Part shown: in pieces, positions 1 to 64,000 of the stretch | Numbering within the stretch: the first letter of the stretch is position 1 | Layout of the letters: each line of letters opens with the position of its first letter | Source of the DNA: an uncultured Candidatus Saccharibacteria bacterium | GTDB lineage: Bacteria; Patescibacteriota; Minisyncoccia; Phycocordibacterales; UBA918 | Length of the DNA: 64,000 bases | Assembly (NCBI GenBank): GCA_964350985.1 | Contig: CAYGLK010000001.1 | Span: forward strand, 457,973-521,972 | Direction: 5' to 3' | Notes under the pieces: model-generated | What the model was told of the DNA's origin: nothing | The model's input: only the letters and a program-made list of their open reading frames with translations | The model's database searches: none | Made by a program: the position numbers and the translations under genes

Positions 1-191
1 TCTGCCTTAGCTTTTAGAGTCCAACTTTTTACTGCTTTACGATTCTTTGCTGCGTTCTTACTACCGTAAAGGAAAAAAGCTCCAGCTGCGGCTACTGCCG
101 CTGCTGTCAGACCTACACCAATTCCTACTGCTTGATTCTGTGAAATTGACGATTTTGATTTTGATTTTGAAGCTTGTTTTTTTGCTGCCAT
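1..191 (-). CDS. Partial small hypothetical protein (N-terminus MAAKKQASKSKS..GIGVGLTAAAVAAAGAFFLYGSK..), YtxH-like; 3' end lies outside the window
   Basis: ATG at complement of 189-191; the reading frame stays open to position 1; small basic protein with a Gly/Ala-rich hydrophobic segment. I see no clear SD sequence. Confidence 0.3.
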   Translation of the reverse strand, partial: MAAKKQASKSKSKSSISQNQAVGIGVGLTAAAVAAAGAFFLYGSKNAAKNRKAVKSWTLKAKA

Positions 192-220
192 ACAGAAAAT
201 ATTTAAATTTAATAATTAGA

Positions 221-538
221 TTATTCTTCATCCTCCCCTACTACTTCTTTTACTTTACGTCTCGCCATCTTTGCTACTTTGCGTCCTGCGAAAAAAGTTA
301 AGACTTTAGTCAGAACGCTTCCTTCGGAAAAAAACATTCTAATTTGAGTCAGATCACCAGCCAAAACTTCGCTGCCTTCTTCTATCCTTTCTAGTATGCT
401 TTTGACCAATCTAATTATTTTAATTATTTGGTACAAAATAAAGCAGACAAATAGGCTAAATACCACTGTCGCTATACTAGCGATTAAAAAGAATATGTTG
501 GCTTGTAATATCTCACTCATCTCTACTAAGTGTAACAA
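221..538 (-). CDS. Hypothetical small membrane protein
   Basis: Six-frame ORF of 105 aa with one strong hydrophobic helix (IFFLIASIATVVFSLFVCFILY). The true start may be the internal M (MSEILQ). Confidence 0.4.
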   Translation of the reverse strand: MLHLVEMSEILQANIFFLIASIATVVFSLFVCFILYQIIKIIRLVKSILERIEEGSEVLAGDLTQIRMFFSEGSVLTKVLTFFAGRKVAKMARRKVKEVVGEDEE

Positions 539-930
539 GTATCCTGGTGCTTAAGTAAAAACCAAGTGGAAAACTATTAAAAAATGAAAACCGCTCCCTC
601 GGTTTTCGAGAAAGCGGAATGATGAATTATGTGGTGTGAGCGTCTTGAACGAACCAATCAACTTCTCACGCCAAGAAAATTTGTGATGAAGATTTGGTTA
701 AGCATGAGTAGGATAGACAAAGTCGCCAAACTGTGTCCGCCGCGCTGAGCAACTTCTTCATTAAGCTCTTTCTTTAGCTCAGCCCAACAACGCCTTTCTC
801 TTGCAGCATCAAACTCACCTTTGCAAATGTGAGTTTTGTAAATATACCTTTTCATCAAAGACCTCCATATGTGCTAGTAAAATCATTGTAAACATACCAC
901 ATTTTTTATATTTTTCAAGTAAGAAAGTTC

Positions 931-1959
931 TTACTTTATTGTGTTTGTAGACAGAAATTTTTGAACAACTTGTTCTAATTCCTCTACGCTGTCTTGCGCC
1001 ATCAAATCTGCTCTCAGTTCTGCAGCTCCATCGAAGTCTTTAATATAAGCTTTAAAATGCTTCTTCATTACAGCCAGATTTTTAAAAGGTAAAATTTCTT
1101 GAAAGAGTTTTGTCTGCTCTAGCATTACAGCCAGCCTGGTCTCAAGAGGTACGTTAGTGGCATCTTTTTCAGGATGAAAAAGCCACGGGTTACCAAAGAT
1201 AGCTCGACCGAGCATTACTCCATCAGCACCAGTAGCTTCTGCTTTAGCTCTAGCGTCTTCAATGGAAAGAGCGTCGCCATTGCCAATGATCCTGGTCTCA
1301 AGTTTGTCTGCACCCAAAATCTCATTTCGTATCTCTACCGCCCGAGCGATTCTTTCCCACCGCGCTGGAACCTTACTCATTTCTTTTCTGGTACGAGCAT
1401 GCAAGGTAATAGCTGCTGGTCTTTCCTGAAGTAACGCCGGAAGCCATTCTTCTAGTTGGTCTCGGTTATAACCAAGTCTAGTTTTGACTGACACTGGAAT
1501 ACCTCCATCATCCATCTTGGCTCCACGCTTGGCAGCTTGGATAATTTTAGCGGCTACTTCTGGGTTTTTGATCATCGCTGAACCACAACCTTGTTTTTCA
1601 ATAGACTTATCTGGACAGCCCATATTAATATCAACACCATCAAAACCAAGCGAGAGACATAGAGCGGCGGCTTGCTCCATATGAGCTTCATTACTAGAGA
1701 ACAACTGAGCTACTATTGGTCTTTCTGCTTCAGTATAAATAAGGTCGGCCATTAGTTTTGCTTTACCTTCGGGGGTAGCTCGGACTAGTCCATCTGCTGC
1801 CACAAACTCAGTCCACATCACGTCAGGACCACCAACTGTACCGTCTCGTCTTGTGTGAGCACTGTACTTAGCAATTACTCGTCTAAAAGGCGCGTCAGTA
1901 ACATCCGCCAATGGCGCTAGGACAAAAAATGGAGTTGGTAATTTTTTCCAAAATGACAT
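931..1959 (-). CDS. dus: tRNA-dihydrouridine synthase
   Basis: ORF of 342 aa. N-terminus LAPLADVTDAPFRRV and the motifs GCPDK and NxGCP match the Dus family TIM-barrel flavoenzyme. Confidence 0.85.
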   Translation of the reverse strand: MSFWKKLPTPFFVLAPLADVTDAPFRRVIAKYSAHTRRDGTVGGPDVMWTEFVAADGLVRATPEGKAKLMADLIYTEAERPIVAQLFSSNEAHMEQAAALCLSLGFDGVDINMGCPDKSIEKQGCGSAMIKNPEVAAKIIQAAKRGAKMDDGGIPVSVKTRLGYNRDQLEEWLPALLQERPAAITLHARTRKEMSKVPARWERIARAVEIRNEILGADKLETRIIGNGDALSIEDARAKAEATGADGVMLGRAIFGNPWLFHPEKDATNVPLETRLAVMLEQTKLFQEILPFKNLAVMKKHFKAYIKDFDGAAELRADLMAQDSVEELEQVVQKFLSTNTIK

Positions 1960-2002
1960 AAGGCCTGTTTTAACATACTTTAGCCAACTATGACAACGGT
2001 TT

Positions 2003-2890
2003 CTACTCTAATTCTTCTTCCGTATCATCAGCAGCTTCTTCAGTACTTGTAGCAACTCCTTCTTCTTCCGGAACCGCTACTTCCTCATTAACGAATACTC
2101 TTGAACCAAAACGTAGATCTAGATAAAGGAAATTTCCTGGCTCAAGATGAGAAAATTGTTCTGAATTAATTATTGTTTGCAAGTTTGAAACAGTATCTAT
2201 TGCTGGAGTATCTAGATTGGCCTTGATTTCACTACCGCGGGCTAAAGTGTAAAAAACATCTCCAGTTGAATTAATTTCAATTTTTACGACATACCAACCC
2301 AACTGTGATAACAAGTAGGTAAATTCTTTAGAGTTTACATAATACTCCTCACTAAACGGTTTGGTATTTATTTCAAAACGATTTTCAACATCGTAATAAC
2401 GCACCAAACTTGAACCAGATAAATTAGGTGCCTTTGCAAAAGCATAGCCCTCTTTATCTAAGAAAAGACAACTATCATGATCGTTACTATCGCACCACAA
2501 AGCATCAGGCAAGTACTCATCAAAAGTGACTGAGATTTCTTTTCTTGAAACACGATCTACTTTTACATCTTTTATTTTTTCTATTTGATTTACTCGCTCC
2601 AAAATACTCTCTTCCGGATATAAATAAGAAAACTTTTTTGGTATCAATTTAAAATATGATCCGGTAAGTTGTTCGCGAGCGATTGTTTCAACTTTTTTCT
2701 TATCAATAGTAAATCCGCCTTCTACTGTAACCGTGTCTAGCGTAAAGGTTGAAAGCCTAGTCCCATACCAAATAGCCGTAATAACTAAAGCTACTGAGCT
2801 AAATATAATCAGACCTAGAACAATTTGCTTGATTAAAAGAATTGTTCCAGGATCCAGATATTTTTTACGCTTTTTTGGTTTTGGTTTCAT
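2003..2890 (-). CDS. ftsQ: Cell-division protein FtsQ/DivIB-like (N-terminal basic tail, one TM helix, POTRA/beta domains)
   Basis: 295 aa. MKPKPKKRKK, then a TM helix, then a pattern typical of the FtsQ POTRA domain. The C-terminus has an acidic tail. Confidence 0.5.
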   Translation of the reverse strand: MKPKPKKRKKYLDPGTILLIKQIVLGLIIFSSVALVITAIWYGTRLSTFTLDTVTVEGGFTIDKKKVETIAREQLTGSYFKLIPKKFSYLYPEESILERVNQIEKIKDVKVDRVSRKEISVTFDEYLPDALWCDSNDHDSCLFLDKEGYAFAKAPNLSGSSLVRYYDVENRFEINTKPFSEEYYVNSKEFTYLLSQLGWYVVKIEINSTGDVFYTLARGSEIKANLDTPAIDTVSNLQTIINSEQFSHLEPGNFLYLDLRFGSRVFVNEEVAVPEEEGVATSTEEAADDTEEELE

Positions 2891-2899
2891 AGATATATA

Positions 2900-2933
2900 A
2901 AAGAAGGGCGGGCTTCGCCCGCCCTTCTTTTTG
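2900..2933. terminator. GC-rich perfect hairpin plus T-run (aagaagggcgggcttcgcccgcccttcttttt) between serS and ftsQ
   Basis: Inverted repeat read directly from the sequence. Confidence 0.6.
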
Positions 2934-2934
2934 A

Positions 2935-4200
2935 TTAACCAATCTTATCCTTACCCATATACTCACGTAGTTTTTCTGGAATCAGAATACTGCCGTCTTC
3001 CTGCTGAAAGTTTTCCAGTAGTGAAACGAGGATACGTGGTGTTGGGATGGCGGTACAGTTAAGTGAGTGTGCGTAACGCATCTTCCCTTCTGCGTCACGA
3101 TAACGAATATTAAATCTTCGTGTTTGGAAGTCGTGGAAGTATGAAGCTGAACTTATCTCTCTGTAAGTCTTTTCTCCTGGTACCCAGAGCTCAATATCAT
3201 ATTTCTTCACTTGTCCCTGACCTAAGTCACCACCGCAGTTTAATACCGTTCGATATGGAATTCCGAGTGATTCAATAAACTCTTCAGTATTGCGATTGAT
3301 CCACTCATGGAGACGGACACTTTCTTCATGTGAAGCTTCACACAAGACCACCTGTTCCAGTTTGAAAAATTCATGTACTCGAATTAGCCCTTTAGTATCT
3401 TTTCCATGACTTCCAGCTTCGCGACGATAACAAGGTGAGAACGCCAAAAACTTTGCTGGTAGTTGTGACTCTTCTAAAACTTCGTCAGCATAAAGACCCA
3501 TTGTTGAAACTTCTCCTGTACCGATCAGATAATCTTCGTCTTGAGTCTTATATACATCCTCAGCTTCGTTTGGTAGGTGTCCAGTTCCGTAAAGATTACT
3601 CTTACGAACAATACTCGGAACCAATAGTGGTTCAAAGCCTTTCTCTAAGAAAAACTTGTTAGCGTAGTTCCAAACCGCCCAAGAAAGTCGAGCGCCGTCA
3701 CCTCGAAGGTAGTAACCACGAAAACCATGAACTTTGGTCCCGCGCTCGAAGTCAGCCATCTTGTGTTTATTCATCAACTCTACGTGATCTTTAGCTTCAA
3801 AAGAAAAAGAAGTTTGTTCTCCCCACGTTTTGACTTCCTGATTATCAGCGTCACTATCACCATCAGGCACAGACATATCTGGAATGTTTGGTACTTGGAG
3901 CATTAATCCTTGCCATTCTTCCATTATTGGCTTCAGGGCTTCTTCTTCTTTCTGTAGATCTAGTTTAAGAACCTGCATCCCAGAGATAAGATGTTGTCTT
4001 AAAGCTGCATCATTTCCAGCCGCTGCAATTTCTTGTGAAGCTTTATTTTGTTCTGCTTTCTTAGTCTCAAGCTTGGTCATGATCTCACGCCGTTGATCAT
4101 CAATCTTAAGCAGTCGATCAATATCGATTTTAATCTTCTTTTTTTGAGCCGCTAGTTTTACTAGGTCAGAATTCTCTCTGATGAATTTAATATCTAACAT
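2935..4200 (-). CDS. serS: Seryl-tRNA synthetase
   Basis: 421 aa. N-terminal coiled-coil arm (MLDIKFIRENSDLV...), then a class II core with FRRE-like and GGxxG motifs, as in SerRS. Confidence 0.9.
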   Translation of the reverse strand: MLDIKFIRENSDLVKLAAQKKKIKIDIDRLLKIDDQRREIMTKLETKKAEQNKASQEIAAAGNDAALRQHLISGMQVLKLDLQKEEEALKPIMEEWQGLMLQVPNIPDMSVPDGDSDADNQEVKTWGEQTSFSFEAKDHVELMNKHKMADFERGTKVHGFRGYYLRGDGARLSWAVWNYANKFFLEKGFEPLLVPSIVRKSNLYGTGHLPNEAEDVYKTQDEDYLIGTGEVSTMGLYADEVLEESQLPAKFLAFSPCYRREAGSHGKDTKGLIRVHEFFKLEQVVLCEASHEESVRLHEWINRNTEEFIESLGIPYRTVLNCGGDLGQGQVKKYDIELWVPGEKTYREISSASYFHDFQTRRFNIRYRDAEGKMRYAHSLNCTAIPTPRILVSLLENFQQEDGSILIPEKLREYMGKDKIG

Positions 4201-4294
4201 AAAATATAGTCCAAGTATTATAACGCATCACTTCTCTAGGACGAAATCCCTTACTTAGCAACATCAAATGAGATCATGCTACACTTTTTAGAGA

Positions 4295-5164
4295 ATGGAA
4301 ATATCTCATATAACCAGTTCAGAATTTAAAAAGCATAATCTAGGCATTTTAAATGAAATCCCGCAGCCGCCGAAAGAATTTTGGTATCAAGGCAACCTAC
4401 CCGACTCAAGCATAACTCTACTAGCAGTTGTTGGCTCCAGAAAATACACTACCTATGGACAGCAAGTGATTGATCACCTTATCGGTGGACTAGCTGGTTA
4501 CCCTGTTGGGATTGTCTCTGGTTTAGCGTTAGGTATGGACGGATTAGCACACGAAGCAGCTCTCAAAAATAACCTATATACTTTAGCGATACCAGGTAGT
4601 GGACTTGATGAATCAGTCCTCTACCCAGCTAGTCACAAGAGCTTAGCTCGAAAGATACTCGAAAGTGGCGGTGGTCTTTTGTCTGAACTGGCGCCAAAGG
4701 CAAGAGCAGCTCTTTGGACTTTTCCACAGAGAAACCGGGTCATGGCTGGTCTTTGTAAAGCGACTCTACTTATAGAAGCAGGAGAAAAGTCCGGCACTCT
4801 GATTACCGCCAGAATGGCTGTCGACTATAATCGTGAACTATTGGCAGTACCTGGAAGTATCTTTTCAAAGAACTCTGCCGGTACGCATCAGTTCCTAAAA
4901 CTGGGAGCCACGATGGTAACTGAGGCGGCTGATATTTTAGAAGTACTGCAGATAGAAAGTGAAAAAACCAAACCTACACAAAATAGTTTACTTTTATCTG
5001 AAATTGAAAAAACTATTATTGAACTACTTCATGAACCTCAAGACAAAGACACCTTACTGAGACAACTTCCTTTACCGACTTCTGAAGCCAGTATTATCTT
5101 GATGAATATGGAAATGCAGGGTTATATTACCTATGAATCACCTCATTATCGGGCACTCATCTAG
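4295..5164 (+). CDS. dprA: DNA processing protein DprA (Smf)
   Basis: 289 aa. Rossmann-like DprA core VVGSRKYTTYGQQV...GLALGMDGLAHEAAL...PQRNRVMAGL. Confidence 0.8.
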   Translation: MEISHITSSEFKKHNLGILNEIPQPPKEFWYQGNLPDSSITLLAVVGSRKYTTYGQQVIDHLIGGLAGYPVGIVSGLALGMDGLAHEAALKNNLYTLAIPGSGLDESVLYPASHKSLARKILESGGGLLSELAPKARAALWTFPQRNRVMAGLCKATLLIEAGEKSGTLITARMAVDYNRELLAVPGSIFSKNSAGTHQFLKLGATMVTEAADILEVLQIESEKTKPTQNSLLLSEIEKTIIELLHEPQDKDTLLRQLPLPTSEASIILMNMEMQGYITYESPHYRALI

Positions 5165-5235
5165 TGTCAGTCGGAACTCTTATTATTTGACAGAATTCCT
5201 TAAGCCTAGTATTTGTTACTGAATCTTACATATAT

Positions 5236-7596
5236 ATGAGTAAATACACCCTAGTAATTGTTGAGTCGCCAGCTAAGGCTAAGACTATTGAAAAATACCT
5301 CGGAAAAGATTACCGCGTGCTTTCTTCTATTGGTCACGTGCGCGACTTACCAAAAAGTAACAAGGATGCTGTTGATATCGAAAACGGTTTTGTACCGCGG
5401 TATATTATTTCGCCTGGAAAAGACAAAGTGATTGCCGGACTTCAAAACGCGGCCAAAAAAGCTGATGAGGTACTACTAGCATCCGACCCCGACCGTGAAG
5501 GAGAAGCGATTGCCTGGCATGTTGCCGAACTTATCAAAGAAGTTAATCCAAAGCTGAAGCGAGTAGCTTTCAACGAGATCACTGAGGCGGCTGTCAAAGA
5601 AGCTATCGCTCACCCGAGAGAGATTGATCTTAATCTCAAGGAAGCTCAAGAAGCGCGTCGAGTGTTAGACAGATTGGTTGGGTACGATTTATCTGGCTTG
5701 ATCTGGAAGAAAGTTCGTTATGGCTTATCTGCTGGACGTGTACAATCTCCAGCTCTTCGTATCGTGATGGAAAGAGAACGAGAAATCCGTGCTTTTATTC
5801 CTGAAGATTACTACAACCTTACAGCTAATACTGAAGCCAAAGGTAAAGCAATTCCCTTTTTCTGTAGTGTTGAACCAAAAGAAAAAGACGAAGCTGAACG
5901 AATCAAGAAAGTTGGTGAAAAATCTGACTGGGTAATTAAAGATCTAAAGGAAACTGAAGCAAAGCGAAGTCCAAAACCACCTTTTACAACTTCAACACTT
6001 CAACAAACAGCTTCGACTCGGCTTGGCTTTTCGCCTTCGAGAACTATGGGAGCTGCTCAAAAGTTGTATGAAGCAGGACATATTACTTATATGCGTACTG
6101 ACAGCCCAAACATCAGTGTCGTAGCGCAAAAGCAGTTGATTGCCATGATCAATAAAAGTTATGGCAAAAGTTATTTGCAACCTAGACAATACAAATCAAA
6201 GAGTAAGTCAGCTCAAGAAGCTCACGAAGCTGTGCGTCCAACCAACTTTAATAAAGACTCAGCTGGTACAACTGGTGACCAAAAAGCGCTTTACGAACTG
6301 ATTTGGAATCGTACTGTTGCCTCACAGATGGCTGACGCTACTATCAAACGATCGAAGCTCATTACTAACATCACAGATACAAGTGAAACTATTCCTGACT
6401 TCTCAGTTAATGGTTCTCGGGTTATTTTTGACGGATGGCTGAAAGTAGATACCAGGGCTCGTGGTGAAGACACTGAAGTACCAAAGATAAATGTTGGTGA
6501 CTCTGTCAAACTAAAAGATATTAGTATTGAAGCTAAACAAACTGAACCACCAAACCGCTACTCAGAAGCTGGTTTGATTAAAGAACTAGAAAAACGCGGT
6601 ATTGGTCGTCCATCAACTTACGCCTCAACCATGAAAACCATCATTGATCGTGGTTACGTTATTAAAGAAGGTCGAACTCTGATACCAACTGACACGGGCG
6701 ATGTAGTTTCTTCTTTCTTGGAAAAACATTTCTTGGAATATATAAGTGATACCTTCACTAGTGATATGGAAGATGAATTAGACGAAATTGCTGAGGGAAA
6801 AAGAACTTATGTTAAAACTCTAACTGATTTTTATCTCCCTTTCCAAAAAGATGTTGCCGGAAAAGAAAATATTGAAAAAATCACCAACCTTGGTCCGGGA
6901 CCAAAACAATTCCCTTGTCCTGAGTGTGGCGCTGATATGATCATTAAACTTGGTCGCGGAGGCAACTTTCTCTCTTGTGGACGCTTCCCTGACTGTAATG
7001 GATCAAGACTGATTGACGGTAGCGAACTTAAGCCTGACGCACCTTTAGGAACTGATCCTGAGTCTGGTCTTGAAGTATTTATCTTAAATGGAAAATTTGG
7101 ACCATACGCTCAGTTGGGTGAGACACCAGAAAAAGTAAAGGGCAAAAAACAAAAAGCACCCAAGCGTGCTTCCCTGCCTTCAGGAGTAAAGCCAGAAGAC
7201 GTCACTCTAGAAATGGCGCTAAAGTTTTTGACTCTGCCTCGCGAATTAGGAGCTCACCCTAAAACTGAAGAACCAATTATCGCCAACACTGGTCAATACG
7301 GGCCATACTTAGCTCATGCTGGAGACTTCCGGTCACTTAAAGGCAAAGATGATCCTTATACTATTACCTATGAACGGGCGCTTGAAATTTATAAAGAGCC
7401 GAAGCAAACTCGAAAAGGTGAAACTCTACTAAAGGAACTTGGTATCAATCCTGGTACTAAAAAACTAGTTAATGTCTATGAATCAAAGTCTGGACGCTTC
7501 CTCAGAAAAGGTTTTAAAAGAATTAGTATTCCAGACGAAATCAAGACAGAAGATATCACTATTGAAGTTGCGGTTGAACTACTTAAAAGAGGCTAA
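5236..7596 (+). CDS. topA: DNA topoisomerase I
   Basis: 786 aa. TOPRIM N-terminus MSKYTLVIVESPAKAKTIEKYLG, active-site region HITYMRTDS, and a C-terminal zinc-ribbon CPECG...C..C. Confidence 0.9.
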   Translation: MSKYTLVIVESPAKAKTIEKYLGKDYRVLSSIGHVRDLPKSNKDAVDIENGFVPRYIISPGKDKVIAGLQNAAKKADEVLLASDPDREGEAIAWHVAELIKEVNPKLKRVAFNEITEAAVKEAIAHPREIDLNLKEAQEARRVLDRLVGYDLSGLIWKKVRYGLSAGRVQSPALRIVMEREREIRAFIPEDYYNLTANTEAKGKAIPFFCSVEPKEKDEAERIKKVGEKSDWVIKDLKETEAKRSPKPPFTTSTLQQTASTRLGFSPSRTMGAAQKLYEAGHITYMRTDSPNISVVAQKQLIAMINKSYGKSYLQPRQYKSKSKSAQEAHEAVRPTNFNKDSAGTTGDQKALYELIWNRTVASQMADATIKRSKLITNITDTSETIPDFSVNGSRVIFDGWLKVDTRARGEDTEVPKINVGDSVKLKDISIEAKQTEPPNRYSEAGLIKELEKRGIGRPSTYASTMKTIIDRGYVIKEGRTLIPTDTGDVVSSFLEKHFLEYISDTFTSDMEDELDEIAEGKRTYVKTLTDFYLPFQKDVAGKENIEKITNLGPGPKQFPCPECGADMIIKLGRGGNFLSCGRFPDCNGSRLIDGSELKPDAPLGTDPESGLEVFILNGKFGPYAQLGETPEKVKGKKQKAPKRASLPSGVKPEDVTLEMALKFLTLPRELGAHPKTEEPIIANTGQYGPYLAHAGDFRSLKGKDDPYTITYERALEIYKEPKQTRKGETLLKELGINPGTKKLVNVYESKSGRFLRKGFKRISIPDEIKTEDITIEVAVELLKRG

Positions 7597-7605
7597 AACA
7601 AATAC

Positions 7606-7644
7606 AAAGGCCGGTCCTAGGTTCCCTAGGACCGGCCTTTGTAA
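7606..7644. terminator. Hairpin aaaggccggtcctagg/cctaggaccggccttt after topA
   Basis: Perfect inverted repeat followed by T/A-rich sequence. Confidence 0.55.
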
Positions 7645-7689
7645 AAGTAAAAACTTGTTATTTAAAGCATATATCTCTACAATAACTAG

Positions 7690-9225
7690 ATGACTGCCAG
7701 AGATATTATAGTTTTACTTGAAAATCCAAGTGAAGCAGACAAAGCTTTAATTGAAAAAGCTTTTTCTTTTGTGGAGAAAGCACACGCTGGCCACAAAAGA
7801 TACTCGGGCGAACCCTACCTAAATCACCTAGCGGCTGTTGGCTCTAAATTAGCTGAAATGAACATGAGTGCGCGAACAGTTGCTGCTGGTCTACTCCATG
7901 ACTCTATTGAAGATACTGAAGTTACGGCTGATGATATTTTAAAAGAGTTTGGCGAAGAAATTCTATTTTTAGTTGAAGGAGTAACAAAACTTAGTTCAGT
8001 ACGTTACTACGGCAGTGATCGTCACAATGAGAGTCTCAGGAAACTCTTAGTTGCAACTAGTCAGGATATTAGAGTATTGATCATTAAGCTTGTTGATCGT
8101 TTGCACAACATGCAGACCTTGTCTCATATACCTGAAAAAAAACAATTACGGATTGCTACAGAAACCTTAGAGATCTATGTACCAGTAGCACACCGACTAG
8201 GAATGGGACGTATTCGTAAAGAACTTGAGGATCTTGCTTTCCCTTATGTTTTTCCTATTGAATACACTAAAGTACAGGAACTACTTGAAAGCAAAGCCGG
8301 TAAGTCCAATGAGCTACTGGAACGAGAAAGAAAAGCTTTGCAAAAAAGATTGGCTGAAATTGGGTTACTTAGTTTTAAGACTTCATATCGAGTAAAGGGT
8401 TTGTATAGCCTTTACCATAAACTTAAGAGAAAGGAGTGGGATATTGGTGTGGTGTATGACCTCCTAGCTATGCGAGTAGTTGTTCCTGACGTCGAAGACT
8501 GTTATCGAGCCCTAGGAATCATCCACAAACTCTGGCGACCACTACCAGGAAGAGTGAAAGACTATATCGCTTTCCCAAAGCCAAACGGCTATCAATCACT
8601 TCATACTACCGTCGCAACTCCAAACGGTGTGATTATGGAGATTCAAATTCGTACCGAAAGAATGCACCATGAATCTGAGTTTGGTATTGCTTCGCACCTA
8701 AGCTATAAAGAGCAAAACGGTGCCATTGCACCTGAAAGCCAGTCCCGTTTTACCAGTCTTATTCCTTCCCTATTTAGACCTTTTAGTAACGATAAAAAAA
8801 CAAAGGAAGATATCAAACAAGCAAAGGAACATGATCACCGAGAAAAAATACCTCTTTGGATTGCGGAGATCGGTGAGACTCACAGTAAAGAAAAGTCGAC
8901 CACAGCAGAGTTTGTCGAAGATACTCAAAAAGACTTCTTCTCAAACCGAATCTTTGTCTTTACACCCGTCGGTGACGTTGTTGACTTGCCAGTTGGCGCT
9001 ACACCGATAGACTTTGCTTACGCTATTCACTCTGAGGTTGGAGATCATATTTTTGGTGCCAAGGTAAACAAAAAACTAGTACAACTAGACAAAGAGCTCC
9101 ATAACGGAGACATAGTAGAGATTGAAACAAGAAAGTCAGCTAAGCCGACCGTTAAGTGGCTGAACTTTGTTAAGACCGCTTTGGCCAGACGACGAATCAA
9201 AGCAGCTCTGGAAATTAAAAATTAA
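7690..9225 (+). CDS. rel: (p)ppGpp synthetase/hydrolase Rel/SpoT homolog, short form with HD, synthetase and TGS domains only
   Basis: 511 aa. HD motif HDSIEDT, a RelA/SpoT synthetase core, and a C-terminal TGS (PVGDVVDLPVGATPIDFAYAIHSEVG). There is no ACT/RRM tail. Confidence 0.8.
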   Translation: MTARDIIVLLENPSEADKALIEKAFSFVEKAHAGHKRYSGEPYLNHLAAVGSKLAEMNMSARTVAAGLLHDSIEDTEVTADDILKEFGEEILFLVEGVTKLSSVRYYGSDRHNESLRKLLVATSQDIRVLIIKLVDRLHNMQTLSHIPEKKQLRIATETLEIYVPVAHRLGMGRIRKELEDLAFPYVFPIEYTKVQELLESKAGKSNELLERERKALQKRLAEIGLLSFKTSYRVKGLYSLYHKLKRKEWDIGVVYDLLAMRVVVPDVEDCYRALGIIHKLWRPLPGRVKDYIAFPKPNGYQSLHTTVATPNGVIMEIQIRTERMHHESEFGIASHLSYKEQNGAIAPESQSRFTSLIPSLFRPFSNDKKTKEDIKQAKEHDHREKIPLWIAEIGETHSKEKSTTAEFVEDTQKDFFSNRIFVFTPVGDVVDLPVGATPIDFAYAIHSEVGDHIFGAKVNKKLVQLDKELHNGDIVEIETRKSAKPTVKWLNFVKTALARRRIKAALEIKN

Positions 9226-9258
9226 AAAAGACCGGGAGCAAAGCTCCCGGTCTTTTTA
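9225..9258. terminator. Bidirectional hairpin aaaaagaccgggagc-aaa-gctcccggtcttttt between rel and parB
   Basis: Perfect stem flanked by A- and T-runs. Confidence 0.6.
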
Positions 9259-9264
9259 ATTAAT

Positions 9265-10584
9265 TTAAACTGAGAAATTTCTAATCGAATACAAGCCACT
9301 CTCATCATCTTTATCTTTTGGTGGGATTGTTACTGTCTCAGAATATTCTTCTACCTCTTCTGCTTTTGCCTCAGTATTGTCTTCTGTTTCTGGCTGATTA
9401 TTCTCTTCCGGGGTTTCATTAGCAATTGATTCATTATTTGTTTCAGTCTGATCTTCTTGTACTGGTTCTTCTCTTGTTTCTTCCCTTCTTTCTTCTGCTA
9501 CTGGCTCTGCAACAATATGTTCACCGACTATTATTTCCTCTTGTTCTACAACAGCTACTTCTTCTTTTTGCTCTTCATGATTATTTTGATCTTCTTCTGG
9601 TGCTGGGGTTTCAGTTTCAGAATTAGCCAAGAGAACTTCATCACTTAAGTCAGACAACTCTCTTCCTCCATCATCTACTGCCACAGTAAGTGGAGTATGT
9701 TCAGCCAGCTTATCGGCTGCAGAGGCGGTTACTGGAGCTATGCTCATATTTGGAGCATTCTCGTCTTTAATTCGTCGTAACATCATCTCCAAGTCATCAA
9801 CTGAGAAATAATCGATTGTCAGCTGTCCGCCGTAATCTGTTTTTTGGATCTGAACTCTTGTGCCCAGAGTTTCCATAAACTTCTTCTCCATCTCGATTAG
9901 CTCAACATCAAATTCACCGAGATTCTTTTTACGTACTTTATCAGTAGCAATTTTTCGAACAATTCTTTCAAGTTCACGGACAGAAAGTTTCTTCAGTAAT
10001 ATCTCACGGAAAACAACATCTTGCTCTTCTGGTTTATCATTAAGCATTAGGAGTGTTCGAGCATGACCTTCAGTCATTTCTGCCATTCTCAGCGAGTTGA
10101 GCATATGCTCAGGTAAACCAAGTAGACGAATAGAGTTTGATACATACTCTCGACTTCGCCCTACTTTCTTGGCTACTTGCGTATGAGAAAGTCCAAAGAC
10201 TTCAGCTAACTGCTTAAACGCCAAAGCTCGGTCTACAGCATTAAGATCCTCGCGTTGCAGGTTCTCAATAATAGCCAGCTCAAGTTTTTCTTGTTCACTA
10301 TCTTCGCCTTCACGAATAATAACTGGTACTTGAGATAACCCAGCCAACTTACTAGCTCGCAAACGACGTTCTCCAGCAATAAGTTCGTACTCTGTATAGA
10401 ACGTACCATCTTCTCTTTGGATCTCTTTTCTAGTTACTGTCAGTGGCTGCAAAATACCGTACATTCGTACCGATTCAGACAACTCAACCAATTTCTGTTG
10501 ATCAAATTCCCGCCGTGGTTGAAACGGATTAGGAACGATTTTTTCTACTTCTACCCAAAATATTGAATCTCCTTGAAATGCCAT
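9265..10584 (-). CDS. parB: ParB/Spo0J-like partition protein with a ~130-aa acidic low-complexity C-terminal tail
   Basis: 439 aa. ParB box LTVTRK...IAGERRLRASKLAG, HTH LSHTQVAKKVGRSREYVSNSIRLL, and an E/Q/T-rich tail. No parA gene sits next to it. Confidence 0.75.
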   Translation of the reverse strand: MAFQGDSIFWVEVEKIVPNPFQPRREFDQQKLVELSESVRMYGILQPLTVTRKEIQREDGTFYTEYELIAGERRLRASKLAGLSQVPVIIREGEDSEQEKLELAIIENLQREDLNAVDRALAFKQLAEVFGLSHTQVAKKVGRSREYVSNSIRLLGLPEHMLNSLRMAEMTEGHARTLLMLNDKPEEQDVVFREILLKKLSVRELERIVRKIATDKVRKKNLGEFDVELIEMEKKFMETLGTRVQIQKTDYGGQLTIDYFSVDDLEMMLRRIKDENAPNMSIAPVTASAADKLAEHTPLTVAVDDGGRELSDLSDEVLLANSETETPAPEEDQNNHEEQKEEVAVVEQEEIIVGEHIVAEPVAEERREETREEPVQEDQTETNNESIANETPEENNQPETEDNTEAKAEEVEEYSETVTIPPKDKDDESGLYSIRNFSV

Positions 10585-10750
10585 ACAAAATAACAGTAAT
10601 TACCTCCACAAAGCTCTCGCCCTGTCTTATCTGACATTCTAACATACCCATCCTACCGGCCCTGTTTATAACTTTTGATTTTTCTGCTACACTCATCGTG
10701 AACCAAAGTAGATGTAGGAATAAGTAAAGAAGGTACAATTGAATATAAAT

Positions 10751-10802
10751 GCCGAAGTGGTGGAATGGTTACACCGTGAGATAGTCTCCCAGACTATCTC
10801 AC
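10751..10802 (+). pseudogene. tRNA-Leu 5'-half fragment (acceptor plus D-arm only) fused to an unrelated 12-bp hairpin. Together with its upstream 20 nt it is a direct duplicate of the tRNA-Leu(CAA) 5' region.
   Basis: 10730-10775 is near-identical to 10843-10888 (ggtacaattgaatata[a/t]atgccgaagtggtggaatggt[t/a]acac). It has no anticodon arm or T arm. Confidence 0.6.
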
Positions 10803-10863
10803 CTCAGAAACCGCAGGCATCATTTTAGTAAGATAAAGTGTAGAGGTACAATTGAATATATAT

Positions 10864-10944
10864 GCCGAAGTGGTGGAATGGTATACACGTGCGACTCAAA
10901 ATCGCATGGCGAAAGTCTTGAGGGTTCGAGTCCCTCCTTCGGCA
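10864..10944 (+). tRNA. tRNA-Leu (anticodon CAA), class II with long variable arm
   Basis: Manual fold: acceptor GCCGAAG/CTTCGGC, anticodon stem TGCGA/TCGCA, loop CTCAAAA, T-arm GAGGG-TTCGAGT-CCCTC. CCA is not encoded. Confidence 0.8.
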
Positions 10945-10994
10945 CAAAAACAATGAACCAAACACGAATAGTGTTTGGTGATTGTGTTTTTGTA

Positions 10995-11117
10995 GCCGAA
11001 GGAGGGACTCGAAAGACAGTTTCGAGGGACCCTTTAGGGACGAAACTGTCGGGGTCGAACGAGTGAGATATTTTATGAACGAAGTGAAATAAAATATCCA
11101 CGAGAGTGACCGAGTCC
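10995..11117. repeat. tRNA-flank modular element, copy A. It has three parts in order: an inverted copy of the tRNA-Leu 3' end (gccgaaggagggactcgaa), a 10-bp stem hairpin, and the conserved box ggggtcgaacgagtgagatattttatgaacgaagtgaaataaaatatccacgagagtgaccgagtcc.
   Basis: The same architecture recurs at 14187-14308 and 21695-21753, with variants at 12141-12385, 21204-21420 and 61769-62040. Confidence 0.7.
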
Positions 11118-11136
11118 TAAATCTCAATATTTAAAC

Positions 11137-12036
11137 ATGTCCCCTAAACCCAAAGTAATAGCAATTGTCGGACCAACTGCTTCAGGCAAGACTTCTCTCT
11201 CAGTTGAAGTAGCCAAAGCCTTTAATGGTGAAGTTATTTCCGCTGACTCACGACAAGTATACAAAGGACTTGATATTGGTTCTGGTAAAGTAACTCAGGA
11301 AGAAATGGAGGGAGTCAGACATCACTTACTTGATGTTATTAAACCGAACGAAACATATACTGGAGCCGATTTTGAACGAGACGCTAAAGTAGCGATTTCT
11401 GATATTCTAAGTCGCGGTAAGACACCTATTATCGCTGGCGGTACTTTCTTTTACCTTGATTTACTGCGAGGTACGATGCAGACAGCAGCAGTAGAACCAA
11501 ACCCAAAACTAAGAGCTGAGTTAGAAAAACTAACCAACCAAGAACTGTTTCAAAAAGTAGAATTATCTGATCCTAAAAGAGCTCAAGTGATTGATCCAGA
11601 CAATCGTCATCGACTTATTCGTACCTTAGAAATTATTGATTCCTTAGGTGAAGTACCTGAGCCAAAGAAAATTGAAAGTGAATATCAGTGGCAAATTTTT
11701 GGTATTGATATAGATAACGAAGACTTACACCCACGAATTGAAAAACGTCTTCATGACCGTTTAAAAAATGGCATGGTTGAAGAAGTGGAAAACCTACTTA
11801 AAGGTGGGTTAAGTAAAGAAAAGCTATCTGGCTTTGGGCTTGAGTATCGCTATCTAACTAGCTACATCCTTAAAGAAATTTCTTACGAAGAAATGACAGA
11901 ACATATTTTTGCTAAAAGTCGACAATTTGCTAAGAGGCAGCGAACTTGGCTCAAGCGTGACCAAGAGATAATTTGGAAGAAATTCCCTGTCGACTTAGAA
12001 GATGTGAAAGCTGACATAGAGGGATTTCTAGAATAG
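11137..12036 (+). CDS. miaA: tRNA dimethylallyltransferase
   Basis: 299 aa. P-loop IAIVGPTASGKTSLS, ISADSRQVYKGLDIGSGK and IAGGTFFY are typical of MiaA. Confidence 0.85.
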   Translation: MSPKPKVIAIVGPTASGKTSLSVEVAKAFNGEVISADSRQVYKGLDIGSGKVTQEEMEGVRHHLLDVIKPNETYTGADFERDAKVAISDILSRGKTPIIAGGTFFYLDLLRGTMQTAAVEPNPKLRAELEKLTNQELFQKVELSDPKRAQVIDPDNRHRLIRTLEIIDSLGEVPEPKKIESEYQWQIFGIDIDNEDLHPRIEKRLHDRLKNGMVEEVENLLKGGLSKEKLSGFGLEYRYLTSYILKEISYEEMTEHIFAKSRQFAKRQRTWLKRDQEIIWKKFPVDLEDVKADIEGFLE

Positions 12037-12069
12037 CTAGTTTGTGCTAGACTAAATCGTCGAAAATAA

Positions 12070-12140
12070 GGGCCTATAGTTCAGTGGTAGAATGCCGGTT
12101 TCCAAAACCGTTGACCAGGGTTCGAATCCTTGTGGGCCCG
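12070..12140 (+). tRNA. tRNA-Trp (anticodon CCA)
   Basis: Manual fold: acceptor GGGCCTA/TGGGCCC, anticodon loop TTCCAAA, T-arm CAGGG-TTCGAAT-CCTTG. There is one 27-43 mismatch. Confidence 0.75.
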
Positions 12141-12385
12141 CCCGAGTAAAAGCAAAAAGCCAAGACACCTGTCTTGGCTTTTTGCTTTTAGAACCTGACC
12201 TGCGTCAGGTTCGTACTCGGGCGGGAGCCGCAGGCATGTTTTGGCTTTTCATTAAGCCAAAACAGCCGAGGCGGGGTCGAGAGTACTTACTAGAATAGGA
12301 GCGAAGCGAACTATTATAGTTAGTAACTCGTGACCGCATAGAAATATAACCTCCACGAGAGTGAAAGAGTTGGTTGGTTAAACTA
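12141..12385. repeat. tRNA-flank modular element, Trp copy. It contains an inverted repeat of the tRNA 3' end plus trailer (cccgcccgagta...tactcgggcggg) enclosing a terminator hairpin, then a box catgttttggc-N10-gccaaaacagccgag, then a degenerate ..ccacgagagtga.. box.
   Basis: Shares the box with 61865-61900 and the terminal box with copies A, B and C. Confidence 0.55.
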
Positions 12386-13303
12386 CTAAGAACGACAATC
12401 CCAGTGATCATTACTTGTATTTACTCCTTCTCGAACACATGCAACTCCGCTACTAATATTTACTCTACCTTGGCGACTTCCCTGATTTCCATCTCTAAAG
12501 TTTGGCCCCATAATATATGAATTAACGTCACTGGTTCTTAAGTCAAACTTATCTCCGCCAGCATGAGTTCCTGGTCCACTACCAGAGTGCCCTAGCTCAC
12601 TTCCTCCTGTTACTGTAAATGCTGGACAAGCGGTGCCGCATTCATTTCTTAAGTGAATAAGTCCTTGTATCGCTCCAGGATTTAATCCTTCTACACTAGT
12701 ACATCCTCCTGGGTGATCTTGATATCTGACACCAGCTGGACACTCCCCTTTATTAACGGTGATTCCATTTGAAGCAAGTGTACTTCTAGCTTCTCCATTA
12801 CCAATAACAGGAACTGCTCCCGGATCTACTGGAGTAACTCCACCCACCGCAGCTGGTGGATTATAAGTTGGTGTTTGTGTCTGGCACTGAACTTCAGACC
12901 ACGGACCCCAACCTTCTATTTCTCCAATCGGAGCATTTGACACACCTTCACCACTTCCCCCACCAACAATTGAACGCATGATCGTATCAACAAAAATCCA
13001 AGCCGACATAATGATTAAAAGCCCAATGATTCCATTCTTAAATTTACTTTTAGCACCTTCTAGTGCTGAAGTATTTCCAGCAGATGTAATTAGTCCGAAA
13101 CCAGACACCATCATGATATATACAAAAATCAGAAAGACTGCTCCAAAAAGCCAAATGATACCCTTATTAGCAATATCTACTACATTACAAGCACTACAAC
13201 TTGTCCCTTCACAAATTAATTCCGAAATACCAGCAGCATCAACGGTACTAACTGGAATAAAGACAAAAAAAAGTGCCACTAGAATTAGAAATTTCATACC
13301 CAA
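12386..13303 (-). CDS. VirB2/TrbC-like pilin domain (signal peptide plus two TM helices) fused to a C-terminal Cys/Gly-rich domain with peptidase-M15/LAS-like motifs
   Basis: 305 aa. The N-terminal 110 aa resemble the tandem pilin paralogs at 26.3-28.1 kb. The C-terminus has THAGGDKFDL (H-x3-G-x3-D) and DHWD, resembling VanY/M15 zinc peptidases. That assignment is tentative. Confidence 0.45.
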   Translation of the reverse strand: MGMKFLILVALFFVFIPVSTVDAAGISELICEGTSCSACNVVDIANKGIIWLFGAVFLIFVYIMMVSGFGLITSAGNTSALEGAKSKFKNGIIGLLIIMSAWIFVDTIMRSIVGGGSGEGVSNAPIGEIEGWGPWSEVQCQTQTPTYNPPAAVGGVTPVDPGAVPVIGNGEARSTLASNGITVNKGECPAGVRYQDHPGGCTSVEGLNPGAIQGLIHLRNECGTACPAFTVTGGSELGHSGSGPGTHAGGDKFDLRTSDVNSYIMGPNFRDGNQGSRQGRVNISSGVACVREGVNTSNDHWDCRS

Positions 13304-13391
13304 TAATTATACTATATCAGTTACCTACAAAAGAAGCTCTGTGGCTAGCCTATTTGAAAAACCCACCGTCTGTGGTAATTTGTATGGCACT

Positions 13392-13474
13392 GCGTCGGTA
13401 CTCAAGCGGTCAACGAGGGGAGACTGTAAATCTCCTGACTTATGTCTACGAAGGTTCGAATCCCTCCCGGCGCA
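13392..13474 (+). tRNA. tRNA-Tyr (anticodon GTA), long variable arm
   Basis: Manual fold: acceptor GCGTCGG/CCGGCGC with one G-U pair, anticodon stem GGAGA/TCTCC, loop CTGTAAA. Confidence 0.75.
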
Positions 13475-13585
13475 CAAACCTTGACAATACACTGTTTTTA
13501 GTGTATTGTTTATAAACCGTACTAAGGACTGACGTTTGCGAAAAGCGAATGCAGGAGATCGAAGGCGGAACCAGGAGAATGTTCC

Positions 13586-14029
13586 ATGAATCTGAGAATC
13601 TGGCTGAAAGCCAAAGCGAAGGTAGGTGACGATAGCAAGATCGCCAACCTGAAGGTCGAGTCGGACGAAAAAAGTGGGGGCAAGTACCTCAACGCTTACA
13701 TCGATCCGATGGACCCCGCCATGCGCATGCCTATCGTCCCATGCAAGGACGTGCGGGCGTACACGTACACGGACGAGTACCACGTCGGCTACCGGCCGGA
13801 CGGCTTGTACAAGACACCCCATGCCGAGGCACGAGTGAAGACCAACAAGAACCTCCATACCCCAAGCTGGGACAACAAGGAGGACTGCTCGTTCATGATG
13901 GTTTCGCAGACCATCTCCATCACCGCCCCTAGCCTGAAAGCGCTCCGCGAGATCTACTCCAAGGTCCGCACCGGCGAACTGAAGGCTACGGAAGTCTGGG
14001 GAGAGGTCAAGGAAGAAATGTCGTACTGA
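13586..14029 (+). CDS. Hypothetical protein encoded in a high-GC (~60%) foreign segment, 147 aa
   Basis: Strong GC3 bias in this frame only. RBS aggaga sits 7 nt upstream of the ATG and a rho-independent terminator follows. I recognise no family. Confidence 0.6.
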   Translation: MNLRIWLKAKAKVGDDSKIANLKVESDEKSGGKYLNAYIDPMDPAMRMPIVPCKDVRAYTYTDEYHVGYRPDGLYKTPHAEARVKTNKNLHTPSWDNKEDCSFMMVSQTISITAPSLKALREIYSKVRTGELKATEVWGEVKEEMSY

Positions 14030-14055
14030 CGCCACACCAGCTCCATGCAAGTCGA

Positions 14056-14088
14056 AGCAGCTCCTGCTTCCCTGCCGGAGCTGTTTTC
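14056..14088. terminator. Hairpin gcagctcc..ggagctg plus TTTT after the high-GC gene
   Basis: Inverted repeat read from the sequence. Confidence 0.55.
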
Positions 14089-14186
14089 TATTTATATTAA
14101 ACCGCACAAAAGTGTCTAACCAACTCCAGCTCGGCGCACCAAATACCAAAACCAAAGCTTACGCTTTGGTTTTGTTGTATTTGTTA

Positions 14187-14308
14187 GCGCCGGGAGGGAT
14201 TCGAATGACTCTTTCGAGGGACCCTCAGGGACGAAAGAGTCGGGGTCGCAAGAGTGAGATATTTTATGAACGCAGTGAAATAAAATCTCCACGAGAGTGA
14301 CCGAATCC
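14187..14308. repeat. tRNA-flank modular element, copy B. It opens with an inverted copy of the tRNA-Tyr 3' end (gcgccgggagggattcgaa), 713 nt downstream of the tRNA.
   Basis: The hairpin stem differs from copy A by compensatory changes (gacagtttcg/cgaaactgtc versus gactctttcg/cgaaagagtc). The terminal box ends gaccgaATccc, matching the Tyr T-arm. Copy A ends gaccgaGTcc, matching the Leu T-arm. Confidence 0.7.
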
Positions 14309-14587
14309 CGTAAAACGTCACGTGCGTAGGGATTCGAAAAGCTTTTGAGCATTTTCTTGAGTTTACGAAAAGAAAATCCAAAAGGTGTGCTGCCCCTGTA
14401 AGCAAAGCTTTCTTTCACTGCATTCATATCATAAATGAAAATAAAATTTAATTTAGATACTCATTTGTGAAAGTAACGACCGAAATTCCCTCCCAACACC
14501 CAGTAAATATTGACATCAGACATAAAAAGTAGTTAAATCTGGTTTGCTAGCCTGTCCTTTCCACCCCTCCCCCACCAAGGAAACATC

Positions 14588-14929
14588 ATGATCACATTCT
14601 CCCCCAAAAACAACTTCTTCGGCCGTTTCATTGCCTGGCTGAATGATTTTTCACTGGACATTCAAGAAGCCTGCTTCATCCGCAGAAAATTGACCCTTAC
14701 TGAGATGGTCCGATCGTCCAAGGAGGTCTTTGAATGCTGTAAAGAAGATGCCTCCCGAGAAGCAGCCTTGGAAATTTGGGACAACGCTGCTAAGAATCTA
14801 ATTCTAAGCACTGAGACGATCTCAGAGCTGGAAAAGGCTCTTTTGCTTTCACCTAGCGGTGGTAAGGCCGAAGAAACAGCAAGTGATTACCAAAGACCTA
14901 AACTTTTGGCTGCCGTCAGCGGCGAGTAA
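14588..14929 (+). CDS. Hypothetical small protein (113 aa), GC-elevated
   Basis: Upstream TTGACA-17-TTAAAT, RBS aagga, and two consecutive terminators downstream. Confidence 0.45.
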   Translation: MITFSPKNNFFGRFIAWLNDFSLDIQEACFIRRKLTLTEMVRSSKEVFECCKEDASREAALEIWDNAAKNLILSTETISELEKALLLSPSGGKAEETASDYQRPKLLAAVSGE

Positions 14930-14943
14930 GCGACCCGACCCGG

Positions 14944-15036
14944 CCGAGACGACCCGCCTTCGCGGACACGTCTCGGCGGGTTGTTTTTTAATAACTATCT
15001 TAAATAAAAAGGTCCGGCAAAGCCGGATCTTTTTAT
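14944..15036. terminator. Two consecutive hairpin terminators, the second bidirectional and shared with clpB
   Basis: ccgagacg..cgtctcgg plus T-run; aaaaaggtccggcaaagccggatcttttt. Confidence 0.6.
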
Positions 15037-15053
15037 TGCTCAGATGACTCAAA

Positions 15054-17759
15054 TTAAGCTTTAACTGTCGTCTTAGTTTTTCGTGAACCGACTTTACTCT
15101 TTCCTGTCTTACTTCCCTTCTTCAGCACGTCAAAACTAAGCTCTCCTTTCTTCATTGAGACTTTAACATTACCTTTTTGTAACATTCCTTCTCCTACCAT
15201 CATGTTAGCTACAGGTGTCAGGATCTTACTTTGAATTACTCGCTTTAGTGGACGTGCTCCAAATTTTGGATCGTAACCTTCACGTGCAATAAATTCTAGA
15301 ACTTCATCAGTCAATGACAAAGTGATTTCTTTTTTAGCTAGACGCTTTTGGACATCTTCAATTTGAATATTAACGATACTGCGGATAGTCTCTGCAGTTA
15401 AGATATCGAAGATAATGATCTCATCCAATCGATTGAGGAATTCTGGACGGAAAAATAGCTTCAGACTATCCAATACCTTATCTTTTGCTTGGACATACTG
15501 CGCTACCTCACCCTTATCATCCAAAGATGAGAAGCCATAGCTAGACATACGATCGATATGTTCAGCTCCAATATTTGAAGTCATGACAATCACTGTATTG
15601 CGGAAGTTTACTTTCCGACCCTTAGCGTCAGTTAAGTGACCTGAGTCTAGGACTTGAAGCAAAATGTTAAATACTTCAGGGTGAGCTTTTTCGATCTCAT
15701 CGAGCAAGATAACAGAGTATGGTCGGTGACGAACTCGTTCAGTTATAGAACCGCCTTCTTCGTGACCAACATAGCCTGGAGGCGAACCGATGATTTTAGA
15801 AACTGAATGTTTCTCCATAAACTCAGACATATCAATCCGGATCAAGGCATCAGGATCGTTAAACATAAATTCAGTCAAAGACCGTGCTAGTTCTGTTTTA
15901 CCAACTCCGGTTGGACCTAGGAATAAGAACGAACCAATTGGTCGGTTTGGATCTGAGATACCAGCTCGTGATCGCTTGATAGCGTCAGCGACGAGTTTAA
16001 TAGCATGAGTCTGTCCAACCACTTTTTCAGACAAAACTTCTGCCATACGACCAAGTTTCTTGGCTTCTTCTTCAAGCATCCGAGATACAGGAATACCTGT
16101 CCAACGAGAAACAACCGCAGCAATATCTTCTTCAGTCACTTCTTCTTTAAGTAATCGTCGGTGACGTTGTAGTTTCTTTAGACGCTTTAATTTATCATCC
16201 AGTTTCTTTTCAGATGAAGGGATGTAGTCATAACGAATCTCAGCTGCTTTTGTCAGGTCGGCCATAGCTTCAGCTGTTTCCGCCTCCGTTCTGAGTTCTT
16301 CTAGAGTTTTCTTCAGTGCACTGATTTCACCCAGAGCAGTTCTTTCGTTAGTCCACTTTACTTCGATAGCCGAAGTGGTTTCTTTCAACTCACCAATCTC
16401 TTCTTCAATCTCTTTGATTCGAGCTTTGATCTTGGTTTTGTTTTCAGAAATCTCAACTTCTTTACGCAAAGCCTCACGCTCGATTTCTAGTCGTCGTATC
16501 TTACGATCAGCAAGCACTAACTCTTCAGGTTTATTCTCAAGCGAGATACGTAAAGCAGAAGCAGCTTCATCGATGAGGTCAACAGCCTTATCAGGCAGAA
16601 AACGATCAGTGATATAGCGTGAAGATAGATTTACCGCTGACACAATAGCGTCGTCAGTAATTCGTACTCCATGGAATAATTCATACTTCTCAGATAGACC
16701 ACGCAAAATAGCTACCGCATCTTCAGGCGATGGTTCATTTACAAATACTGGTTGGAAACGTCGTGTTAAAGCAGGATCTTTTTCAATATGTTTTTGATAC
16801 TCTTTCAGGGTAGTAGCACCAATAACTCTCATCTCACCACGAGCCAAAGCTGGCTTCAACATATTTGAAGCGTCCATTGAACCTTCTGCTTGACCAGCTC
16901 CAACAATAGTATGAAGTTCATCAATAAATAAGATCACTTTACCGGCAGCGGCTTCAACTTCTTTCATAACTGTTTTAAGTCTTTCTTCAAACTCACCACG
17001 GAACTTTGTTCCAGCAACGAGCAGGCCTAAGTCTAGTGAAAGGATTTCTTTTTCCTTGACTGATTCTGGTACTTGACCTAAAACAATTTGTTGAGCTAGA
17101 CCTTCAGCAATAGCCGTCTTTCCAACCCCAGCTTCTCCAATAAGGACGGGATTATTTTTTGTTCGCCGAGATAGGATCTGTACTACTCGCTGAATTTCTA
17201 AGTCACGACCGATAACAGGATCAAGTTTATTTTCTTGAGCTAGTTTTGTCAGGTTGCGAGTGTATTTTGTCAGAGCGCGATATTTTTTTGGAGACTGAAC
17301 ATCAGTGATGTTATTTTCTCGAATTTCTTTGATGGTCTTTAATACTCTTTCTTTCTCTATATCCATTCGCTTCAGCATTTCAGCTGCTGGTCCAGGATGT
17401 TCCAAGATAGCAATAAACAGGTGTTCTACTCCTACATATGAGTCACCGGTCTTCTCAGCAAATTGTCCAGAGAAATCCAAAGCCTTAGCTAACTCAGGAG
17501 TTAGGTAGAGTTGGTATGAAGGTGAGATGGTTGTCTGCATCTCGGTCACCTCAAGTGCTTCTAGTAGAAGATCAGTAAAAGCAATCACGTCTATATCTAG
17601 ACGATCCAGAACAGAAATAACCATACTCTCGTCTTGCATCGCAAGAGAAGTAAGTAAGTGAATCGGACTAACATGATTTTGTCCGCGTTCAATGGCTAGT
17701 TCATGGGCTTTTCGGATAGCTTCCTTAGCTTTAGATGTAAAATTTTGAAAATTTGGCAT
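15054..17759 (-). CDS. clpB: Chaperone ClpB (AAA+ disaggregase)
   Basis: 901 aa. Two AAA+ modules ([16 protein letters not shown]), Clp_N repeats and a long middle coiled-coil domain. Confidence 0.9.
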
Positions 17760-17872
17760 AGGTCAACAATGATTATACTTGATAGCGCTCTGTAAACAGA
17801 AATAAAATTAGGATAGCGCCTTCCTTTATATTACTACGTCTTTAATTCTTCTATATTGCAACAAAAATACTC

Positions 17873-19135
17873 TTAAGTCAATCCAGACATCTTCTCGTGA
17901 AATTTTGTTAAGACTACTAGAACTTTATCTAAATCTGATTTTGTAGTCTCTTCTCCTAGTGAAAGTCTGAGAGTTGATTTTGCTCTATCTATATCATCCG
18001 TCATTACTCGCACCACCTTACTCTCTCCACTCCCGGCTCCAGCACAAGCACTTTTAGTACTAGCGGCAATACCATGTTTATCTAAATAAACTACTAAGTA
18101 CTCCGTATCAAACCCAGGCAACGATATATTTATGTTGTTAGCTAGACGATCTTCACCTAATGGACCATTTATTTTTACTTGAGCAAGAACGTCAGGAATT
18201 TTTTCAAAGAAAAAATTCCTGACGTTGGCTACCTTCTCAGCTCGACTCAAATAGTTTTTCTGAGCCAACTCTAAAGCTGTCGCCCCGCCAACTATACCGG
18301 CAACATTTTCGGTACCTGGTCGGAGTCCCATTTCCTGTCCTCCACCATAAAGTATTGGTACTAATGAAACCTCGCCGCGTTTAGCCAAGATCCCCATCCC
18401 CTTTGGTCCATTACATTTACCTGTATCAAGTGACATCAGATCAACTCCAAGTGTCGAGAGTGAACACGGTAGCCATAATGGAGCTTGGGCTGCATCTACA
18501 TGAACAATTATTTTTTTACTTACTTCTTTTTCAAAACTACGCACCACTCGGACCAAACGTCCGACAGACTGCACCGTTCCTACTTCACTATTTGCATAAG
18601 CAAAAGTAACCAAGACCGTCTTCTCACTTAAAGCAGCTTCAAGAGCTCCGACAGAAATCTTGCCCTCATTATCTACTTCCACAAACTTAACCTTAATACC
18701 AGTCGCTTCGAGAATAGGGATCAGATTAGCAATTGATGGATGTTCAATTTCGGTGGTAACAATCTCCATCTCAGCATATGGTATTCCGTCGATCTGTTTT
18801 AGTTTTTTAACTAGACCTAAAATAGCTAGATTGTTACTTTCTGTACCTCCAGAGGTAAAAGTGATGCCGGTTGGTTGAATACCAAGCACCGTAGCAACTT
18901 TCTGACGAGCAGAAGCAGTAGCTACTTTCGATCTCAGTCCCGCACTATGAATAGCACTCGGGTTAGCGTACTCATTATCCAGAAACGGACTCATGGCTTT
19001 TTTTACCAAAGGATGGAGGGGTGTTGCAGCAGCATGATCAAGATAAATCTGCTGGTTTTTTCTGAAAAAGGAAAACATCTTAAAATCATGACACAAGGTG
19101 AAAAATATGTAAATCTTTGCTATACTGCCGTACAT
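17873..19135 (-). CDS. Cysteine desulfurase (class V aminotransferase, NifS/IscS-like)
   Basis: 420 aa. LDHAAATP, a PLP-lysine region and NSEVG. The real start is probably the internal MFSFF. Confidence 0.75.
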   Translation of the reverse strand: MYGSIAKIYIFFTLCHDFKMFSFFRKNQQIYLDHAAATPLHPLVKKAMSPFLDNEYANPSAIHSAGLRSKVATASARQKVATVLGIQPTGITFTSGGTESNNLAILGLVKKLKQIDGIPYAEMEIVTTEIEHPSIANLIPILEATGIKVKFVEVDNEGKISVGALEAALSEKTVLVTFAYANSEVGTVQSVGRLVRVVRSFEKEVSKKIIVHVDAAQAPLWLPCSLSTLGVDLMSLDTGKCNGPKGMGILAKRGEVSLVPILYGGGQEMGLRPGTENVAGIVGGATALELAQKNYLSRAEKVANVRNFFFEKIPDVLAQVKINGPLGEDRLANNINISLPGFDTEYLVVYLDKHGIAASTKSACAGAGSGESKVVRVMTDDIDRAKSTLRLSLGEETTKSDLDKVLVVLTKFHEKMSGLT

Positions 19136-19160
19136 TCAATTATTAGCACACCCCTTAAAG

Positions 19161-20681
19161 GTGTTTTTCCGTATTTGTACCATGAAAAAAAGCAAAACAG
19201 CCCCAAGTAACGTAGTAAAAAGGCCACCAATTGTGGTTGTGATGGGTCATATTGACCACGGTAAATCGACCTTGCTCGATTACATTCGTAAGAGTAATAG
19301 TGTTGACGCTGAAGCTGGTGGTATCACCCAACACCTCTCGGCTTACGTAGTTACACACAAGACAAAGGAAGGAAATACGGAGAACATCACTTTTCTAGAT
19401 ACTCCTGGACACGAAGCTTTTCAAAAGATGCGTCTTCGTGGTGCTGACGTAGCTGATATTGCTATCTTGGTAGTTTCAGCTGAAGACGGTGTTAAGCCGC
19501 AAACTCTTGAAGCCCTAGCTTCAATCAAGCAAGCTAACCTTCCTTACATTGTTGCGATCAACAAAATCGATAAGCCTGGAGCAAACATCGTTAAAACTCA
19601 ATCTAGCCTGATCGAAAACGAAATCTATATCGAAGGAATGGGTGGTGATATTCCTTGGGTTGGTATTTCAGCTAAATCTGGAGAAAACATCTCTGAGCTT
19701 TTAGACATTGTAGTTTTAGCTGCTGACTTAGCTGAACTAAAAGCTGACACCAATGCTCCTGCTGTTGGACAAATCATCGAAGGTAAGATGGATCCAAAAC
19801 GCGGAAACACAGCTACATTGATAGTAAAAGAAGGGACACTAAAGAAAGGAACGTTTGTCGTTTCTGGTTCTTCGTATACTCCAGTTAGAATTATGGAAAA
19901 TCATCTCGGGAAAGCTATAGCTGAAGCTGGTCCTTCAACACCAGTTGGTATTGTTGGTTTTGGCGACATTCCTGTGATTGGAGCTGAATTCTATACAGTA
20001 AACTCAAAGAAAGAAGCTGAGGTGGCAATTGAAGCCAACCAACCAGTTGTTAAAGAGCATGTTAGAGAGATGAATCCCCTACCAACTATTCCAATTCTGA
20101 TCAAGGCAGACGTACTTGGTACGATTGAAGCTATTGAACATGAGCTGAGTAAATTTACTTCAGAAAGAATTGCTGTCCGCGTAATTGACACTGGCGTCGG
20201 TAATGTTACTTCAAACGATATCCAAAACGTTAGTGCTACTAAAAACGCGATCGTGGTTGGATTCAATGTAAAAGTCGAACGCCAAGCTGCTGAGCTAGCT
20301 GAAAGACTAGGAGTAGAAATTGATACTTTTGATATTATCTACGAACTATCTGAATGGCTAAATACAGCTCTTAAGAATCGAACACCTAGAATGGAAGAGC
20401 AGCAAGTGACTGGAAAAGTTAAAGTGCTTAAGTATTTCAGTACTCAAAAGAATCTCCACGTACTTGGCGCTCGTATGGAAGAAGGTGTTATCAAGATGAA
20501 ACAACGAGTTAAAATTACTCGTCGAGATGTTGAGATTGGAAAAGGAACAATTAAAAACCTACAGCAGTTCAAATCTGACGTACAACAGGTTGAAACTGGT
20601 GAGTTTGGGCTCCAGCTCGAAACTCGCAACGAAGTCGCTCCAGGAGACAACCTAGAGCCTTACGACACTGTAATTACCTAG
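19161..20681 (+). CDS. infB: Translation initiation factor IF-2 (short form)
   Basis: G-domain VVVMGHIDHGKSTLLD, DTPGHEAF, NKIDK, and C-terminal beta-barrel domains. Confidence 0.85.
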   Translation: MFFRICTMKKSKTAPSNVVKRPPIVVVMGHIDHGKSTLLDYIRKSNSVDAEAGGITQHLSAYVVTHKTKEGNTENITFLDTPGHEAFQKMRLRGADVADIAILVVSAEDGVKPQTLEALASIKQANLPYIVAINKIDKPGANIVKTQSSLIENEIYIEGMGGDIPWVGISAKSGENISELLDIVVLAADLAELKADTNAPAVGQIIEGKMDPKRGNTATLIVKEGTLKKGTFVVSGSSYTPVRIMENHLGKAIAEAGPSTPVGIVGFGDIPVIGAEFYTVNSKKEAEVAIEANQPVVKEHVREMNPLPTIPILIKADVLGTIEAIEHELSKFTSERIAVRVIDTGVGNVTSNDIQNVSATKNAIVVGFNVKVERQAAELAERLGVEIDTFDIIYELSEWLNTALKNRTPRMEEQQVTGKVKVLKYFSTQKNLHVLGARMEEGVIKMKQRVKITRRDVEIGKGTIKNLQQFKSDVQQVETGEFGLQLETRNEVAPGDNLEPYDTVIT

Positions 20682-20689
20682 TCTTATAT

Positions 20690-21025
20690 ATGTCTGATCG
20701 TCATTTAAGAGTAGAGTCCCTGATCCGCGAGTTGGTGGCTAGCTTTATTCAACACGAAGCTAACACCGATCCACTTATTACTGTTACTCATACAAGTACT
20801 TCTCCCGACTACCGCCGGGTGACTATTTTCTTTACTACCATTCCTGGTAGTCCTGAAGCTGAAGCAAACGCTCTAGCTTTCCTAAAGCGAATGGGCGGCG
20901 AACTACGTGGCTACATCAAGAAAAAGAGTAACCTAAAAATTATTCCTTTTATCGAGTTTAGTGTGGACTATGGTGAAAGACACCGTCAACAAATTGATGA
21001 TATTGTCCGAGATATCGAAAAATAA
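20690..21025 (+). CDS. rbfA: Ribosome-binding factor A
   Basis: 111 aa. KH-like RbfA pattern (RVESLIRELVA..ITVTHTSTSPDYRRVTIFFT) immediately after infB. Confidence 0.7.
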   Translation: MSDRHLRVESLIRELVASFIQHEANTDPLITVTHTSTSPDYRRVTIFFTTIPGSPEAEANALAFLKRMGGELRGYIKKKSNLKIIPFIEFSVDYGERHRQQIDDIVRDIEK

Positions 21026-21128
21026 CAAAAAGCTGTCCCCCGGGACAGCTTTTTGTTATTTTCGACAACAGAAGTCCTTAAAATACACTTTGATCGTATC
21101 TAATTTAATGCTAAAGTACTCTCTACAA

Positions 21129-21203
21129 AGTCCTGGTGGCGAAGTGGTTAACGCTGCGGTTTGCAAAACCGCCATACGTGGGTTCAACTCCCACCCAGGA
21201 CTC
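21129..21203 (+). tRNA. tRNA-Cys (anticodon GCA)
   Basis: Acceptor GTCCTGG/CCAGGAC, anticodon loop TTGCAAA, T-arm GTGGG-TTCAACT-CCCAC. Confidence 0.8.
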
Positions 21204-21431
21204 ACGTCATTAAAACGCTTCGAGCGTTTTAATGACGTGAGTCCTGGAGCATCATGCTTAGGCATGATGCGGGTGGGAGTTGAACAGCGGAGCAATGTTT
21301 TCTTTCCTCCTAGAAAGAAAACGAGCGAGCTGCGTCCAGTAGTTCTTATGAGCGTCAGCGAATTAGAAACTACGGGACAACTCCCAATTCTCGCCAATCC
21401 AGACAAATAAAAATCCACCATACAGAAACTT

Positions 21432-21517
21432 GCCGGGATGGTGGAATGGTAGACACGAAGGACTTAAAATCCTTTGCCTATTAAAAAAGCGTGCGGGTTC
21501 GAGTCCCGCTCCCGGCA
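21432..21517 (+). tRNA. tRNA-Leu (anticodon TAA), class II
   Basis: Acceptor GCCGGGA/TCCCGGC, anticodon stem AAGGA/TCCTT, loop CTTAAAA, T-arm GCGGG-TTCGAGT-CCCGC. A perfect terminator hairpin follows at 21519-21560. Confidence 0.7.
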
Positions 21518-22085
21518 CAATAGTAAAAACCACCAACTTTTGTTGGTGGTTTTTACTATTGTCGTAGGGACTCGAAAGCCGGAACGTAACGGAGTGAAGT
21601 AAGGCAGGGTCGTGAGCGATATATTTTTAACGAGTTTACGAGTTAAAAATAATCGACTCCTGACCGAGTCCCGCTCCCGGCTTATCTGTACAAATGAGTG
21701 AGATTATTTTATGAACGAAGTGAAATAAAATAACCACGAGAGTGACCGAGTCCCTTTTGCTTTTGTGGTCACGAGTTACTAAGTCTTTTATTTCACTACG
21801 TTCATAAAAGTCTAAGTACTCTCGACCCCGACTTGTCGGCCCAAAGGGGCCCCGACTTCGTCTTTCAAGTCCTCTCCCGCGCGACAAACAGCAAAGCCCT
21901 AGAACAAATTGTTCTAGGGCTGCTGATTTGTGCGCGGGAGAGGAATCTTTCTCGTTACACGAGCGGTACAGGTTTCATATCGTACTCGCTTCGCTGCGTG
22001 CGATATATTCAACCTTTTCAAGTCCTCTCTCGAAAGCTAACGCTTTCTCCGCGCAAACTAAAAGCCCCGAAGGGCTTTCATTTTG
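21518..22085. repeat. Repeat-dense non-coding hub between tRNA-Leu(TAA) and tRNA-Leu(TAG). Components, in order:
- a terminator hairpin;
- a direct partial copy of the tRNA-Leu(TAA) 3' end (gagtcccgctcccggc, 21669-21684);
- the TTTTATGAACGAAGTGAAATAAAAT box (21695-21753) and its inverted copy (21783-21836), forming a ~140-bp nested palindrome;
- inverted and direct copies of the tRNA-Leu(TAG) 3' end (21873-21950).
   Basis: All repeats read directly from the sequence. I consider the ORFs predicted here spurious. Confidence 0.6.
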
Positions 22086-22167
22086 TGCGCGGGAGAGGAC
22101 TTGAACCTCCACAGATTGCTCTATTAGTTCCTAAGACTAACGCGTCTACCAATTTCGCCACCCGCGC
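22086..22167 (-). tRNA. tRNA-Leu (anticodon TAG), class II
   Basis: Reverse complement folds with acceptor GCGCGGG/CCCGCGC, anticodon stem TTAGT/ACTAA and loop CTTAGGA. Confidence 0.75.
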
Positions 22168-22265
22168 GGATGTGGGAAAGAGTATAACATAAATCAAAAA
22201 AATGTCTTCTGTGATTATTAGCTTGTTTAAACAGGTATTATATTGTAAACTTCGAGTCACATATT

Positions 22266-22338
22266 GCGCCCTTAGCTCAGATGGTAGAGCAGCTCCCTCT
22301 TAAGGAGACGGTCCAAGGTTCGATCCCTTGAGGGCGCA
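22266..22338 (+). tRNA. tRNA-Lys (anticodon CTT)
   Basis: Acceptor GCGCCCT/AGGGCGC, anticodon loop CTCTTAA, T-arm CAAGG-TTCGATC-CCTTG. Confidence 0.75.
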
Positions 22339-22350
22339 CAAAATAATATA

Positions 22351-22410
22351 AAACAAAGATCGTATCATGTATGATACGATCTTTGTTTTTCATATCATGT
22401 ATGATACGAA
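22351..22410. promoter_or_regulatory. Two copies of the palindromic operator-like core ATCATGTATGAT downstream of the regulator gene. The first lies inside a 38-bp perfect palindrome that is also a terminator-like hairpin.
   Basis: aaacaaagatcgtatcatgtatgatacgatctttgttt plus catatcatgtatgatacga. Two more copies lie at 22864-22905. Confidence 0.5.
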
Positions 22411-22412
22411 AG

Positions 22413-22859
22413 CTATTTTTTAAATATTTTGTCGGATAAGTTAAATAACAAAAAGTGCATTGGATGTTTTTTCTTGAGGCTAGCGAATGTAAGTTGGGAA
22501 TAGTGTTCTTGACCTTCATTATATTCCTTTGTTAAATTATTTTTTGCCCGCTTCTCTTTCTCTAACTTGACTGCTTTCCCATACTCAGGAAACTCATCAA
22601 TTAACCATCTCTTTACTTTTATCACAGTATTTGGACTAAGCTTCAAGTCATAAATGATTTCAGCTTGAGATCGCCCTGAAAGAAGCATTTGTGCTATCAA
22701 AAGCCTACGTCCCAACATCAGTTGCTCACTTTCAGTTAATAATTCTTTAATAAAATTCTTCCCTTTATTTTCTTTAGCTGCAGAATCAGCTGCTCCGAAA
22801 AGGGTTTTTATTGCTAACTTATCTAAAGGCTTATCTCTGTCACTAATTTTCTTTTTCAT
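22413..22859 (-). CDS. TrpR/YerC-family HTH regulator
   Basis: 148 aa. LTESEQLMLGRRLLIAQMLLSGRSQAEIIYDLKLSPNTVIKVKRWL matches the Trp-repressor-like fold. Four copies of a palindromic site flank the gene. Confidence 0.55.
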   Translation of the reverse strand: MKKKISDRDKPLDKLAIKTLFGAADSAAKENKGKNFIKELLTESEQLMLGRRLLIAQMLLSGRSQAEIIYDLKLSPNTVIKVKRWLIDEFPEYGKAVKLEKEKRAKNNLTKEYNEGQEHYSQLTFASLKKKHPMHFLLFNLSDKIFKK

Positions 22860-22863
22860 ACTT

Positions 22864-22905
22864 CATATCATACATGATATGAAAATCGTATCATGTATGA
22901 TATGA
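22864..22905. promoter_or_regulatory. Two upstream copies of the ATCAT(G/A)(T/C)ATGAT palindrome in the regulator's promoter region
   Basis: catatcatacatgatatg and atcgtatcatgtatgatatga. Confidence 0.5.
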
Positions 22906-22932
22906 GGAATAAGTTAGATTACTATTTGTAAA

Positions 22933-23973
22933 CTAGCTTATTGCAGACCTCAACTTAGTCTTTTTAAACTGCGACGGCCTAAAGAAGCGATTATAGTAAC
23001 GGGCGATTATTTTCTTAACCTTAGCAGGTAAACTATCAATCAACTCACACTTCTTAGAACAATAACCTTTTCTTTTATCTAGACAGTTATCGCAACCCAG
23101 AAACAAAACGTGACAGACTTGGTTTTTACAATGATAGTGATTGTCACTCTTTTCTTCGCGACAGAGGTGGCAATGAGAAATTACTTCATCCCCAATCTTC
23201 TCACCGAGACGTTCATCAAATACAAAGTTCTTTCCACGAAACATATTTGGCAAACCTTCTTTTTCAACTTGATGTTTGTAATCAATCACTCCCCCTTTTA
23301 AATGACGTACATTCTCGTAACCTTGGTGCTTAAGCCAGGCACTAGCTTTCTCACAACGAATACCACCAGTACAGTAGAGAGCAATTTTTTTATTTTTATG
23401 GAGTTTTAAAATTTCAGGTACAACCTTAAGTTCTTCTCTAAAAGTATCAACGTCGGGCTTAATAGCATTTTCAAAATGACCAATCTCACTCTCGTAAGCA
23501 TTGCGCATATCCACAATCACAGCCTCGGGATCTTCTACATAAGCATTGATCTCAGCAGCAGTTAGATACTCACCAGTGTTAGTAACGTCAAAACTATCAT
23601 CATCCAAACCATCAGCAACAATCTTACCTTTAACCTTAATAGCGAGTTTATAAAAAGATGAACTCTCCCCTTCCTCAACTGCAAACTTATAAGGTACCTC
23701 AGCTAGTTCTGGTTGTGCTTGAACCCAGGTGTCAAAAGCATCCCAATTTTCCTCTGGTACATTCATTTGTGCATTGATCCCCTCATAGGCGACATAGATA
23801 CGTCCCAAACAGCCAAGAGAACCCCAAGCTTCTAAAAGTCTAGTGCGGAAGGTTTCTGGGTCACTTAGCTTTACATAACGATAAAATGAGAGGGTCTTAC
23901 GAGCACGAGTATCTGCTAAGACAGCTTGTCTTTTTTCATGACGTGGCCGCATATCAGGGCGATTAAGTGACAT
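22933..23973 (-). CDS. trhO: tRNA uridine(34) hydroxylase TrhO (rhodanese-domain protein, YceA/UPF0176) with a Cys-rich C-terminal extension
   Basis: 346 aa. The N-terminal UPF0176 domain and the rhodanese active-site CTGGIRCEKASAWL are conserved. Confidence 0.75.
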   Translation of the reverse strand: MSLNRPDMRPRHEKRQAVLADTRARKTLSFYRYVKLSDPETFRTRLLEAWGSLGCLGRIYVAYEGINAQMNVPEENWDAFDTWVQAQPELAEVPYKFAVEEGESSSFYKLAIKVKGKIVADGLDDDSFDVTNTGEYLTAAEINAYVEDPEAVIVDMRNAYESEIGHFENAIKPDVDTFREELKVVPEILKLHKNKKIALYCTGGIRCEKASAWLKHQGYENVRHLKGGVIDYKHQVEKEGLPNMFRGKNFVFDERLGEKIGDEVISHCHLCREEKSDNHYHCKNQVCHVLFLGCDNCLDKRKGYCSKKCELIDSLPAKVKKIIARYYNRFFRPSQFKKTKLRSAIS

Positions 23974-24195
23974 ATAGTTCTATAGAAGTAGTTAAGAAAC
24001 AAAATGGTAACAGAGCCAAGACCTACACGCAACCACACTCAAGAACTAAACATTTTCATTATTTTACAAAGGGTCACCCTAGGGAAAATACCAAGGTCGA
24101 TCCTTTGTATAGTTGTATTCTGGTCAATATATGCAAAATTAGTAGATTCTTGCTAGAAAAGCCATATTTATAGCCATATTATGGAGGTAGTAAAC

Positions 24196-24224
24196 TTGAC
24201 TTTTGCACTAAAATATGCTATGAT
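24196..24224 (+). promoter_or_regulatory. Sigma-70-like promoter TTGACT-17-TATGAT for the high-GC two-gene island
   Basis: Read directly from the sequence; 94 nt upstream of the first gene. Confidence 0.5.
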
Positions 24225-24317
24225 AGTAAATGGAAGGGCTAAACAGAATCAACGGTAGAGAAATCTACTTTCGCTTTTTGACAATACAATCGCGACAGAA
24301 GTCGCAAAGGAATCGAA

Positions 24318-25175
24318 ATGGACGTGCTTAAGAGACTCAAAAGCCTGGCTGGCTTGGCCACTTGGAGTAGTCATTTTGACACTCTGGGCAACATAATCGC
24401 AAGAATATTGGGCAGGAATCAAGTAGAAGGATCTCCACCGGCAGTGGGAGCTCCTCCAGTAGTTAAGGGGAGGAGCGGATTTGGCAGCTGGGGTGACGAG
24501 CGAAAGTGGCTCGTCTTCCTCGAAGCTGCTGAAACACACAGCCCAGGGGCAGCAAAGCTTCTGACTGATTTTTGGAATTGGGCTGACAAATATGATGGCC
24601 CGAGTTGGCTGGCCCGGAGTTACATTAAGTTGATCGGGAGTTTTAGAAGGACTCTCATCGTGGAAATGGGCTCCAGCGAAGGAGCGGAGTGTGGCAGCAA
24701 AACAACGAAGACAAGGACCACCCGCAAGGAAGAGGATGGTGAGAGTGTCGTTGTTGAGGAGCAGCGGACGGAAAAGCTGCACATCGCTGGCACATCAAAT
24801 CCCAAGCAACTGTTTCTGCGGATGGCCAAGATCATCCGCGAAAATCAAGCCAGTGACACGGCGCGGGGGCGGCTGCGAGGCTACAAAGCCTGTCGGCAAT
24901 TCCTCCATGATAACTGGGTACCATTTCCAGACCAGAAGATCATTACCCTTCTGGAACGCCTCGAGACTGGCAGTAAAGAAAGTGTGGCTACTCTATGGTC
25001 ACAAGCACTAGAGATCATCGGTCGCACCGACACACACATGACGTTTCATCTGTCCCAATGGGCGGATGATGCAGAAGTATGGTCGGTTGCTCGGCGGGCG
25101 GAATTACCAATCCGGCGAGCTGCAAGAACAACAACCCTCTTTGATCGGTGCCACGCTTTTTGTCGCCGAATCTAA
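24318..25175 (+). CDS. Hypothetical protein (285 aa) in a high-GC (~53%) island
   Basis: Frame-specific GC3 bias and RBS aagga. I recognise no family. The antisense ORFs here are spurious. Confidence 0.5.
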   Translation: MDVLKRLKSLAGLATWSSHFDTLGNIIARILGRNQVEGSPPAVGAPPVVKGRSGFGSWGDERKWLVFLEAAETHSPGAAKLLTDFWNWADKYDGPSWLARSYIKLIGSFRRTLIVEMGSSEGAECGSKTTKTRTTRKEEDGESVVVEEQRTEKLHIAGTSNPKQLFLRMAKIIRENQASDTARGRLRGYKACRQFLHDNWVPFPDQKIITLLERLETGSKESVATLWSQALEIIGRTDTHMTFHLSQWADDAEVWSVARRAELPIRRAARTTTLFDRCHAFCRRI

Positions 25176-25193
25176 CAACCCTTGGAGATCGGA

Positions 25194-26176
25194 TAATGTT
25201 TAGTGAAATCATGCGTCTGGTGCGGGCACTTCTGTCAGCTGCAGACGACCAGGAAGTGCGGGACATACTTATTGATAAACCTTCGCGTTTGCGAAGTGCG
25301 ATCATGCTGTTCTTCGTCCTTGCCTTTGGTGCAATATGCCTAGGCTGGTTCTGTAACATCATCGGCATCAAGGAGGCCAATGCTGTCCTGTTCTTTCTCG
25401 GAGCTTTCCTTATCGGAGCCAAGACGTTACTCAACCCAGCTCTGCTGGGAGCGAGTGGTGGTATTGGCCTCCTGCTGGGATGGCTCAACAGCGAGGGCGC
25501 TGCAAAGGGCGCTGGCAAAGGGATTTACTTCCTTTATCAAGCCAGTGTTTGGACCTTGTTATGGTTTACCTTGACCACGATGGTCTTGGCGACATGGTCC
25601 TTTCAAGAGAGCCCTGGTTCATTCTGGGTGTTCGCCATGGGGACCATGGTTATGGCCCTGGCTGTTACGGCCTACAAAGTCGAAGGAAAGACAACCTTCA
25701 CATTGATTGCCATCTATGCAATCGTTGTTATGGCGAGCGCAGGATGGCAAACACTTTCCACTGACCAGAAACCAAACTGGTCTTGGGAAAAAATAGTCCG
25801 GACCCTCGACGTCGACAAGACTGACGAGGAGAAGGCGGTGGAGGCAAAGGAAAACTTGGTTTCTGAAGCCAAGGCGAAGGCTGAGGCTGATGAAGTCACG
25901 CGGTTGACGAAAGCAGTGACCCAACAACTGCCAACAACGATCGCAGTGCCCCACTGCAAGAATGGAGTGTCCGCACCGGTGATATTACCGGTCGGCTGGC
26001 ACCTTCGTTCCGGCTGGGGAGGAGGCTCGGTCAAGGTTGAGTACCTCAGTGGTGGCGACTGGGAAGTTGCCACCAGGAGCAATACCGAAAAGCCGGTAGA
26101 GGCTTTCCGCTACTGCACCAACTCGGAACACAACGCGGCACTGGGCATAATGCCTTTGTCGTGGACACGTATCTGA
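25194..26176 (+). CDS. Hypothetical polytopic membrane protein with a C-terminal soluble domain, second gene of the high-GC island
   Basis: RBS GGAGAT sits 6 nt upstream of the ATG at 25194; the six-frame ORF starts at 25148. About six TM helices, then an E/K-rich linker and a C-terminal domain. Confidence 0.5.
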
Positions 26177-26208
26177 GCAAGAAGAACAAATCCTCAATGG
26201 AATGAGGT

Positions 26209-26241
26209 CAACCGGGCTAGCTTGCTAGTTCGGTTGTTTTT
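26209..26241. terminator. Hairpin aaccgggctagc/gctagttcggtt plus TTTTT ending the island operon
   Basis: Imperfect inverted repeat plus T-run. Confidence 0.5.
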
Positions 26242-26259
26242 ATATAAAAATTTTATTAG

Positions 26260-26754
26260 CTAAGGGTTACCTCCACCTGAACCTCCTGAGTTACCGCCCC
26301 CTGGGCCGCCTGGATTGCTTCCTCCCGGTCCACCAGGATTGCTACCGCCAACACCTGTGTTTGGTTGGAAAATAAAGTCACAACCTGGAAGAGTTGGGTC
26401 ATTAGCGCATTCTAAATTTTTATTTAAACCAAAAGTTCCAGCAGCCAAATTAAACAAAGCGTAGGCTGACATAATTATTACTAATCCTAGCAATCCATAA
26501 GTGATATTCTTCTTCCCTTCTGAACGGGCGCTTTCGTTGTCAGCATTCATAATATAAACAGCACAACCATAAATGAAGAACAAAAAAGCAACTGCTGACA
26601 TTAGAGAAATTAACGGAAACAATATATAAGTGTCTATTTTATCAACTAGGCCTTTCGCCGCTGCGTTCGCTGCTTCTCGAGCTGCATTATTAGCGGCTTC
26701 TTGTTCTGGAGTCATATAGACAATAGTATCAGAGCTTAGGTTAAGAAAAAACAC
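26260..26754 (-). CDS. VirB2/TrbC-like (T4SS pilin-like) small membrane protein with a Gly/Pro/Asn-rich C-terminal tail
   Basis: 164 aa with two hydrophobic helices. It is one of four paralogs in tandem. Confidence 0.45.
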   Translation of the reverse strand: MFFLNLSSDTIVYMTPEQEAANNAAREAANAAAKGLVDKIDTYILFPLISLMSAVAFLFFIYGCAVYIMNADNESARSEGKKNITYGLLGLVIIMSAYALFNLAAGTFGLNKNLECANDPTLPGCDFIFQPNTGVGGSNPGGPGGSNPGGPGGGNSGGSGGGNP

Positions 26755-26807
26755 TAATACACAAAAGCCCCGTAAGGGGCTTTTGTGTATTAGTTTAATA
26801 CTTATGC

Positions 26808-27209
26808 TTATCTAGGTCCTCGGTCAGGATCGATTTGGACCTGCGGCACGTTATCTAAGGACCTTCCTTCCAAGCCAGTAGCGCCAGCAAGTAGATTTAC
26901 AATACCGTAAAATACGATGATCAAAAGGAAACCTAGAGTAGCGTAGATCATTAGACTCTTTCCTTTCTCTTTACTTTCGTCATTGGCTCCACCGGCAATG
27001 AAGTATTGGAACATTCCCCAAACAAACACTAAGAAACCAATACCTATAATAAATGGAATCAAGACATCGTTAGTGAACAATAGAATGTTTTCAAGCAATC
27101 TTCCAAATAGTCCCCCAGATCCGTCAGCAGCTAAACCAGCCTGAGCAAAAGTCATCAGTGGTAATGCAAACAAAGTACCAGAAGCAATGAATAAATTTAA
27201 ACGTCGCAT
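26808..27209 (-). CDS. VirB2/TrbC-like pilin (signal peptide plus two TM helices)
   Basis: The likely start is MRRLNLFIASGTLFALPLMTFAQA, a signal peptide; the six-frame ORF extends to 27257. A terminator hairpin lies at 26765-26795. Confidence 0.5.
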   Translation of the reverse strand: MRRLNLFIASGTLFALPLMTFAQAGLAADGSGGLFGRLLENILLFTNDVLIPFIIGIGFLVFVWGMFQYFIAGGANDESKEKGKSLMIYATLGFLLIIVFYGIVNLLAGATGLEGRSLDNVPQVQIDPDRGPR

Positions 27210-27312
27210 AAAATATAAATATTTAAATAAATAATAAGGATACTGATAATTATACACAAAAAATGGCTTTTTCGTTAGCCTTTAATACAGGCTGTGTATA
27301 AAACACTTTGGC

Positions 27313-27573
27313 TTAAGTTCCAAAAATAGAGCTTCTGATCAGCTCTACTACTCCCCAAGCAATTATCATCAAGGTGAATACTACAACAGAAGTTAAAGCC
27401 AGTTGCTTTCCGTCACTAACTTTCTTTTCATCACCCGCACTTAAGACCCAGGCGTCAAATGTCTTCCAGACTACGTAGAGAAAAACAACACCAAAAATTA
27501 GCGGAATAATAAGATTAATTAAACCCAATAGAGCGTCTACCAGGCCAGCGAATGTTGTTGGGGTTTCTTGCAT
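27313..27573 (-). CDS. VirB2/TrbC-like small pilin (86 aa, two TM helices)
   Basis: Hydrophobic-helix pattern and family resemblance to the neighbouring genes. Confidence 0.45.
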   Translation of the reverse strand: MQETPTTFAGLVDALLGLINLIIPLIFGVVFLYVVWKTFDAWVLSAGDEKKVSDGKQLALTSVVVFTLMIIAWGVVELIRSSIFGT

Positions 27574-27583
27574 ATATTAAATC

Positions 27584-28081
27584 TTAAGCGGTAAATGAAG
27601 AAACTAAATTTTTTATAATTTCAGCAATTGCCACCGCACCAATCACCAATACTCCACCAATAATAGCGTAGGTCAGAGATTTTGTCGCTTGCTCTATTTG
27701 TGCAGCATTTCCCCTGGCGGTAACATATAAGAAACCTGAATAAATGATGAAGAAAACAATTAGTGGCAAGGCCAAGATAACCACAACACTAAGAACACTA
27801 GTCAGCAGCCCTTCTACAGTACCGATCTTAAGAGGATTTTTCAGTTTAACTGAAGTGGCTTGGTTGCTTGTATCTCCATCGCTAGTTCTAGAATTTGTAG
27901 CTTCTCCTGCATTATTCCTAGATTCACCTCCAGCAGTTCCAGTATTAACGGCTGCTGGTTTTTCTGAAGGAGCTGAACCTCCGCTTTCCTGCGCCAAGAC
28001 ATAACTAACAGGTAGGACTAAAACTATAAGAAGAAGGCCTAAAAAAAGTATCTTTAGTGAATCTATAACTTTTATATTCAT
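27584..28081 (-). CDS. VirB2/TrbC-like pilin with signal peptide and a Ser/Thr/Gly-rich linker
   Basis: 165 aa. The N-terminal signal is followed by a low-complexity region and C-terminal TM helices. Confidence 0.45.
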   Translation of the reverse strand: MNIKVIDSLKILFLGLLLIVLVLPVSYVLAQESGGSAPSEKPAAVNTGTAGGESRNNAGEATNSRTSDGDTSNQATSVKLKNPLKIGTVEGLLTSVLSVVVILALPLIVFFIIYSGFLYVTARGNAAQIEQATKSLTYAIIGGVLVIGAVAIAEIIKNLVSSFTA

Positions 28082-28095
28082 GGTAAATATTTTAA

Positions 28096-29400
28096 TTAAT
28101 AAATTTGTTCAATCTTTACTAATGCATCACTGACAGCTGATCCCAGGTTACTGCGGTTGGCTGTTACTGAATCCAGCATCTGACGCAAAATCACATCAAG
28201 TTGATCTTGATCTGGACTAAGCCAACCTCGGGTGTAAAGAGCAGACTCGTAGGCAATCCTTCCGTAGACATCATTACTCCCAGCAGTTACTGAGCTTCTG
28301 AATACAGGAGCTAGGTTGTAAGCGGTGGTTAATTTTTGAGCATTTGTTTGACTGCTTAGTTGCTGCAAGATAATACTTGCTCCTAGTTTATTTTTAGCGG
28401 CCTTAGGAATAGCTAGGCCATAATAAAGACCGTAGTTACGTTTTACCGTAGCAGCTGCACCTTGCGGCACTGGTGCGATATCAAAACTAAGGTTTGGGTT
28501 CTTTGCTTGTATTTCTTTTCCTTCACTAGCAAAACCAAAATACATGGCTAAGTCTTCGCTCAAGAACATCTCACGATCTTGTCTAAATGAACGATTCCAA
28601 CTATAGAGAGTATTGCCTGTATTGTTAAAATTTGTAAAGAATGAGACAGCGCCTGTTAGTGGTCTCGCTGGTGCCTGACCTATCACCTCTTCCAGTCTAA
28701 CTTTATAAAAACTCTGACTTTCAGTTACAAGCGCACTTCCTCCCTGGATTAATAGTAATGAAAGTATTGGAAAAGCATTTTTAACATTTCCATATTCACC
28801 AAAAGCGATAGCTGGTCTAGTAATATTTCTATTACTATCACGCAAAGTTAAGGCTGGGACCACTTCTCCAACTAACTCTTCCCAGGTGCGCGGCGCAGCC
28901 GATAGATTTTTGTTGGCAAAAATATCTCGATTCCAAAAGAGTACCAGCGGATTAACTGCTATCGGCAAAGCATAGATACCGTCACTTAGCGCAAAGATTT
29001 CCGCCCCGTCAGTATAAGTACTTCTAAAATCACGTATTGGGTAGGCATCATAAGTAATAGCCTGTAGTCTCTTACGATGTTCAACAATACGATCATGTCC
29101 AATTAATATTAAGTCTGGGGGCTTTTGATCAGCCAGGGCATTTACAAATTCATTATCGAAGCTGACTGGATCAACATAGCGGTATGAAACATTTTGGAAA
29201 CTCTTGTCAGTTCCTTCGATTTCTCTTATCAAGTCAGAGAAAGCTGGTGATGGTAAAACACCCCAAATAACAACAGTACCGGTAACTTTCGCTGGATCAT
29301 TTTCATCACTTGGAGAATAAGTGCTAAGCAAAATCAGAGCTATGACAAAAAGCGATCCAAAAACTCCAATCAAAACTAATTCAAAAGGTCTTAATTTCAT
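28096..29400 (-). CDS. Extracellular solute-binding protein (ABC-type, family 1-like), membrane-anchored, orphan
   Basis: 434 aa. An N-terminal signal anchor, then GTVVIWGV.., with the general pattern of sugar SBPs. No permease or ATPase gene is adjacent. Confidence 0.45.
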   Translation of the reverse strand: MKLRPFELVLIGVFGSLFVIALILLSTYSPSDENDPAKVTGTVVIWGVLPSPAFSDLIREIEGTDKSFQNVSYRYVDPVSFDNEFVNALADQKPPDLILIGHDRIVEHRKRLQAITYDAYPIRDFRSTYTDGAEIFALSDGIYALPIAVNPLVLFWNRDIFANKNLSAAPRTWEELVGEVVPALTLRDSNRNITRPAIAFGEYGNVKNAFPILSLLLIQGGSALVTESQSFYKVRLEEVIGQAPARPLTGAVSFFTNFNNTGNTLYSWNRSFRQDREMFLSEDLAMYFGFASEGKEIQAKNPNLSFDIAPVPQGAAATVKRNYGLYYGLAIPKAAKNKLGASIILQQLSSQTNAQKLTTAYNLAPVFRSSVTAGSNDVYGRIAYESALYTRGWLSPDQDQLDVILRQMLDSVTANRSNLGSAVSDALVKIEQIY

Positions 29401-29945
29401 ATTTTTCTAACGGCAAAACCGTAATGATGATCTCCGGCTGGATATTCTCTTTCAAAGATAAATTGAGCTGCTTCACATAGATCTGTAGCAGCTGCTTTAC
29501 TCACCACGTCTGCTGGCTGTGGACCTAAGCCACCAAATGATTCAGACCAGTCAATCACGTAAAGCACTCCGTCTTTGCGTAACACTCTTCTGATTTCTTT
29601 TAAAGCCGCGGCTTTATCTTCAAACTGAAACAAGGTGTTTATTAGTAAACCTGAATCAAGAGAATTGTCGGTAAGCTTTATCCCTCCCGCCTCTTCCAGG
29701 TCACACCAAAGTGGACTAACGTTTTGTAAGCTAGCATTACGGACAAATTCACCCAGTTTTTCAACCAGTCCTTTCTGGATCTCGCAAGCATAAACTCTTC
29801 CTTCAGCACCTACAGCCTCTGATAAACTCTTCAAGAAAAAACCGTTTCCAGCACCAAAATCAGCCACCTTATCACCTTCATTTAAATGGAAGTGAGTGGC
29901 AACAATTTCTGGAGTAACAAAACGACCAGGTATAACAAAATTCAT
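29397..29945 (-). CDS. Class I SAM-dependent methyltransferase
   Basis: 182 aa. Motif I ADFGAGNGFF, plus acidic and post-II motifs. Confidence 0.65.
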   Translation of the reverse strand: MNFVIPGRFVTPEIVATHFHLNEGDKVADFGAGNGFFLKSLSEAVGAEGRVYACEIQKGLVEKLGEFVRNASLQNVSPLWCDLEEAGGIKLTDNSLDSGLLINTLFQFEDKAAALKEIRRVLRKDGVLYVIDWSESFGGLGPQPADVVSKAAATDLCEAAQFIFEREYPAGDHHYGFAVRKI

Positions 29946-30089
29946 TGCTTTTATTATACATCATAAGATTTTAGCTTTTACTTAGGTGTGTGAAATAAAA
30001 GACCGCGAGCTATGCTCGCGGTCTTTTATTTACCTCTATTCGACTTTAGGTCGGACAACGAAGAAGTGTGCCGTTTGTGTAGCTTATAT

Positions 30090-32558
30090 CTAGACAAACA
30101 CTACGCTCGCGATAGCATCACCCTCACGCATCTTCATCACTCTTACTCCTTGTGTTTGACGACCTAGAGTTGGTACGTCCTTCAGTGGCAATTTAATCAC
30201 CTGTCCTCGCTGACTCATAATTACTAGCTCACCATCAGTTCGTTCATCTTCCTTGAGAACAATTCCGCAAACAATATCTCCTGTTTTGTTTGTTACCTTT
30301 GCAGTCTTAATCCCAGAACCACCTCGCTTTTGTACTTTGTATTCTTTAGCTGGAGTGGCCTTTCCGTAACCTTGCCTAGTAACAATTAAAATCTCGGTTT
30401 TCTTTTCATCTTTCTTGAAGATGTCTGCTGAGACAATATAGTCATTCTTGCCAAGCTTCATAGCAGCAACGCCAGCTGCTGTACGTCCCATTTGACGCAC
30501 ATCACTTTCTTTAAAGCGAATTGATTGACCTAGTGAAGTCACCAAAGACACTTCATCTCCCTTTCCAGCAAAGCGCGCGGCAATCAAAGAGTCATCGTCT
30601 TTAAGAGTAATTGCAATCAAACCACTGCGACGCACATCTTTAAAGGAAATGGCATCACTCTTCTTGGCTACACCATTTTTTGTGATCATCATTAGACTCC
30701 AGTCTCCAGTCCATTCTTCTTTCCGAACAGCCAGTACTGAAGTTACTTTCTCTTCTTGAGAAAGTGGCAAGAAGTTCATGATTGATTTACCACGAGTTGC
30801 TCGTCGTCCTTCTGGGATTTCAAACATCTTACTTTGGTAAACTTTACCCTTATCAGTGAAGAAAAGAAGATCACTATGTGCTGAAGTTGTCAGCAAAGTA
30901 GTGACCACGTCTTCTTCTTTAGTATTGAGGTCAACCACTCCTACCCCGCCTCGTTTTTGAGTTTTGTATTCTTCGGGATTTGTCCGCTTTACGTACCCTC
31001 CTTGAGTCAATACCAAAACACTTTCTTCGTCAGGAATAAGATCTTCTTGGGACATTTGTTTAACACCCCCCTTCACAATCTTAGTCCGTCTATCGTCGCC
31101 ATATTTTTCAGCAATTTCCAAAAGGTCATCTTTAACGATCTTTAACATCAGCGCTTTATTCTTCAAAATCGATTGCAAGTGCTTTATCAGTTTTTGTACT
31201 TCAGCTAACTCATCTTCAATCTTCTTTCTCTCTAGTCCTGCTAGCTTCTGAAGTCGCATATCCAAGATCGCTTGTGCTTGGACAATTGAGAACTTAAATT
31301 CCTTCATCAAGGCAGCATGGGCAGACGGAACATCTTTAGCAGCCCTGATAAGCTTGATGATCTTATCGATATGATCCAAAGCCTTTTTGAGACCAAGCAA
31401 GATATGTTCTCGATCTTGAGCCTTTGTAAGGTCATATTGTGTTCGGCGACGAATCACTTCTGCTCGGTGTTTGACGTACTCCTCTAAGATCGCTTTCAAT
31501 GAGAGAGTTTGCGGAATACCTTCAACTAAAGCCACCATGTTGTAGTGGAAAGTTTCTTCCAGCTGAGTGTGTTTGTATAGTTTATTTAAAATCGTCTGAG
31601 GTTGAGCTCCACTCTTAAGTTCAATCACCACTCGAATATCAGTCGTTGATTCGTCACGCATGTCACGAATACCTTCAATTCTTTTATCACGAACCAAGTC
31701 AGCAATCTTCACTTGTAGGTCAGCTTTATTAACTCGATAAGGGATTGAAGTAATTACGATAGCAAAAGCGCCTCGCTTGTCTTCAACAATCTCTGCTTCA
31801 CCACGAACCACTACTCCTCCCTTACCGTTGGCGTAAGCATGGGCTATATCTTTCTGATTGAAAGCCACAGCACCTACCGGGAAGTCTGGTCCTTTAACGA
31901 ACTTCAGCAGATCGTCAGTTGAAGCTCCTGGATTATCGATCAAGTGTGCTACTGCAGCCGCAACCTCACGTAGGTTGTGTGGAGGAATATTTGTAGCCAT
32001 TCCCACCGCAATTCCAAGCGAACCGAGTAAAAGCAGGTTAGGTACTGCTGCAGGCAAAACAATTGGCTCTTTTTTAGTACCGTCAAAGTTTGGCCGCCAA
32101 TCTACCGTGTCTTTTTCTAAGTCACGTAAAATCTCTTCCGAGATTTTAGACATCTTTGCTTCTGTATATCGGTAGGCTGCTGCCGAGTCTCCGTCGATAG
32201 ATCCAAAGTTTCCTTGTCCTAACACTAGTGGGTAGCGAGTGGCAAAATCTTGCGCTAACTTCACCATGGCATCATACACAGAGTTGTCACCATGAGGGTG
32301 AAAACTACCAAGCACGTCTCCCACCACAGTAGCTGACTTCTTAAACCGAGCGGTTGAAGTGAGTCCATTCAAACGCATTGAATACAAAATACGTCGGTGC
32401 ACAGGCTTAAGACCATCCCGAACATCAGGAAGTGCACGTTGAGTAATAACCGACATCGCATAGTCGAGATAAGCCGTCTCCATTTCGGAGGTAATGTCTT
32501 GGTTTATGATACCTCTAGGTGAGATTGGTTGTTCTGGGGCAATTGTCTTTTTCGGCAT
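30090..32558 (-). CDS. gyrA: DNA gyrase subunit A
   Basis: 822 aa. [18 protein letters not shown], active-site Tyr region and a C-terminal beta-pinwheel. A terminator follows at 29997-30030. Confidence 0.9.
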
Positions 32559-32609
32559 ATGTCTTTACAACTGGAATAAAAATAATAAAAAGTATAGCAT
32601 ATTTGCTGG

Positions 32610-33074
32610 TTATCTGCCGCCTCCGGCTGAGGCTTCTGACTCCGCAGATCCGCTAGCTGTAGTTGTACCGATCAATACTTCACTATATGAAGGCTCGGAA
32701 GTTGTTGCTGTTTCAGGCTTATTTTCTTGCTCCTTTTTTTCAACTATTTGTCTATCTTCATCGGTTAAGATAATCCCTCCTGAAGCTTTCGGTTCAGCCT
32801 GATCCACTTCAGGTTTTTTTTCTTCAGAATCTCCAAAAGCTGATATCAATGAGCCGAGTTGTTCTTTTGACTGTTTAAGAAAAGTTGCAAAAGGTCTTTG
32901 TTTTGACTCAGCCTCAACTGCTACCGCACTTGAAGTTGCATTAAAGCCTGGAAAGGCGACCAACCAAACGAGAAATACAGCTAAAGTAAATACAGCGGAA
33001 AAGCCTAGAGCATAATTGTCACGCACTGATTTTGGCTGACGTCTAAGATGCTGAAAGAATTTTTTCATAAACAA
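32610..33074 (-). CDS. Hypothetical membrane-anchored protein with an acidic, low-complexity C-terminus
   Basis: 154 aa with one TM helix. Confidence 0.35.
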   Translation of the reverse strand: MFMKKFFQHLRRQPKSVRDNYALGFSAVFTLAVFLVWLVAFPGFNATSSAVAVEAESKQRPFATFLKQSKEQLGSLISAFGDSEEKKPEVDQAEPKASGGIILTDEDRQIVEKKEQENKPETATTSEPSYSEVLIGTTTASGSAESEASAGGGR

Positions 33075-33103
33075 TAGTCAATAATTTTGAACTCTGTATC
33101 GAA

Positions 33104-33748
33104 CTAGACCACTTTAAGAACACGTACTTCCCCTTCCATTTCATTTACATCTTTCTTTTTGATTGTGAGTTTATCTGAAACTGCACCCCCTTCCACTCCT
33201 GCTTCTTTCAAGAAAGCTGTTAGTGAATTTTTGTCGTAGTGCATTGGAATAATTAACTTTGCCTCTAACTTCACCGCTAATTTTGTTGCCTGAGGCACAT
33301 CAAGTACATCACCACCTCCGATCGGTAAAAACAAAATATCTACATCACCAAATGATCCGAGGATTTTTGGATCAATTTCATTTGTACCTAAGGCACCTAA
33401 AAAGATCATGTTGATATCTTCCAGTTTTACCTGATAGATATTGTTGAAACGATCAACCCCTTCATAAGTCGTCTTCACTCCATAACCACGAGCAGTCACC
33501 GAACCAACTTCGTACTCACCAGGACCACGTACAACATAAGGTTCTTTTGTACCATGAGCTGCCTGATCTACCCCATTAAAGTTTGGGTGATTTAAAGAAA
33601 CAAAAGCAATATCCGCACCAAATTTAACTCCTGATAATTTTGACTCTTTAGCGATTGGGTCAAATGCAATTGTAGTATCTCCAAAAGATACCTTAAAACA
33701 TTGTCCGCCGTGATGTGTAATAACCATAGTGTCACTAGTATACGACAT
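33104..33748 (-). CDS. MBL-fold metallo-hydrolase
   Basis: 214 aa. An HxHxDH-like region (ITHHGGQCF) and conserved downstream Asp/His residues. Confidence 0.65.
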   Translation of the reverse strand: MSYTSDTMVITHHGGQCFKVSFGDTTIAFDPIAKESKLSGVKFGADIAFVSLNHPNFNGVDQAAHGTKEPYVVRGPGEYEVGSVTARGYGVKTTYEGVDRFNNIYQVKLEDINMIFLGALGTNEIDPKILGSFGDVDILFLPIGGGDVLDVPQATKLAVKLEAKLIIPMHYDKNSLTAFLKEAGVEGGAVSDKLTIKKKDVNEMEGEVRVLKVV

Positions 33749-33930
33749 TACTAAGAGAAGCTAAAGTAAGTAGCTCTCTTCCTAGACATTTTGAGTCATC
33801 TATACTATATTTGTCCTTACCATTTTGGTAATTATTAGTTCCTAGCGGCACACGTTAACCCTGTACTGATGCTTACGGCCCTGAGACTCGGCAGTACAGA
33901 CGCGTGTCGTCGGAATAACAAAACAAAAGT

Positions 33931-35037
33931 ATGACAGAAAACACTGCTAATACAGCAGAAGGAAGTGTGTTAATGCAGAACTACGCTGCAGAAACACCAG
34001 CTGCTCCTAAAGAAGGACAGTTAATTGATGGTACTGTATCAGCACTAGGAAGAGCTCGTGTCTTTATTGACTTGCCTCCTTTCGGAACAGGTATCATTTA
34101 TGGTCGTGAATACATGAACGCTCGAGATATCCTGCGAAAGATATCAGTTGGTGATTCTATTGCTGCGAAAGTAGTAATGACTGAAAACGAAGATGGTTAC
34201 ATCGAACTTTCACTTAAAGAAGCACGTCAAGCTCTTATTTGGGCTGATGCTGAAGAAGCTGTGAAGAAGGGTTCTGTAATGAGCCTACTTGTAAAAGAAG
34301 CTAACAAGGGTGGTCTTATCATTGAATGGCAAGGCATCCAAGGATTCCTTCCTGCTTCGCAGCTTTCAGCTGACAACTACCCACGCGTAGTTGACGGAGA
34401 CAAGGACAAGATCCTTACTGCTCTAAATGACCTTATCGGTAAACACCTTAGTGTTGTTATGATCACAGCTGATCAAAAAGAACACAAGTTGATCTTCTCT
34501 GAAAAGGGTCTGCAAGAAAAAGAAGAGAAGGAAGAGAAAGTTGGTAAGTACGAAGTTGGTGACGTTCTCACTGGAGAAGTTACTGGCGCTGTCGACTTTG
34601 GTATCTTCGTTAAGGTTGAACAAGGTCTTGAAGGTCTAGTGCACATCTCTGAACTAGATTGGGGTCTTGTAGAAGACACTCGTGCGCTATACAAGGTTGG
34701 CGACAAGGTAAAGGTAAAAGTTATTGAAGTGAAAGACGACAAGATTTCTCTTTCTATCAAGCAACTTAAAGATAACCCATGGATGGAAGCAAGTAAGAAG
34801 TTCAAGAAAGATGATGTGGTGGACGCGGTTGTTATTAAATACAACAAGCACGGTGCTCTAGCTTCTATTGAAGAAGGTGTAGCTGGACTAGTACACATCT
34901 CTGAATTTGAGAAAGAAGAAAATCTTAAGAGTGCTCTATCTCTTGGAAATGTTTACAAGTTCAAGATTTCACTTTTTGAACCAACTGAACAACGAATGAC
35001 TCTGTCATACAAAGAAGCAAATCCAGAAGCTAAGTAA
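33931..35037 (+). CDS. rpsA: 30S ribosomal protein S1 (four S1 domains)
   Basis: 368 aa. Repeated S1 OB-fold motifs (G.V.G.V....FG.FV...G.EGLVHISE). Confidence 0.75.
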   Translation: MTENTANTAEGSVLMQNYAAETPAAPKEGQLIDGTVSALGRARVFIDLPPFGTGIIYGREYMNARDILRKISVGDSIAAKVVMTENEDGYIELSLKEARQALIWADAEEAVKKGSVMSLLVKEANKGGLIIEWQGIQGFLPASQLSADNYPRVVDGDKDKILTALNDLIGKHLSVVMITADQKEHKLIFSEKGLQEKEEKEEKVGKYEVGDVLTGEVTGAVDFGIFVKVEQGLEGLVHISELDWGLVEDTRALYKVGDKVKVKVIEVKDDKISLSIKQLKDNPWMEASKKFKKDDVVDAVVIKYNKHGALASIEEGVAGLVHISEFEKEENLKSALSLGNVYKFKISLFEPTEQRMTLSYKEANPEAK

Positions 35038-35051
35038 GCTAACGGATAAAA

Positions 35052-35094
35052 TAAAAACAGCGTGGTGGGCTTTGCCCACCACGCTGTTTTTATT
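35052..35094. terminator. Bidirectional terminator aaaaacagcgtggtgggc-ttt-gcccaccacgctgttttt between rpsA and pth
   Basis: Perfect 15-bp stem. Confidence 0.65.
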
Positions 35095-35101
35095 TTCTCT
35101 T

Positions 35102-35704
35102 CTAATTAAACCGATTCATTGTCTTATCGTGCCCCACTTCAAGAATAGAACACAACACATCTTTAACCTTAGGAAAAACTTCTTTCTCTAATTTATCTTG
35201 TTCATTTCTAGTAAAGTTACTTAAGACAAATTTAGGTAAAGCTTCGCCAGTAAGGACCTTCATTTTTCCTGTCCAAAAACTACTTGGAGCTACGCCAATT
35301 CTTAATCGAATAAAATCTTTTGTTCCCAGTGTTTCAATAATAGACTTAATTCCGTTATGACCACCATCTCCTCTTCCAAAAGAAACCCTTACTTCACCAA
35401 AAGGTAATGCCACATCATCGTATATCACCACTAGATTAGAACTATCAGGACTATTTAAAAGCTTTTTTACAGCCTTACCCGAATGGTTCATAAAAGTATC
35501 TGGGTAAAGCACTGAAAGATCCTGGTCCAAGACATTTCCTTCTGAGAGTTCGCCCAGATATTTTGCTGACTTAACTGTCTCTGGTAGTTGCATCTTTTTT
35601 ATAAAAAAATCTGCTGCTAAAAAGCCAACATTATGTCTGGTGAATTTATATTTTGAACCAGGATTTCCTAATGCCACGAAGTAATACATAAGAGTATTGT
35701 ACAC
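35102..35704 (-). CDS. pth: Peptidyl-tRNA hydrolase
   Basis: 200 aa. GLGNPG..Y..TRHN.G motif near the N-terminus. Confidence 0.85.
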   Translation of the reverse strand: MYNTLMYYFVALGNPGSKYKFTRHNVGFLAADFFIKKMQLPETVKSAKYLGELSEGNVLDQDLSVLYPDTFMNHSGKAVKKLLNSPDSSNLVVIYDDVALPFGEVRVSFGRGDGGHNGIKSIIETLGTKDFIRLRIGVAPSSFWTGKMKVLTGEALPKFVLSNFTRNEQDKLEKEVFPKVKDVLCSILEVGHDKTMNRFN

Positions 35705-35771
35705 GAAGCCGATAATTTTTTGTAACCAAAAACGTCATATTTGTTTTTAAATTTTGCTTCAAGTATAATAG

Positions 35772-36419
35772 GTGAATCAAGTTATGAATTTGTTCTCATC
35801 AAAAAATAATACCTCCGAAAATCACTTACTAGAATCTCTAGAAGACGAACAAAACGCCCCTTTACCAGCTAAAGAAAATCCTTTTGTAGAGATTCTTCGA
35901 TTTTCAGTGATTGCCCTTTTGATTGTTATTCCAATTAGAACTTTTATTGCTCAACCTTTTATCGTCTCTGGTGCATCAATGAATGAAACTTTCCAAAATG
36001 GTGAGTACTTGATAGTTGACCAGCTTAGTTACAACCTAGCTTCCCCAGAGCGCGGAGACGTTATCATTTTCCGTTATCCACGTGACCCGTCCAAGTACTT
36101 TATTAAAAGAATTATTGGTGTTCCAAACGACACTATCAGTATAGTAGACAGTACTGTCACTATTACCAACGATGAAAACCCAGATGGTTTTGTTTTAACT
36201 GAACCATATATTAAGAGTATGCGGCCAGGTGCAAATATAACTGAAGAACTGGGAGAAAGAGAATATTTTGTGATGGGAGACAACCGCGATGAAAGTTCTG
36301 ACTCTCGGGTTTGGGGAGTCCTTCAGGAAGAGCGCATTATTGGCCGAGCTTTTCTCCGACTTTTTCCACCACAGACCATCGGAGTTTTACCAGGAGCCAT
36401 TGACCGAACTACAAATTAG
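35772..36419 (+). CDS. lepB: Signal peptidase I
   Basis: 215 aa. SGASM (catalytic Ser), KRIIGVPND, GDNRDESSDSRVWG. Confidence 0.85.
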   Translation: MNQVMNLFSSKNNTSENHLLESLEDEQNAPLPAKENPFVEILRFSVIALLIVIPIRTFIAQPFIVSGASMNETFQNGEYLIVDQLSYNLASPERGDVIIFRYPRDPSKYFIKRIIGVPNDTISIVDSTVTITNDENPDGFVLTEPYIKSMRPGANITEELGEREYFVMGDNRDESSDSRVWGVLQEERIIGRAFLRLFPPQTIGVLPGAIDRTTN

Positions 36420-36437
36420 TAATTATTTTAGCGTCTT

Positions 36438-37604
36438 ATGAAATACTCACCAACAGATTTCCTAAAGATTGCCACTAACACGGCTGAACACTTTGGTTTT
36501 CGTACAGCTAACATAATCAAAAAGAATCCTCTTTGTAAAAATTGCGAGATTCCTTTGTCTTATGTCTCAAGCCCAGCCGACAAGAAAAATGACAGCCAAC
36601 AGTGTCTACTAAACAATGGTGTACTTTCGTTTTGTGAGGATAACCTACATGCGCTTGAAGCTCCGGTACTACTCTATTCTTTGGACCAACTACCAGAAGA
36701 AGATAAAACTGTTTTTACTTTTAATATTTTTAACGTCCAGAAAAGTATTGCTGAAGCGATATTGATTCAAGTTGGACGTTCTTTGATGCAAGAACTTGAT
36801 CATGGTGACCATGTAGTACGAATCAACTCTCTTGGTGATGCTGAATCTAACCTACGATACAGTCGAGAACTAGCAAACTTCCTTAGAAAAAGAATTGAGA
36901 CTATTCCACCAACAGCGCGTGAATTGATGAAAGAACACCCTATCCTTGCTTTGATGCACTTAATCGAAACTGATCACGAAGTAGCGCACCGTAGTCCAAA
37001 CCCACTGGAATTCCTTAGTGACCCTAGTCGAAAACACTTCCGGGAGATTGTTGAATACTTGGATATGACTGAGACCCCATACGAAATAGACCCTAAGATG
37101 CTAGGACACCACGAATATTATTCTGATGCTCTGTTTTCGATCGAAACTAGTGATCCCGAAGACCTGACCTTACCAAGAATCTCTGTCAAAGGTGGTCGTT
37201 ATGATGAATTTTTGTATCGAAAGACCAGAAGCCGTATTCCAGCAGCCGGAGCAGTAGTAACCTATAGCAATGGAAAGCAACCAACTAGAATGCCTAAAGC
37301 TAAGTCTGTAGAGCCCGAGATATATGTCGTCCAACTGGGCTTTGGTCCAAAAGTACGCAGTCTTTCAGTCATTGAAAAGCTCAAAGAAGCAGGTATTCAT
37401 GTCAGACATGACCTCGCTAACGACTCCCTTTCAGCTCAATTACGCGACGCAGAGGCACGAGAAGTGCGTTATGCCGTTATTATTGGTCAAAAAGAGTTTG
37501 TTGACCAAACAGTTATCCTGCGTGACATGAAAGAAAGAAACCAAGAAAACATCTCTATCGACGCTCTAGTCAAGAAAATGAAGCGCCAAATCTCAGTTTC
37601 TTAG
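36438..37604 (+). CDS. hisS: Histidyl-tRNA synthetase-like class II protein with a divergent N-terminus (the canonical motif-2 arginines are not visible)
   Basis: 388 aa. HisRS-specific INSLG..RYSRELANFLRK, motif 3 GGRYDEF..PAAG, and a C-terminal anticodon-binding domain. Confidence 0.55.
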   Translation: MKYSPTDFLKIATNTAEHFGFRTANIIKKNPLCKNCEIPLSYVSSPADKKNDSQQCLLNNGVLSFCEDNLHALEAPVLLYSLDQLPEEDKTVFTFNIFNVQKSIAEAILIQVGRSLMQELDHGDHVVRINSLGDAESNLRYSRELANFLRKRIETIPPTARELMKEHPILALMHLIETDHEVAHRSPNPLEFLSDPSRKHFREIVEYLDMTETPYEIDPKMLGHHEYYSDALFSIETSDPEDLTLPRISVKGGRYDEFLYRKTRSRIPAAGAVVTYSNGKQPTRMPKAKSVEPEIYVVQLGFGPKVRSLSVIEKLKEAGIHVRHDLANDSLSAQLRDAEAREVRYAVIIGQKEFVDQTVILRDMKERNQENISIDALVKKMKRQISVS

Positions 37605-37635
37605 AGAAGAATCCACTTGCTTATCTTAAAACTTA

Positions 37636-37902
37636 ATGATATGCTCTTGCCCACATATGGCAATAAACGTCCAAGTAGAAAAAAATCAAAACGAGAGTAG
37701 TGCGAATGTAATTCGTCGCTTTACGAAACGTGTTCAAGGAGCAGGGATCATACCTAAAGTACGATCTGGTCGCTACCGAACAAGAATTAAAAGTGATAAC
37801 GTTCAAAGACGAGCAAAGCTAAAGAAACTAGGTAAGAAAGAAACTTACGAAAAGTTGCTTAAGTTAGGCAAGATTGCAGAACAAAAAAGCTACCGACGAT
37901 AA
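37636..37902 (+). CDS. rpsU: Probable 30S ribosomal protein S21 (start may be the internal MAINVQ)
   Basis: A small, very basic protein (..VIRRFTKRVQGAGII..RSGRYRTRIK..RRAKLKKLGKK) followed by a terminator at 37905-37945. Confidence 0.45.
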   Translation: MICSCPHMAINVQVEKNQNESSANVIRRFTKRVQGAGIIPKVRSGRYRTRIKSDNVQRRAKLKKLGKKETYEKLLKLGKIAEQKSYRR

Positions 37903-37947
37903 ACAAAAACCCCTTCTCTACTTGAAGGGGTTTTTGTTTATTCGGTC

Positions 37948-38352
37948 GTGTGTCATACTACTCTAATGACAAACGCTACACTTACTATCTCTAGTACTGT
38001 AAAAAAATATCCAAAATTAGACTACCAAAAATTCAAAGACACTATTCTTGGAAAGAAATATCAACTATCCTTGGCTTTTGTTGGTAGTAAAAGAGCTCAA
38101 AGTATCAATATCGCCTCACGCAAAAAAGATTACGTTCCCAACGTCTTATCTTTCCCTTTTGATCAAAACCAGGGTGAGATTTTTATCTGCCCTGAAATCG
38201 CCGCTACAGAAGCTCATAAATTCTCTCTTTCACAAGATGGCTATATCGCCTTCTTATTTATTCATGGGTTAATTCATCTCAAAGGCCATGATCATGGCGA
38301 GGCTATGGATAAACTCGAAAAAAGTTACCTAAAAAAGTTTAAGATAGTTTAG
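37948..38352 (+). CDS. ybeY: Endoribonuclease YbeY
   Basis: 134 aa with HGLIHLKGHDH (H3xH5xH zinc motif). Confidence 0.8.
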   Translation: MCHTTLMTNATLTISSTVKKYPKLDYQKFKDTILGKKYQLSLAFVGSKRAQSINIASRKKDYVPNVLSFPFDQNQGEIFICPEIAATEAHKFSLSQDGYIAFLFIHGLIHLKGHDHGEAMDKLEKSYLKKFKIV

Positions 38353-38365
38353 TATTAAGATTATT

Positions 38366-39535
38366 ATGGCAGAACAAATAATCACAGGAATAGATGTCGG
38401 TACCTACCACGTAAAAGTGGCTATTGCTCGTATCCCAAAAAATGCGACTGACAAAACTATCCCAGAGATTATTGGTACCGGTTACGCTGAAAGCCGTGGG
38501 CTCAAAAATGGCTATATCATTCAAAACGATGAAGTAGCTCGTAGTATTAAAAGTGCTGTTGTTCAAGCTGAAAAAGCAGCCGGTGTAATCGTTAAAAAGG
38601 CCCATGTAGCGATAGGAAGCATTGGTCTGGAGGAAACATACTCTAGAGGGGAGATTATCCCTGCTAGAGCTGATTCTGAGGTCACAGTGACTGATGTTGA
38701 GAAAGTGATGCAAGATAGTGAAGATCGCATCATCGACCACATCCCTAACCGAAAGATTCTTCACAACATCCCACTTCGCTATACGGTAGACGGAACAGAG
38801 GTACTTGGTAGACCACAGGGTATGCGAGGGACTAAGCTTGAAGTTGATGCTCTGTTTATTACCTCATACGAACAACATATCGACGACCTGATGAGTACGC
38901 TTGAGAGTATCGGTATCTATACTGAAGATATTATTGCTTCCCCACTAGCAGCTAGTTTTGTCATGCTAAACAAGAACCAGAAAAAAGCTGGTTGCCTTCT
39001 AGCTAACATTGGATCAGAAACGACTTCGATTGTAGTCTTCGAGGACTCTACTCCGATCTCACTAAAGATCTTCCCAACGGGATCCAACGATATCACCAAT
39101 GACATTGCTCTGGGACTTAAAGTCTCTATCGAAGATGCTGAGAAGATCAAGCGTGGTGGTATGACTAGCGCAACCTACTCAAAGAAAAGACTGGATGAGA
39201 TTATTCAAGGACGTCTCACTACCATTTTTAATCTAGTTGATTCTCACCTAAAGAAGATCAAGCGTGACGGTTTACTTCCAGCTGGAATCATCCTCACTGG
39301 AGGCGGGTCTAACACTCACGGAATAGCCGAAGTTGCTAAAACAACCCTCTCACTCCCTGCCCGAACAGCCACTTTAGAAATTGGAAAAAATACTAAAGTT
39401 AAAGATGCGACTTGGGCTGTAGCTTACGGACTATGTATGTGGGGTGCCAGCGACACCGAAGACACATCTACTCTCGGCATTGTAAAACAAACTAAAAAAA
39501 GTATTTTCTCTTGGTTCAATCAATTCCTTCCGTAA
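38366..39535 (+). CDS. ftsA: Cell-division protein FtsA
   Basis: 389 aa. Actin-fold N-terminus ITGIDVGTYHVKVAI, immediately upstream of ftsZ. Confidence 0.8.
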   Translation: MAEQIITGIDVGTYHVKVAIARIPKNATDKTIPEIIGTGYAESRGLKNGYIIQNDEVARSIKSAVVQAEKAAGVIVKKAHVAIGSIGLEETYSRGEIIPARADSEVTVTDVEKVMQDSEDRIIDHIPNRKILHNIPLRYTVDGTEVLGRPQGMRGTKLEVDALFITSYEQHIDDLMSTLESIGIYTEDIIASPLAASFVMLNKNQKKAGCLLANIGSETTSIVVFEDSTPISLKIFPTGSNDITNDIALGLKVSIEDAEKIKRGGMTSATYSKKRLDEIIQGRLTTIFNLVDSHLKKIKRDGLLPAGIILTGGGSNTHGIAEVAKTTLSLPARTATLEIGKNTKVKDATWAVAYGLCMWGASDTEDTSTLGIVKQTKKSIFSWFNQFLP

Positions 39536-39672
39536 TAAAATAGATAAGTTGTCAATCACACACGCATCAATAATGTCAATATCGTGACAGATACTTTTTA
39601 AAGATGTATGATTGTGGAGCTTATTAAATAAATGTACTCAGGGGTGGGTACGAGCATTTTTACAACAAATTT

Positions 39673-40914
39673 ATGGAACAAATAAAATCAGACGTGGAAT
39701 CATTCGCACGTATTCGAGTAGTCGGAGTTGGAGGCTCTGGAAACAACGCCGTGAACTACATGGTGACCTCTAAAGTAAAAGGAGTTGAGTTTATTGCTAT
39801 TAACAGTGACTCTCAAGACCTACATCACTCACTAGCAAAAAAGAAAATTCACGTAGGTAAGAACCTAACTCGTGGACTAGGTGCTGGAGGTAATCCTGAT
39901 CTAGGACGAAGAGCTGCTGAAGAAACTCGTGAAGAGATTGCAAACGCAATCAAGGGATCAGACATGATCTTCGTTACTTGTGGAATGGGAGGTGGAACAG
40001 GTACAGGAGCTGCTCCAGTTGTAGCGAAGATCGCTCGAGAGAGTGGCGCGCTAACTGTTGGAGTTGTAACTAAGCCTTTCTTATTTGAAGGACAAGAAAG
40101 AATGCGTTTAGCACTTCAAGGTATTGAAGAACTTAAAAAAGAAGTGGACGCGCTCATCACCATCCCTAACGACAGACTCCTAGCAATCGTAGATCGTGAG
40201 ACTACTGTGCAAAACGCTTTCCAACAATGTGACAATGTACTTAAACAAGCGGTTGAAGGTATATCTGACCTTATTACAATGCCAGGTATCATCAACGTCG
40301 ACTTCGCCGATATCCGTAGTGTGATGGAGAACGCTGGTTCAGCCTTAATGGGTGTTGGAATTTCAACAGGAGAAAAGCGAGCCGAAGAAGCTGCGCAAGG
40401 AGCTATCAACTCTCCCCTACTTGAAGTTTCTATTACTGGAGCTAAGGGTGTCCTCTTTGCCATTGCTGGTGGAGACGACCTAGCGATGCTTGAGATCCAA
40501 GACGCTGCACGAGTAATCACTGAATCAATTGATCCACACGCTAAAGTTATCTTTGGAGCTATTAAAGATGACAAGCTAAAGAAGAACGAAATCAAGGTCA
40601 CAGTTATTGCGACTGGTTTCCCTGAAGAATCTTATTCCTCACAGACAACCATCTCAAGAAGAGTACCGACAGCTGCACCAGCTCGAGTTGAGCCAGAAGA
40701 AGCAGTGGCTTCAGAACCTTCTACACGAGGAAGAATCTTTAATTCTTTAACGACTCCGCGTCGACCAGAACCAGAAGCTAGTGAGGCACCAGCCGCACCA
40801 GCAAACAACGACATTCCGAAACGTGATCCAAAGCCAGTAGATCCAATCGAAGAAGACGATGGCGACGACTGGGGGGCAGTCCCTGCATTCCTTCGCCGGT
40901 CAAAACTAAAGTAG
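39673..40914 (+). CDS. ftsZ: Cell-division GTPase FtsZ
   Basis: 413 aa. [10 protein letters not shown], tubulin signature [17 protein letters not shown], and the C-terminal tail peptide [11 protein letters not shown]. Confidence 0.9.
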
Positions 40915-41069
40915 GAGATTTATTTCTACCTAATAAATAATATTTACTAGGTAGTAGGGACTGCCGGGCGCAGCGATACGAGTCGCCCCCCTCCTAGGGC
41001 GACGAGACAGCGAGCCGAGGTCACGAGCACTTAGTAGATTTGGAACGTAGTGAACAAATATACTTAGTG

Positions 41070-41117
41070 ACTTGGGACCAGTGCCAGCATTTCTGCGTCG
41101 TTCAAAGCTCAAGTAAT
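41070..41117 (+). repeat. Degenerate duplicate of the ftsZ 3' end, encoding ..[15 protein letters not shown]
   Basis: gacttgggaccagtgccagcatttctgcgtcgttcaaagctcaagtaa compared with the ftsZ 3' end gactggggggcagtccctgcattccttcgccggtcaaaactaaagtag. An in-frame TGA lies 19 codons upstream. Confidence 0.55.
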
Positions 41118-41280
41118 TGAGCTAGAAAAGACGCGGCCGGTGCGGCGGACTCATTGAGGGCTTTTGTGAGAATTCACAAAACAAAAGAACCAATGAGTGG
41201 ACAGCTCCTGTAAGGAGCCAACGAAGTCCACTTCACTACCAAATCTATATATACTTAGGTAAAACTTTATGGGAGATAGT

Positions 41281-41312
41281 TTTACGGGGACCAGTGCCGG
41301 AAAACTTAAATA
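41281..41312 (+). repeat. Second, internally deleted duplicate of the ftsZ tail region (ggggaccagtgccgg...aaacttaaataa)
   Basis: Shares gggaccagtgcc with the copy at 41070. Confidence 0.45.
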
Positions 41313-41425
41313 AACTGACTCTATTTGAAAAACAAAACCCTCAGTTGACTGGAGGGTTTTGTTTTAAAGACAGAACCGAAGATTGTGGTGGTGGTATAAT
41401 TACACAAGTTTAATAACAAATAATT

Positions 41426-42745
41426 ATGAATAAAATTTTTCTAAATACTAAAGTTGTAGTAGTCCTACTAGTCGTCTTAGTCGCTGGTTTAGTTAACAAC
41501 ACTGCAGAAGCAAAAGCTAATTTTAGCAACAAAGTCACTTCTTTAGAAAAATCGTATACTGAAGGTGATCAAATCTCTTTTAATATAACCGGAACAGACT
41601 CAGATAGGAAAAAACTGACTAAAGACCTTGGTTATCACGTTCAGTTTAATGTTGTCCGAAAAAATTCCAAAGACTCAAACGGTGTTGGTTTTAACGCTGA
41701 ATACAGCTATGAACTAAATCAATGGGTGGGAAAATTTCTTGCACCAGAAGTAGGAACTTACAAAATTGAAATTGTGCTTTATTGCGCTACGGAAAAATGT
41801 GACCGTAATAATTACTCAGATTCTCAGCAAGTTATTAAAAAATCCTTTAGTGTAAAAAAGTCTAAGTCTAAGAAATTTAAAAACTCTACCGTTCTTAACG
41901 AAGGATATGTAACTAACGATTTTGCCAGTGATCAAAATCCAGCTATAGCAGAGCTTGTAGACGGAAGCTTCGTTGTATATTACAACTCAAGCACTCCTGA
42001 AGGAACTAATGGAATATTCGTAACAACATCAAAAGATGGTAAAAAGTGGACAAAGCCAAAGTTCTTTTCAGACAGCTGGGGAAATCTTAATGCCATAGCA
42101 GATAGAAAATATAATTTATTACTTCAAACCGGCGCTGAAGGTGGATTGTCAATTATAAATAACAAGAAAAAAGAGAGATCAGTTAAACCTACTGTTGCCA
42201 ATGACAGCGTTGGTTCAATAATAAAAGCGAAGGATGGATACTACTACGTTAGCTACAGCTCGAACAATCCAACCAATGTATATTTAACTAGGACAAAAAA
42301 CTTAAAAAGCTGGTCAAAACCAATTAAAATTTCTTCTGGATCAGACTTTGAGTTTGATTCATCTCTAACCCAAATGAATGATGGTTCATTTTATGTAGCC
42401 TACAACAGCTACTCAGACAAAGGGGTGAGCATTAAATACTCAACAGATGGAAAAAAATGGAAATCGGAAAAGACATTCCTCACTAAAACTGATGCCCAAA
42501 GTGGAATCTCAATGGTAGTTGTAAATAGCAGACCGGTAGTCTTTTGGTCTTCAAATTACATTACATATTACAGTTACAAAACAGCAACTGGTTGGACGAC
42601 ACCTGAGGTAGCTTTGACGGGAACCCCTCTTGGTATCGATCCAATAGTAAGTAAAGACGGCACTATTATTGCAGTTTATGCGACAGAACAAAATAATCAA
42701 CGAGATATAAAGATTAAAAACCTAGGCACACTCAACATAAAATAG
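41426..42745 (+). CDS. Secreted BNR/Asp-box repeat protein (sialidase-like beta-propeller)
   Basis: 439 aa. Signal peptide, then repeated S-x-D-G-x-x-W motifs (SKDGKKWT, STDGKKWK). A terminator follows at 41335-41366. Confidence 0.5.
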   Translation: MNKIFLNTKVVVVLLVVLVAGLVNNTAEAKANFSNKVTSLEKSYTEGDQISFNITGTDSDRKKLTKDLGYHVQFNVVRKNSKDSNGVGFNAEYSYELNQWVGKFLAPEVGTYKIEIVLYCATEKCDRNNYSDSQQVIKKSFSVKKSKSKKFKNSTVLNEGYVTNDFASDQNPAIAELVDGSFVVYYNSSTPEGTNGIFVTTSKDGKKWTKPKFFSDSWGNLNAIADRKYNLLLQTGAEGGLSIINNKKKERSVKPTVANDSVGSIIKAKDGYYYVSYSSNNPTNVYLTRTKNLKSWSKPIKISSGSDFEFDSSLTQMNDGSFYVAYNSYSDKGVSIKYSTDGKKWKSEKTFLTKTDAQSGISMVVVNSRPVVFWSSNYITYYSYKTATGWTTPEVALTGTPLGIDPIVSKDGTIIAVYATEQNNQRDIKIKNLGTLNIK

Positions 42746-42794
42746 ATAAAAATATTACCCTTGCGTTAACCGGGAATAATTGAGGTCCTGGAAT

Positions 42795-42847
42795 GTTTTG
42801 TTTTTTACCCTTATGCGGTAAAATAGCACCACTAGAAAATAATTTTG
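42795..42847 (+). repeat. 53-bp direct repeat, copy 1, carrying a promoter-like TTTGTT..TAAAAT and ending in the TTG used as the CDPS start
   Basis: gttttgttttttacccttatgcggtaaaatagcaccactagaaaataattttg. Copy 2 at 44182-44234 has one mismatch. Confidence 0.7.
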
Positions 42848-43543
42848 AGAGATTTCGTGAGAATAGAAAATTATCTAAACACCGATAAGGACGATTTAAA
42901 ATCTAGAAAATTTAATATTTTTGTTGGAGTTAGCCTTGGAAGCAAGTATTTTTCAAAAGAAAGAATTAAGGATTATTTGCTGTGGGCCTTAGCGCATACA
43001 AAGGAAAAAGTTGCCGTTCTCATTCCAGACAAAATACATGCGGTAAACCATGAAGTGAGGAGCAGTTACTCCAAAGAGCGTGCAAAAAACCTATCGTTTA
43101 GAGAGGGTGAAGAAGTTAAAGAAATTGTCGAAACCATCTTGTCAGAAATTGAACCTGAGAAGCGTTCGCTTGTGAATATTTTAAAGTGGGAAAATATTGA
43201 GACGAAAGAACATAAATCTATAGTAAAGATTTTACACAAGGAATTTAAGAATAATATAAACTTTAGAAACTCAATCATCGAAATAGTGAAGGATAGTATG
43301 AAATCAAAGAAGTTGACCGACTCTGATTATGAAAGACTTGCTGTTTACCCTCTCGAAGAGTTACCTATGCTAATTAATGGAATTGTACATAATGAATTGA
43401 TGTATACTTTACTTCCGTATCCTGGAACATCTAAAATTGATTATCTGGCGATTGACTTACAGGAAGGATTGAGTTTTCCTGAAGTAACAAATAAAATAAA
43501 GACAGGGAGAAAACTTCATCTAATCGAAGCTTATGCAACATGA
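42845..43543 (+). CDS. Cyclodipeptide synthase (tRNA-dependent), XYP subfamily
   Basis: 232 aa. FVGVSLGSKYFS....LLWA aligns with AlbC LIGISAGNSYFS....LQWA and YvmC LVGISPFNSRFS, including the catalytic Ser. VYPLEELP...TLLPYPG aligns with YvmC EYVIAELP...TLLAYHR, covering the Y, E and YP positions. Position 40 is S rather than N, and YP replaces YH, which marks the XYP subfamily. The start is TTG (or the GTG five codons in). Confidence 0.7.
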   Translation: MRDFVRIENYLNTDKDDLKSRKFNIFVGVSLGSKYFSKERIKDYLLWALAHTKEKVAVLIPDKIHAVNHEVRSSYSKERAKNLSFREGEEVKEIVETILSEIEPEKRSLVNILKWENIETKEHKSIVKILHKEFKNNINFRNSIIEIVKDSMKSKKLTDSDYERLAVYPLEELPMLINGIVHNELMYTLLPYPGTSKIDYLAIDLQEGLSFPEVTNKIKTGRKLHLIEAYAT

Positions 43544-44091
43544 CCATGGAACACAGACCAAATAAATTTGGAGCAGAAAAATCTATTGAGAATGTAGATT
43601 TTCGAATCGTTGAAAAAAATGAACAAGTCAAAAAAAACTTAATGGATCTTTTACATGAATATCCAAACCATTTTATTCCTGGACTCTTTGAAAAAACAGC
43701 TGAAAAAGATTTTGATGCTTCCGATGTTATGTTGGCATACGATGGAGACACACCTGTTGGATGTCTTATGTTCAATAGGTCAACTAAAGAATTTAATTGG
43801 TTAGCAGTTACGCGAGATACAAAAATGCGTAGATCAGAAATTGCTAGGAGTCTTTTTGAAAGCTTTTATCCAACCATTGAATCAGGGACAAAAGTCGTCG
43901 CTTTTCCAAATACTGAAGATGCATCCATTCCAGGTCAACCAACCTTTTCCGGTCAGAATTTTGATGCTGCGAGAAAACTATACAGATCAATGGGTTGGGA
44001 TATGAGTGAAGAGAATAGAGTCGAAAATAAATATGGCGAAGGTGCCCACGTTTATAGAGTAGAATGGGTTCCAAACAAAAATCCTGAATAA
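43540..44091 (+). CDS. GNAT-like acetyltransferase, translationally coupled to the CDPS gene (ATGA overlap)
   Basis: 183 aa. ..VGCLMFNRSTKEFNWLAVTRDTKMRRSEIARSLFESF.. resembles the GNAT beta4-alpha3 core, but the Gly motif is atypical. Confidence 0.4.
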   Translation: MTMEHRPNKFGAEKSIENVDFRIVEKNEQVKKNLMDLLHEYPNHFIPGLFEKTAEKDFDASDVMLAYDGDTPVGCLMFNRSTKEFNWLAVTRDTKMRRSEIARSLFESFYPTIESGTKVVAFPNTEDASIPGQPTFSGQNFDAARKLYRSMGWDMSEENRVENKYGEGAHVYRVEWVPNKNPE

Positions 44092-44181
44092 CAATAGAAA
44101 CCCATTTTGTACTAAAATGACGTTGATGATTGGTTACTAAAAAGACTCTTACTTAAACAAAACCTTTCAGTTAACTGAAAG

Positions 44182-44234
44182 GTTTTGTTTTTTACCCTTA
44201 TGCGGTAAAATAGCACCACTACAAAATAATTTTG
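44182..44234 (+). repeat. 53-bp direct repeat, copy 2, immediately upstream of and overlapping the trxB start. A terminator hairpin lies at 44155-44181.
   Basis: gttttgttttttacccttatgcggtaaaatagcaccactacaaaataattttg. Confidence 0.7.
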
Positions 44235-45164
44235 CCTTTTATGTTTGAATTGACGATTATCGGTGGCGGACCAGCTGGAACAGCGGCCGGAGTCTACGCG
44301 TCTCGAAAACAACTAAAAACTCTCTTGGTAACCAAAGAATGGGGTGGCCAAAGTACTGTCTCTCCAGATATTCAAAACTGGATTGGTACCACCTCTATTG
44401 CTGGCGACAAATTAGCCTCTGACCTTAAAGGTCACCTAGAGGCCTATGCTGGTGATTACGTCACTGTTAAGGGTAATTCTTTAGTTACAACCATCACTAA
44501 GTCAGAAGCTGGCTTCTCAGTCACTCTAGACTCAGGTGAAACTTTCGAAACTAAAACAATCTTAGTTGCCAGCGGATCAAAGCGTCGCCAATTACCCGCT
44601 AAGAATGCAGACATTTTCGAACACAAAGGTCTAACCTACTGTGCTAGTTGCGATGGACCATTGTTTAGTGGACAAGATGTAGTTGTTATCGGTGGCGGTA
44701 ATGCTGCTTTTGAAACAGCTGCTCAGCTACTTGCCTACACTAAGAGTGTTACCTTGCTGCAACGCGGTGGTATCTACAAAGCTGATCCAGTAACGGTAGA
44801 GAAAGTACTCAGTCACCCAAACATGACTGGCGTACTAAATGCTCAAGTAACTGAAGTTTCTGGTGACAAATTTGTTTCTGGACTAACCTACTTAGACGGA
44901 CAAACAAATGAAAGTACGGAGATTAAAGCTACTGGTATATTTGTTGAGATCGGAATGATTCCAAACACTGACTACTTAAAAAACGTAGTTGAACTAGATC
45001 AGTACCAAAGAGTAGCGATTGACCCATGGTCTCAGAAGACAAACACTCCTGGTATCTGGGCAGCTGGTGATTGTACCAACGTGCTCTACCACCAAAATAA
45101 CATCGCTGCTGGCGATGCTGTACGGGCACTAGAAGACATCTACGTTACACTAAAGACTAAGTAA
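44232..45164 (+). CDS. trxB: Thioredoxin reductase
   Basis: 310 aa. FAD site IIGGGPAGTAAGVYA, redox CASCDG, NADPH site GGGNAAFE. The start is the TTG at 44232 or the ATG at 44241. Confidence 0.85.
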   Translation: MPFMFELTIIGGGPAGTAAGVYASRKQLKTLLVTKEWGGQSTVSPDIQNWIGTTSIAGDKLASDLKGHLEAYAGDYVTVKGNSLVTTITKSEAGFSVTLDSGETFETKTILVASGSKRRQLPAKNADIFEHKGLTYCASCDGPLFSGQDVVVIGGGNAAFETAAQLLAYTKSVTLLQRGGIYKADPVTVEKVLSHPNMTGVLNAQVTEVSGDKFVSGLTYLDGQTNESTEIKATGIFVEIGMIPNTDYLKNVVELDQYQRVAIDPWSQKTNTPGIWAAGDCTNVLYHQNNIAAGDAVRALEDIYVTLKTK

Positions 45165-45186
45165 TCGCTCAAATATTAAAATACGT

Positions 45187-45212
45187 AAAAGGCGCCCCTC
45201 CAGGCGCCTTTT
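45187..45212. terminator. Hairpin aaaaggcgcccctccaggcgcctttt after trxB
   Basis: Perfect GC stem. Confidence 0.65.
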
Positions 45213-45469
45213 ACTTTGTACAACGTAGAGTTTTGGCCTGCGCGCTTTGCCCTTAAAGAGCGTTGTATTAGAGATACATTACCACCGCGCAAACCTACAA
45301 ACAGCTTCTCATAGATTAGTAAGTAGAGTCAATCGGTTAATAAAAGCTTATTTACAGCCACACTGTGTATAAAGGTGTGTAAAAACCATGCATAACTGTG
45401 TGTAAAGGTTTTGTATAACTATGAGTAAAACTACTTGACTCGGTTTAGAAAATACTTTGAGATTTATGC

Positions 45470-46228
45470 TTATCCAGCAAAGAAAGTCCCCACGTAGTAA
45501 GCGATCAAAGCAGCTGCTACTCCAACAGTAACTACTTCTACCATTGCTGCCATCAGAGCTCCTCCTACCACTCGCCACTTTAGGAGACCAAGTAAGATCA
45601 AAGCGAAGAAAGTTCCGATCACTGAAAGTGTAAATACATTTGAAACCGTTCCCTCAGGAATAAAAATAAATGGTAGAAGTGGAATGACTCCAAAAACCAT
45701 GAAGGATAAGAAAGTAGCTGTTCCTGTCATGACTGGGTTTGATCCACGCGGATCAGCCATTTCCAACTTGTGGTTCATCATAAAGTCCACTAAGTACTCA
45801 TGGTTCTTTCCATAGATAGAAGCCAGTGTTTCAGCGTCTTCTGGAGTAAAGCCTTTTTCCATCATCAAAGCTACAGCAGCAGCTCGTTCCCCTGCTGGAT
45901 TATTTTTTAAATGTGCCTCTTCTTTCACTCTAGCTGCGTTATACAGATCCTTCTCTGACCGTACTGACAAGAAGTTTCCTAGACCCATAGAGGCAGCGTC
46001 AGCAAAAAGATTAGCCAAACCGAACAAAAGCACGACCACAAAAGTTAACTGTGTAGAGGTGTCGCTTGAGACTGCTGCACCGGCAAAACCAGCCACAACC
46101 GCAAAAGTAGTAATAATTCCATCAATTCCTCCGTAGATTACCTCTGTAAAATACTCTGCTAAAGGTGAAGTCTTCTTCACTTCCACTCCTTGATTGTTGG
46201 TTAAATTCATATGAAAAAAGTATAACAC
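45470..46228 (-). CDS. VIT1/CCC1-family membrane protein (putative Fe/Mn transporter)
   Basis: Hallmark YGGIDGIITTFAVVAG near the N-terminus and C-terminal TM helices. The start is probably the internal MNLTNN. Confidence 0.6.
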   Translation of the reverse strand: MLYFFHMNLTNNQGVEVKKTSPLAEYFTEVIYGGIDGIITTFAVVAGFAGAAVSSDTSTQLTFVVVLLFGLANLFADAASMGLGNFLSVRSEKDLYNAARVKEEAHLKNNPAGERAAAVALMMEKGFTPEDAETLASIYGKNHEYLVDFMMNHKLEMADPRGSNPVMTGTATFLSFMVFGVIPLLPFIFIPEGTVSNVFTLSVIGTFFALILLGLLKWRVVGGALMAAMVEVVTVGVAAALIAYYVGTFFAG

Positions 46229-46290
46229 GATATTAAAACCCTAGAAATTTTCCCTATTTTTGCTACTATAGTGGCCGTAGCGAAGATACT

Positions 46291-46362
46291 GGCCCTATCG
46301 TATAACGGCTAGTACACAGGATTCTCATTCCTGGAATCGGAGTTCGATTCTCCGTAGGGTCA
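46291..46362 (+). tRNA. tRNA-Glu (anticodon CTC)
   Basis: Acceptor GGCCCTA/TAGGGTC, anticodon stem CAGGA/TCCTG, loop TTCTCAT, T-arm GGAG-TTCGATT-CTCC. A terminator hairpin follows. Confidence 0.8.
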
Positions 46363-46586
46363 CGAGTACAAAAAAGCGCACCTTAGGGCGCCTTTTTTGT
46401 TCGTGATCCCGCAACTAAACAGTCTGGAGGAATGTTTACGTGAGAATCGAAAAACTTTTGAGATATTTCAGAAATGAAGTGAAAGATTATACTTTGTGAT
46501 TCGTGACCACAAAATAATATTGATTTCATAGTTTTAAAAAAGAGACCAGTGTCTTGCACCAGCCTCTTTTGTGGTTTGTGAAACTA

Positions 46587-47015
46587 TTACCATCCACTAT
46601 CATTTGCCGGCCCTTCTTTGAGACCGTGGTATATGAACCATAAGCTAGTACAAATGACAGGAATGCTCACAAGGTATGCCCAGAGAGTATTTTCTTGAAG
46701 TGCGTATTTCCCGGCAACTACGCCCCATACGAGACATGTGACAGAAACAGAAACAGTGAAGCCTTTGGCCAGTCCACCTGTAGGAACACGTCCGGTCATT
46801 TTTTCACCGACCAGCCAGTAGATTGAACAAAAAAGTATGAACGAAAACACGCTTCCTGCTATCCAGTCGTGAATCAATTCACGTGGAAGTACATAACCCG
46901 TACCGAGGCAGAACATTGCAGCAGCTAGTGTTAAACAAATAGATACGTTTCTGTCCTTTCTTTCCCAGCTACTTAAGTCTTTTTTCATGACATCGCCTCC
47001 TCTTAGTAAGAACAA
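46587..47015 (-). CDS. Hypothetical membrane protein
   Basis: 142 aa with four predicted TM helices. The likely start is MKKDLSSWERK. Confidence 0.4.
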   Translation of the reverse strand: MFLLRGGDVMKKDLSSWERKDRNVSICLTLAAAMFCLGTGYVLPRELIHDWIAGSVFSFILFCSIYWLVGEKMTGRVPTGGLAKGFTVSVSVTCLVWGVVAGKYALQENTLWAYLVSIPVICTSLWFIYHGLKEGPANDSGW

Positions 47016-47099
47016 ATAGTCTTAGCTATATTATCTTTTTGTATATAAATGTCAAAGCGACTCATTTTATTGATTCAATAAAAATTGAATTGAATAAAT

Positions 47100-47127
47100 G
47101 GTTCCAATTCGTACTACATAGGGTCAC
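47100..47127 (+). repeat. 28-nt box GGTTCCAATTCGTACTACATAGGGTCAC, copy 1. Its 3' half matches the tRNA-Glu 3' end (TAGGGTCAC). A perfect terminator hairpin follows at 47150-47190.
   Basis: Direct sequence identity with copies at 50565, 51241 and 51667 (the last is degenerate). Confidence 0.7.
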
Positions 47128-47199
47128 CAATTCGTGCTAGCACGAGAAGCATACAAAAATAGCTCCGAAAGGAGCTATTTTTGTATGCTTACTGCCAGA

Positions 47200-47781
47200 T
47201 TAGCCAACCTGTCTTATCCAGTCACGAGTTATGCTATGAATTCTACCTATTTCAATTTCAGGCAAAATCCCCGTATGCATTATTATATTTCTTGATAATT
47301 CAAGGTCGTTAAATCGAGAAGAAATCCAATGTTGATCAGGAAAAAGGTCTGAAAAATCTTCCCAATTATTCACAATGATTTGTGAAAGATTACCAAACAT
47401 CGTATATCCAATGAGAGAAGAGCTTCTTTGAGCATGGTATTTATTTTTCTCCTCTTTTGTTCTCAAATCATTTGCTGATTTTTTTACCCTTTCAGGGACA
47501 CAAATATCCCACCAAGCCTGCCCTTTTCTATCTGCAAGCCGATCTTCAATAAGGTCTCTTACCGCATTCTCTAGACAAAAGAAAACCTCATAAACATTTC
47601 CCATATTTTTCGCCTTGTTCAACAAAACTGGGCTAAAATCACTTTCTTCAATCGTAGCTAATTCAGTTTTATTCTCTATTCCAACTTCAATCCCTTCTTT
47701 TGCTAGAGACAATAGATCGTCTGTAGCCAAGATTCCGTTGAAAGCTAACTTTTTTAAAGATTTAATGTGTCTAGCTTCCAT
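47200..47781 (-). CDS. HEPN-domain protein (Rx4H motif SRNIIMH), Abi/Swt1-like putative RNase
   Basis: 193 aa. The C-terminal Rx4-6H motif is the HEPN hallmark. It is the second gene of a two-gene operon. Confidence 0.45.
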   Translation of the reverse strand: MEARHIKSLKKLAFNGILATDDLLSLAKEGIEVGIENKTELATIEESDFSPVLLNKAKNMGNVYEVFFCLENAVRDLIEDRLADRKGQAWWDICVPERVKKSANDLRTKEEKNKYHAQRSSSLIGYTMFGNLSQIIVNNWEDFSDLFPDQHWISSRFNDLELSRNIIMHTGILPEIEIGRIHSITRDWIRQVG

Positions 47782-47785
47782 ATAC

Positions 47786-48418
47786 CTAATCGACTAGATT
47801 ATCTCTAAGGCTTTTAAAAATCGCATTGTAGACACTAATATCAGTTGTTGCAGGCAGGTGTATTTCTATGTTGTGCTGAAAACTTATAGCTCTAGGCTCA
47901 TTCTGTAATTCGACCACTTCCTTAGTCGCAGGTTTTACGTCTGAAACCTTATCTGTGGTTTCTTTTGTAGAGATTTCTTTATTAGACAAACTCGGAGATT
48001 GTCCAAACTTAGCTAATGTAGTAAGTGTTTTGAAAGTTAGAAAATACCTAGCTACTGCCACTTCATCTTTTCCTGTTATTCTCGATATAGCTCCTTTTAT
48101 TTCATCATCCGTTTTTGTATAAATCTCAGTATCAATAATAAACAAATCTTTATAAAGATCTTTTATTTTTTCACCAAGAACAAATTTCCAGTCAGATGAA
48201 TCTCTGAGTCTGTCATAGTATTCAGTCGGAACACCATCCTCTGTCATAAAACCAAGTTTTTTTAAAAGTGGAATTATCGCTCTGTCATTTGTACTCGAGA
48301 ACCCTAATTGTTTAAGAAATTCATATGTAAATTTCGTAGGCTTTGCAGCAGCACGAATTTTACTAAAAATAGGTTCAATCTTATTATTAGTTAGTACGTA
48401 AGGATATGAATCAGCCAT
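47786..48418 (-). CDS. Hypothetical partner protein of the HEPN gene (N-terminal wHTH-like region, C-terminal domain)
   Basis: 210 aa. Its stop codon is 4 nt from the HEPN start. I recognise no family. Confidence 0.45.
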   Translation of the reverse strand: MADSYPYVLTNNKIEPIFSKIRAAAKPTKFTYEFLKQLGFSSTNDRAIIPLLKKLGFMTEDGVPTEYYDRLRDSSDWKFVLGEKIKDLYKDLFIIDTEIYTKTDDEIKGAISRITGKDEVAVARYFLTFKTLTTLAKFGQSPSLSNKEISTKETTDKVSDVKPATKEVVELQNEPRAISFQHNIEIHLPATTDISVYNAIFKSLRDNLVD

Positions 48419-48679
48419 AAGTTATAAAAGTTAATATTAAGATGTTTGACATATTATATTATAAAATGACAGATTTGACACACTTCATAAAAAAACACTT
48501 TGAAAAGCTCGGCGCACGAGAAGGGTCGTTAAGATTTCTGTGTCACTAGTCAAAATTGCCTTACAGGGCAATAAGTTGACGAGGTTCTATCTCGAGAAGG
48601 CTCACAAATTTTACAGTCTCATATTAAGCTACGTTTAAACAACTACAAAGGGACGTTGGAACCGTGGTAGAATTTTTGT

Positions 48680-49546
48680 ATGAAAATAGGAACATGGAAT
48701 TTAAAATTTCTTTTCGATGAAGGAACTCGGCTCTATTCTGGAGTTGAAACAGAATTTACAAAAGAGTTTGTTGAAAAACGATTTACATACTTTGCAGAAC
48801 AGTTTGATTTACTTGATTGTGATATTTTATTTTTGCAAGAAGTTGGAGACAAAAGTGCTTTAGAAAAAATAGTTGCTCAGACAAAAAATGATTATTCATA
48901 TTTTATTGCTAATCCAGATGCATACGGAACAGGAAATGCTGTTATTTATAAAAGTAACCTAAACTGCAAATGTGAATCTGTCTCTACGAATAGTACGGTG
49001 CCGGTATTTAATGAGGAAGATACTGACACTATTACTAACAGAATAAAATCCCGCAGAGACTACGTTAAACTTGAGACGACAGTAAATAATCAAGCGCTAG
49101 TACTAGTAGGGCTACACATTAAGGCACGATTTCTTGTATATAAAAATGGAAGTAGTTTTCCAAACGAAGAAGAAAAAGATTCTCAAGTTTTGGCTGCAGA
49201 TGGTGCAATACGTTCTGAGATATTTAGATTAAACCAAGCCAAGAAAGTTAGAGAAATTGCGAGCAATGTTTTAGGTAATGAAAATACTCACTTCATAGCT
49301 TTAGGAGATTTTAATGCTGAGCAAAATTCTGAAGTAGTAAAGATAATTCGGGGAGGGATTAAGGATAGACATGACACACTCAGACTGATAACTGAAGATT
49401 CAGCAATTGACCATATCTTTGTTTCTCAGTCACTGGAAGAGAAAGTGTCTAATATAGAAATACTAAATGAATTAAAAGCTTCTGACGGCGGTGCTGAAAT
49501 CGTTGAAAGTGACCACGCTCCCATAACATTTAAACTGCAGTTTTAG
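48680..49546 (+). CDS. Endonuclease/exonuclease/phosphatase (EEP) family protein
   Basis: 288 aa. MKIGTWNL, LQEV, GDFN and SDHAP motifs. Extended -10 TGgTAGAAT upstream. Confidence 0.7.
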   Translation: MKIGTWNLKFLFDEGTRLYSGVETEFTKEFVEKRFTYFAEQFDLLDCDILFLQEVGDKSALEKIVAQTKNDYSYFIANPDAYGTGNAVIYKSNLNCKCESVSTNSTVPVFNEEDTDTITNRIKSRRDYVKLETTVNNQALVLVGLHIKARFLVYKNGSSFPNEEEKDSQVLAADGAIRSEIFRLNQAKKVREIASNVLGNENTHFIALGDFNAEQNSEVVKIIRGGIKDRHDTLRLITEDSAIDHIFVSQSLEEKVSNIEILNELKASDGGAEIVESDHAPITFKLQF

Positions 49547-49672
49547 TCTTAATTCTTAATCTCAGCTCACCCTCTAGTTGCTTAACTATTTCGTTCCGAT
49601 TCCGTCTCAGTTAGATAACAACGACTTTTGAGATTAATTTAAAAGGATTATTTTTATTAACCAAGAAGATAC

Positions 49673-50545
49673 TTGGAACTTTTGTTATACTTGAGATATA
49701 TGGAATCTATTAATACAGAACCTGACCAAGAAATGGTACCTTCAGAACAGACCCAAATAATCTTGAATATACTTAAAGAGGTAGAGCAGATTGTCCTAAG
49801 ATACTTTAAAACTGGAGTCGGGGTTGAATATAAAAAAGATGCCTATGACCCAGTGACTATTGCAGACAAAGAAGCAGATAAACATATTAGAGAAGCAATT
49901 GCTCGGCAGTTTCCAGGGGACGCAATCTTATCAGAAGAAAGCGAAATAATTCCAGAAAACTTCTCTGGGCGAGTTTGGATGATTGATCCTTTAAATGGCA
50001 CAAAATCTTTTATTAAAGGCTCCGACACCTTTGCTGTGGTTATGGGATTAGTTGAAGACGGAGTGCCTGTTTTAGGATGCGTTAGTCTACCTGCTCAGAA
50101 GATAACGTTCCATGCCGAAAGAGGAGCTGGGTCATTTAAGGAAATATCAGGAAAAAGAACTCGATTACAAAGTAGTTTAGTTTCTGAAATTGAGCAAGCT
50201 AGACTTATCACTCGCGAACCCAGTGCAGAAATCAGACCTTTAGAGCAAAAAGTCAGCCAACTGCCCTTCCTTGAAACCTTAGAACAAGGAAGTGGAGCAA
50301 AACTATGCATGATAGCAAACGGTGAAGCAGAGGCACATATAAATACTAACTCTAGAGCTTCAAAATGGGACATTGCTGCACTACAGCTTATTTTGGAAGA
50401 AGCCGGAGGTAAAGTTACAGACTTAGACGGAAAACCAATAAATTACACAGAAGCGGAAGTCTTACTTACAAGAAGCTATGTGGCTTCGGCTAACTCTGAA
50501 CTACACTCTAAAATTATTGCAGGATTAAGAAACCTTGAGGTGTAA
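49673..50545 (+). CDS. Inositol monophosphatase / CysQ (3'(2'),5'-bisphosphate nucleotidase) family protein
   Basis: 290 aa. EE..E metal-binding region, WMIDPLNGT and a G..DTF-like motif. Confidence 0.65.
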   Translation: MELLLYLRYMESINTEPDQEMVPSEQTQIILNILKEVEQIVLRYFKTGVGVEYKKDAYDPVTIADKEADKHIREAIARQFPGDAILSEESEIIPENFSGRVWMIDPLNGTKSFIKGSDTFAVVMGLVEDGVPVLGCVSLPAQKITFHAERGAGSFKEISGKRTRLQSSLVSEIEQARLITREPSAEIRPLEQKVSQLPFLETLEQGSGAKLCMIANGEAEAHINTNSRASKWDIAALQLILEEAGGKVTDLDGKPINYTEAEVLLTRSYVASANSELHSKIIAGLRNLEV

Positions 50546-50564
50546 AACACTTGTTTTACTATCC

Positions 50565-50592
50565 GGTTCCAATTCGTACTACATAGGGTCAC
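50565..50592 (+). repeat. 28-nt tRNA-Glu-3'-like box, copy 2, followed by the hairpin aaagcaccctttgggtgcttttt
   Basis: Identical 28-mer. Confidence 0.7.
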
Positions 50593-50691
50593 AACATATT
50601 TTCTTAGTAAAAGCACCCTTTGGGTGTTTTTGCTTTTGAATATCCTGTGAGCTTACGAGAAAAGTGCATAGATTGACAAAGTGAATATTGT

Positions 50692-51105
50692 GTGACAATA
50701 TCTGAGATGGAACACCTTCACACAACCAACAAGAGGTCCTGTATGAACGTCCAAAAGATTGCCCGTTGGATCATTGTCACCGCATTGCTTTTTATGGGGT
50801 TGGCAGCTACTTTGCAATTTTTGATAAAACTTAGTGGAGAGACATTACCACTGAGTTTTACCGATCTGTGCCTATGGCTAATCATGTGTGGTGTCTGTCT
50901 CAAAGCCGCCCTGACACAACGAAAAGCCTGGGCAATAACCGGACTCCTGAGTATATTCCTTACTCTGGTCAAGAGTGTTGAACTTTCACTGTTCTACGTC
51001 GAAAACCACTCAATTTCATTGGTCATAACGCTTCTTGTGGCGCTACACTTGTCGACCATGGTAATTCCACAAAGTACTCGTGGTCAACGAGTGATTGCTC
51101 ACTAG
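50692..51105 (+). CDS. Hypothetical membrane protein (four TM helices)
   Basis: 137 aa. The likely start is the internal MNVQKIARWIIV. Confidence 0.4.
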   Translation: MTISEMEHLHTTNKRSCMNVQKIARWIIVTALLFMGLAATLQFLIKLSGETLPLSFTDLCLWLIMCGVCLKAALTQRKAWAITGLLSIFLTLVKSVELSLFYVENHSISLVITLLVALHLSTMVIPQSTRGQRVIAH

Positions 51106-51240
51106 AAGCCCGAGGACATAATTCAAATAGCGACACTGCACCAAGGTGCAAAGAAATGCCCCGCTTTCTTGCGGGGCAACTTTTTTATTAAATTTTAGTT
51201 AAAAGCAAAACTTTTAATATTGAAATCGAATTGATTAAAA

Positions 51241-51268
51241 GGTTCCAATTCGTACTACATAGGGTCAC
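51241..51268 (+). repeat. 28-nt tRNA-Glu-3'-like box, copy 3. It is followed by the same trailer and terminator as the real tRNA-Glu (gagtacaaaaaagagcgcctttgggcgctttttt).
   Basis: Over 45 nt match the region downstream of tRNA-Glu. Confidence 0.7.
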
Positions 51269-51338
51269 GAGTACAAAAAAGAGCGCCTTTGGGCGCTTTT
51301 TTGTTTGTAATTTTAAAATAATTTAGTATTTAAATTAA

Positions 51339-51596
51339 TTACGTTAGAGACACATACCAAGAAATCACAGTATAACCAAAGTAAGAACAAAGAACGATTC
51401 CAGCTATGGCTAATATATAGTGACCTTTAGCCATGTTTTGACCCTTACCTTTATACAATGCTATAACTCCCGACAAGAAACCAACTGGTGCAAGAAAAAT
51501 AATGAAGCCAGGAGCTAAAAAACACGCAACTCCGCTGACAACAGATGTAATAGCATACTCTTTACTATTCTGCTTTTTTAATTTAAAACTATCCAT
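51339..51596 (-). CDS. Hypothetical small membrane protein (85 aa, two TM helices)
   Basis: Hydrophobicity pattern only. Confidence 0.35.
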   Translation of the reverse strand: MDSFKLKKQNSKEYAITSVVSGVACFLAPGFIIFLAPVGFLSGVIALYKGKGQNMAKGHYILAIAGIVLCSYFGYTVISWYVSLT

Positions 51597-51666
51597 AAAA
51601 ATCTAGTTTACTCTTATAAAGTTTCTTTCTAAAGTATGGTTTAGTTTAGTAACTTAGTCAACGAAC

Positions 51667-51689
51667 ACAATCGTACTACATAGGCTCAC
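51667..51689 (+). repeat. Degenerate copy 4 of the box (acaatcgtactacataggctcac), plus a terminator hairpin
   Basis: 18 of 23 positions match the core. Confidence 0.5.
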
Positions 51690-51751
51690 AAAATTAAAAA
51701 GACTAAGATATAAAATCTTGGTCTTTTTAATTTTGTGAAAAAATACTAATC

Positions 51752-52624
51752 CTAAATCCCCGCCTCAATATAGTAATCTTCTGAACCATACAATGTGTAT
51801 CCGTCTTCTGCTTCAGCTGCAAAGACATTTACTGGCTTTCCTATATGTGACTCCAGTCCGCCAATACCATCCTCGAATCTCACCTCACCAACAGTATCTC
51901 TAGACCAGCCTCGTAAGAGTATAATTGTCTTTCCTTCTACTGTAGCGCTACAAATACCGTCTGCAAAACAACTAGTATTGACGGCTTCTAGAGTCCCTCC
52001 GAAAGCTACTGTCCCTTCAGGTAACTTTGAATCATCTTTATCTACTGCTTCTTTACTAACTACTTCTACAAGACGATACTCATAGACACTGGCGTCTGCT
52101 GGTACTGATTCACGCTCTGTTCTCTCAACAATCAATTCATATGAATAGCCAGACTCAAATTCAAAACCATCAATAGAGTCGTAAAAGTATTCACCGTTTA
52201 CTATTAGGCATTCCATCTCACCTTCTCCAGTACAAGGCTTTCGTTCTGGTTCAATATTAAAGGTAAGTAGATTTTCGTCATTCTCACCCACTGGCATAGC
52301 AGCTTCAAAAACCGCCTCGCCTCTTACTTCTAACATTGCTTCTCCTTGATGTTCCCAAAATACAATAGATTCATCATCGTTAGTATATTTTGCTCCAGAT
52401 GCAGATATAGAGCGTTCTAGTTCATATTGAACGCCACTTAGACTAATCTGAGCGTAGTCAGCACCATCACTATATTGAACAGTAAATTGTCGATCATCCT
52501 CAATAAATGTTACTGGTTCAGTCACATAAACAACTTCCTTTTCGGTAGTACTATTGTTAGCAAATAATGCGTAGCTAACCAAGACAACAAAAACAAGCGC
52601 TAAAATCAAAAACAATTTTTTCAT
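51752..52624 (-). CDS. Secreted MliC-like lysozyme-inhibitor domain protein with a C-terminal DUF4377-like domain
   Basis: 290 aa. Signal peptide; SASGAKY...VFWEHQGEAMLEV matches the MliC motifs SxSGAxY and KGxEA. The second half has C..GEGEMECL..NGEYFYD. Confidence 0.55.
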   Translation of the reverse strand: MKKLFLILALVFVVLVSYALFANNSTTEKEVVYVTEPVTFIEDDRQFTVQYSDGADYAQISLSGVQYELERSISASGAKYTNDDESIVFWEHQGEAMLEVRGEAVFEAAMPVGENDENLLTFNIEPERKPCTGEGEMECLIVNGEYFYDSIDGFEFESGYSYELIVERTERESVPADASVYEYRLVEVVSKEAVDKDDSKLPEGTVAFGGTLEAVNTSCFADGICSATVEGKTIILLRGWSRDTVGEVRFEDGIGGLESHIGKPVNVFAAEAEDGYTLYGSEDYYIEAGI

Positions 52625-52735
52625 AGATATATTGCTACTTTTAATATACTAAGGTTATCAAATCTACTGGATAATGTAAAAAGGACCTGATTTTTTAAGA
52701 TCGCCATCTCCCTCTTTATCTGCTAGGATGCCAAT

Positions 52736-53308
52736 ATGAAAATAACGTCAGCAAAGTTTGTTCGAGGAGTTAAGGGCGATAACGGTATTCTAGAAAATGG
52801 AATTCCTCAGATTGCTTTTATTGGCCGTTCTAATGTTGGAAAATCTAGTCTCCTCAATTCACTTACTAACTCAAAAAATCTAGCAATCACTAGTAAGACG
52901 CCAGGACGAACTAAAGAGATCAATGTCTTTTCAATCAATGACACCCATTACTTCATGGACCTACCTGGATACGGTTTTGCTAAGACCGAAATAAAAATCT
53001 GGGAGAAACTCGGAAAGCTTATCTATTGGTACCTCTTTGATTCAAAACACAATCCCAGAGTCGTACTATTGGTTGATGCTGAAGTAGGGCCAACACACTC
53101 TGACTTAGAGATGCTTGGAGAACTAGAGAGAGCCGGCAAAGATATTGTAGTTGTCTTAAATAAAGTTGATAAAATCAAAAAATCACAGTACTTAAACCGC
53201 TTAAAAGACCTTGGCAAACAACTTCGTGGACACAAACTCTTCCCCTACTCTTCCAAAACTAAGTTAGGAGTAGAAGAACTAACTAATGAACTTTTAAAGA
53301 AAAATTAG
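52736..53308 (+). CDS. engB: Ribosome biogenesis GTPase EngB/YsxC
   Basis: 190 aa. G1 GRSNVGKSS, DLPGYGFA and NKVDK motifs. Confidence 0.85.
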   Translation: MKITSAKFVRGVKGDNGILENGIPQIAFIGRSNVGKSSLLNSLTNSKNLAITSKTPGRTKEINVFSINDTHYFMDLPGYGFAKTEIKIWEKLGKLIYWYLFDSKHNPRVVLLVDAEVGPTHSDLEMLGELERAGKDIVVVLNKVDKIKKSQYLNRLKDLGKQLRGHKLFPYSSKTKLGVEELTNELLKKN

Positions 53309-53320
53309 TTAATCTCTTCT

Positions 53321-56300
53321 TTACAAAATCCTCACCGCTCCATTGTCAGCATCGACCTCGACCCTATCACCGTTTTTCAAAACCTGGGTTGCTTTTTCTG
53401 TTCCAATTACACAAGGGATATTGAGTTCACGAGCAACAATAGCAGCATGACATGTCACTCCTCCTCTGTTGGTAATTATTGCACCAGCCTGGGACATTAG
53501 TGGTAAAAATGTCGGCGAGGTCATATCACAAACCAAAACATCACCCTTACTGAATTTATCTGAAGCTGGATCTGTAACAACAGAAACTGTACCACTGTAC
53601 TTTCCTAAACAAGCTGTTTGTCCATTAAGATCACCTTTTACTTCAGATGCATTAATACTTGGTATTTGTTGTGTGATTAGACGATTATAGTCAATAAACC
53701 ACAGCCCTTGATCTGTATCCACTGTTTCAAAATAGCCATTTAAGTAGTCAAAACTAAATGTTCCATTTAACTGTTTTGAAATCTCAGCTTTTTGCGTCTC
53801 GTTAACTTTCAAATAACTAACCACTTTTTTAAGATGCTCCTCTGCTTCTTTATTAGCAGGTACAAGTTTCCATTCGTTGAAATCATACTCGAAAGAAATC
53901 GGTGTGTTTTCTAAGTAAAATCCTTGGGTTAATTTTTCATGAGAGTCAGCAATAACTTCGCCGCGAATACCTGATTCACTGACTACAAATATGGTCGACC
54001 AATAACTGATGTCTGCATCAGGAACAAAATCCGCTCGATACTTTGAAGGATCGACTTCTTGTTCAACTAACCAAGTTTCGACCACTTCTCGCACAGTCTT
54101 ACCTCTCATTCTTAGCTTCTTCAAATTATTATCCAAAGGGATCAAACGTAGGGCACATTTTTCACTACCATGGTTTTCTAAATATGATTTAAATTCATCT
54201 GATCTATCAACTACATCACTTAAACTAAACTGGGTTGGTCTATCGAATGGTATCCCAGTAATTTCATTCAAAACAGCTAGCCGTTCTCTCTTCTCATTAT
54301 CCTCATCCCGATGTTTTGCAGCGTCTTCATGACTCATATTTCCAAGCCATTCCGTCAAGGAAATTTGCTTATCAAAAAATTCTTCTTTAGGTGCAGTCAC
54401 ATCAGTAGGCAATGAATCATTCTTCTCCAAAATCCTCACCACTCCCTTATCTGCATCGACCTCGACTAAGTCTCCGTCTTTTAATATTTCAGTCGCTACT
54501 TTGGTTCCTACTACACAAGGTTTTCTAAATTCTCGGGCAACAATTGCAGCGTGACAAATAACTCCACCTTCGTCAGTAACAAAAGCTGCGGCTTTTCTCA
54601 TAGCGTCAATATATGCAGGAGTGGTCATTCCAGCAACCAAAATTTCACCCTCCTTAAGCAACTTACTATCTTCTTGAGTCTGGATGATTCTCACCTTACC
54701 TTGTACCACACCAGCAAAAGCAACCTTTCCTTCTAAGAGGTTACTCTTCTGAACTTCAGTTTTTTCCAACCCCTGAGCCATGGCAAATTCTTCAACCTGT
54801 TTTTTACCAAAGAAAAACTCATAACGGTCACCTTGTGAAAGTATGGCAAAGTGAGTTTTACGTTCTTCCAATTCTTCGACACTTGGCAAAGTATCTGCCT
54901 CAGCCCACTGATAAAATTCCTTTTCAGTGAGCCGTAACAATGAATCGTCTAAACCTAGGGCTTTCAAAGTCTCACGCAAGGCCCAATTTGCTCTAACTAA
55001 AGCTGTTTTTCCTTCGTCATGTAAATAAGAAAGCTTCTGTACAATACTGGCTAACCATTGTTCATATTCCGAGAATTGAGTTTGGGTAAAATCAGAACTT
55101 TCGTTAATTTCCAAAACATTGCCTTGCAAAATTCTCTTGTAATCAGCAGCATTCCAACTCTTAGAGACATATTCTGAATGTATGAAACCATACTCTTTCG
55201 CTAGATTTTCTGCTTGTTCATTCAACCACTCAGCTGATTTATTTGTAATTTCATTTTGAATTAAATAGATTGCTTGAGATTCTCTAGCAATCAAAGTTCG
55301 GCTATGGGGACGTAACAATTCTTCTTTTATGGGTAAAAAACGATCCCCCAAAGACTCTTTAAGAAACTCCAACGGCACCTTACTACAGCTTAGTCCGAAT
55401 AACATATAACCCATGTTTCTTCGGAAAGTTTTATATAAAAACAAAGCGTCTGTTTTTGTTTCTCCGGGGACAATTTTAAGATCAGTTTTGATTTGAGTGA
55501 TTACTTTTTCAATGTTTTCTTCCAATTCCTTTGATACATTTTTACAATACTCATGTAGGTTGGTACGTTCATTTATTGGAGCGTTCTTGCCGAAAAAAAT
55601 TGGCAACACGACATCATTCTTGAGTATTAAATCATTTCTAGAGCCAAAGTAGACTGGACCAATATTTATTTTTTCTCTACGAGCACTGATGTTGGCATCC
55701 CAATGGAGTAAATCTTGAGTACGTGCTGCCATTTTTTGCCAAGCTACTTCAGTAGTTGAATTTGTTGCTATTTTGTCTGCCTCTTTATTAGTAGGTTTAG
55801 TTACTGAAAGTGTCGTAATCGGGCGACTTTGGACAATATAAAAAGCATTGTTTTCAAAAGCCCACTCTATATCACAAGGAAATCCATAATGATCTTCAAT
55901 AGTGACAATAATATTCGCCAGTTCAGATATTTGTTCTTTATCTAAAACTTGTTGATCAGCTTGCTCTGGTGAAAGTTCGATCCATTCATTAAAACCGTGT
56001 TCTGCATCCAACTTAGTTGAGCGATATAAGGCCTTGTTTTGGCTACTAACGTTAATATCTAAAATATCTCTTGGTTCTTTGGTAACAACATAAGCATCTG
56101 GAGTAACAGAACCAGAAACGATTGCTTCGCCAAGACCAAATCCGGCTTCAATGATTATTTGATTATAATCTTCAGTTACCGGATGTACAGAAAAAGCGAT
56201 TCCAGATTTTTCGGAATTGACCATTTTTTGAACCACAACCGCCACTGAAATATGTGTCGTGTTTAATCCCTTTTCAAAACGATAGAAAATAGCTCTTGGA

Positions 56301-56770
56301 GTAAAAAGACTTGCCCAACAACTTTTAACTTGCTGGAGTAGGGTATCTTTGGTGGTATTGAGATATGAAGACAGTTGCCCAGCCCAAGCATGATCAGCAC
56401 CATCTTCTGCAGTGGCTGAAGAGCGTACAGCCACATATTCCATCTTGTAGTTACCATATTGTTCAAGGACTTCGTCAGCAATAGCTTGTGGCATTGTGGC
56501 ACGCATGATCAAGGATTGAATCTTTTCTGAAGCACTATCTACTGTATGAATTACTTTATGATCGACAGTATTCAAAACCGCCTCAATCTCTTGAATGAGG
56601 TCTGTTTCCTTAATAAAATAATCAAAAGTATCCGCCGTCACCACAAAGCCGTCAGGTACTGGAATATTAGCCGCTAACATCTCCCCTAAGGAAGCTCCTT
56701 TCCCTCCAGCAATATGAGCATCTTTTTTGGTCAGATCACTAAATTTCTGAGTGTATTTCATGATTTTCAT
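53321..56770 (-). CDS. PEP-utilizing enzyme (PEP synthase / rifampicin-phosphotransferase-like) with an N-terminal PPDK_N ATP-grasp and two phosphohistidine mobile domains
   Basis: 1149 aa. N-terminal AGGKGASLGEM. The CHAAIVARE motif occurs twice, at about residue 740 and about residue 1100. Confidence 0.7.
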   Translation of the reverse strand: MKIMKYTQKFSDLTKKDAHIAGGKGASLGEMLAANIPVPDGFVVTADTFDYFIKETDLIQEIEAVLNTVDHKVIHTVDSASEKIQSLIMRATMPQAIADEVLEQYGNYKMEYVAVRSSATAEDGADHAWAGQLSSYLNTTKDTLLQQVKSCWASLFTPRAIFYRFEKGLNTTHISVAVVVQKMVNSEKSGIAFSVHPVTEDYNQIIIEAGFGLGEAIVSGSVTPDAYVVTKEPRDILDINVSSQNKALYRSTKLDAEHGFNEWIELSPEQADQQVLDKEQISELANIIVTIEDHYGFPCDIEWAFENNAFYIVQSRPITTLSVTKPTNKEADKIATNSTTEVAWQKMAARTQDLLHWDANISARREKINIGPVYFGSRNDLILKNDVVLPIFFGKNAPINERTNLHEYCKNVSKELEENIEKVITQIKTDLKIVPGETKTDALFLYKTFRRNMGYMLFGLSCSKVPLEFLKESLGDRFLPIKEELLRPHSRTLIARESQAIYLIQNEITNKSAEWLNEQAENLAKEYGFIHSEYVSKSWNAADYKRILQGNVLEINESSDFTQTQFSEYEQWLASIVQKLSYLHDEGKTALVRANWALRETLKALGLDDSLLRLTEKEFYQWAEADTLPSVEELEERKTHFAILSQGDRYEFFFGKKQVEEFAMAQGLEKTEVQKSNLLEGKVAFAGVVQGKVRIIQTQEDSKLLKEGEILVAGMTTPAYIDAMRKAAAFVTDEGGVICHAAIVAREFRKPCVVGTKVATEILKDGDLVEVDADKGVVRILEKNDSLPTDVTAPKEEFFDKQISLTEWLGNMSHEDAAKHRDEDNEKRERLAVLNEITGIPFDRPTQFSLSDVVDRSDEFKSYLENHGSEKCALRLIPLDNNLKKLRMRGKTVREVVETWLVEQEVDPSKYRADFVPDADISYWSTIFVVSESGIRGEVIADSHEKLTQGFYLENTPISFEYDFNEWKLVPANKEAEEHLKKVVSYLKVNETQKAEISKQLNGTFSFDYLNGYFETVDTDQGLWFIDYNRLITQQIPSINASEVKGDLNGQTACLGKYSGTVSVVTDPASDKFSKGDVLVCDMTSPTFLPLMSQAGAIITNRGGVTCHAAIVARELNIPCVIGTEKATQVLKNGDRVEVDADNGAVRIL

Positions 56771-56845
56771 TATATATCAATGAGATCTGAAAAGAAATTA
56801 GTCGTACAATAGACCTGCTTAAACCTATGTTGTAGACTTAATAAT

Positions 56846-57586
56846 ATGTCCAGAACACGAATTATTTTCTACGGTGTCATTTCTATACTAATGGTCATTT
56901 CTGCGTTTCTGTTATTTATAATTATAAGTAATAACTCAGAAAAAAATATTGACCAACAAGAAATGACCGAAAATGCTACTGAGATAAATACAACCACTCT
57001 TGAATTGACAGAAGAAGTTACTATAGAGAAATCTATAACTAGCACGCCTTCGACAACCACTTTAAATACCACCCCTAAGGCTGAAGAAATCAAAGTTGAC
57101 TTGCCAGTAGTAAAACCTGAAACAACTCAATTTACTTTTGATCCTTTAATAATACTCGCAGCACACAACACTATACGAGGAGATGTTGGTATTGCTCAAC
57201 TTACCTATTCAAAAACACTGGCACGGGATGCCCAAAAGTGGAGTGACAAACTACAATATAATGATTGTGAAATAAAACATGACCCAAAAACAAACTACGG
57301 TGAAAACTTATACTGGGCTTCACAAACTGGTAACATTGAAGACGGACTGATCGCCACACCCAAAGGAGTAGTAAATTCGTGGGCAGCTGAAAAAGTTGAT
57401 TATAATTACGCTGAAAATAGTTGTGTACCAGGAAAGCAGTGTGGTCACTATACACAAATAGTTTGGGAAGAAACTTCAGAAGTTGGTTGTGGAGTAAGCG
57501 TCTGTCGAAACGGAAACTCCCAGAAAGAAATATGGGTCTGTCGCTACAATCCCCCCGGAAACTACATTGGAGAAAAACCTTACTAA
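56846..57586 (+). CDS. CAP/SCP/PR-1 domain secreted protein
   Basis: 246 aa. TM anchor, then a Thr-rich linker, then CAP motifs HN..R, GENL and HYTQIVW plus a Cys pattern. Confidence 0.7.
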   Translation: MSRTRIIFYGVISILMVISAFLLFIIISNNSEKNIDQQEMTENATEINTTTLELTEEVTIEKSITSTPSTTTLNTTPKAEEIKVDLPVVKPETTQFTFDPLIILAAHNTIRGDVGIAQLTYSKTLARDAQKWSDKLQYNDCEIKHDPKTNYGENLYWASQTGNIEDGLIATPKGVVNSWAAEKVDYNYAENSCVPGKQCGHYTQIVWEETSEVGCGVSVCRNGNSQKEIWVCRYNPPGNYIGEKPY

Positions 57587-57616
57587 TTTTTAAATCGTTA
57601 AAAGAAGAAGGGGACA

Positions 57617-58615
57617 TTAACAATTCAACGCTTTGCGCCAACCCGCTTCTAGCGCTTCTTGTTCAGAGCAAAACCACCGCTCCCCAGCCTCCTCGTTAAT
57701 TCTAGTCTGGTTATAAGATTGGCAACCAGGCACATGATAGATTTTAACTTCATCAGAATTGATATTTCCTTTGACTACACACTGTGAACCAGAGCTAGAT
57801 TGAACCACCGGTACTACAGGAGACACGACTGGAGCTACTTCACTAACACTCTCATTCTCACAACCTTCTCCCCAAAGCCCTGTTCCTAATTTTCTAGCTT
57901 CTTGTTCTGCACTCAGAAAGACATCATTATAAGCAACATCTGGAGGATAAGTAGAGACATTAGCATAACCTTCTTTTACTAGAGTTAAATTTACGAAAAT
58001 ATCATCGACATACACATATCGAAGCAATCTCCCGTACTTATCTGTCTCGCTCACATCTTTTACTAATCTGACCTGTTTCCCTGCAACCAACTCTTTATTT
58101 TTGCTTGAAGCTTCTGCACCAAAACATTCCACTGGCTTACTTGGATGAACTGTTTCTGGTGTATTAACACCAATATAACGAACCCGTTTATTTTCTCCGT
58201 CAATTAAAACATCAATTGTATCGCCATCAACTACTCTCGTGACAAGGTAAGTTTCTGCTTCATTCTGAGAATCTGAGTCTGAAACTTTATTTATTGTCTC
58301 GATACCCTGCTCTGTACTTGAATATTCTTTAAGTAATTCTGAATCACTGACAATATTTTCTTCATCAAAAATTCCTACTTTGGTGTCTGTAATATTTACA
58401 ACCTCTACTGCTGCAGTATTAGCTATTGGCACTTCTGGAGCAGTCATCCCAAAACCAACGACAGACACAAACCAAAGTAAGCCGTAAATTAGTAAATTTT
58501 GCTTCCTGGTTAGAGTGCGCTTATACAGACGTTGGAGGAAATTAGGAAAGATCAGACCTAGAACTAGAAGTGGCCCAGATAAGACAAAGAGAGAAAGAAA
58601 AATATACTCCACCAA
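57617..58615 (-). CDS. Membrane-anchored thermonuclease (SNase-like) with a Cys-rich C-terminal domain
   Basis: 332 aa. VVDGDTIDV...RYIGVNTPE is typical of staphylococcal nuclease homologs. Confidence 0.6.
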   Translation of the reverse strand: MVEYIFLSLFVLSGPLLVLGLIFPNFLQRLYKRTLTRKQNLLIYGLLWFVSVVGFGMTAPEVPIANTAAVEVVNITDTKVGIFDEENIVSDSELLKEYSSTEQGIETINKVSDSDSQNEAETYLVTRVVDGDTIDVLIDGENKRVRYIGVNTPETVHPSKPVECFGAEASSKNKELVAGKQVRLVKDVSETDKYGRLLRYVYVDDIFVNLTLVKEGYANVSTYPPDVAYNDVFLSAEQEARKLGTGLWGEGCENESVSEVAPVVSPVVPVVQSSSGSQCVVKGNINSDEVKIYHVPGCQSYNQTRINEEAGERWFCSEQEALEAGWRKALNC

Positions 58616-58696
58616 AGTATATTACCGTATTCTTGTCATTGGATCACTTTTTTCCGAGTGTTATAATTGAGATATTACTATTGAATATTTAAATAT

Positions 58697-59050
58697 ATGA
58701 CAACACAAGAAATTGCTGATCGTTTAGTAGCTTTAAATCGTGAAAATAATCACGAACTAGCTTACAAAGAACTTTACTCTGAAGATATTTTAAGTATTGA
58801 AAACTGGGACGGAGAAAGAACTGAACATAAAGGGATGGATGCTATTAAGAAAAAAGGTGAAGGCTGGTACGCTAGTGTAGCTGAAATACACGAGACAACC
58901 TGCAGTGAACCGCTAGTAGCCGACAACAGCTTTGCAGTTACTTTTTTCATGGATATTACCTACAAAGACGCTGGCCGACAAAGCATGACAGAACTCGCTG
59001 TCTATACTGTTAAAGACGGAAAGATTGTAGAGGAGGAATTTAAAGGCTAA
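58697..59050 (+). CDS. SnoaL/NTF2-like small protein
   Basis: 117 aa. Pattern and size resemble SnoaL-like domains. Confidence 0.4.
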   Translation: MTTQEIADRLVALNRENNHELAYKELYSEDILSIENWDGERTEHKGMDAIKKKGEGWYASVAEIHETTCSEPLVADNSFAVTFFMDITYKDAGRQSMTELAVYTVKDGKIVEEEFKG

Positions 59051-59098
59051 GGATATAAAACGAAAAACCGCTTGGATTTTATCCAAGCGGTTTTTTGT

Positions 59099-59581
59099 TT
59101 AGTCCTTTTTAAAAGATTTCTTCAACTTCTTCACATCCGCCAAAAGCTGGAGAGCGTGGCTGGCTGGATCGACTTCAGGATAGGCCGCTGCAATCTTCCC
59201 TTCTGGATCAACTACATAAGTAATACGATTAGTACCACGGACCACTTTCCCATACATTTTCTTTTCAACAAACGCTCCGTATTTATCCATCATCTCCATA
59301 GTTGGATCGGAAAGTAAGGTAAACGGAAGATTATATTTTTCGGCAAATTTCTTATGTGATTTTGGTGTGTCTTTACTAACTCCAAAGACAGTTACTCCCT
59401 GTCGTTTAAAATCTTTATAGACATCAGCAATAGCACAAGCCTCTTTCGTACATCCTGGAGTATCGTCCTTTGGATAAAAATAAATGACTATCCAATTACC
59501 TAAAGAAGTTTTTAAAGACTGTGTTTTATTATCTTGATCAAGCAACTTAAATAAGGGTGCCTTCCTACCAATTTTAAACAT
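59099..59581 (-). CDS. bcp: Peroxiredoxin Bcp (thiol peroxidase)
   Basis: 160 aa. FYPKDDTPGCTKEAC motif. Confidence 0.8.
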   Translation of the reverse strand: MFKIGRKAPLFKLLDQDNKTQSLKTSLGNWIVIYFYPKDDTPGCTKEACAIADVYKDFKRQGVTVFGVSKDTPKSHKKFAEKYNLPFTLLSDPTMEMMDKYGAFVEKKMYGKVVRGTNRITYVVDPEGKIAAAYPEVDPASHALQLLADVKKLKKSFKKD

Positions 59582-59757
59582 ACAGGGTTATAGACTGACT
59601 GTTGCCCAATAGTGACCTAAAGCAAATGTAAAAGCTAAAGAGATAAACCAAACCGCCAACTGATTCTTAGATAAATTTTTCATAGACAAAATATAAAATG
59701 ATTAATAACTCTGTTAATTATACTCTTTAGATTGAGTAAGTTCTGGGCTATGAACAC

Positions 59758-61572
59758 CTACTCCACTGTCACACTCTTGGCTAAGTTTCTCGGACGATCG
59801 ACATTTAAGTCTTTAGCGACTCCCACATAGTAAGCGAATAATTGAAGCGGCAAAACAGAGACTATTGGTTGCAGCAAGGGATGAACTTTCGGTATGTAGA
59901 TCACATCATTAGCAACTTCAGCAATATGTAAGTCCCCTTCTGTAGCCAAAGCGATTACTGGCGCTGAGCGAGCTTTTACTTCTTCAATATTAGAAACCAT
60001 TTTTTCATAAACAGCATCTTGAGGTACTAAGGCAAAGATCGGAAAATCTTTATCAAGCATTGCAATAGGACCGTGTTTTAATTCTCCTCCAGCATAAGCT
60101 TCTGCATGAATATAGGTGACTTCTTTAAGTTTAAGTGAACCTTCATAAGCAATAGGCGCATGGAAAGTCCGTCCTATATACATAAAGTCTCTGTAACCAG
60201 AATATTTTTTAGCGATTTTTTGTATTTGTGCTGAATTTCTTAAAACTGCCCTCAGCACATCTGGTAATTCTTTTAATGCTTTAGAAATCTCCAAACCTTC
60301 AGCTTTAGTCATTCCCCTCTCTCGCGCCAAGAATAAAGTAAACAAAGCAAAGGCGGTTAGCTGAGAAATAAAGGCCTTGGTAGAAGCAACAGCTACTTCT
60401 GGACCAGCGTGGCTGTGAATACCAGCATCGACTTCTCTCGAGATTGCTGAACCAACCACATTAACCATGCCGAGAGTTAACATGCCCATTTTTTTGGCTT
60501 TCTCAAGTGAAGCTCTAGTATCTGCCGTTTCCCCAGACTGACTAACAAAAAAGGCGGCCGCTTTTTTATCTGGATAAGTTTTCTTATAGCGATACTCACT
60601 ACCAAGCTCTACCTCAACCGGTAGTCTAGCGTACTCTTCGAGCATATAGCGCCCAACTAAGCCGGCATAGTACGCTGACCCACAACCAATTATATGTAAC
60701 CTTTCAATATTTCTAATGCTAGTTAAAACATTCTCTAAACCACCAAGCTTAGCTGTCCCTTCCTCAGCTGAGATGCGTCCGCGAATAGTGTTCTCTACTA
60801 CTTCAGGAGCTTCAAATATTTCCTTAAGCATAAAGTGTTCATAACCATTTTTTTGAACTGCTTCATGGCTCCATTCTATTTGTTCTGACTTTTTCTTTCG
60901 CTTAGCACCAGCGATGGTAGTTATTTCATAATCATCTTTAGTAACTACTGCCATATCACCATCGTCTAAGTAAACCACTTCTTTAGTATGTACTAGTAAC
61001 GCGGAAGGGTCTGAAGAAATAAAATTTTCATTTTTACCGATACCAAGAACAATCGGACTACCTAAACGTGCTACCACCACCTTTTCTGGCTCACGTTCAC
61101 TCATCACTGCAATACCGTAAGTACCACGAACCGCCTTAAGTGCAGAGCGAGTCGCTTGGAGTAGGTTGCCTCGGTAAAAAGAACCGATTAACTTTATTAA
61201 AACCTCAGTATCAGTATCAGACTCAAAACGAATACCTTGGACCGTTAGTCCTTCTTTTAATTCACGATAATTTTCAATGATTCCGTTGTGGACTAGCCAG
61301 AGAGACTGGCTCATATCATGATGCGGATGAGCATTTTTTTCAGTTGGAGCACCGTGAGTTGCCCAACGAGTGTGTGCAATACCAGCAGTACCTTTAAAAC
61401 TGTCAGTGATTTTACTAGCAAGGTTTTTTATCGGACCAGCAGCTTTTATCGCTCCTTGTCCAGCGATGAAAATACCAGCAGAATCATAACCGCGATATTC
61501 AAGCGTCCTCAATCCTTCAAGTAGAATCGGTGCTGCTTGTTTTTTACCAACGTATCCAAATATTCCACACAT
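59758..61572 (-). CDS. glmS: Glutamine--fructose-6-phosphate aminotransferase
   Basis: 604 aa. MCGIFGY Ntn-amidotransferase start, two SIS domains, C-terminal ..SVTVE. Confidence 0.9.
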   Translation of the reverse strand: MCGIFGYVGKKQAAPILLEGLRTLEYRGYDSAGIFIAGQGAIKAAGPIKNLASKITDSFKGTAGIAHTRWATHGAPTEKNAHPHHDMSQSLWLVHNGIIENYRELKEGLTVQGIRFESDTDTEVLIKLIGSFYRGNLLQATRSALKAVRGTYGIAVMSEREPEKVVVARLGSPIVLGIGKNENFISSDPSALLVHTKEVVYLDDGDMAVVTKDDYEITTIAGAKRKKKSEQIEWSHEAVQKNGYEHFMLKEIFEAPEVVENTIRGRISAEEGTAKLGGLENVLTSIRNIERLHIIGCGSAYYAGLVGRYMLEEYARLPVEVELGSEYRYKKTYPDKKAAAFFVSQSGETADTRASLEKAKKMGMLTLGMVNVVGSAISREVDAGIHSHAGPEVAVASTKAFISQLTAFALFTLFLARERGMTKAEGLEISKALKELPDVLRAVLRNSAQIQKIAKKYSGYRDFMYIGRTFHAPIAYEGSLKLKEVTYIHAEAYAGGELKHGPIAMLDKDFPIFALVPQDAVYEKMVSNIEEVKARSAPVIALATEGDLHIAEVANDVIYIPKVHPLLQPIVSVLPLQLFAYYVGVAKDLNVDRPRNLAKSVTVE

Positions 61573-61695
61573 AAAAAATTATTTTAACTTTCCTTAATAT
61601 TACTCCGTTTTGTAAAGAAAGGTTACCAAGAAGTTAAATGAGTATTTATGAGTAGATTAAAATATGCTATGATCGTGCCACTGATATTAAGTATT

Positions 61696-61768
61696 GTCCG
61701 GTTAGCTCAGCTGGTAGAGCGCTACATTGACATTGTAGAGGTCACAGGTTCAAGTCCTGTATCGGACA
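61696..61768 (+). tRNA. tRNA-Val (anticodon GAC)
   Basis: Acceptor GTCCGGT/ATCGGAC, anticodon stem CTACA/TGTAG, loop TTGACAT, T-arm ACAGG-TTCAAGT-CCTGT. Confidence 0.8.
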
Positions 61769-62040
61769 CATGAGTATACAAAACAACCCTGCCTTTAAAG
61801 GCAGGGTTGTTTTGTATAGGAAGCAAAGAGTTTTGCTTCCGCACTCAAGTGTCAGACGGAGACATGTTTTGGCTATCACTAATGCCAAAACAGTCGAGTC
61901 CGGGGAGGAAGTTCTTATGAACGTAGTGAATTAGAAACTTGACCCCACAAAAAAGTAAGATTTTTATGAGCGAAGCGAAATAAAGTAGCCAATTAGGATA
62001 CTGAATCTGTAAGATTCAAGTCCTGTATCGACGACAAAGT
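61769..62040. repeat. tRNA-flank modular element, Val copy. Components, in order:
- a terminator hairpin (61775-61816);
- a second hairpin;
- the box catgttttggc..gccaaaacagtcgag;
- variant boxes ttatgaacgtagtgaattag and ttttatgagcgaagcgaaataa;
- a 16-nt direct copy of the tRNA-Val 3' end (ttcaagtcctgtatcg, 62017-62032).
   Basis: Read directly from the sequence; modules are shared with the Trp, Cys and Leu flank elements. Confidence 0.6.
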
Positions 62041-62249
62041 TAGTTTAATTCTGCGGGATTAGGTTTGACATCGGCAGAGAAAAGACTATACTCCAAGACA
62101 GCTGCTCGTTTGGGACGCGCAGATGCTTCTTCACTCGACAATTTCGTCCTCCCCTTCGAAAGGTCGTCGACTGCTGAAACCAAAGCGCGTCCCAGCGAGC
62201 AGGCTGGTTCTTTAGAGCTCGCGTTAAGCGGGTTTTTATTTTGTTAAAA

Positions 62250-62277
62250 TTGACAGCGATCAACATTTAAATATAAT
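62250..62277 (+). promoter_or_regulatory. Perfect-consensus sigma-70 promoter TTGACA-16-TATAAT
   Basis: ttgaca gcgatcaacatttaaa tataat. It is followed by a ~390-nt region with no ORF of 60 aa or more on this strand. Confidence 0.6.
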
Positions 62278-62284
62278 AAAATTC

Positions 62285-62665
62285 TGCTGCTGACCGCGAC
62301 CGGCTATAAAGTCGTTGGGTGGCCATGGGTTCTAGTTTCCTTACTGAAGGAGCTAGGGGCGGTGGGCCTTTCTGACTCAGGGCGCGGAAGCAGCAACCCC
62401 TAAACCTCTCTAGCAATACAACGCGAAAGAGGTTTTCTTTTTATATTTGACTTCTTTGGCTTAGTTTGATACATTTCAATTTCGGCAGTGTCAGTGAGAG
62501 TAGGCTGTTAAATATTAGTCCCATCATATGGATTGGAGCCGCAAGCCTGCCACGAGCGGGAAGCATGAAGATCTGTACGAGGACCAGTGCTTGGTCTAAA
62601 TCTGCTGGTACTGCCGAAAAACGCCAGGTTCCCCTTTAGCAATTCATCGCTATTGGGGGCCTTTT
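62285..62665 (+). ncRNA. Candidate non-coding RNA of unknown identity. tmRNA, RNase P and SRP RNA were considered and none confirmed.
   Basis: Strong promoter, no ORF, GC-rich helical segments (for example gctgctgaccgcg pairing with cgcggaagcagc), and a 3' G/C hairpin plus T-run near 62640-62660. Confidence 0.35.
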
Positions 62666-62675
62666 TATGCTATAA

Positions 62676-63836
62676 ATGTCAATAATGATCTTGCTTTCTA
62701 TCGAAACTAGCTGCGACGAGACCGCTATCAGTATCCTTAAGGTTGAAGGTGATTTTCCTAATGCTACATACGAAGTAATAGGCAACTCCCTTTTTTCACA
62801 AATTGATATTCATAAAGAGTACGGCGGAGTCTTTCCTGCCTTAGCCAAGCGTGAACACATCATTACAATCTTGCCTATGATGGAAAAAGCTTTAAAAGAA
62901 GCAGGTTTATCTTTAGAGCAGACGACACTGGACACAGAGAAAACAGAAAAGATTAAAGAACTTCTAAACCGCGAAGGTGATCTTGGAGAAGAGTTATTGG
63001 CATTTCATGAAAAATCTGGTCGGCCACAAATCGATGCCATCGCTGTCACTTGTGGACCAGGACTTGAACCAGCACTATGGGTTGGGGTAAATTTTGCCCG
63101 TGCGTTGTCTTTGCTTTGGGAAACTAAAGTCATTCCGGCTGATCATATGGAAGGACATATCTTAGCTTCTATTTTTGAAAATAATTCATTAAAGCAAGTT
63201 ACTTTTCCGGCCTTAGCTCTTTTAGTATCTGGAGGGCATACTGAATTGGTTCTCATGGAAACCTGGAGTCAATATAAAAAGGTTGGTCAAACTCGCGACG
63301 ACGCAGTTGGTGAAGCTTTTGATAAAGTCGCTCGTCTTCTTGGATTGCCATACCCTGGCGGACCACAAATCGGGAACCTGGCTGCCGAAGCTAGAACAGA
63401 AAACCTACCTCCTTTTGCCAAACTTCCCTTACCAATGCTTCATTCTGGAGATCTGGACTTTTCTTTCTCTGGACTGAAGACTGCAGTTCGTTATGCCATT
63501 GCTGACAAGAGCTTAACTGAAGATGAAAAGAAGGCTTTAGCCAGAGACTTTGAAGAAGCAGCGGTTGGAATACTAGTTAAAAAAAGTGCTGCGGCTATTA
63601 AAGAATTGAGCGTGAACAGCTTAATCTTAGGCGGCGGTGTCTCTGCTAATAGTTTCTTAAGAAAAGAAATAAAAAAGCTAGAAGATAATAGTCTCCAAGT
63701 GTATCTACCAGATGTCTCTCTTTCAACTGACAACAGTATTATGATCGCTCTAGCTGGTCACTCACACTTAAATGAGGCTATGTCTGCCACAGATTTTGCC
63801 ACCAATGTTCGCGCCAACGGCAATCAGTCACTCTAG
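62676..63836 (+). CDS. tsaD: tRNA N6-adenosine threonylcarbamoyltransferase TsaD (Kae1/YgjD family)
   Basis: 386 aa. LSIETSCDETA, HMEGH and GGV.AN motifs. Confidence 0.85.
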   Translation: MSIMILLSIETSCDETAISILKVEGDFPNATYEVIGNSLFSQIDIHKEYGGVFPALAKREHIITILPMMEKALKEAGLSLEQTTLDTEKTEKIKELLNREGDLGEELLAFHEKSGRPQIDAIAVTCGPGLEPALWVGVNFARALSLLWETKVIPADHMEGHILASIFENNSLKQVTFPALALLVSGGHTELVLMETWSQYKKVGQTRDDAVGEAFDKVARLLGLPYPGGPQIGNLAAEARTENLPPFAKLPLPMLHSGDLDFSFSGLKTAVRYAIADKSLTEDEKKALARDFEEAAVGILVKKSAAAIKELSVNSLILGGGVSANSFLRKEIKKLEDNSLQVYLPDVSLSTDNSIMIALAGHSHLNEAMSATDFATNVRANGNQSL

Positions 63837-63897
63837 AGCTAGTCACTTCAAATAAGACCAAAGTAATGTTACTATTCGCTATATAAATAGTCTTTTT

Positions 63898-64000
63898 ATG
63901 AACGAATACGAAAACAAATCCAAAATTCCAGAAATTTTCTTAAAGCCCTACGATCCAGCGGCTCACGAAAAAAATCTCTACACTCTTTGGGAAGAGTCGG
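63898..64000 (+). CDS. valS: Valyl-tRNA synthetase, N-terminal fragment; continues beyond the window
   Basis: MNEYENKSKIPEIFLKPYDPAAHEKNLYTLWEES matches the ValRS N-terminus pattern Y.P...E..LY..WE..G. Confidence 0.5.
   Translation, partial: MNEYENKSKIPEIFLKPYDPAAHEKNLYTLWEES

Follow-up and report, generated by a model that had tools for sequence, protein, structure and literature searches.

The closest precedents for the locus described here are the ssrA islands of Dehalococcoides, CIME accretion and tycheposons. In Dehalococcoides, tandem islands lie 3' of one tRNA-like gene (ssrA), each bounded by a short repeat of the gene's 3' end, and a large serine recombinase of ~540 aa is encoded on the reverse strand directly beside attL (PMC3146451). 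About half of these islands are without an integration module and were read as cis-mobilizable and acquired by accretion; the region is hypervariable among strains (PMC3146451). Streptococcal CIMEs have lost their integration and transfer genes and kept attL and attR, and in the accretion of ICEs and IMEs a newcomer integrates beside an element already resident at a gene's 3' end, be it a tRNA gene or another, so that tandem arrays form (PMC5704250). Tycheposons occupy variable islands at tRNA genes in the streamlined genome of Prochlorococcus. Successive integrations displace older elements outward, with scattered partial-tRNA remnants and degraded integrases. The cargo includes defence and niche genes, the flanking repeats are partial tRNAs, and 910 of 937 tycheposons use tyrosine recombinases, a minority large serine recombinases (bioRxiv 10.1101/2020.12.28.424599). 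The route of island building at our locus is already known, its form is unusual.

The window, i.e. the whole 64-kb stretch of DNA that was analysed, contains a tRNA-Glu(CTC) gene at 46291..46363 on the + strand (ARAGORN, Rfam) and downstream of it three exact copies of a 28-nt box, GGTTCCAATTCGTACTACATAGGGTCAC, at 47100..47127, 50565..50592 and 51241..51268, all on the + strand. Shuffled sequence gave 0 matches to the exact box. A fourth copy at 51663..51689 (+), ...CAATCGTACTACATAGGCTCAC, is degenerate: it keeps the 14-nt core TCGTACTACATAGG with one T deleted and one G>C in comparison to the exact box and is presumably the oldest. The only other weak core match in the window, at 36808 (-) with 2 mismatches, lies within a coding region and looks like chance. 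Four boxes with a degenerate last copy and a terminator after each had also been described in the initial annotation, which further equated the 3' half of the box with the tRNA 3' end. Exact identity covers the final 9 nt, TAGGGTCAC in box and tRNA alike; aligned in register, the two match at 17 of 21 positions with one indel (TTCG-TACTACATAGGGTCAC vs TTCGATTCTCCGTAGGGTCAC). Alignment with related genomes, proposed there as a check, places the break in synteny exactly at the last tRNA base, 46363, for seven relatives (L008, L009, L012, L015, L017, L032, L060). Contigs of close relatives break off at or near ...GGTCAC, two of them (L004, L006) exactly there. This tRNA-Glu locus is a hot spot of integration.

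Downstream of the tRNA and of each box lies a hairpin with a T-run. The terminator consensus scan picked up those of the tRNA, box 2 and box 3. Behind box 1 an inverted-repeat search gave a perfect stem of 20 bp at 47147-47190, and behind box 4 one of 24 bp at 51686-51738. The class-A trailer module (46364..46510, +) starts directly behind the tRNA with a terminator hairpin (46371-46396) whose stem reaches into the tRNA 3' end, followed by GTTCGTGATCC and by two inverted pieces, a degenerate fragment resembling the tRNA 3' end (ACGTGAGAATCGAA) and, at 46497-46509, a second core (GATTCGTGACCAC). Its homology with the trailers of tRNA-Glu in L003, L031, L023, L013 and L067 starts at base +1, and box trailers in L071, L081 and L039 are homologous as well. 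That copy 3 of the box repeats the tRNA trailer and terminator, as reported earlier, was borne out: a class-A copy (51269..51310, +; terminator 51277-51302), decayed past the hairpin, shows 88% identity to the tRNA trailer over 48 nt, a score of 60 against the L003 tRNA trailer, and correspondence from +1 to the trailers of L003, L031 and L023. The class-B trailer behind box 2 (50593..50645, +; terminator hairpin at ~50611-50630 in the terminator scan) aligns from +1 with the trailers behind tRNA-Glu in L005 (score 56) and L046 (42), the shuffled maximum being 23, and judged by this likeness is a native-type tRNA-Glu downstream flank (B'). Behind box 1 lies the class-C trailer (47128..47190, +; CAATTCGTGCTAGCACGAGAAGC..., with the 20-bp hairpin), a type found directly 3' of tRNA-Glu in L079 and similar to the LSR-antisense P' arms of L018, L022 and L065 (LSR, large serine recombinase); in L010 and L016 the match is confined to the hairpin. 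Class C probably derives from an integrase 3' end (P' arm), of which it would be a degenerate remnant, and it serves as terminator for the convergent HEPN operon described below. The class-D hairpin after box 4 (51686..51738, +; 24-bp arms) is a bidirectional terminator for a convergent MliC/DUF4377 gene (51752-52624, -). Among the tRNA trailers of other genomes class D has no convincing match, and it is possibly the original downstream flank in this lineage.

The boxes divide 46364-51689 into four islets of 764, 3465, 676 and 421 bp. Islet E1 (46364..47127) consists of the class-A trailer, one gene with its own promoter encoding a 133-aa membrane protein (46587-46988, -), which gave no Pfam family match, and box 1. 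The same layout (A trailer, one minus-strand gene, box) recurs in L067. Islet E2 (47128..50592, 32-35% GC) carries four genes and box 2, and the Logan assembly of this organism has it as a contig of its own. Its first two genes had been annotated as a HEPN pair; the pair is present but has to be renamed, as Pfam and PADLOC identify HEPN_Swt1 (47200-47781, -) and DUF5343 (47786-48418, -), together the PADLOC candidate system PDC-M34. They are followed by an EEP-family nuclease/phosphatase (48680-49546, +) and an inositol-monophosphatase/CysQ-like gene (49700-50545, +). Islet E3 (50593..51268) comprises the class-B trailer, a promoter, a gene for a 120-aa membrane protein (50743-51105, +), a terminator (51157-51178) and box 3. 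Islet E4 (51269..51689) holds the class-A copy, a gene for an 85-aa DUF4190-like membrane protein (51339-51596, -) and box 4. Pfam and ORF data agree with the initial annotation on the EEP nuclease, the CysQ-like gene and the small membrane proteins (three), and also on the lack of an integrase: no recombinase or recognisable recombinase fragment was found in the island or the rest of the 64-kb window.

Translated on the antisense strand, box 1 reads VTLCSTNWN, which matches the C-terminal tail native to an LSR family of Patescibacteria. Homologues of box 1 were found in two settings. A circular 6.2-kb contig with a 30-nt terminal repeat (L083) carries GGTTCCAATCTCGACTAATATGGGTCAC|CAATTTAGA... 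within the 3' end of its own LSR ORF, and this arm is identical to the box at 20 of 28 positions with the same start and end. In the metagenome contig L078 an ORF reads straight through a box identical to the window box at 27 of 28 positions, and the C-terminal part of the L017 LSR is 44% identical to this ORF (E = 5e-26). A native tail with WN(Q/R)(L/I)(V/I), matching the antisense box, is present in 9-11 of 120 LSR homologues, and at least 91 of the 120 have tails encoded antisense to tRNAs. Box 2 together with 18 nt of remnant integrase-tail coding sequence upstream (50547..50592, +) translates antisense to VTLCSTNWNRIVKQV, comparable to the native tails of P0229 (...NWNRIVQHL) and P0221; this upstream flank is also present in L081 and L075. 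The 18 nt upstream of boxes 1 and 3 are 93% identical. Sequence comparison supports the box as the element-borne P arm of attP, situated within the 3' end of an LSR gene, and an integrase of the LSR type instead of the tyrosine type usual at tRNA islands. Box 1 itself would be an attR-type scar, the P arm of a serine-integrase attP.

LSRs were found at tRNA-Glu in four relatives. In L047, L022 and L017 the LSR genes, which have the Pfam domains Resolvase and Recombinase, run towards tRNA-Glu and into it, their last codons being antisense tRNA. The far ends of the L047 and L022 islands are GGTTCCAA... arms, and L047 has an additional 1-kb integrase-less islet closing in a second arm. Decay of LSR genes is visible as 5'-truncated remnants of 95-156 aa with tails still tRNA-antisense, and a split LSR was found in L084. 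The LSR genes of the four relatives count against a different origin of the boxes, either as displaced and mutated duplicates of the tRNA-Glu 3' end in a tyrosine-integrase island or as local duplications without a mobile element. Such an origin would agree with the last 9 nt of the box and the trailer repeated at copy 3, and tyrosine integrases serve most known tRNA islands according to the Islander and tycheposon sources. However, an approximate XerD probe detected no tyrosine recombinase near tRNA-Glu in ~60 related loci. Of the 28 box nucleotides, the 19 not shared with the tRNA are conserved even between distant genomes. The box also retains AGGGTCAC in L067, L081 and L039, where the end of the resident tRNA is GGGATCAC. 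Duplication cannot account for this conservation and this difference, and the box is not a regenerated tRNA 3' end. We regard a tyrosine-integrase or duplication origin as largely refuted and highly improbable. The earlier proposal of serial att-site regeneration stands in its first part, tandem site-specific integration at tRNA-Glu, for which the synteny stop, the trailers shared from +1 and the relatives' LSR elements with box-like far ends are evidence, but not in the part that takes the box for a regenerated tRNA end.

All box-like sites in 978 kb of related loci lie 3' of tRNA-Glu and point the same way; shuffles gave 0. Of 18 metagenome contigs, 5 have a tRNA in view, and in all of these the sites are again downstream of tRNA-Glu and equally oriented. 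The box was found neither in the viral contigs searched nor at the many other terminators in the window and related loci. A generic terminator-associated repeat, which was to decide against an att remnant according to the initial annotation, is not what this distribution over the window, the related loci and the metagenome contigs shows. The same restriction disagrees with the other function suggested there, i.e. that box and hairpin form a host module acting as transcription-unit insulator or as RNase P/Z signal mimicking a tRNA 3' end. The terminator-like hairpin after every box, the resemblance of the box to the T-loop/acceptor 3' segment and the long stable stem predicted for the tRNA 3' end with the class-A trailer (RNA fold -46.8 kcal/mol, z = -4.45) would suit such a module. 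Yet the trailers and hairpins after the boxes are unrelated to one another, the hairpin ends a convergent opposite-strand gene in 3 of 4 cases, and integrase coding sequence and attP explain both the box and its upstream flank, which leaves a host module with a very small likelihood.

We consider it very probable that the boxes are attR-type scars of LSR-driven integrative elements which target the tRNA-Glu 3' end in Paceibacteria (Patescibacteria/CPR). The free circular element would carry attP inside the 3' end of its integrase ORF, where the ~28-nt P arm (the box) would encode on the opposite strand a part of the native C-terminal tail (...VT-xxxx-NWN-Q/R-L/I-V...) and at the same time mimic the 3' segment of tRNA-Glu from T-loop to acceptor. 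Strand exchange in the common ...GGGTCAC / TCAC or directly behind it would keep the tRNA, which is the attachment target and left half of attB, intact and swap only its downstream flank. The integrated LSR gene would then run towards the tRNA, its new tail being encoded antisense to the latter, and the box would be moved to the far end of the element, adjoining the displaced former trailer. Through accretion, repeated events at one locus would have piled up four units in this genome, all of which have since lost their integrase gene or never had one, leaving single- or few-gene islets with a terminator-bearing trailer at the start and a box at the end. We infer the order of events and the exact crossover dinucleotide, and likewise that the window islets came by LSR action and not by later reshuffling; for the latter we rely on site homology since the window holds no recombinase or fragment.

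The origin of the smallest islets deserves separate consideration. Box-bounded units without integrase far outnumber LSR-bearing ones (~17 vs 2), which counts against the explanation by scars of LSR-bearing elements, and attL and attR are poor substrates for further integration in canonical LSR biology, a point against array growth by LSR. The initial annotation had suggested that the islets may be decayed. Decay does occur, as the LSR remnants at several junctions show, but it is not the whole story for E1, E3 and E4, since random integrase deletion would not restore native-like class-A/B trailers from +1. The mini-islets could instead be non-autonomous cassettes of trailer, one gene and box which never bore an integrase and were moved in trans by LSR elements, making tRNA-Glu an integron-like platform; this would share the att/LSR basis and differ in the origin and present mobility of the islets. 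We judge it possible but rather unlikely. One architecture with unrelated cargo recurs in many genomes: single small genes with tRNA-to-box distances of 480-1960 bp occur in L067, L074, L079, L080 and L081, tandem boxes in L070 and L079, and cargo differs between genomes with conserved ends (class-A module left, box and remnant tail codons right). The preponderance of integrase-less units fits as well, as do the three window boxes, which are 100% identical although their cargo is unrelated; recent events, selection or gene conversion could account for this identity. On the other hand, we found no circular cassette junctions and no identical cassette shared by two genomes, coding origin can account for the conservation of the box, and class-A and class-B trailers act as native tRNA flanks in genomes without a nearby box.

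Integron cassettes are similar in being arrays of small, mostly single-gene units that each end in a recombination site and are stacked at one attachment point. The defining integron features were tested and none applies: an IntI tyrosine recombinase, attI/Pc and an attC-type folded palindrome are all lacking, and the cassettes at our locus come with promoters and terminators of their own, in either orientation. In SSV1-type integrases attP lies inside the coding gene and integration alters the protein, the SSV1 int gene being split, and in BPs-like mycobacteriophages integration truncates the repressor and removes a C-terminal tag (integration-dependent immunity). Both systems work with tyrosine integrases; at our locus a serine integrase would exchange no more than its C-terminal tail, for one encoded antisense to the tRNA. 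SCCmec elements are integrated by the LSRs CcrAB at the 3' end of one conserved gene and form composite or tandem arrays, including recombinase-less pseudo-SCC units between repeats. LSR, single gene 3' end and tandem arrays are common to both (partly discussed in PMC3146451), whereas in SCCmec the target is protein-coding (orfX/rlmH), two recombinases are required and cassettes are much larger. Streptococcal CIMEs share the att-bounded, gene-poor units and tandem arrays at a gene 3' end, but CIME/ICE systems mostly have tyrosine integrases and conjugative transfer, while here the recombinase is of the LSR type, conjugation genes are absent and any cis-mobilisation would be hypothetical. Where tycheposons are flanked by partial tRNAs, the repeat at our locus is a piece of an integrase ORF, and the elements here are much smaller. 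The architecture is the same as that of the Dehalococcoides ssrA islands, with tRNA-Glu instead of tmRNA as target and a CPR bacterium as host. In comparison to these, the repeat is an element-borne mimic sharing as little as TCAC and not a duplicate of the target 3' end, attP would lie inside the integrase ORF so that integration swaps the protein tail, and there is no second small recombinase (DsiA), ParB or Mom module. The islets here measure 0.4-3.5 kb, whereas the Dehalococcoides islands are within the typical phage genome size range.

The intact tRNA-Glu(CTC) gene at 46291–46363 is followed by an array of four boxes. The 28-mer GGTTCCAATTCGTACTACATAGGGTCAC occurs in three exact copies on the plus strand, starting at 47100, 50565 and 51241, and is absent from shuffled sequence. 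A fourth copy, ending at 51689, is degenerate: one T is deleted and one G replaced by C, while the 14-nt core is kept. A hairpin with a T-run lies 3' of every box, as the initial annotation had described. The resemblance to the 3' end of tRNA-Glu that it pointed out also held, since the terminal 9 nt are identical between box and tRNA and 17 of 21 positions agree in register with the segment from the T-loop to the acceptor 3' end, with one indel. Its reading that copy 3 repeats the trailer and terminator of the tRNA was confirmed with 88% identity over 48 nt. We considered the box as the T-arm and acceptor of a pseudo-tRNA and rejected this, because no T-stem pairing is possible and neither ARAGORN nor Rfam reported anything there.

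The array delimits four islets, whose right border is always a box and whose left border is either a box or the end of the tRNA. E1 (46364–47127, 764 bp) and E3 (50593–51268, 676 bp) each encode a single membrane protein of 133 aa and 120 aa, respectively, and E4 (51269–51689, 421 bp) encodes one DUF4190-like protein of 85 aa. E2 (47128–50592, 3465 bp) has a GC content of 32–35% and carries a DUF5343 gene and a HEPN_Swt1 gene together with an EEP-family enzyme and an inositol-monophosphatase/CysQ-like enzyme. The cargo was thus largely as annotated at first with regard to EEP, CysQ-like and small membrane proteins, but the supposed HEPN pair consists of DUF5343 and HEPN_Swt1. PADLOC places PDC-M34A (DUF5343) and PDC-M34B (HEPN) next to each other on the minus strand at 47200–48418 (PDLC04589, 1.5e-70; PDLC04592, 5.3e-67), suggesting that the pair is a candidate defence system, PDC-M34. 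Neither the island nor the rest of the 64-kb window encodes a recombinase, in agreement with the earlier failure to see an integrase, and transfer genes are absent from 46364–51689 as well as from the whole window.

By its flanking VIT-family transporter the window belongs to the Patescibacteria, within the Paceibacteria/Kaiserbacteria/Nomurabacteria group, in which the adjacency of tRNA-Glu and the VIT gene is widely conserved. DNA homology of seven relatives to the window halts exactly at 46363, the last base of the tRNA, and picks up again in three of the seven (L009, L015, L032) near AhpC, GlmS, tRNA-Val and TsaD (about 59,100–63,800). In each of the five closest relatives the contig breaks off no more than a few hundred bases from the tRNA, and two contigs (L004 and L006) end precisely with ...GGTCAC. 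The stop in synteny and the contig ends at the tRNA together mark the site directly behind tRNA-Glu as a hypervariable insertion point. Three Logan contigs from ERR3534985 (L001, L063 and L002) correspond to 44192–47150, 47130–50590 and 50564–61724 of the window with 100% identity and belong to the same organism. E2 is thereby found alone on a contig of its own, the sequence shared with the following contig being in essence box 2. As the 28-nt repeat is shorter than the k of 31, the split at E2 may mean that the population contains variants that have this islet and others that lack it; the breaks are suggestive of such variants, but the overlaps are not k-1 and other breaks occur elsewhere. 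The contig breaks at the tRNA end and at box 2 give the only hints that an islet might be excised or mobilised along with a functional element beside it. In one relative with 76% VIT identity (L007, JGI 3300039159) ARAGORN detects no tRNA-Glu beside VIT within the first 267 nt; the 5' half of the tRNA apparently runs into unrelated DNA, which may indicate a disrupted tRNA or one with an intron.

We then determined how far the box is distributed. Scans with 9-mers and a position-weight matrix were used in place of a test for tRNA-3' duplicates (12 nt, at most one mismatch), whose strictness caused the boxes to be overlooked. In a position-weight-matrix scan of 978 kb on both strands every box-like site lay downstream of tRNA-Glu and shared its orientation, and shuffles gave none. 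Exact patterns of 19–20 nt had no match in the genome, metagenome or viral contig sets; the family was recovered only by a degenerate pattern in which 21 bases were specified and which matched 18 metagenome contigs and no viral contig. Across these metagenome boxes the 28 nt are nearly invariant and the trailers, i.e. the sequences that follow, differ. The tRNA is in view in 5 of the 18 contigs and is in each case tRNA-Glu, on the same strand and 0.5–2 kb upstream of the box; the islets in between lack an integrase and hold one or two small genes. A tandem pair of boxes is present in two of the metagenome contigs. Cross-genome comparison revealed no cargo common to islets of different genomes.

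Large serine recombinases (LSRs) were found in the relatives L047, L022, L017, L008 and L084, and in four relatives LSRs with the Pfam domains Resolvase and Recombinase, with or without a zinc ribbon, lie at this very locus. The LSR genes of L047, L022 and L017 converge on tRNA-Glu and overlap it, so that their last 12–20 codons are read from the strand opposite the tRNA, as in ...SLVTPRRIELRFPE followed by the stop. The L047 element measures 5 kb, encodes the LSR, a rolling-circle Rep, a methyltransferase and a His-Me endonuclease, and has the terminus GGTTCCAAATCGCTCCCCGTAGGATCAC; it is followed by an additional 1-kb islet without integrase that has the terminus GGTTCCAAAACGTACTACTTAGGGTCCC. 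The island of L022 ends with GGTTCCAACTCTGTCCCATTTGGGTCAC and then a class-B-like trailer. In L084 the LSR is split, and the distal end of the element lies beyond the contig edge. LSR remnants of 95–156 aa, truncated at the 5' end, still end with ...CDPTGNRTPV..CPSR, and LSR-3' remnants of about 10 codons are present behind several metagenome boxes. LSR genes therefore decay in place. In the closest full-length relative (L008, DAOLBU010000003.1, positions 10911–20700 of the reverse complement; VIT identity 84%) tRNA-Glu is directly followed by a defence island that exceeds 9 kb, with an XRE regulator, an EcoRI-type methyltransferase, GmrSD/HNH, an 852-aa protein and a ParB-like methylase. The far end of this island is outside the locus examined, and its LSR belongs to a different subfamily and lies 5 kb from the tRNA.

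These recombinases contradict a tyrosine-integrase island of the Islander type, as well as a plain duplication of the tRNA end, to which the resemblance between box and tRNA might otherwise be ascribed. The boxes also differ from the resident tRNA end in three genomes (L067, L081 and L039): there the tRNA ends with ...GGGATCAC and the box retains ...AGGGTCAC. The box is thus borne by the element and is no copy of the resident tRNA. From these sequences, the match needed between box and target would comprise only about TCAC. An XerD probe detected no tyrosine recombinase in any locus, which is a weak test.

The origin of the box became apparent on its antisense strand. Read in this direction it is GTG ACC CTA TGT AGT ACG AAT TGG AAC C (VTLCSTNWN), and box 2 together with its upstream flank encodes ...NWNRIVKQV. 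The Patescibacteria LSR family yielded more than 2000 homologues in our search. Of the best 120 homologues of the L022 LSR (P0121–P0240) at least 91 have tRNA-antisense tails, of the type IEL/IEP for Glu-like T-arms and GFEP for other tRNAs, whereas 9–11 of the best 120, 525–555 aa in length, have a native tail of the form ...LV(T/A)x(V/I)(G/R)x(S/N)WN(Q/R)(L/I)(V/I)..L..W..FG. Integration therefore swaps the C-terminus of the integrase. A contig from Logan SRR29078211 (L083) is apparently circular, with 6216 bp and a 30-nt terminal repeat, and encodes an LSR with native tail, an 809-aa Z1-domain protein and small ORFs, and it may represent the free form of such integrative elements. In the orientation of the window its LSR tail DNA reads GGTTCCAATCTCGACTAATATGGGTCAC and, directly continuing, CAATTTAGATTT... 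The first part is a box homologue with 20 of 28 positions identical, followed immediately by the antisense of ...NKSKLV; this is attP, situated within the integrase ORF. An ORF of L078 with 44% identity to residues 433–531 of the L017 LSR (E = 5e-26) continues through a box identical to that of the window at 27 of 28 positions, ...LLF being joined to VTLSSTNWNLLHK... up to the stop. A phmmer screen with L047- and L008-type LSRs had missed this L017-type fragment, which was found by antisense translation. The tail of the L083 LSR and the read-through in L078 thus identify the box as the P arm of attP, one of the two halves of the element-borne attachment site, and at the same time as an orphaned 3' coding end of an LSR.

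The semi-conserved sequence 5' of the boxes is accordingly leftover integrase coding sequence and not a promoter. We had considered the conserved TTG...TACAATCC as the promoter of a small RNA starting at the box and rejected it, the spacing being unfit for sigma-70; its conservation is explained by remnant codons of the integrase tail (RIVKQV). The initial annotation had also offered the box and its hairpin as an insulator of transcription units or an RNase-processing signal. The regular succession of box and hairpin would suit such a module, but this alternative finds no support: the box occurs only at tRNA-Glu, coding and att function account for its sequence, and the hairpins are unrelated terminators, mostly serving convergent genes. 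Nor is the array an integron: there is no IntI, the box lacks an attC-like dyad, and the hairpins behind the boxes are these unrelated terminators.

Further evidence for attachment sites comes from the trailers. Class A follows the window tRNA and box 3 as well as tRNA-Glu in L003, L031, L023, L013 and L067; class B is found behind box 2 and, in L005 and L046, behind tRNA-Glu. Alignments of either class start at base +1 and score 42–60, compared to a shuffled maximum of 23. Class C is found after box 1 and after tRNA-Glu in L079, and class D, after box 4, had no convincing counterpart behind tRNA-Glu of the other genomes compared. Such sharing of trailers between boxes and tRNA-Glu genes elsewhere is what att junctions should show. 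Box and trailer were also examined as a palindromic serine-integrase site and rejected, as only a weak GTACT-N13-AGTAC symmetry is seen, at class-A junctions alone. At least 12 genomes share the conserved class-A module. It lies at 46364–46510 of the window, and it was seen after tRNA-Glu or a box in L003, L013, L023, L031, L036, L039, L067, L071 and L081. Its order is a terminator whose stem reaches into the tRNA 3' end, GTTCGTGAYCCYACGAGTA, a second hairpin and the inverted tRNA-3'-like GGGAATCGAAC; the stem sequence of the second hairpin varies among genomes and the pairing is kept. Two loci (L013, positions 12209–12500 of the reverse complement, and L036, positions 8163–8450 of the reverse complement) contain an extra 17–19-nt copy of their own tRNA-Glu 3' end 200–260 nt downstream. 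They have the same two trailer types in swapped order, as if a non-coding unit of about 200 nt had been exchanged by site-specific recombination.

Taken together, the serial site-specific integration at tRNA-Glu proposed initially is supported by the LSRs at the locus and the att-like junctions, and the boxes can be specified as probable attR scars of serine integrases. The comparison shows attP situated in the 3' end of the integrase gene and the extreme 3' end of tRNA-Glu as the target, with the tRNA preserved. After integration the integrase stands beside attL with a tail encoded antisense to the tRNA, and the box has moved to attR, abutting the displaced trailer. Strand exchange probably takes place within or just past GGGTCAC. 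The array of the window would result from at least four such events by accretion and subsequent loss of the integrase genes, box 4 presumably being the oldest scar. E2 starts with a class-C trailer resembling degenerate LSR-antisense P' arms, P' being the other half of attP, and at 3.5 kb it is shorter than the 5–6-kb elements of L047 and L083 by about one LSR gene, which fits integrase loss.

Mini-islets without integrase outnumber LSR-bearing units by about 17 to 2. Their left ends often are native-type trailers beginning exactly at +1, an arrangement that random deletion would not yield. The mini-islets may be non-autonomous cassettes moved in trans, or stem from junctions of box and trailer used as pseudo-attB, or from shuffling by composite excision. 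A bolder reading, which we consider rather unlikely, takes tRNA-Glu in Paceibacteria as an LSR-driven, integron-like platform reshuffling non-autonomous cassettes in trans. Each cassette would consist of a terminator-trailer, one gene and the 28-nt box, the LSR elements with attP in their own ORF would capture and reshuffle the cassettes, and the exchange of the WNQLV tail for a tRNA-antisense tail would switch activity, stability or directionality.

The ssrA-GI family of Dehalococcoides is the closest precedent. These islands are arranged in tandem downstream of ssrA with a 20-bp repeat and carry a serine recombinase of about 540 aa on the reverse strand next to attL; about half of them lack the integration module and were read as CIMEs gained by accretion (PMC3146451). 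The window shares the attachment features, namely the 28-nt box, a core down to TCAC, an intact tRNA and an attP homologue in the circular L083, and as in accreted CIME arrays the islets are flanked by sites homologous to LSR attP and lack integration and transfer genes of their own. An LSR beside attL is missing from the window; it is present in relatives, and the window units are therefore derivatives and not complete members. CIME formation and accretion in streptococcal ICEs (PMC5704250) and the tycheposons of Prochlorococcus (bioRxiv 10.1101/2020.12.28.424599) are functional analogues. Unlike in the known systems, the host is a member of the CPR and the target tRNA-Glu, the repeat is a fragment of the integrase ORF mimicking a tRNA instead of a tRNA copy, the integrase tail is exchanged upon integration, and the integrase-less units are very small and prevalent. 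We found no description of this LSR/box family in the limited literature searched, which is absence of evidence only.

How CPR/Patescibacteria, with their minimal genomes, acquire genes is poorly understood. The locus offers a concrete, sequence-defined mechanism, serine integrases docking on the last bases of tRNA genes, and is a hot spot at which lineages swap small envelope proteins and defence genes (PDC-M34, restriction-modification systems, GmrSD). As a practical marker, the box allows such islets to be delimited in fragmented metagenome-assembled genomes, and it accounts for assembly breaks at tRNA-Glu. For the discovery of serine-integrase tools, natural attP/attB pairs become legible from sequence, the box with the integrase 3' end on one side and the tRNA 3' end with its trailer on the other, and the exchange of the integrase tail is a candidate regulatory switch.

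Outside the island a second stretch of low GC content (32–35%) at 41200–44200 is possibly another acquired block. It contains genes for a GH43/BNR-like secreted protein (41426–42745), a cyclodipeptide-synthase-like protein (42845–43543; Pfam CDPS, 2.4e-15) and a GNAT-like protein (43540–44091). Behind a cluster of four tRNA genes (Cys, Leu, Leu, Lys) at 21130–22339 lie two ORFs (24318–26176; 285 and 342 aa), neither with a Pfam family. On the minus strand a T4SS-pilin-like protein (12386–13303; Pfam T4SS_pilin, 4.2e-06) and small pilin-like membrane proteins (26260–26754 and 27584–28081) are encoded, their genes being scattered among housekeeping genes.

Follow-up and report, generated by a model that had tools for sequence, protein, structure and literature searches.

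The closest described relative of the two-gene cassette analysed here is PDC-M34 (cassette CAS_00130), a candidate defence system predicted through "guilt by embedding", its source being genes that lie inside BREX, DISARM or type I restriction-modification (R-M) systems, and one of the 145 candidates catalogued in that study on bioinformatic grounds (Payne et al., bioRxiv 10.1101/2024.01.29.577857). HEPN-MNT (HepT/MntA, Shewanella SO_3166/SO_3165), a type VII toxin-antitoxin (TA) system, is likewise a small two-gene operon in which the neutralising partner lies upstream of the toxin, a HEPN RNase with an R-x4-6-H motif. In Retron-Kva2 (type IX) a winged-helix partner wraps the HEPN nuclease and occludes its site, and once infection sets the nuclease free, host RNA is cleaved and abortive infection follows (bioRxiv 10.64898/2026.07.14.738597). 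Bacterial HEPN proteins of the Abi2/Swt1 clade are catalytically active, defence-linked and often found in R-M operons (Anantharaman et al. 2013, PMC3710099), and the pairing of a HEPN protein with DUF5343 is absent from that survey. Eukaryotic Swt1 carries a HEPN dyad fused to a PIN nuclease, its HEPN being thought to be inactive (PMC3710099).

We analysed a window of 64,000 nucleotides (the whole stretch of DNA under study), in which two adjacent genes, here called A and B, had been predicted to form an abortive-infection or TA module. Their products matched the PDC-M34A and PDC-M34B models end to end, and the genes follow one another as A then B, adjacent and on the same strand, with no structural difference from PDC-M34. 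The cassette is hence a further member of this already catalogued candidate family, and the original prediction of a candidate defence module agrees with the conclusion reached independently by Payne et al.; the defence or TA function is a candidate one. The copy described here differs from the origin of PDC-M34 in that it belongs to a Parcubacteria-like genome of the CPR and lies outside any R-M or BREX locus, and it enlarges what is a sparse record of innate immunity or addiction modules among CPR bacteria. Searches of the full-text literature found no paper mentioning PDC-M34 or DUF5343 and none combining Swt1, HEPN and anti-phage, and the cassette proteins had no match in NCBIfam or PHROGs.

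Comparison with the other systems places the pair apart from each of them. B carries the same type of motif as the HEPN-MNT toxin; however, its partner is a DUF5343 protein rather than a minimal nucleotidyltransferase, so that the pair falls outside HEPN-MNT, and B belongs to the Swt1/Abi2 clade and not to the MNT-associated one. Because A matched no nucleotidyltransferase family, one would not expect B to be neutralised by AMPylation. [quoted passage not shown] AbiD/AbiF (Pfam Abi_2) and the other Abi proteins of the Abi2/Swt1 clade share their HEPN clade with B, but they occur as single proteins or else fused to AAA+ ATPases, helicases or transmembrane helices, whereas B has a separate DUF5343 partner. 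The C-terminal HEPN domain of eukaryotic Swt1 gave its name to PF18731, the family matched by B, and in contrast to it B is stand-alone, prokaryotic and intact in its motif. No new category is opened by this cassette, HEPN toxins with dedicated partners being a well-known theme. Our best explanation is that the pair is a PDC-M34 cassette, self-contained and horizontally spread, and most likely a TA-like abortive-infection module, to which we assign a probability of about 0.6.

A two-gene operon with a predicted HEPN RNase

Gene A (47786..48418, minus strand, ATG start) is the first gene of the operon and encodes the DUF5343 protein of 210 aa; gene B (47200..47781, minus strand, ATG start) encodes a Swt1-family HEPN protein of 193 aa, the predicted RNase effector. 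The stop codon of A and the start codon of B are 4 nt apart, as had been claimed, and the two are confirmed as a genuine two-gene cassette. The numbers of database homologues (1438 for A and 442 for B) establish both as genuine genes rather than ORFs that arose by chance. A promoter-like site, GTGTCA-17 nt-TATAAT (48453..48481, minus strand), lies 34 nt upstream of the A start codon and is the best in the region with 10 of 12 positions matched, this being a match to the consensus only, in a region where the number of such sites is not above the shuffled expectation. On the other side, a perfect hairpin of 20 bp (47147..47190, minus strand) begins 10 nt past the B stop codon and is likely the terminator of the operon (RNA fold of -40.8 kcal/mol, z = -9.8 against shuffles). 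Inspection of the sequence upstream of A for an operator revealed no clear palindrome, only weak AT-rich ones. Rfam and tandem-repeat scans yielded only tRNAs and trivial repeats, which argues against an RNA antitoxin.

This small bicistronic operon, with an antitoxin-like gene upstream of a toxin-like gene, has the layout of type II TA systems. The gene order and the 4-nt gap would suit equally an addiction module devoid of antiviral role, in which B would be the toxin and A a labile antitoxin whose loss kills the cell, the pair thereby stabilising the variable segment of DNA that carries it. We consider this explanation unlikely, and the two functions overlap in any case, as many HEPN TA pairs serve defence too.

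The identification of B as a HEPN protein, made originally from its motif, was upheld by the profile searches. Residues 66-193 covered positions 2-115 of the 115 positions of Pfam HEPN_Swt1 (PF18731; E=1.9e-12, 47.9 bits against a curated gathering cut-off of 27.5), and residues 7-193 aligned with positions 4-191 of 192 in the PADLOC model PDLC04592 (PDC-M34B; E=5.3e-67). The Pfam search gave no match of B to Abi_2 at E<=1. The R-x4-H motif, R164-N-I-I-M-H169 (47275..47292, minus strand), is read from the sequence and predicted to be catalytic. The stretch ELSRNIIMHTG with which the protein had been said to end does contain this motif, but it comprises residues 161-171 and stops 22 residues short of the C-terminus. 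Both R164 and H169 are invariant in an alignment of 25 homologues of B, and 67 of the 72 genome copies of the gene have the two residues, the remaining five being truncated ORFs. E71, N72 and R75 form a second invariant patch. The AF2 model of B is all-alpha (pLDDT 83) and its N-terminal helix has low confidence in the monomer, as would be expected of a segment that folds on binding. Foldseek returned no significant match of this model to solved or viral structures, and it is therefore the sequence profile and the motif that underlie the assignment of a HEPN fold to B. On these grounds B is shown, at the level of sequence, to be a HEPN protein of the Swt1/Abi2 clade whose R-x4-H is intact as well as strictly conserved.

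Strict pairing and patchy distribution of A and B

The view of A as a dedicated partner of B held in every genome locus that could be tested (79/79): B lies directly downstream of A on the same strand in some 20 lineages of Bacteria and Archaea, with gaps, as measured by tblastn, mostly between -6 and +35 nt. Pairwise identities of A and B correlate with one another (r = 0.85), showing that the two proteins diverge in step. Clustering of 851 neighbouring ORFs revealed no other conserved gene that could be a third component. The genes encoding an EEP protein and an IMPase that accompany the pair in the window were rejected as components, being unlinked to it elsewhere and having no match to defence models. 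A cassette of strictly two genes across so many lineages of both prokaryotic domains should be transferable to a model host. Among its carriers are culturable bacteria, for example Cupriavidus plantarum, Halopseudomonas laoshanensis (L018), Mucilaginibacter (L009 and L015), Terasakiispira (L017), Brevundimonas diminuta (L071) and Bradyrhizobium (L046 and L081).

The cassette is rare and has a patchy distribution, with about 240 matching stretches in 185,579 species representatives. The pair is not a set of core genes held in syntenic positions, since it occurs in scattered species of unrelated phyla of both domains at 50-70% identity and is missing from the related loci described below. Phages, plasmids and viral contigs carry almost no copies of it, the plasmid search giving one partial match in 72,556 records. 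In other genomes its neighbours are mostly ordinary housekeeping genes and only occasionally defence or mobility genes, the recurrent families being GmrSD, methylases, EcoRII, ResIII, AbiEii-type ATPases, Zeta toxin, integrases and resolvases. The near-absence from phages, plasmids and viral contigs and the preponderance of housekeeping neighbours count against the abortive-infection reading. A stand-alone cassette with no conserved neighbours and a weak tie to defence genes is what an addiction module might look like; yet plasmids, where such a module is most useful, hold nearly no copies, and the family is in PADLOC precisely because instances of it sit within BREX, DISARM or type I R-M loci.

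Decayed copies of the cassette point in more than one direction. Five loci carry a decayed or truncated B beside an intact A, which is compatible with addiction as well, whereas two genomes (L049 and L063) carry a frameshifted A beside an apparently intact B. One would not expect the latter arrangement of an indispensable antitoxin, unless it stems from sequencing errors or from the use of a downstream start, and the count of two loci with decayed A against five with decayed B is ambiguous. An intact B without an intact A would be easier to understand if A were a targeting or activating subunit that binds phage DNA or RNA, or cellular RNA, and brings the HEPN nuclease to it, so that the complex is the active enzyme, for instance a dedicated nuclease of RNA processing or RNA surveillance. 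Housekeeping RNA processing fits poorly with so sporadic a spread among the species representatives, and we regard a targeting role for A as rather improbable.

A repeat-bounded unit downstream of tRNA-Glu

In the window the cassette lies in a low-GC segment 0.8 kb from a tRNA-Glu(CTC) gene (46291..46363, plus strand; ARAGORN and Rfam), which anchors a variable region. An exact 28-nt direct repeat, for which no occurrence is expected by chance, is found three times on the plus strand, and two copies flank the A-B pair: copy 1 (47100..47127) and copy 2 (50565..50592) are the left and right boundaries of a 3.4-kb unit that contains B, A, the EEP gene and the IMPase gene. After copy 3 (51241..51268) the terminator of tRNA-Glu recurs, being 88% identical over 48 nt to 46350-46397. 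An independent Logan contig spans exactly 47130-50590, breaking at repeat copies 1 and 2. The original prediction had placed the pair in an island bounded by att-like repeats. The repeats themselves stand, but their likeness to the tRNA is confined to the last 9-10 nt of each, which equal the tRNA-Glu 3' end, and a search of all ORFs between 45.4 and 56.8 kb detected no domain of an integrase, transposase or resolvase. Of the features of a tRNA-linked island, the locus accordingly shows the adjacency to a tRNA, the direct repeats and the absence from relatives, but not the integrase.

None of the 78 related metagenome loci with a VIT1 homologue encodes A, B, the EEP protein or the IMPase, while the TrxB-VIT1-tRNA-Glu backbone is kept in most of them, and in two of them EngB lies about 1 kb from the tRNA as against 6.4 kb here. 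The best explanation is that the cassette is here the cargo of the 3.4-kb repeat-bounded unit within a variable hotspot downstream of tRNA-Glu. It could be argued that the pair serves an ordinary conserved cellular function of the lineage and resembles defence genes superficially, as the many housekeeping neighbours in other genomes and the lack of a mobility gene beside it in the window would allow. This is very improbable given its absence from all 78 related loci, most of which retain the backbone, its scatter over unrelated phyla, the decay of 5 of 72 copies, and the exact repeats that flank it in a segment of low GC.

Layout of the DUF5343 protein and a model for the control of B

The partner protein A had been described as lacking a recognisable family, which proved incorrect, as it belongs to DUF5343 (Pfam PF17278, E=4.9e-44) and its residues 1-208 aligned with positions 1-207 of the 208 in the PADLOC model PDLC04589 (PDC-M34A; E=1.5e-70). 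DUF5343 was the only Pfam family found apart from a sub-threshold SLIDE hit. In the AF2 model of A (mean pLDDT 81), residues 11-65 (48224..48388, minus strand) form a winged-helix-like unit of three helices and a beta-hairpin (H11-23, H32-37 and H44-55, strands at 58 and 64, pLDDT 86-95), the third helix of which opens with the invariant N44-D45-R46. From the order of secondary-structure elements and a weak MarR match (E=0.61) we infer that this unit probably has a winged-helix fold. Residues 148-180 (47879..47977, minus strand) make up a variable linker of low complexity and predicted disorder, with pLDDT below 50 over 148-181, that is unalignable and of variable length among homologues. The linker is followed by a C-terminal peptide of residues 181-208 (47795..47878, minus strand), the best-conserved stretch of the protein, with a helix at 194-208 in the model and the motif F-H-x-N-I-x-I-H-L-P-A-T-T-D-I-S-V-Y-N-A-I-F-K-S-L-x-x-N-L. 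In a 27-sequence alignment from several phyla, N183-L208 is a run of invariant columns. The conservation of this motif across the 80 genome loci is partly so by construction, the scan having been seeded with it, and the claim consequently rests on the independent alignment.

Mean column identity of A in that alignment is 62% across phyla, a conservation stronger than that of typical antitoxins, which counts against the antitoxin model. The highly conserved N-domain, with N44-D45-R46 at the start of its putative recognition helix, would also be in keeping with A as a targeting subunit. Foldseek repeatedly listed for A the winged-helix/helical region of DEAH-box RNA helicases, in line with such a role, but never significantly, every match to solved or viral structures having E > 0.1. 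The disordered linker would again fit addiction.

Returning to the TA-like abortive-infection reading, A may be laid out as a type II antitoxin, with a winged-helix-like N-domain and a helical bundle in residues 1-147, the linker, and a beta-strand-plus-helix peptide in residues 181-208 to complete the layout. In this model A would be made first and translationally coupled to B. B would be an RNase active as a dimer, like HEPN toxins, and would arrest growth by cutting host and/or phage RNA. The C-terminal peptide of A is the part proposed to bind B, probably with the help of B's own N-terminal helix (residues 2-28), and the docked peptide would close the HEPN site or render the dimer unproductive. 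Infection might then free the RNase, either through loss or degradation of A or through the binding of a phage molecule to the N-domain of A, and the winged helix of A may additionally repress the operon. A natural in-frame deletion (P0202) loses exactly the linker and C-terminal motif of A together with residues 1-43 of B, and joins the remaining N-domain of A to the HEPN domain of B. That the fusion retains the N-domain beside the nuclease is also what a targeting subunit would lead one to expect.

Taking all the results from the family matches, the invariant R164 and H169, the strict pairing, the co-divergence and the lack of a third gene, together with the layout of A, the P0202 deletion, the patchy distribution, the local absence, the defence-type neighbours and the Kva2 precedent, the evidence supports a TA-like abortive-infection module as the best explanation. 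The analysis provides a concrete, testable model for the pair, made up of the domain layout of A, a candidate B-binding peptide, invariant residues of predicted catalytic role and a natural fusing deletion. We further suggest, tentatively and at somewhat less than even odds, that DUF5343 may constitute an unrecognised class of HEPN regulators, in which a winged-helix sensor or repressor carries a tethered, near-invariant C-terminal peptide with which it plugs the HEPN dimer or splits it apart. Were this so, PDC-M34 would be a mechanistically new and widespread TA/abortive-infection family of Bacteria and Archaea, and would rank among the few innate defence modules of the ultra-small CPR bacteria.

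Almost all of the best 150 of 2450 representative DUF5343 clusters share the layout of about 205 aa, and the longer ones among them showed no additional Pfam domain. One DUF5343 variant (P0327) has a different C-terminal tail, and its contig is too short to include the adjacent gene.

Two adjoining genes encoding a predicted PDC-M34 pair

The two adjoining open reading frames of the original prediction, with their gap of 4 nt between the stop codon of the upstream gene A (47786-48418, 210 aa) and the start of the downstream gene B (47200-47781, 193 aa), were recovered as described, both on the minus strand, which had been left unstated. A sigma-70-like site, recognised only by its resemblance to the consensus (GTGTCA-17 nt-TATAAT, 48481-48453, minus strand), precedes A by 34 nt, and B is followed by a perfect hairpin of 20 bp (47147-47190; folding at -40.8 kcal/mol, z = -9.8) that is probably a terminator. 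Between B's stop codon and the first copy of a direct repeat of 28 nt, this hairpin directly adjoins a 14-nt perfect palindrome (TCGTGCTAGCACGA, 47132-47145).

The proposal that the 193-aa protein is a HEPN protein was confirmed by its match to Pfam HEPN_Swt1 (PF18731; E=1.9e-12), which at 47.9 bits exceeds the curated cut-off of 27.5 bits and in which residues 66-193 cover the whole model. The motif ELSRNIIMHTG is present at residues 161-171, near the C-terminus rather than at the very end as had been claimed, and includes the R-x4-H motif R164-N-I-I-M-H169 (47275-47292, minus strand). Alignment of 25 homologues of B (58-82% identity) showed R164 and H169 to be invariant, together with E71, R75 and many aromatic residues, N72 being nearly so, and the motif was conserved in 67 of the 72 genome copies, the other five being truncated open reading frames. 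The AF2 model of B is all-alpha (mean pLDDT 83), with a core spanning residues 51-192 and an N-terminal helix (residues 2-28) of low confidence in the monomer. By sequence, B belongs to the Swt1-like HEPN family.

No family had been recognised for the 210-aa partner, but A does belong to DUF5343 (PF17278; E=4.9e-44, residues 6-140). Its AF2 model (pLDDT 81) and an alignment of 27 sequences divide it into four parts: three helices and a beta-hairpin ordered as in a winged helix (residues 11-65), the third helix beginning with the invariant N44-D45-R46; a helical bundle up to residue 147; a variable linker predicted to be disordered (residues 148-180); and the most conserved stretch of the protein, F-H-x-N-I-x-I-H-L-P-A-T-T-D-I-S-V-Y-N-A-I-F-K-S-L-x-x-N-L (residues 181-208). 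Foldseek searches with this model gave as weak top matches dozens of DEAH-box RNA helicases (DHX15/Prp43, Prp2, Prp22, DHX8, DHX36) as well as giant-virus helicases, all with E > 0.1; as a lead only, these may reflect a winged-helix plus helical "ratchet"-like arrangement. One database homologue of 237 aa (P0327, JGI sample 3300043313), encoded on a short contig that ends before the neighbouring gene, joins a canonical DUF5343 N-domain to a C-terminal tail unrelated to the conserved motif, suggesting that this N-domain can be combined with different tails and perhaps with different partners.

Both proteins matched end to end the two models of a candidate anti-phage system in PADLOC-DB, A to PDC-M34A (E=1.5e-70) and B to PDC-M34B (E=5.3e-67), and these two matches, together with the adjacent, co-oriented placement of the genes, identify the pair as a PDC-M34 member. 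This system is cassette CAS_00130, with a listed count of 97, and the PDC candidates were derived from genes located within BREX, DISARM and type I R-M loci (bioRxiv 10.1101/2024.01.29.577857). The pairing is not described in the 2013 HEPN survey (Anantharaman et al., PMC3710099), and no mention of PDC-M34 or DUF5343 was found in the papers searched. The original interpretation was right, but the family was already in the databases, and the pair adds to a known, only predicted, system.

Strict coupling and horizontal spread of the pair

A scan of one genome per species in 185,579 species yielded 241 stretches encoding a relative of A, a lower bound because the scan requires an exact peptide seed. 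The 80 loci fetched for comparison belong to CPR groups (Saccharibacteria, Zambryskibacteria, Paceibacteria, Shapirobacteria, Uhrbacteria and Gracilibacteria), to other bacteria (Proteobacteria, Bacteroidota, Firmicutes/Clostridia, Acidobacteriota, Planctomycetota, Verrucomicrobiota, Nitrospinota, Chloroflexota and Gemmatimonadota) and, in one case, to archaea (Iainarchaeum); a Thorarchaeota copy shares 69% identity with A of the window. The expectation of a dedicated partner held in every locus testable on its contig (79/79), B following A immediately and in the same orientation, with gaps mostly of -6 to +35 nt as measured by tblastn. Pairwise identities of A and B are correlated (r = 0.85), and clustering of 851 flanking open reading frames revealed no third conserved gene. 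The pair is inherited as a strictly coupled two-gene unit that has spread horizontally. The cassette was found in none of 50,697 phage records, and partial matches numbered one among 72,556 plasmids and one among 2.9 million viral contigs. The only Pfam families recurring among the 287 nearest neighbours were GmrSD, DNA methylases, EcoRII, ResIII/DEAD, AbiEii-type AAA_21, Zeta toxin, phage integrase, resolvase and HTH_3, each in only 2-3 loci, all other neighbours being housekeeping singletons.

A possible toxin-antitoxin-like mechanism

We favour, with a probability of about 0.6, the view that A and B form a toxin-antitoxin-like abortive-infection module. B would be a dimer-dependent RNase toxin, and A would both neutralise it and act as the sensor. 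The architecture proposed for A is that of a type II antitoxin, in which an N-domain that binds nucleic acid is joined through a flexible linker to a toxin-binding C-terminal element. By analogy the pair may work like other HEPN toxin-antitoxin or abortive-infection pairs. It is not HEPN-MNT, since there the partner is a nucleotidyltransferase and A is not. A mechanistic precedent, although not a homologous one, is the type IX retron Kva2, where a winged-helix partner wraps the HEPN nuclease and occludes its site (bioRxiv 10.64898/2026.07.14.738597).

Three observations are consistent with the proposed interface, without proving it. In A, conservation is highest in the C-terminal motif; the monomer models have low confidence in two segments, this motif and B's N-terminal helix, both probably dependent on the partner; and the two are lost together in a natural in-frame deletion. 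This deletion (P0202, 314 aa, from one 4.5-kb NCBI contig, compared with P0019 and P0143) fuses A 1-146 to B 44-192 with 100% identity to an intact pair on either side, removing exactly A from residue 147 to its end (linker and C-motif) and B 1-43 (N-terminal helix), so that the N-domain of A is joined to the HEPN domain.

Several results speak against the toxin-antitoxin model. For an antitoxin, the conservation of A is unusually strong. In two genomes (L049 and L063), one of them the isolate Bradyrhizobium liaoningense NBRC 100396, A is frameshifted close to its start beside an intact HEPN gene, and a truncated, decayed B stands beside an intact A in five loci (L026, L044, L061, L070 and L079). 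A search upstream of A found no clear operator, and enrichment near defence genes is weak. Among the alternatives, a pure addiction module is unlikely, and a role of A as a targeting or activating subunit slightly less likely still.

A variable insertion hotspot downstream of tRNA-Glu

ClpB of the window shares 81-88% identity with proteins ascribed to Candidatus Paceibacterota, Nomurabacteria, Kaiserbacteria and Parcubacteria, which makes the host a CPR bacterium of Parcubacteria type. The pair lies downstream of tRNA-Glu(CTC) (46291-46363) in the order TrxB, VIT1, tRNA-Glu, a 142-aa membrane open reading frame, repeat 1, B and A (minus strand), an Exo_endo_phos (EEP) family gene (48680-49546) and an inositol-monophosphatase/CysQ-family (IMPase) gene (49673-50545), both on the plus strand, repeat 2, a 137-aa membrane open reading frame, repeat 3, DUF4190, a degenerate repeat, MliC/DUF4377 and EngB. 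Its predicted location in an island with att-like repeats was substantiated by a 28-nt direct repeat (GGTTCCAATTCGTACTACATAGGGTCAC) that recurs exactly at 47100-47127, 50565-50592 and 51241-51268, three occurrences where none is expected by chance, the first two bounding the unit with the pair, in a region without an integrase. Each copy, including the degenerate one (51671-51700), is followed by a hairpin, and together they partition the 5 kb beyond tRNA-Glu into small units of one to four genes. The last 9-10 nt of the repeat equal the 3' end of tRNA-Glu, and repeat 3 is in addition followed by a copy of the tRNA-Glu terminator (88% identity over 48 nt). GC content is 0.33-0.36 at 46.9-49.9 kb against 0.40-0.45 alongside. 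This arrangement resembles the product of serial insertions at an attachment site in the tRNA end, but the gene-content survey around tRNA-Glu found no integrase, nor any PADLOC match in the region besides the pair.

The TrxB-VIT1-tRNA-Glu backbone is widely kept among 78 metagenome loci with a VIT1 homologue, but A, B, the EEP protein and IMPase are encoded in none of them; the pair is accordingly not a set of syntenic core genes, and a housekeeping role appears very improbable. Neither outcome named beforehand as refuting the original prediction, a non-HEPN fold for the 193-aa protein or a conserved pair of core genes in synteny, was observed. EngB lies about 1 kb from the tRNA in two of the 78 loci, against 6.4 kb in the window. 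Many related contigs (L083-L160, syntenic with 44232-46363) end 20-400 nt past tRNA-Glu, and in three (L100, L121 and L157) the tRNA 3'-end 12-mer recurs 180-940 nt downstream. The site past tRNA-Glu next to VIT1 is a recurrent insertion hotspot. The only other assembly with the exact cassette, a Logan contig of 3,461 nt (L001, ERR3534985), covers exactly 47130-50590 and therefore breaks at repeats 1 and 2, within 2-3 nt of their ends. Because the 28-nt repeat is shorter than the k-mer of 31 assumed for Logan, a clonal genome should not break there, which hints at population heterogeneity at the repeats, either an empty site or an excised circle. Local absence in relatives and these breaks together indicate that the pair is carried by a small repeat-bounded unit within a variable hotspot specific to the lineage.

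The EEP and IMPase genes share the unit of the HEPN pair, divergent from it; they matched no defence model or phage family, are absent at this site in related genomes and elsewhere are unlinked to the pair. For the tRNA-Glu beside VIT1, the window and its closest relatives share the anticodon CTC, whereas most other relatives have TTC at the same position. Farther along, a 165-nt direct repeat of 72% identity (53311-53475 and 54415-54579) inside the gene for a 1149-aa PPDK_N/PEP-utilizers protein is probably an internal domain duplication.
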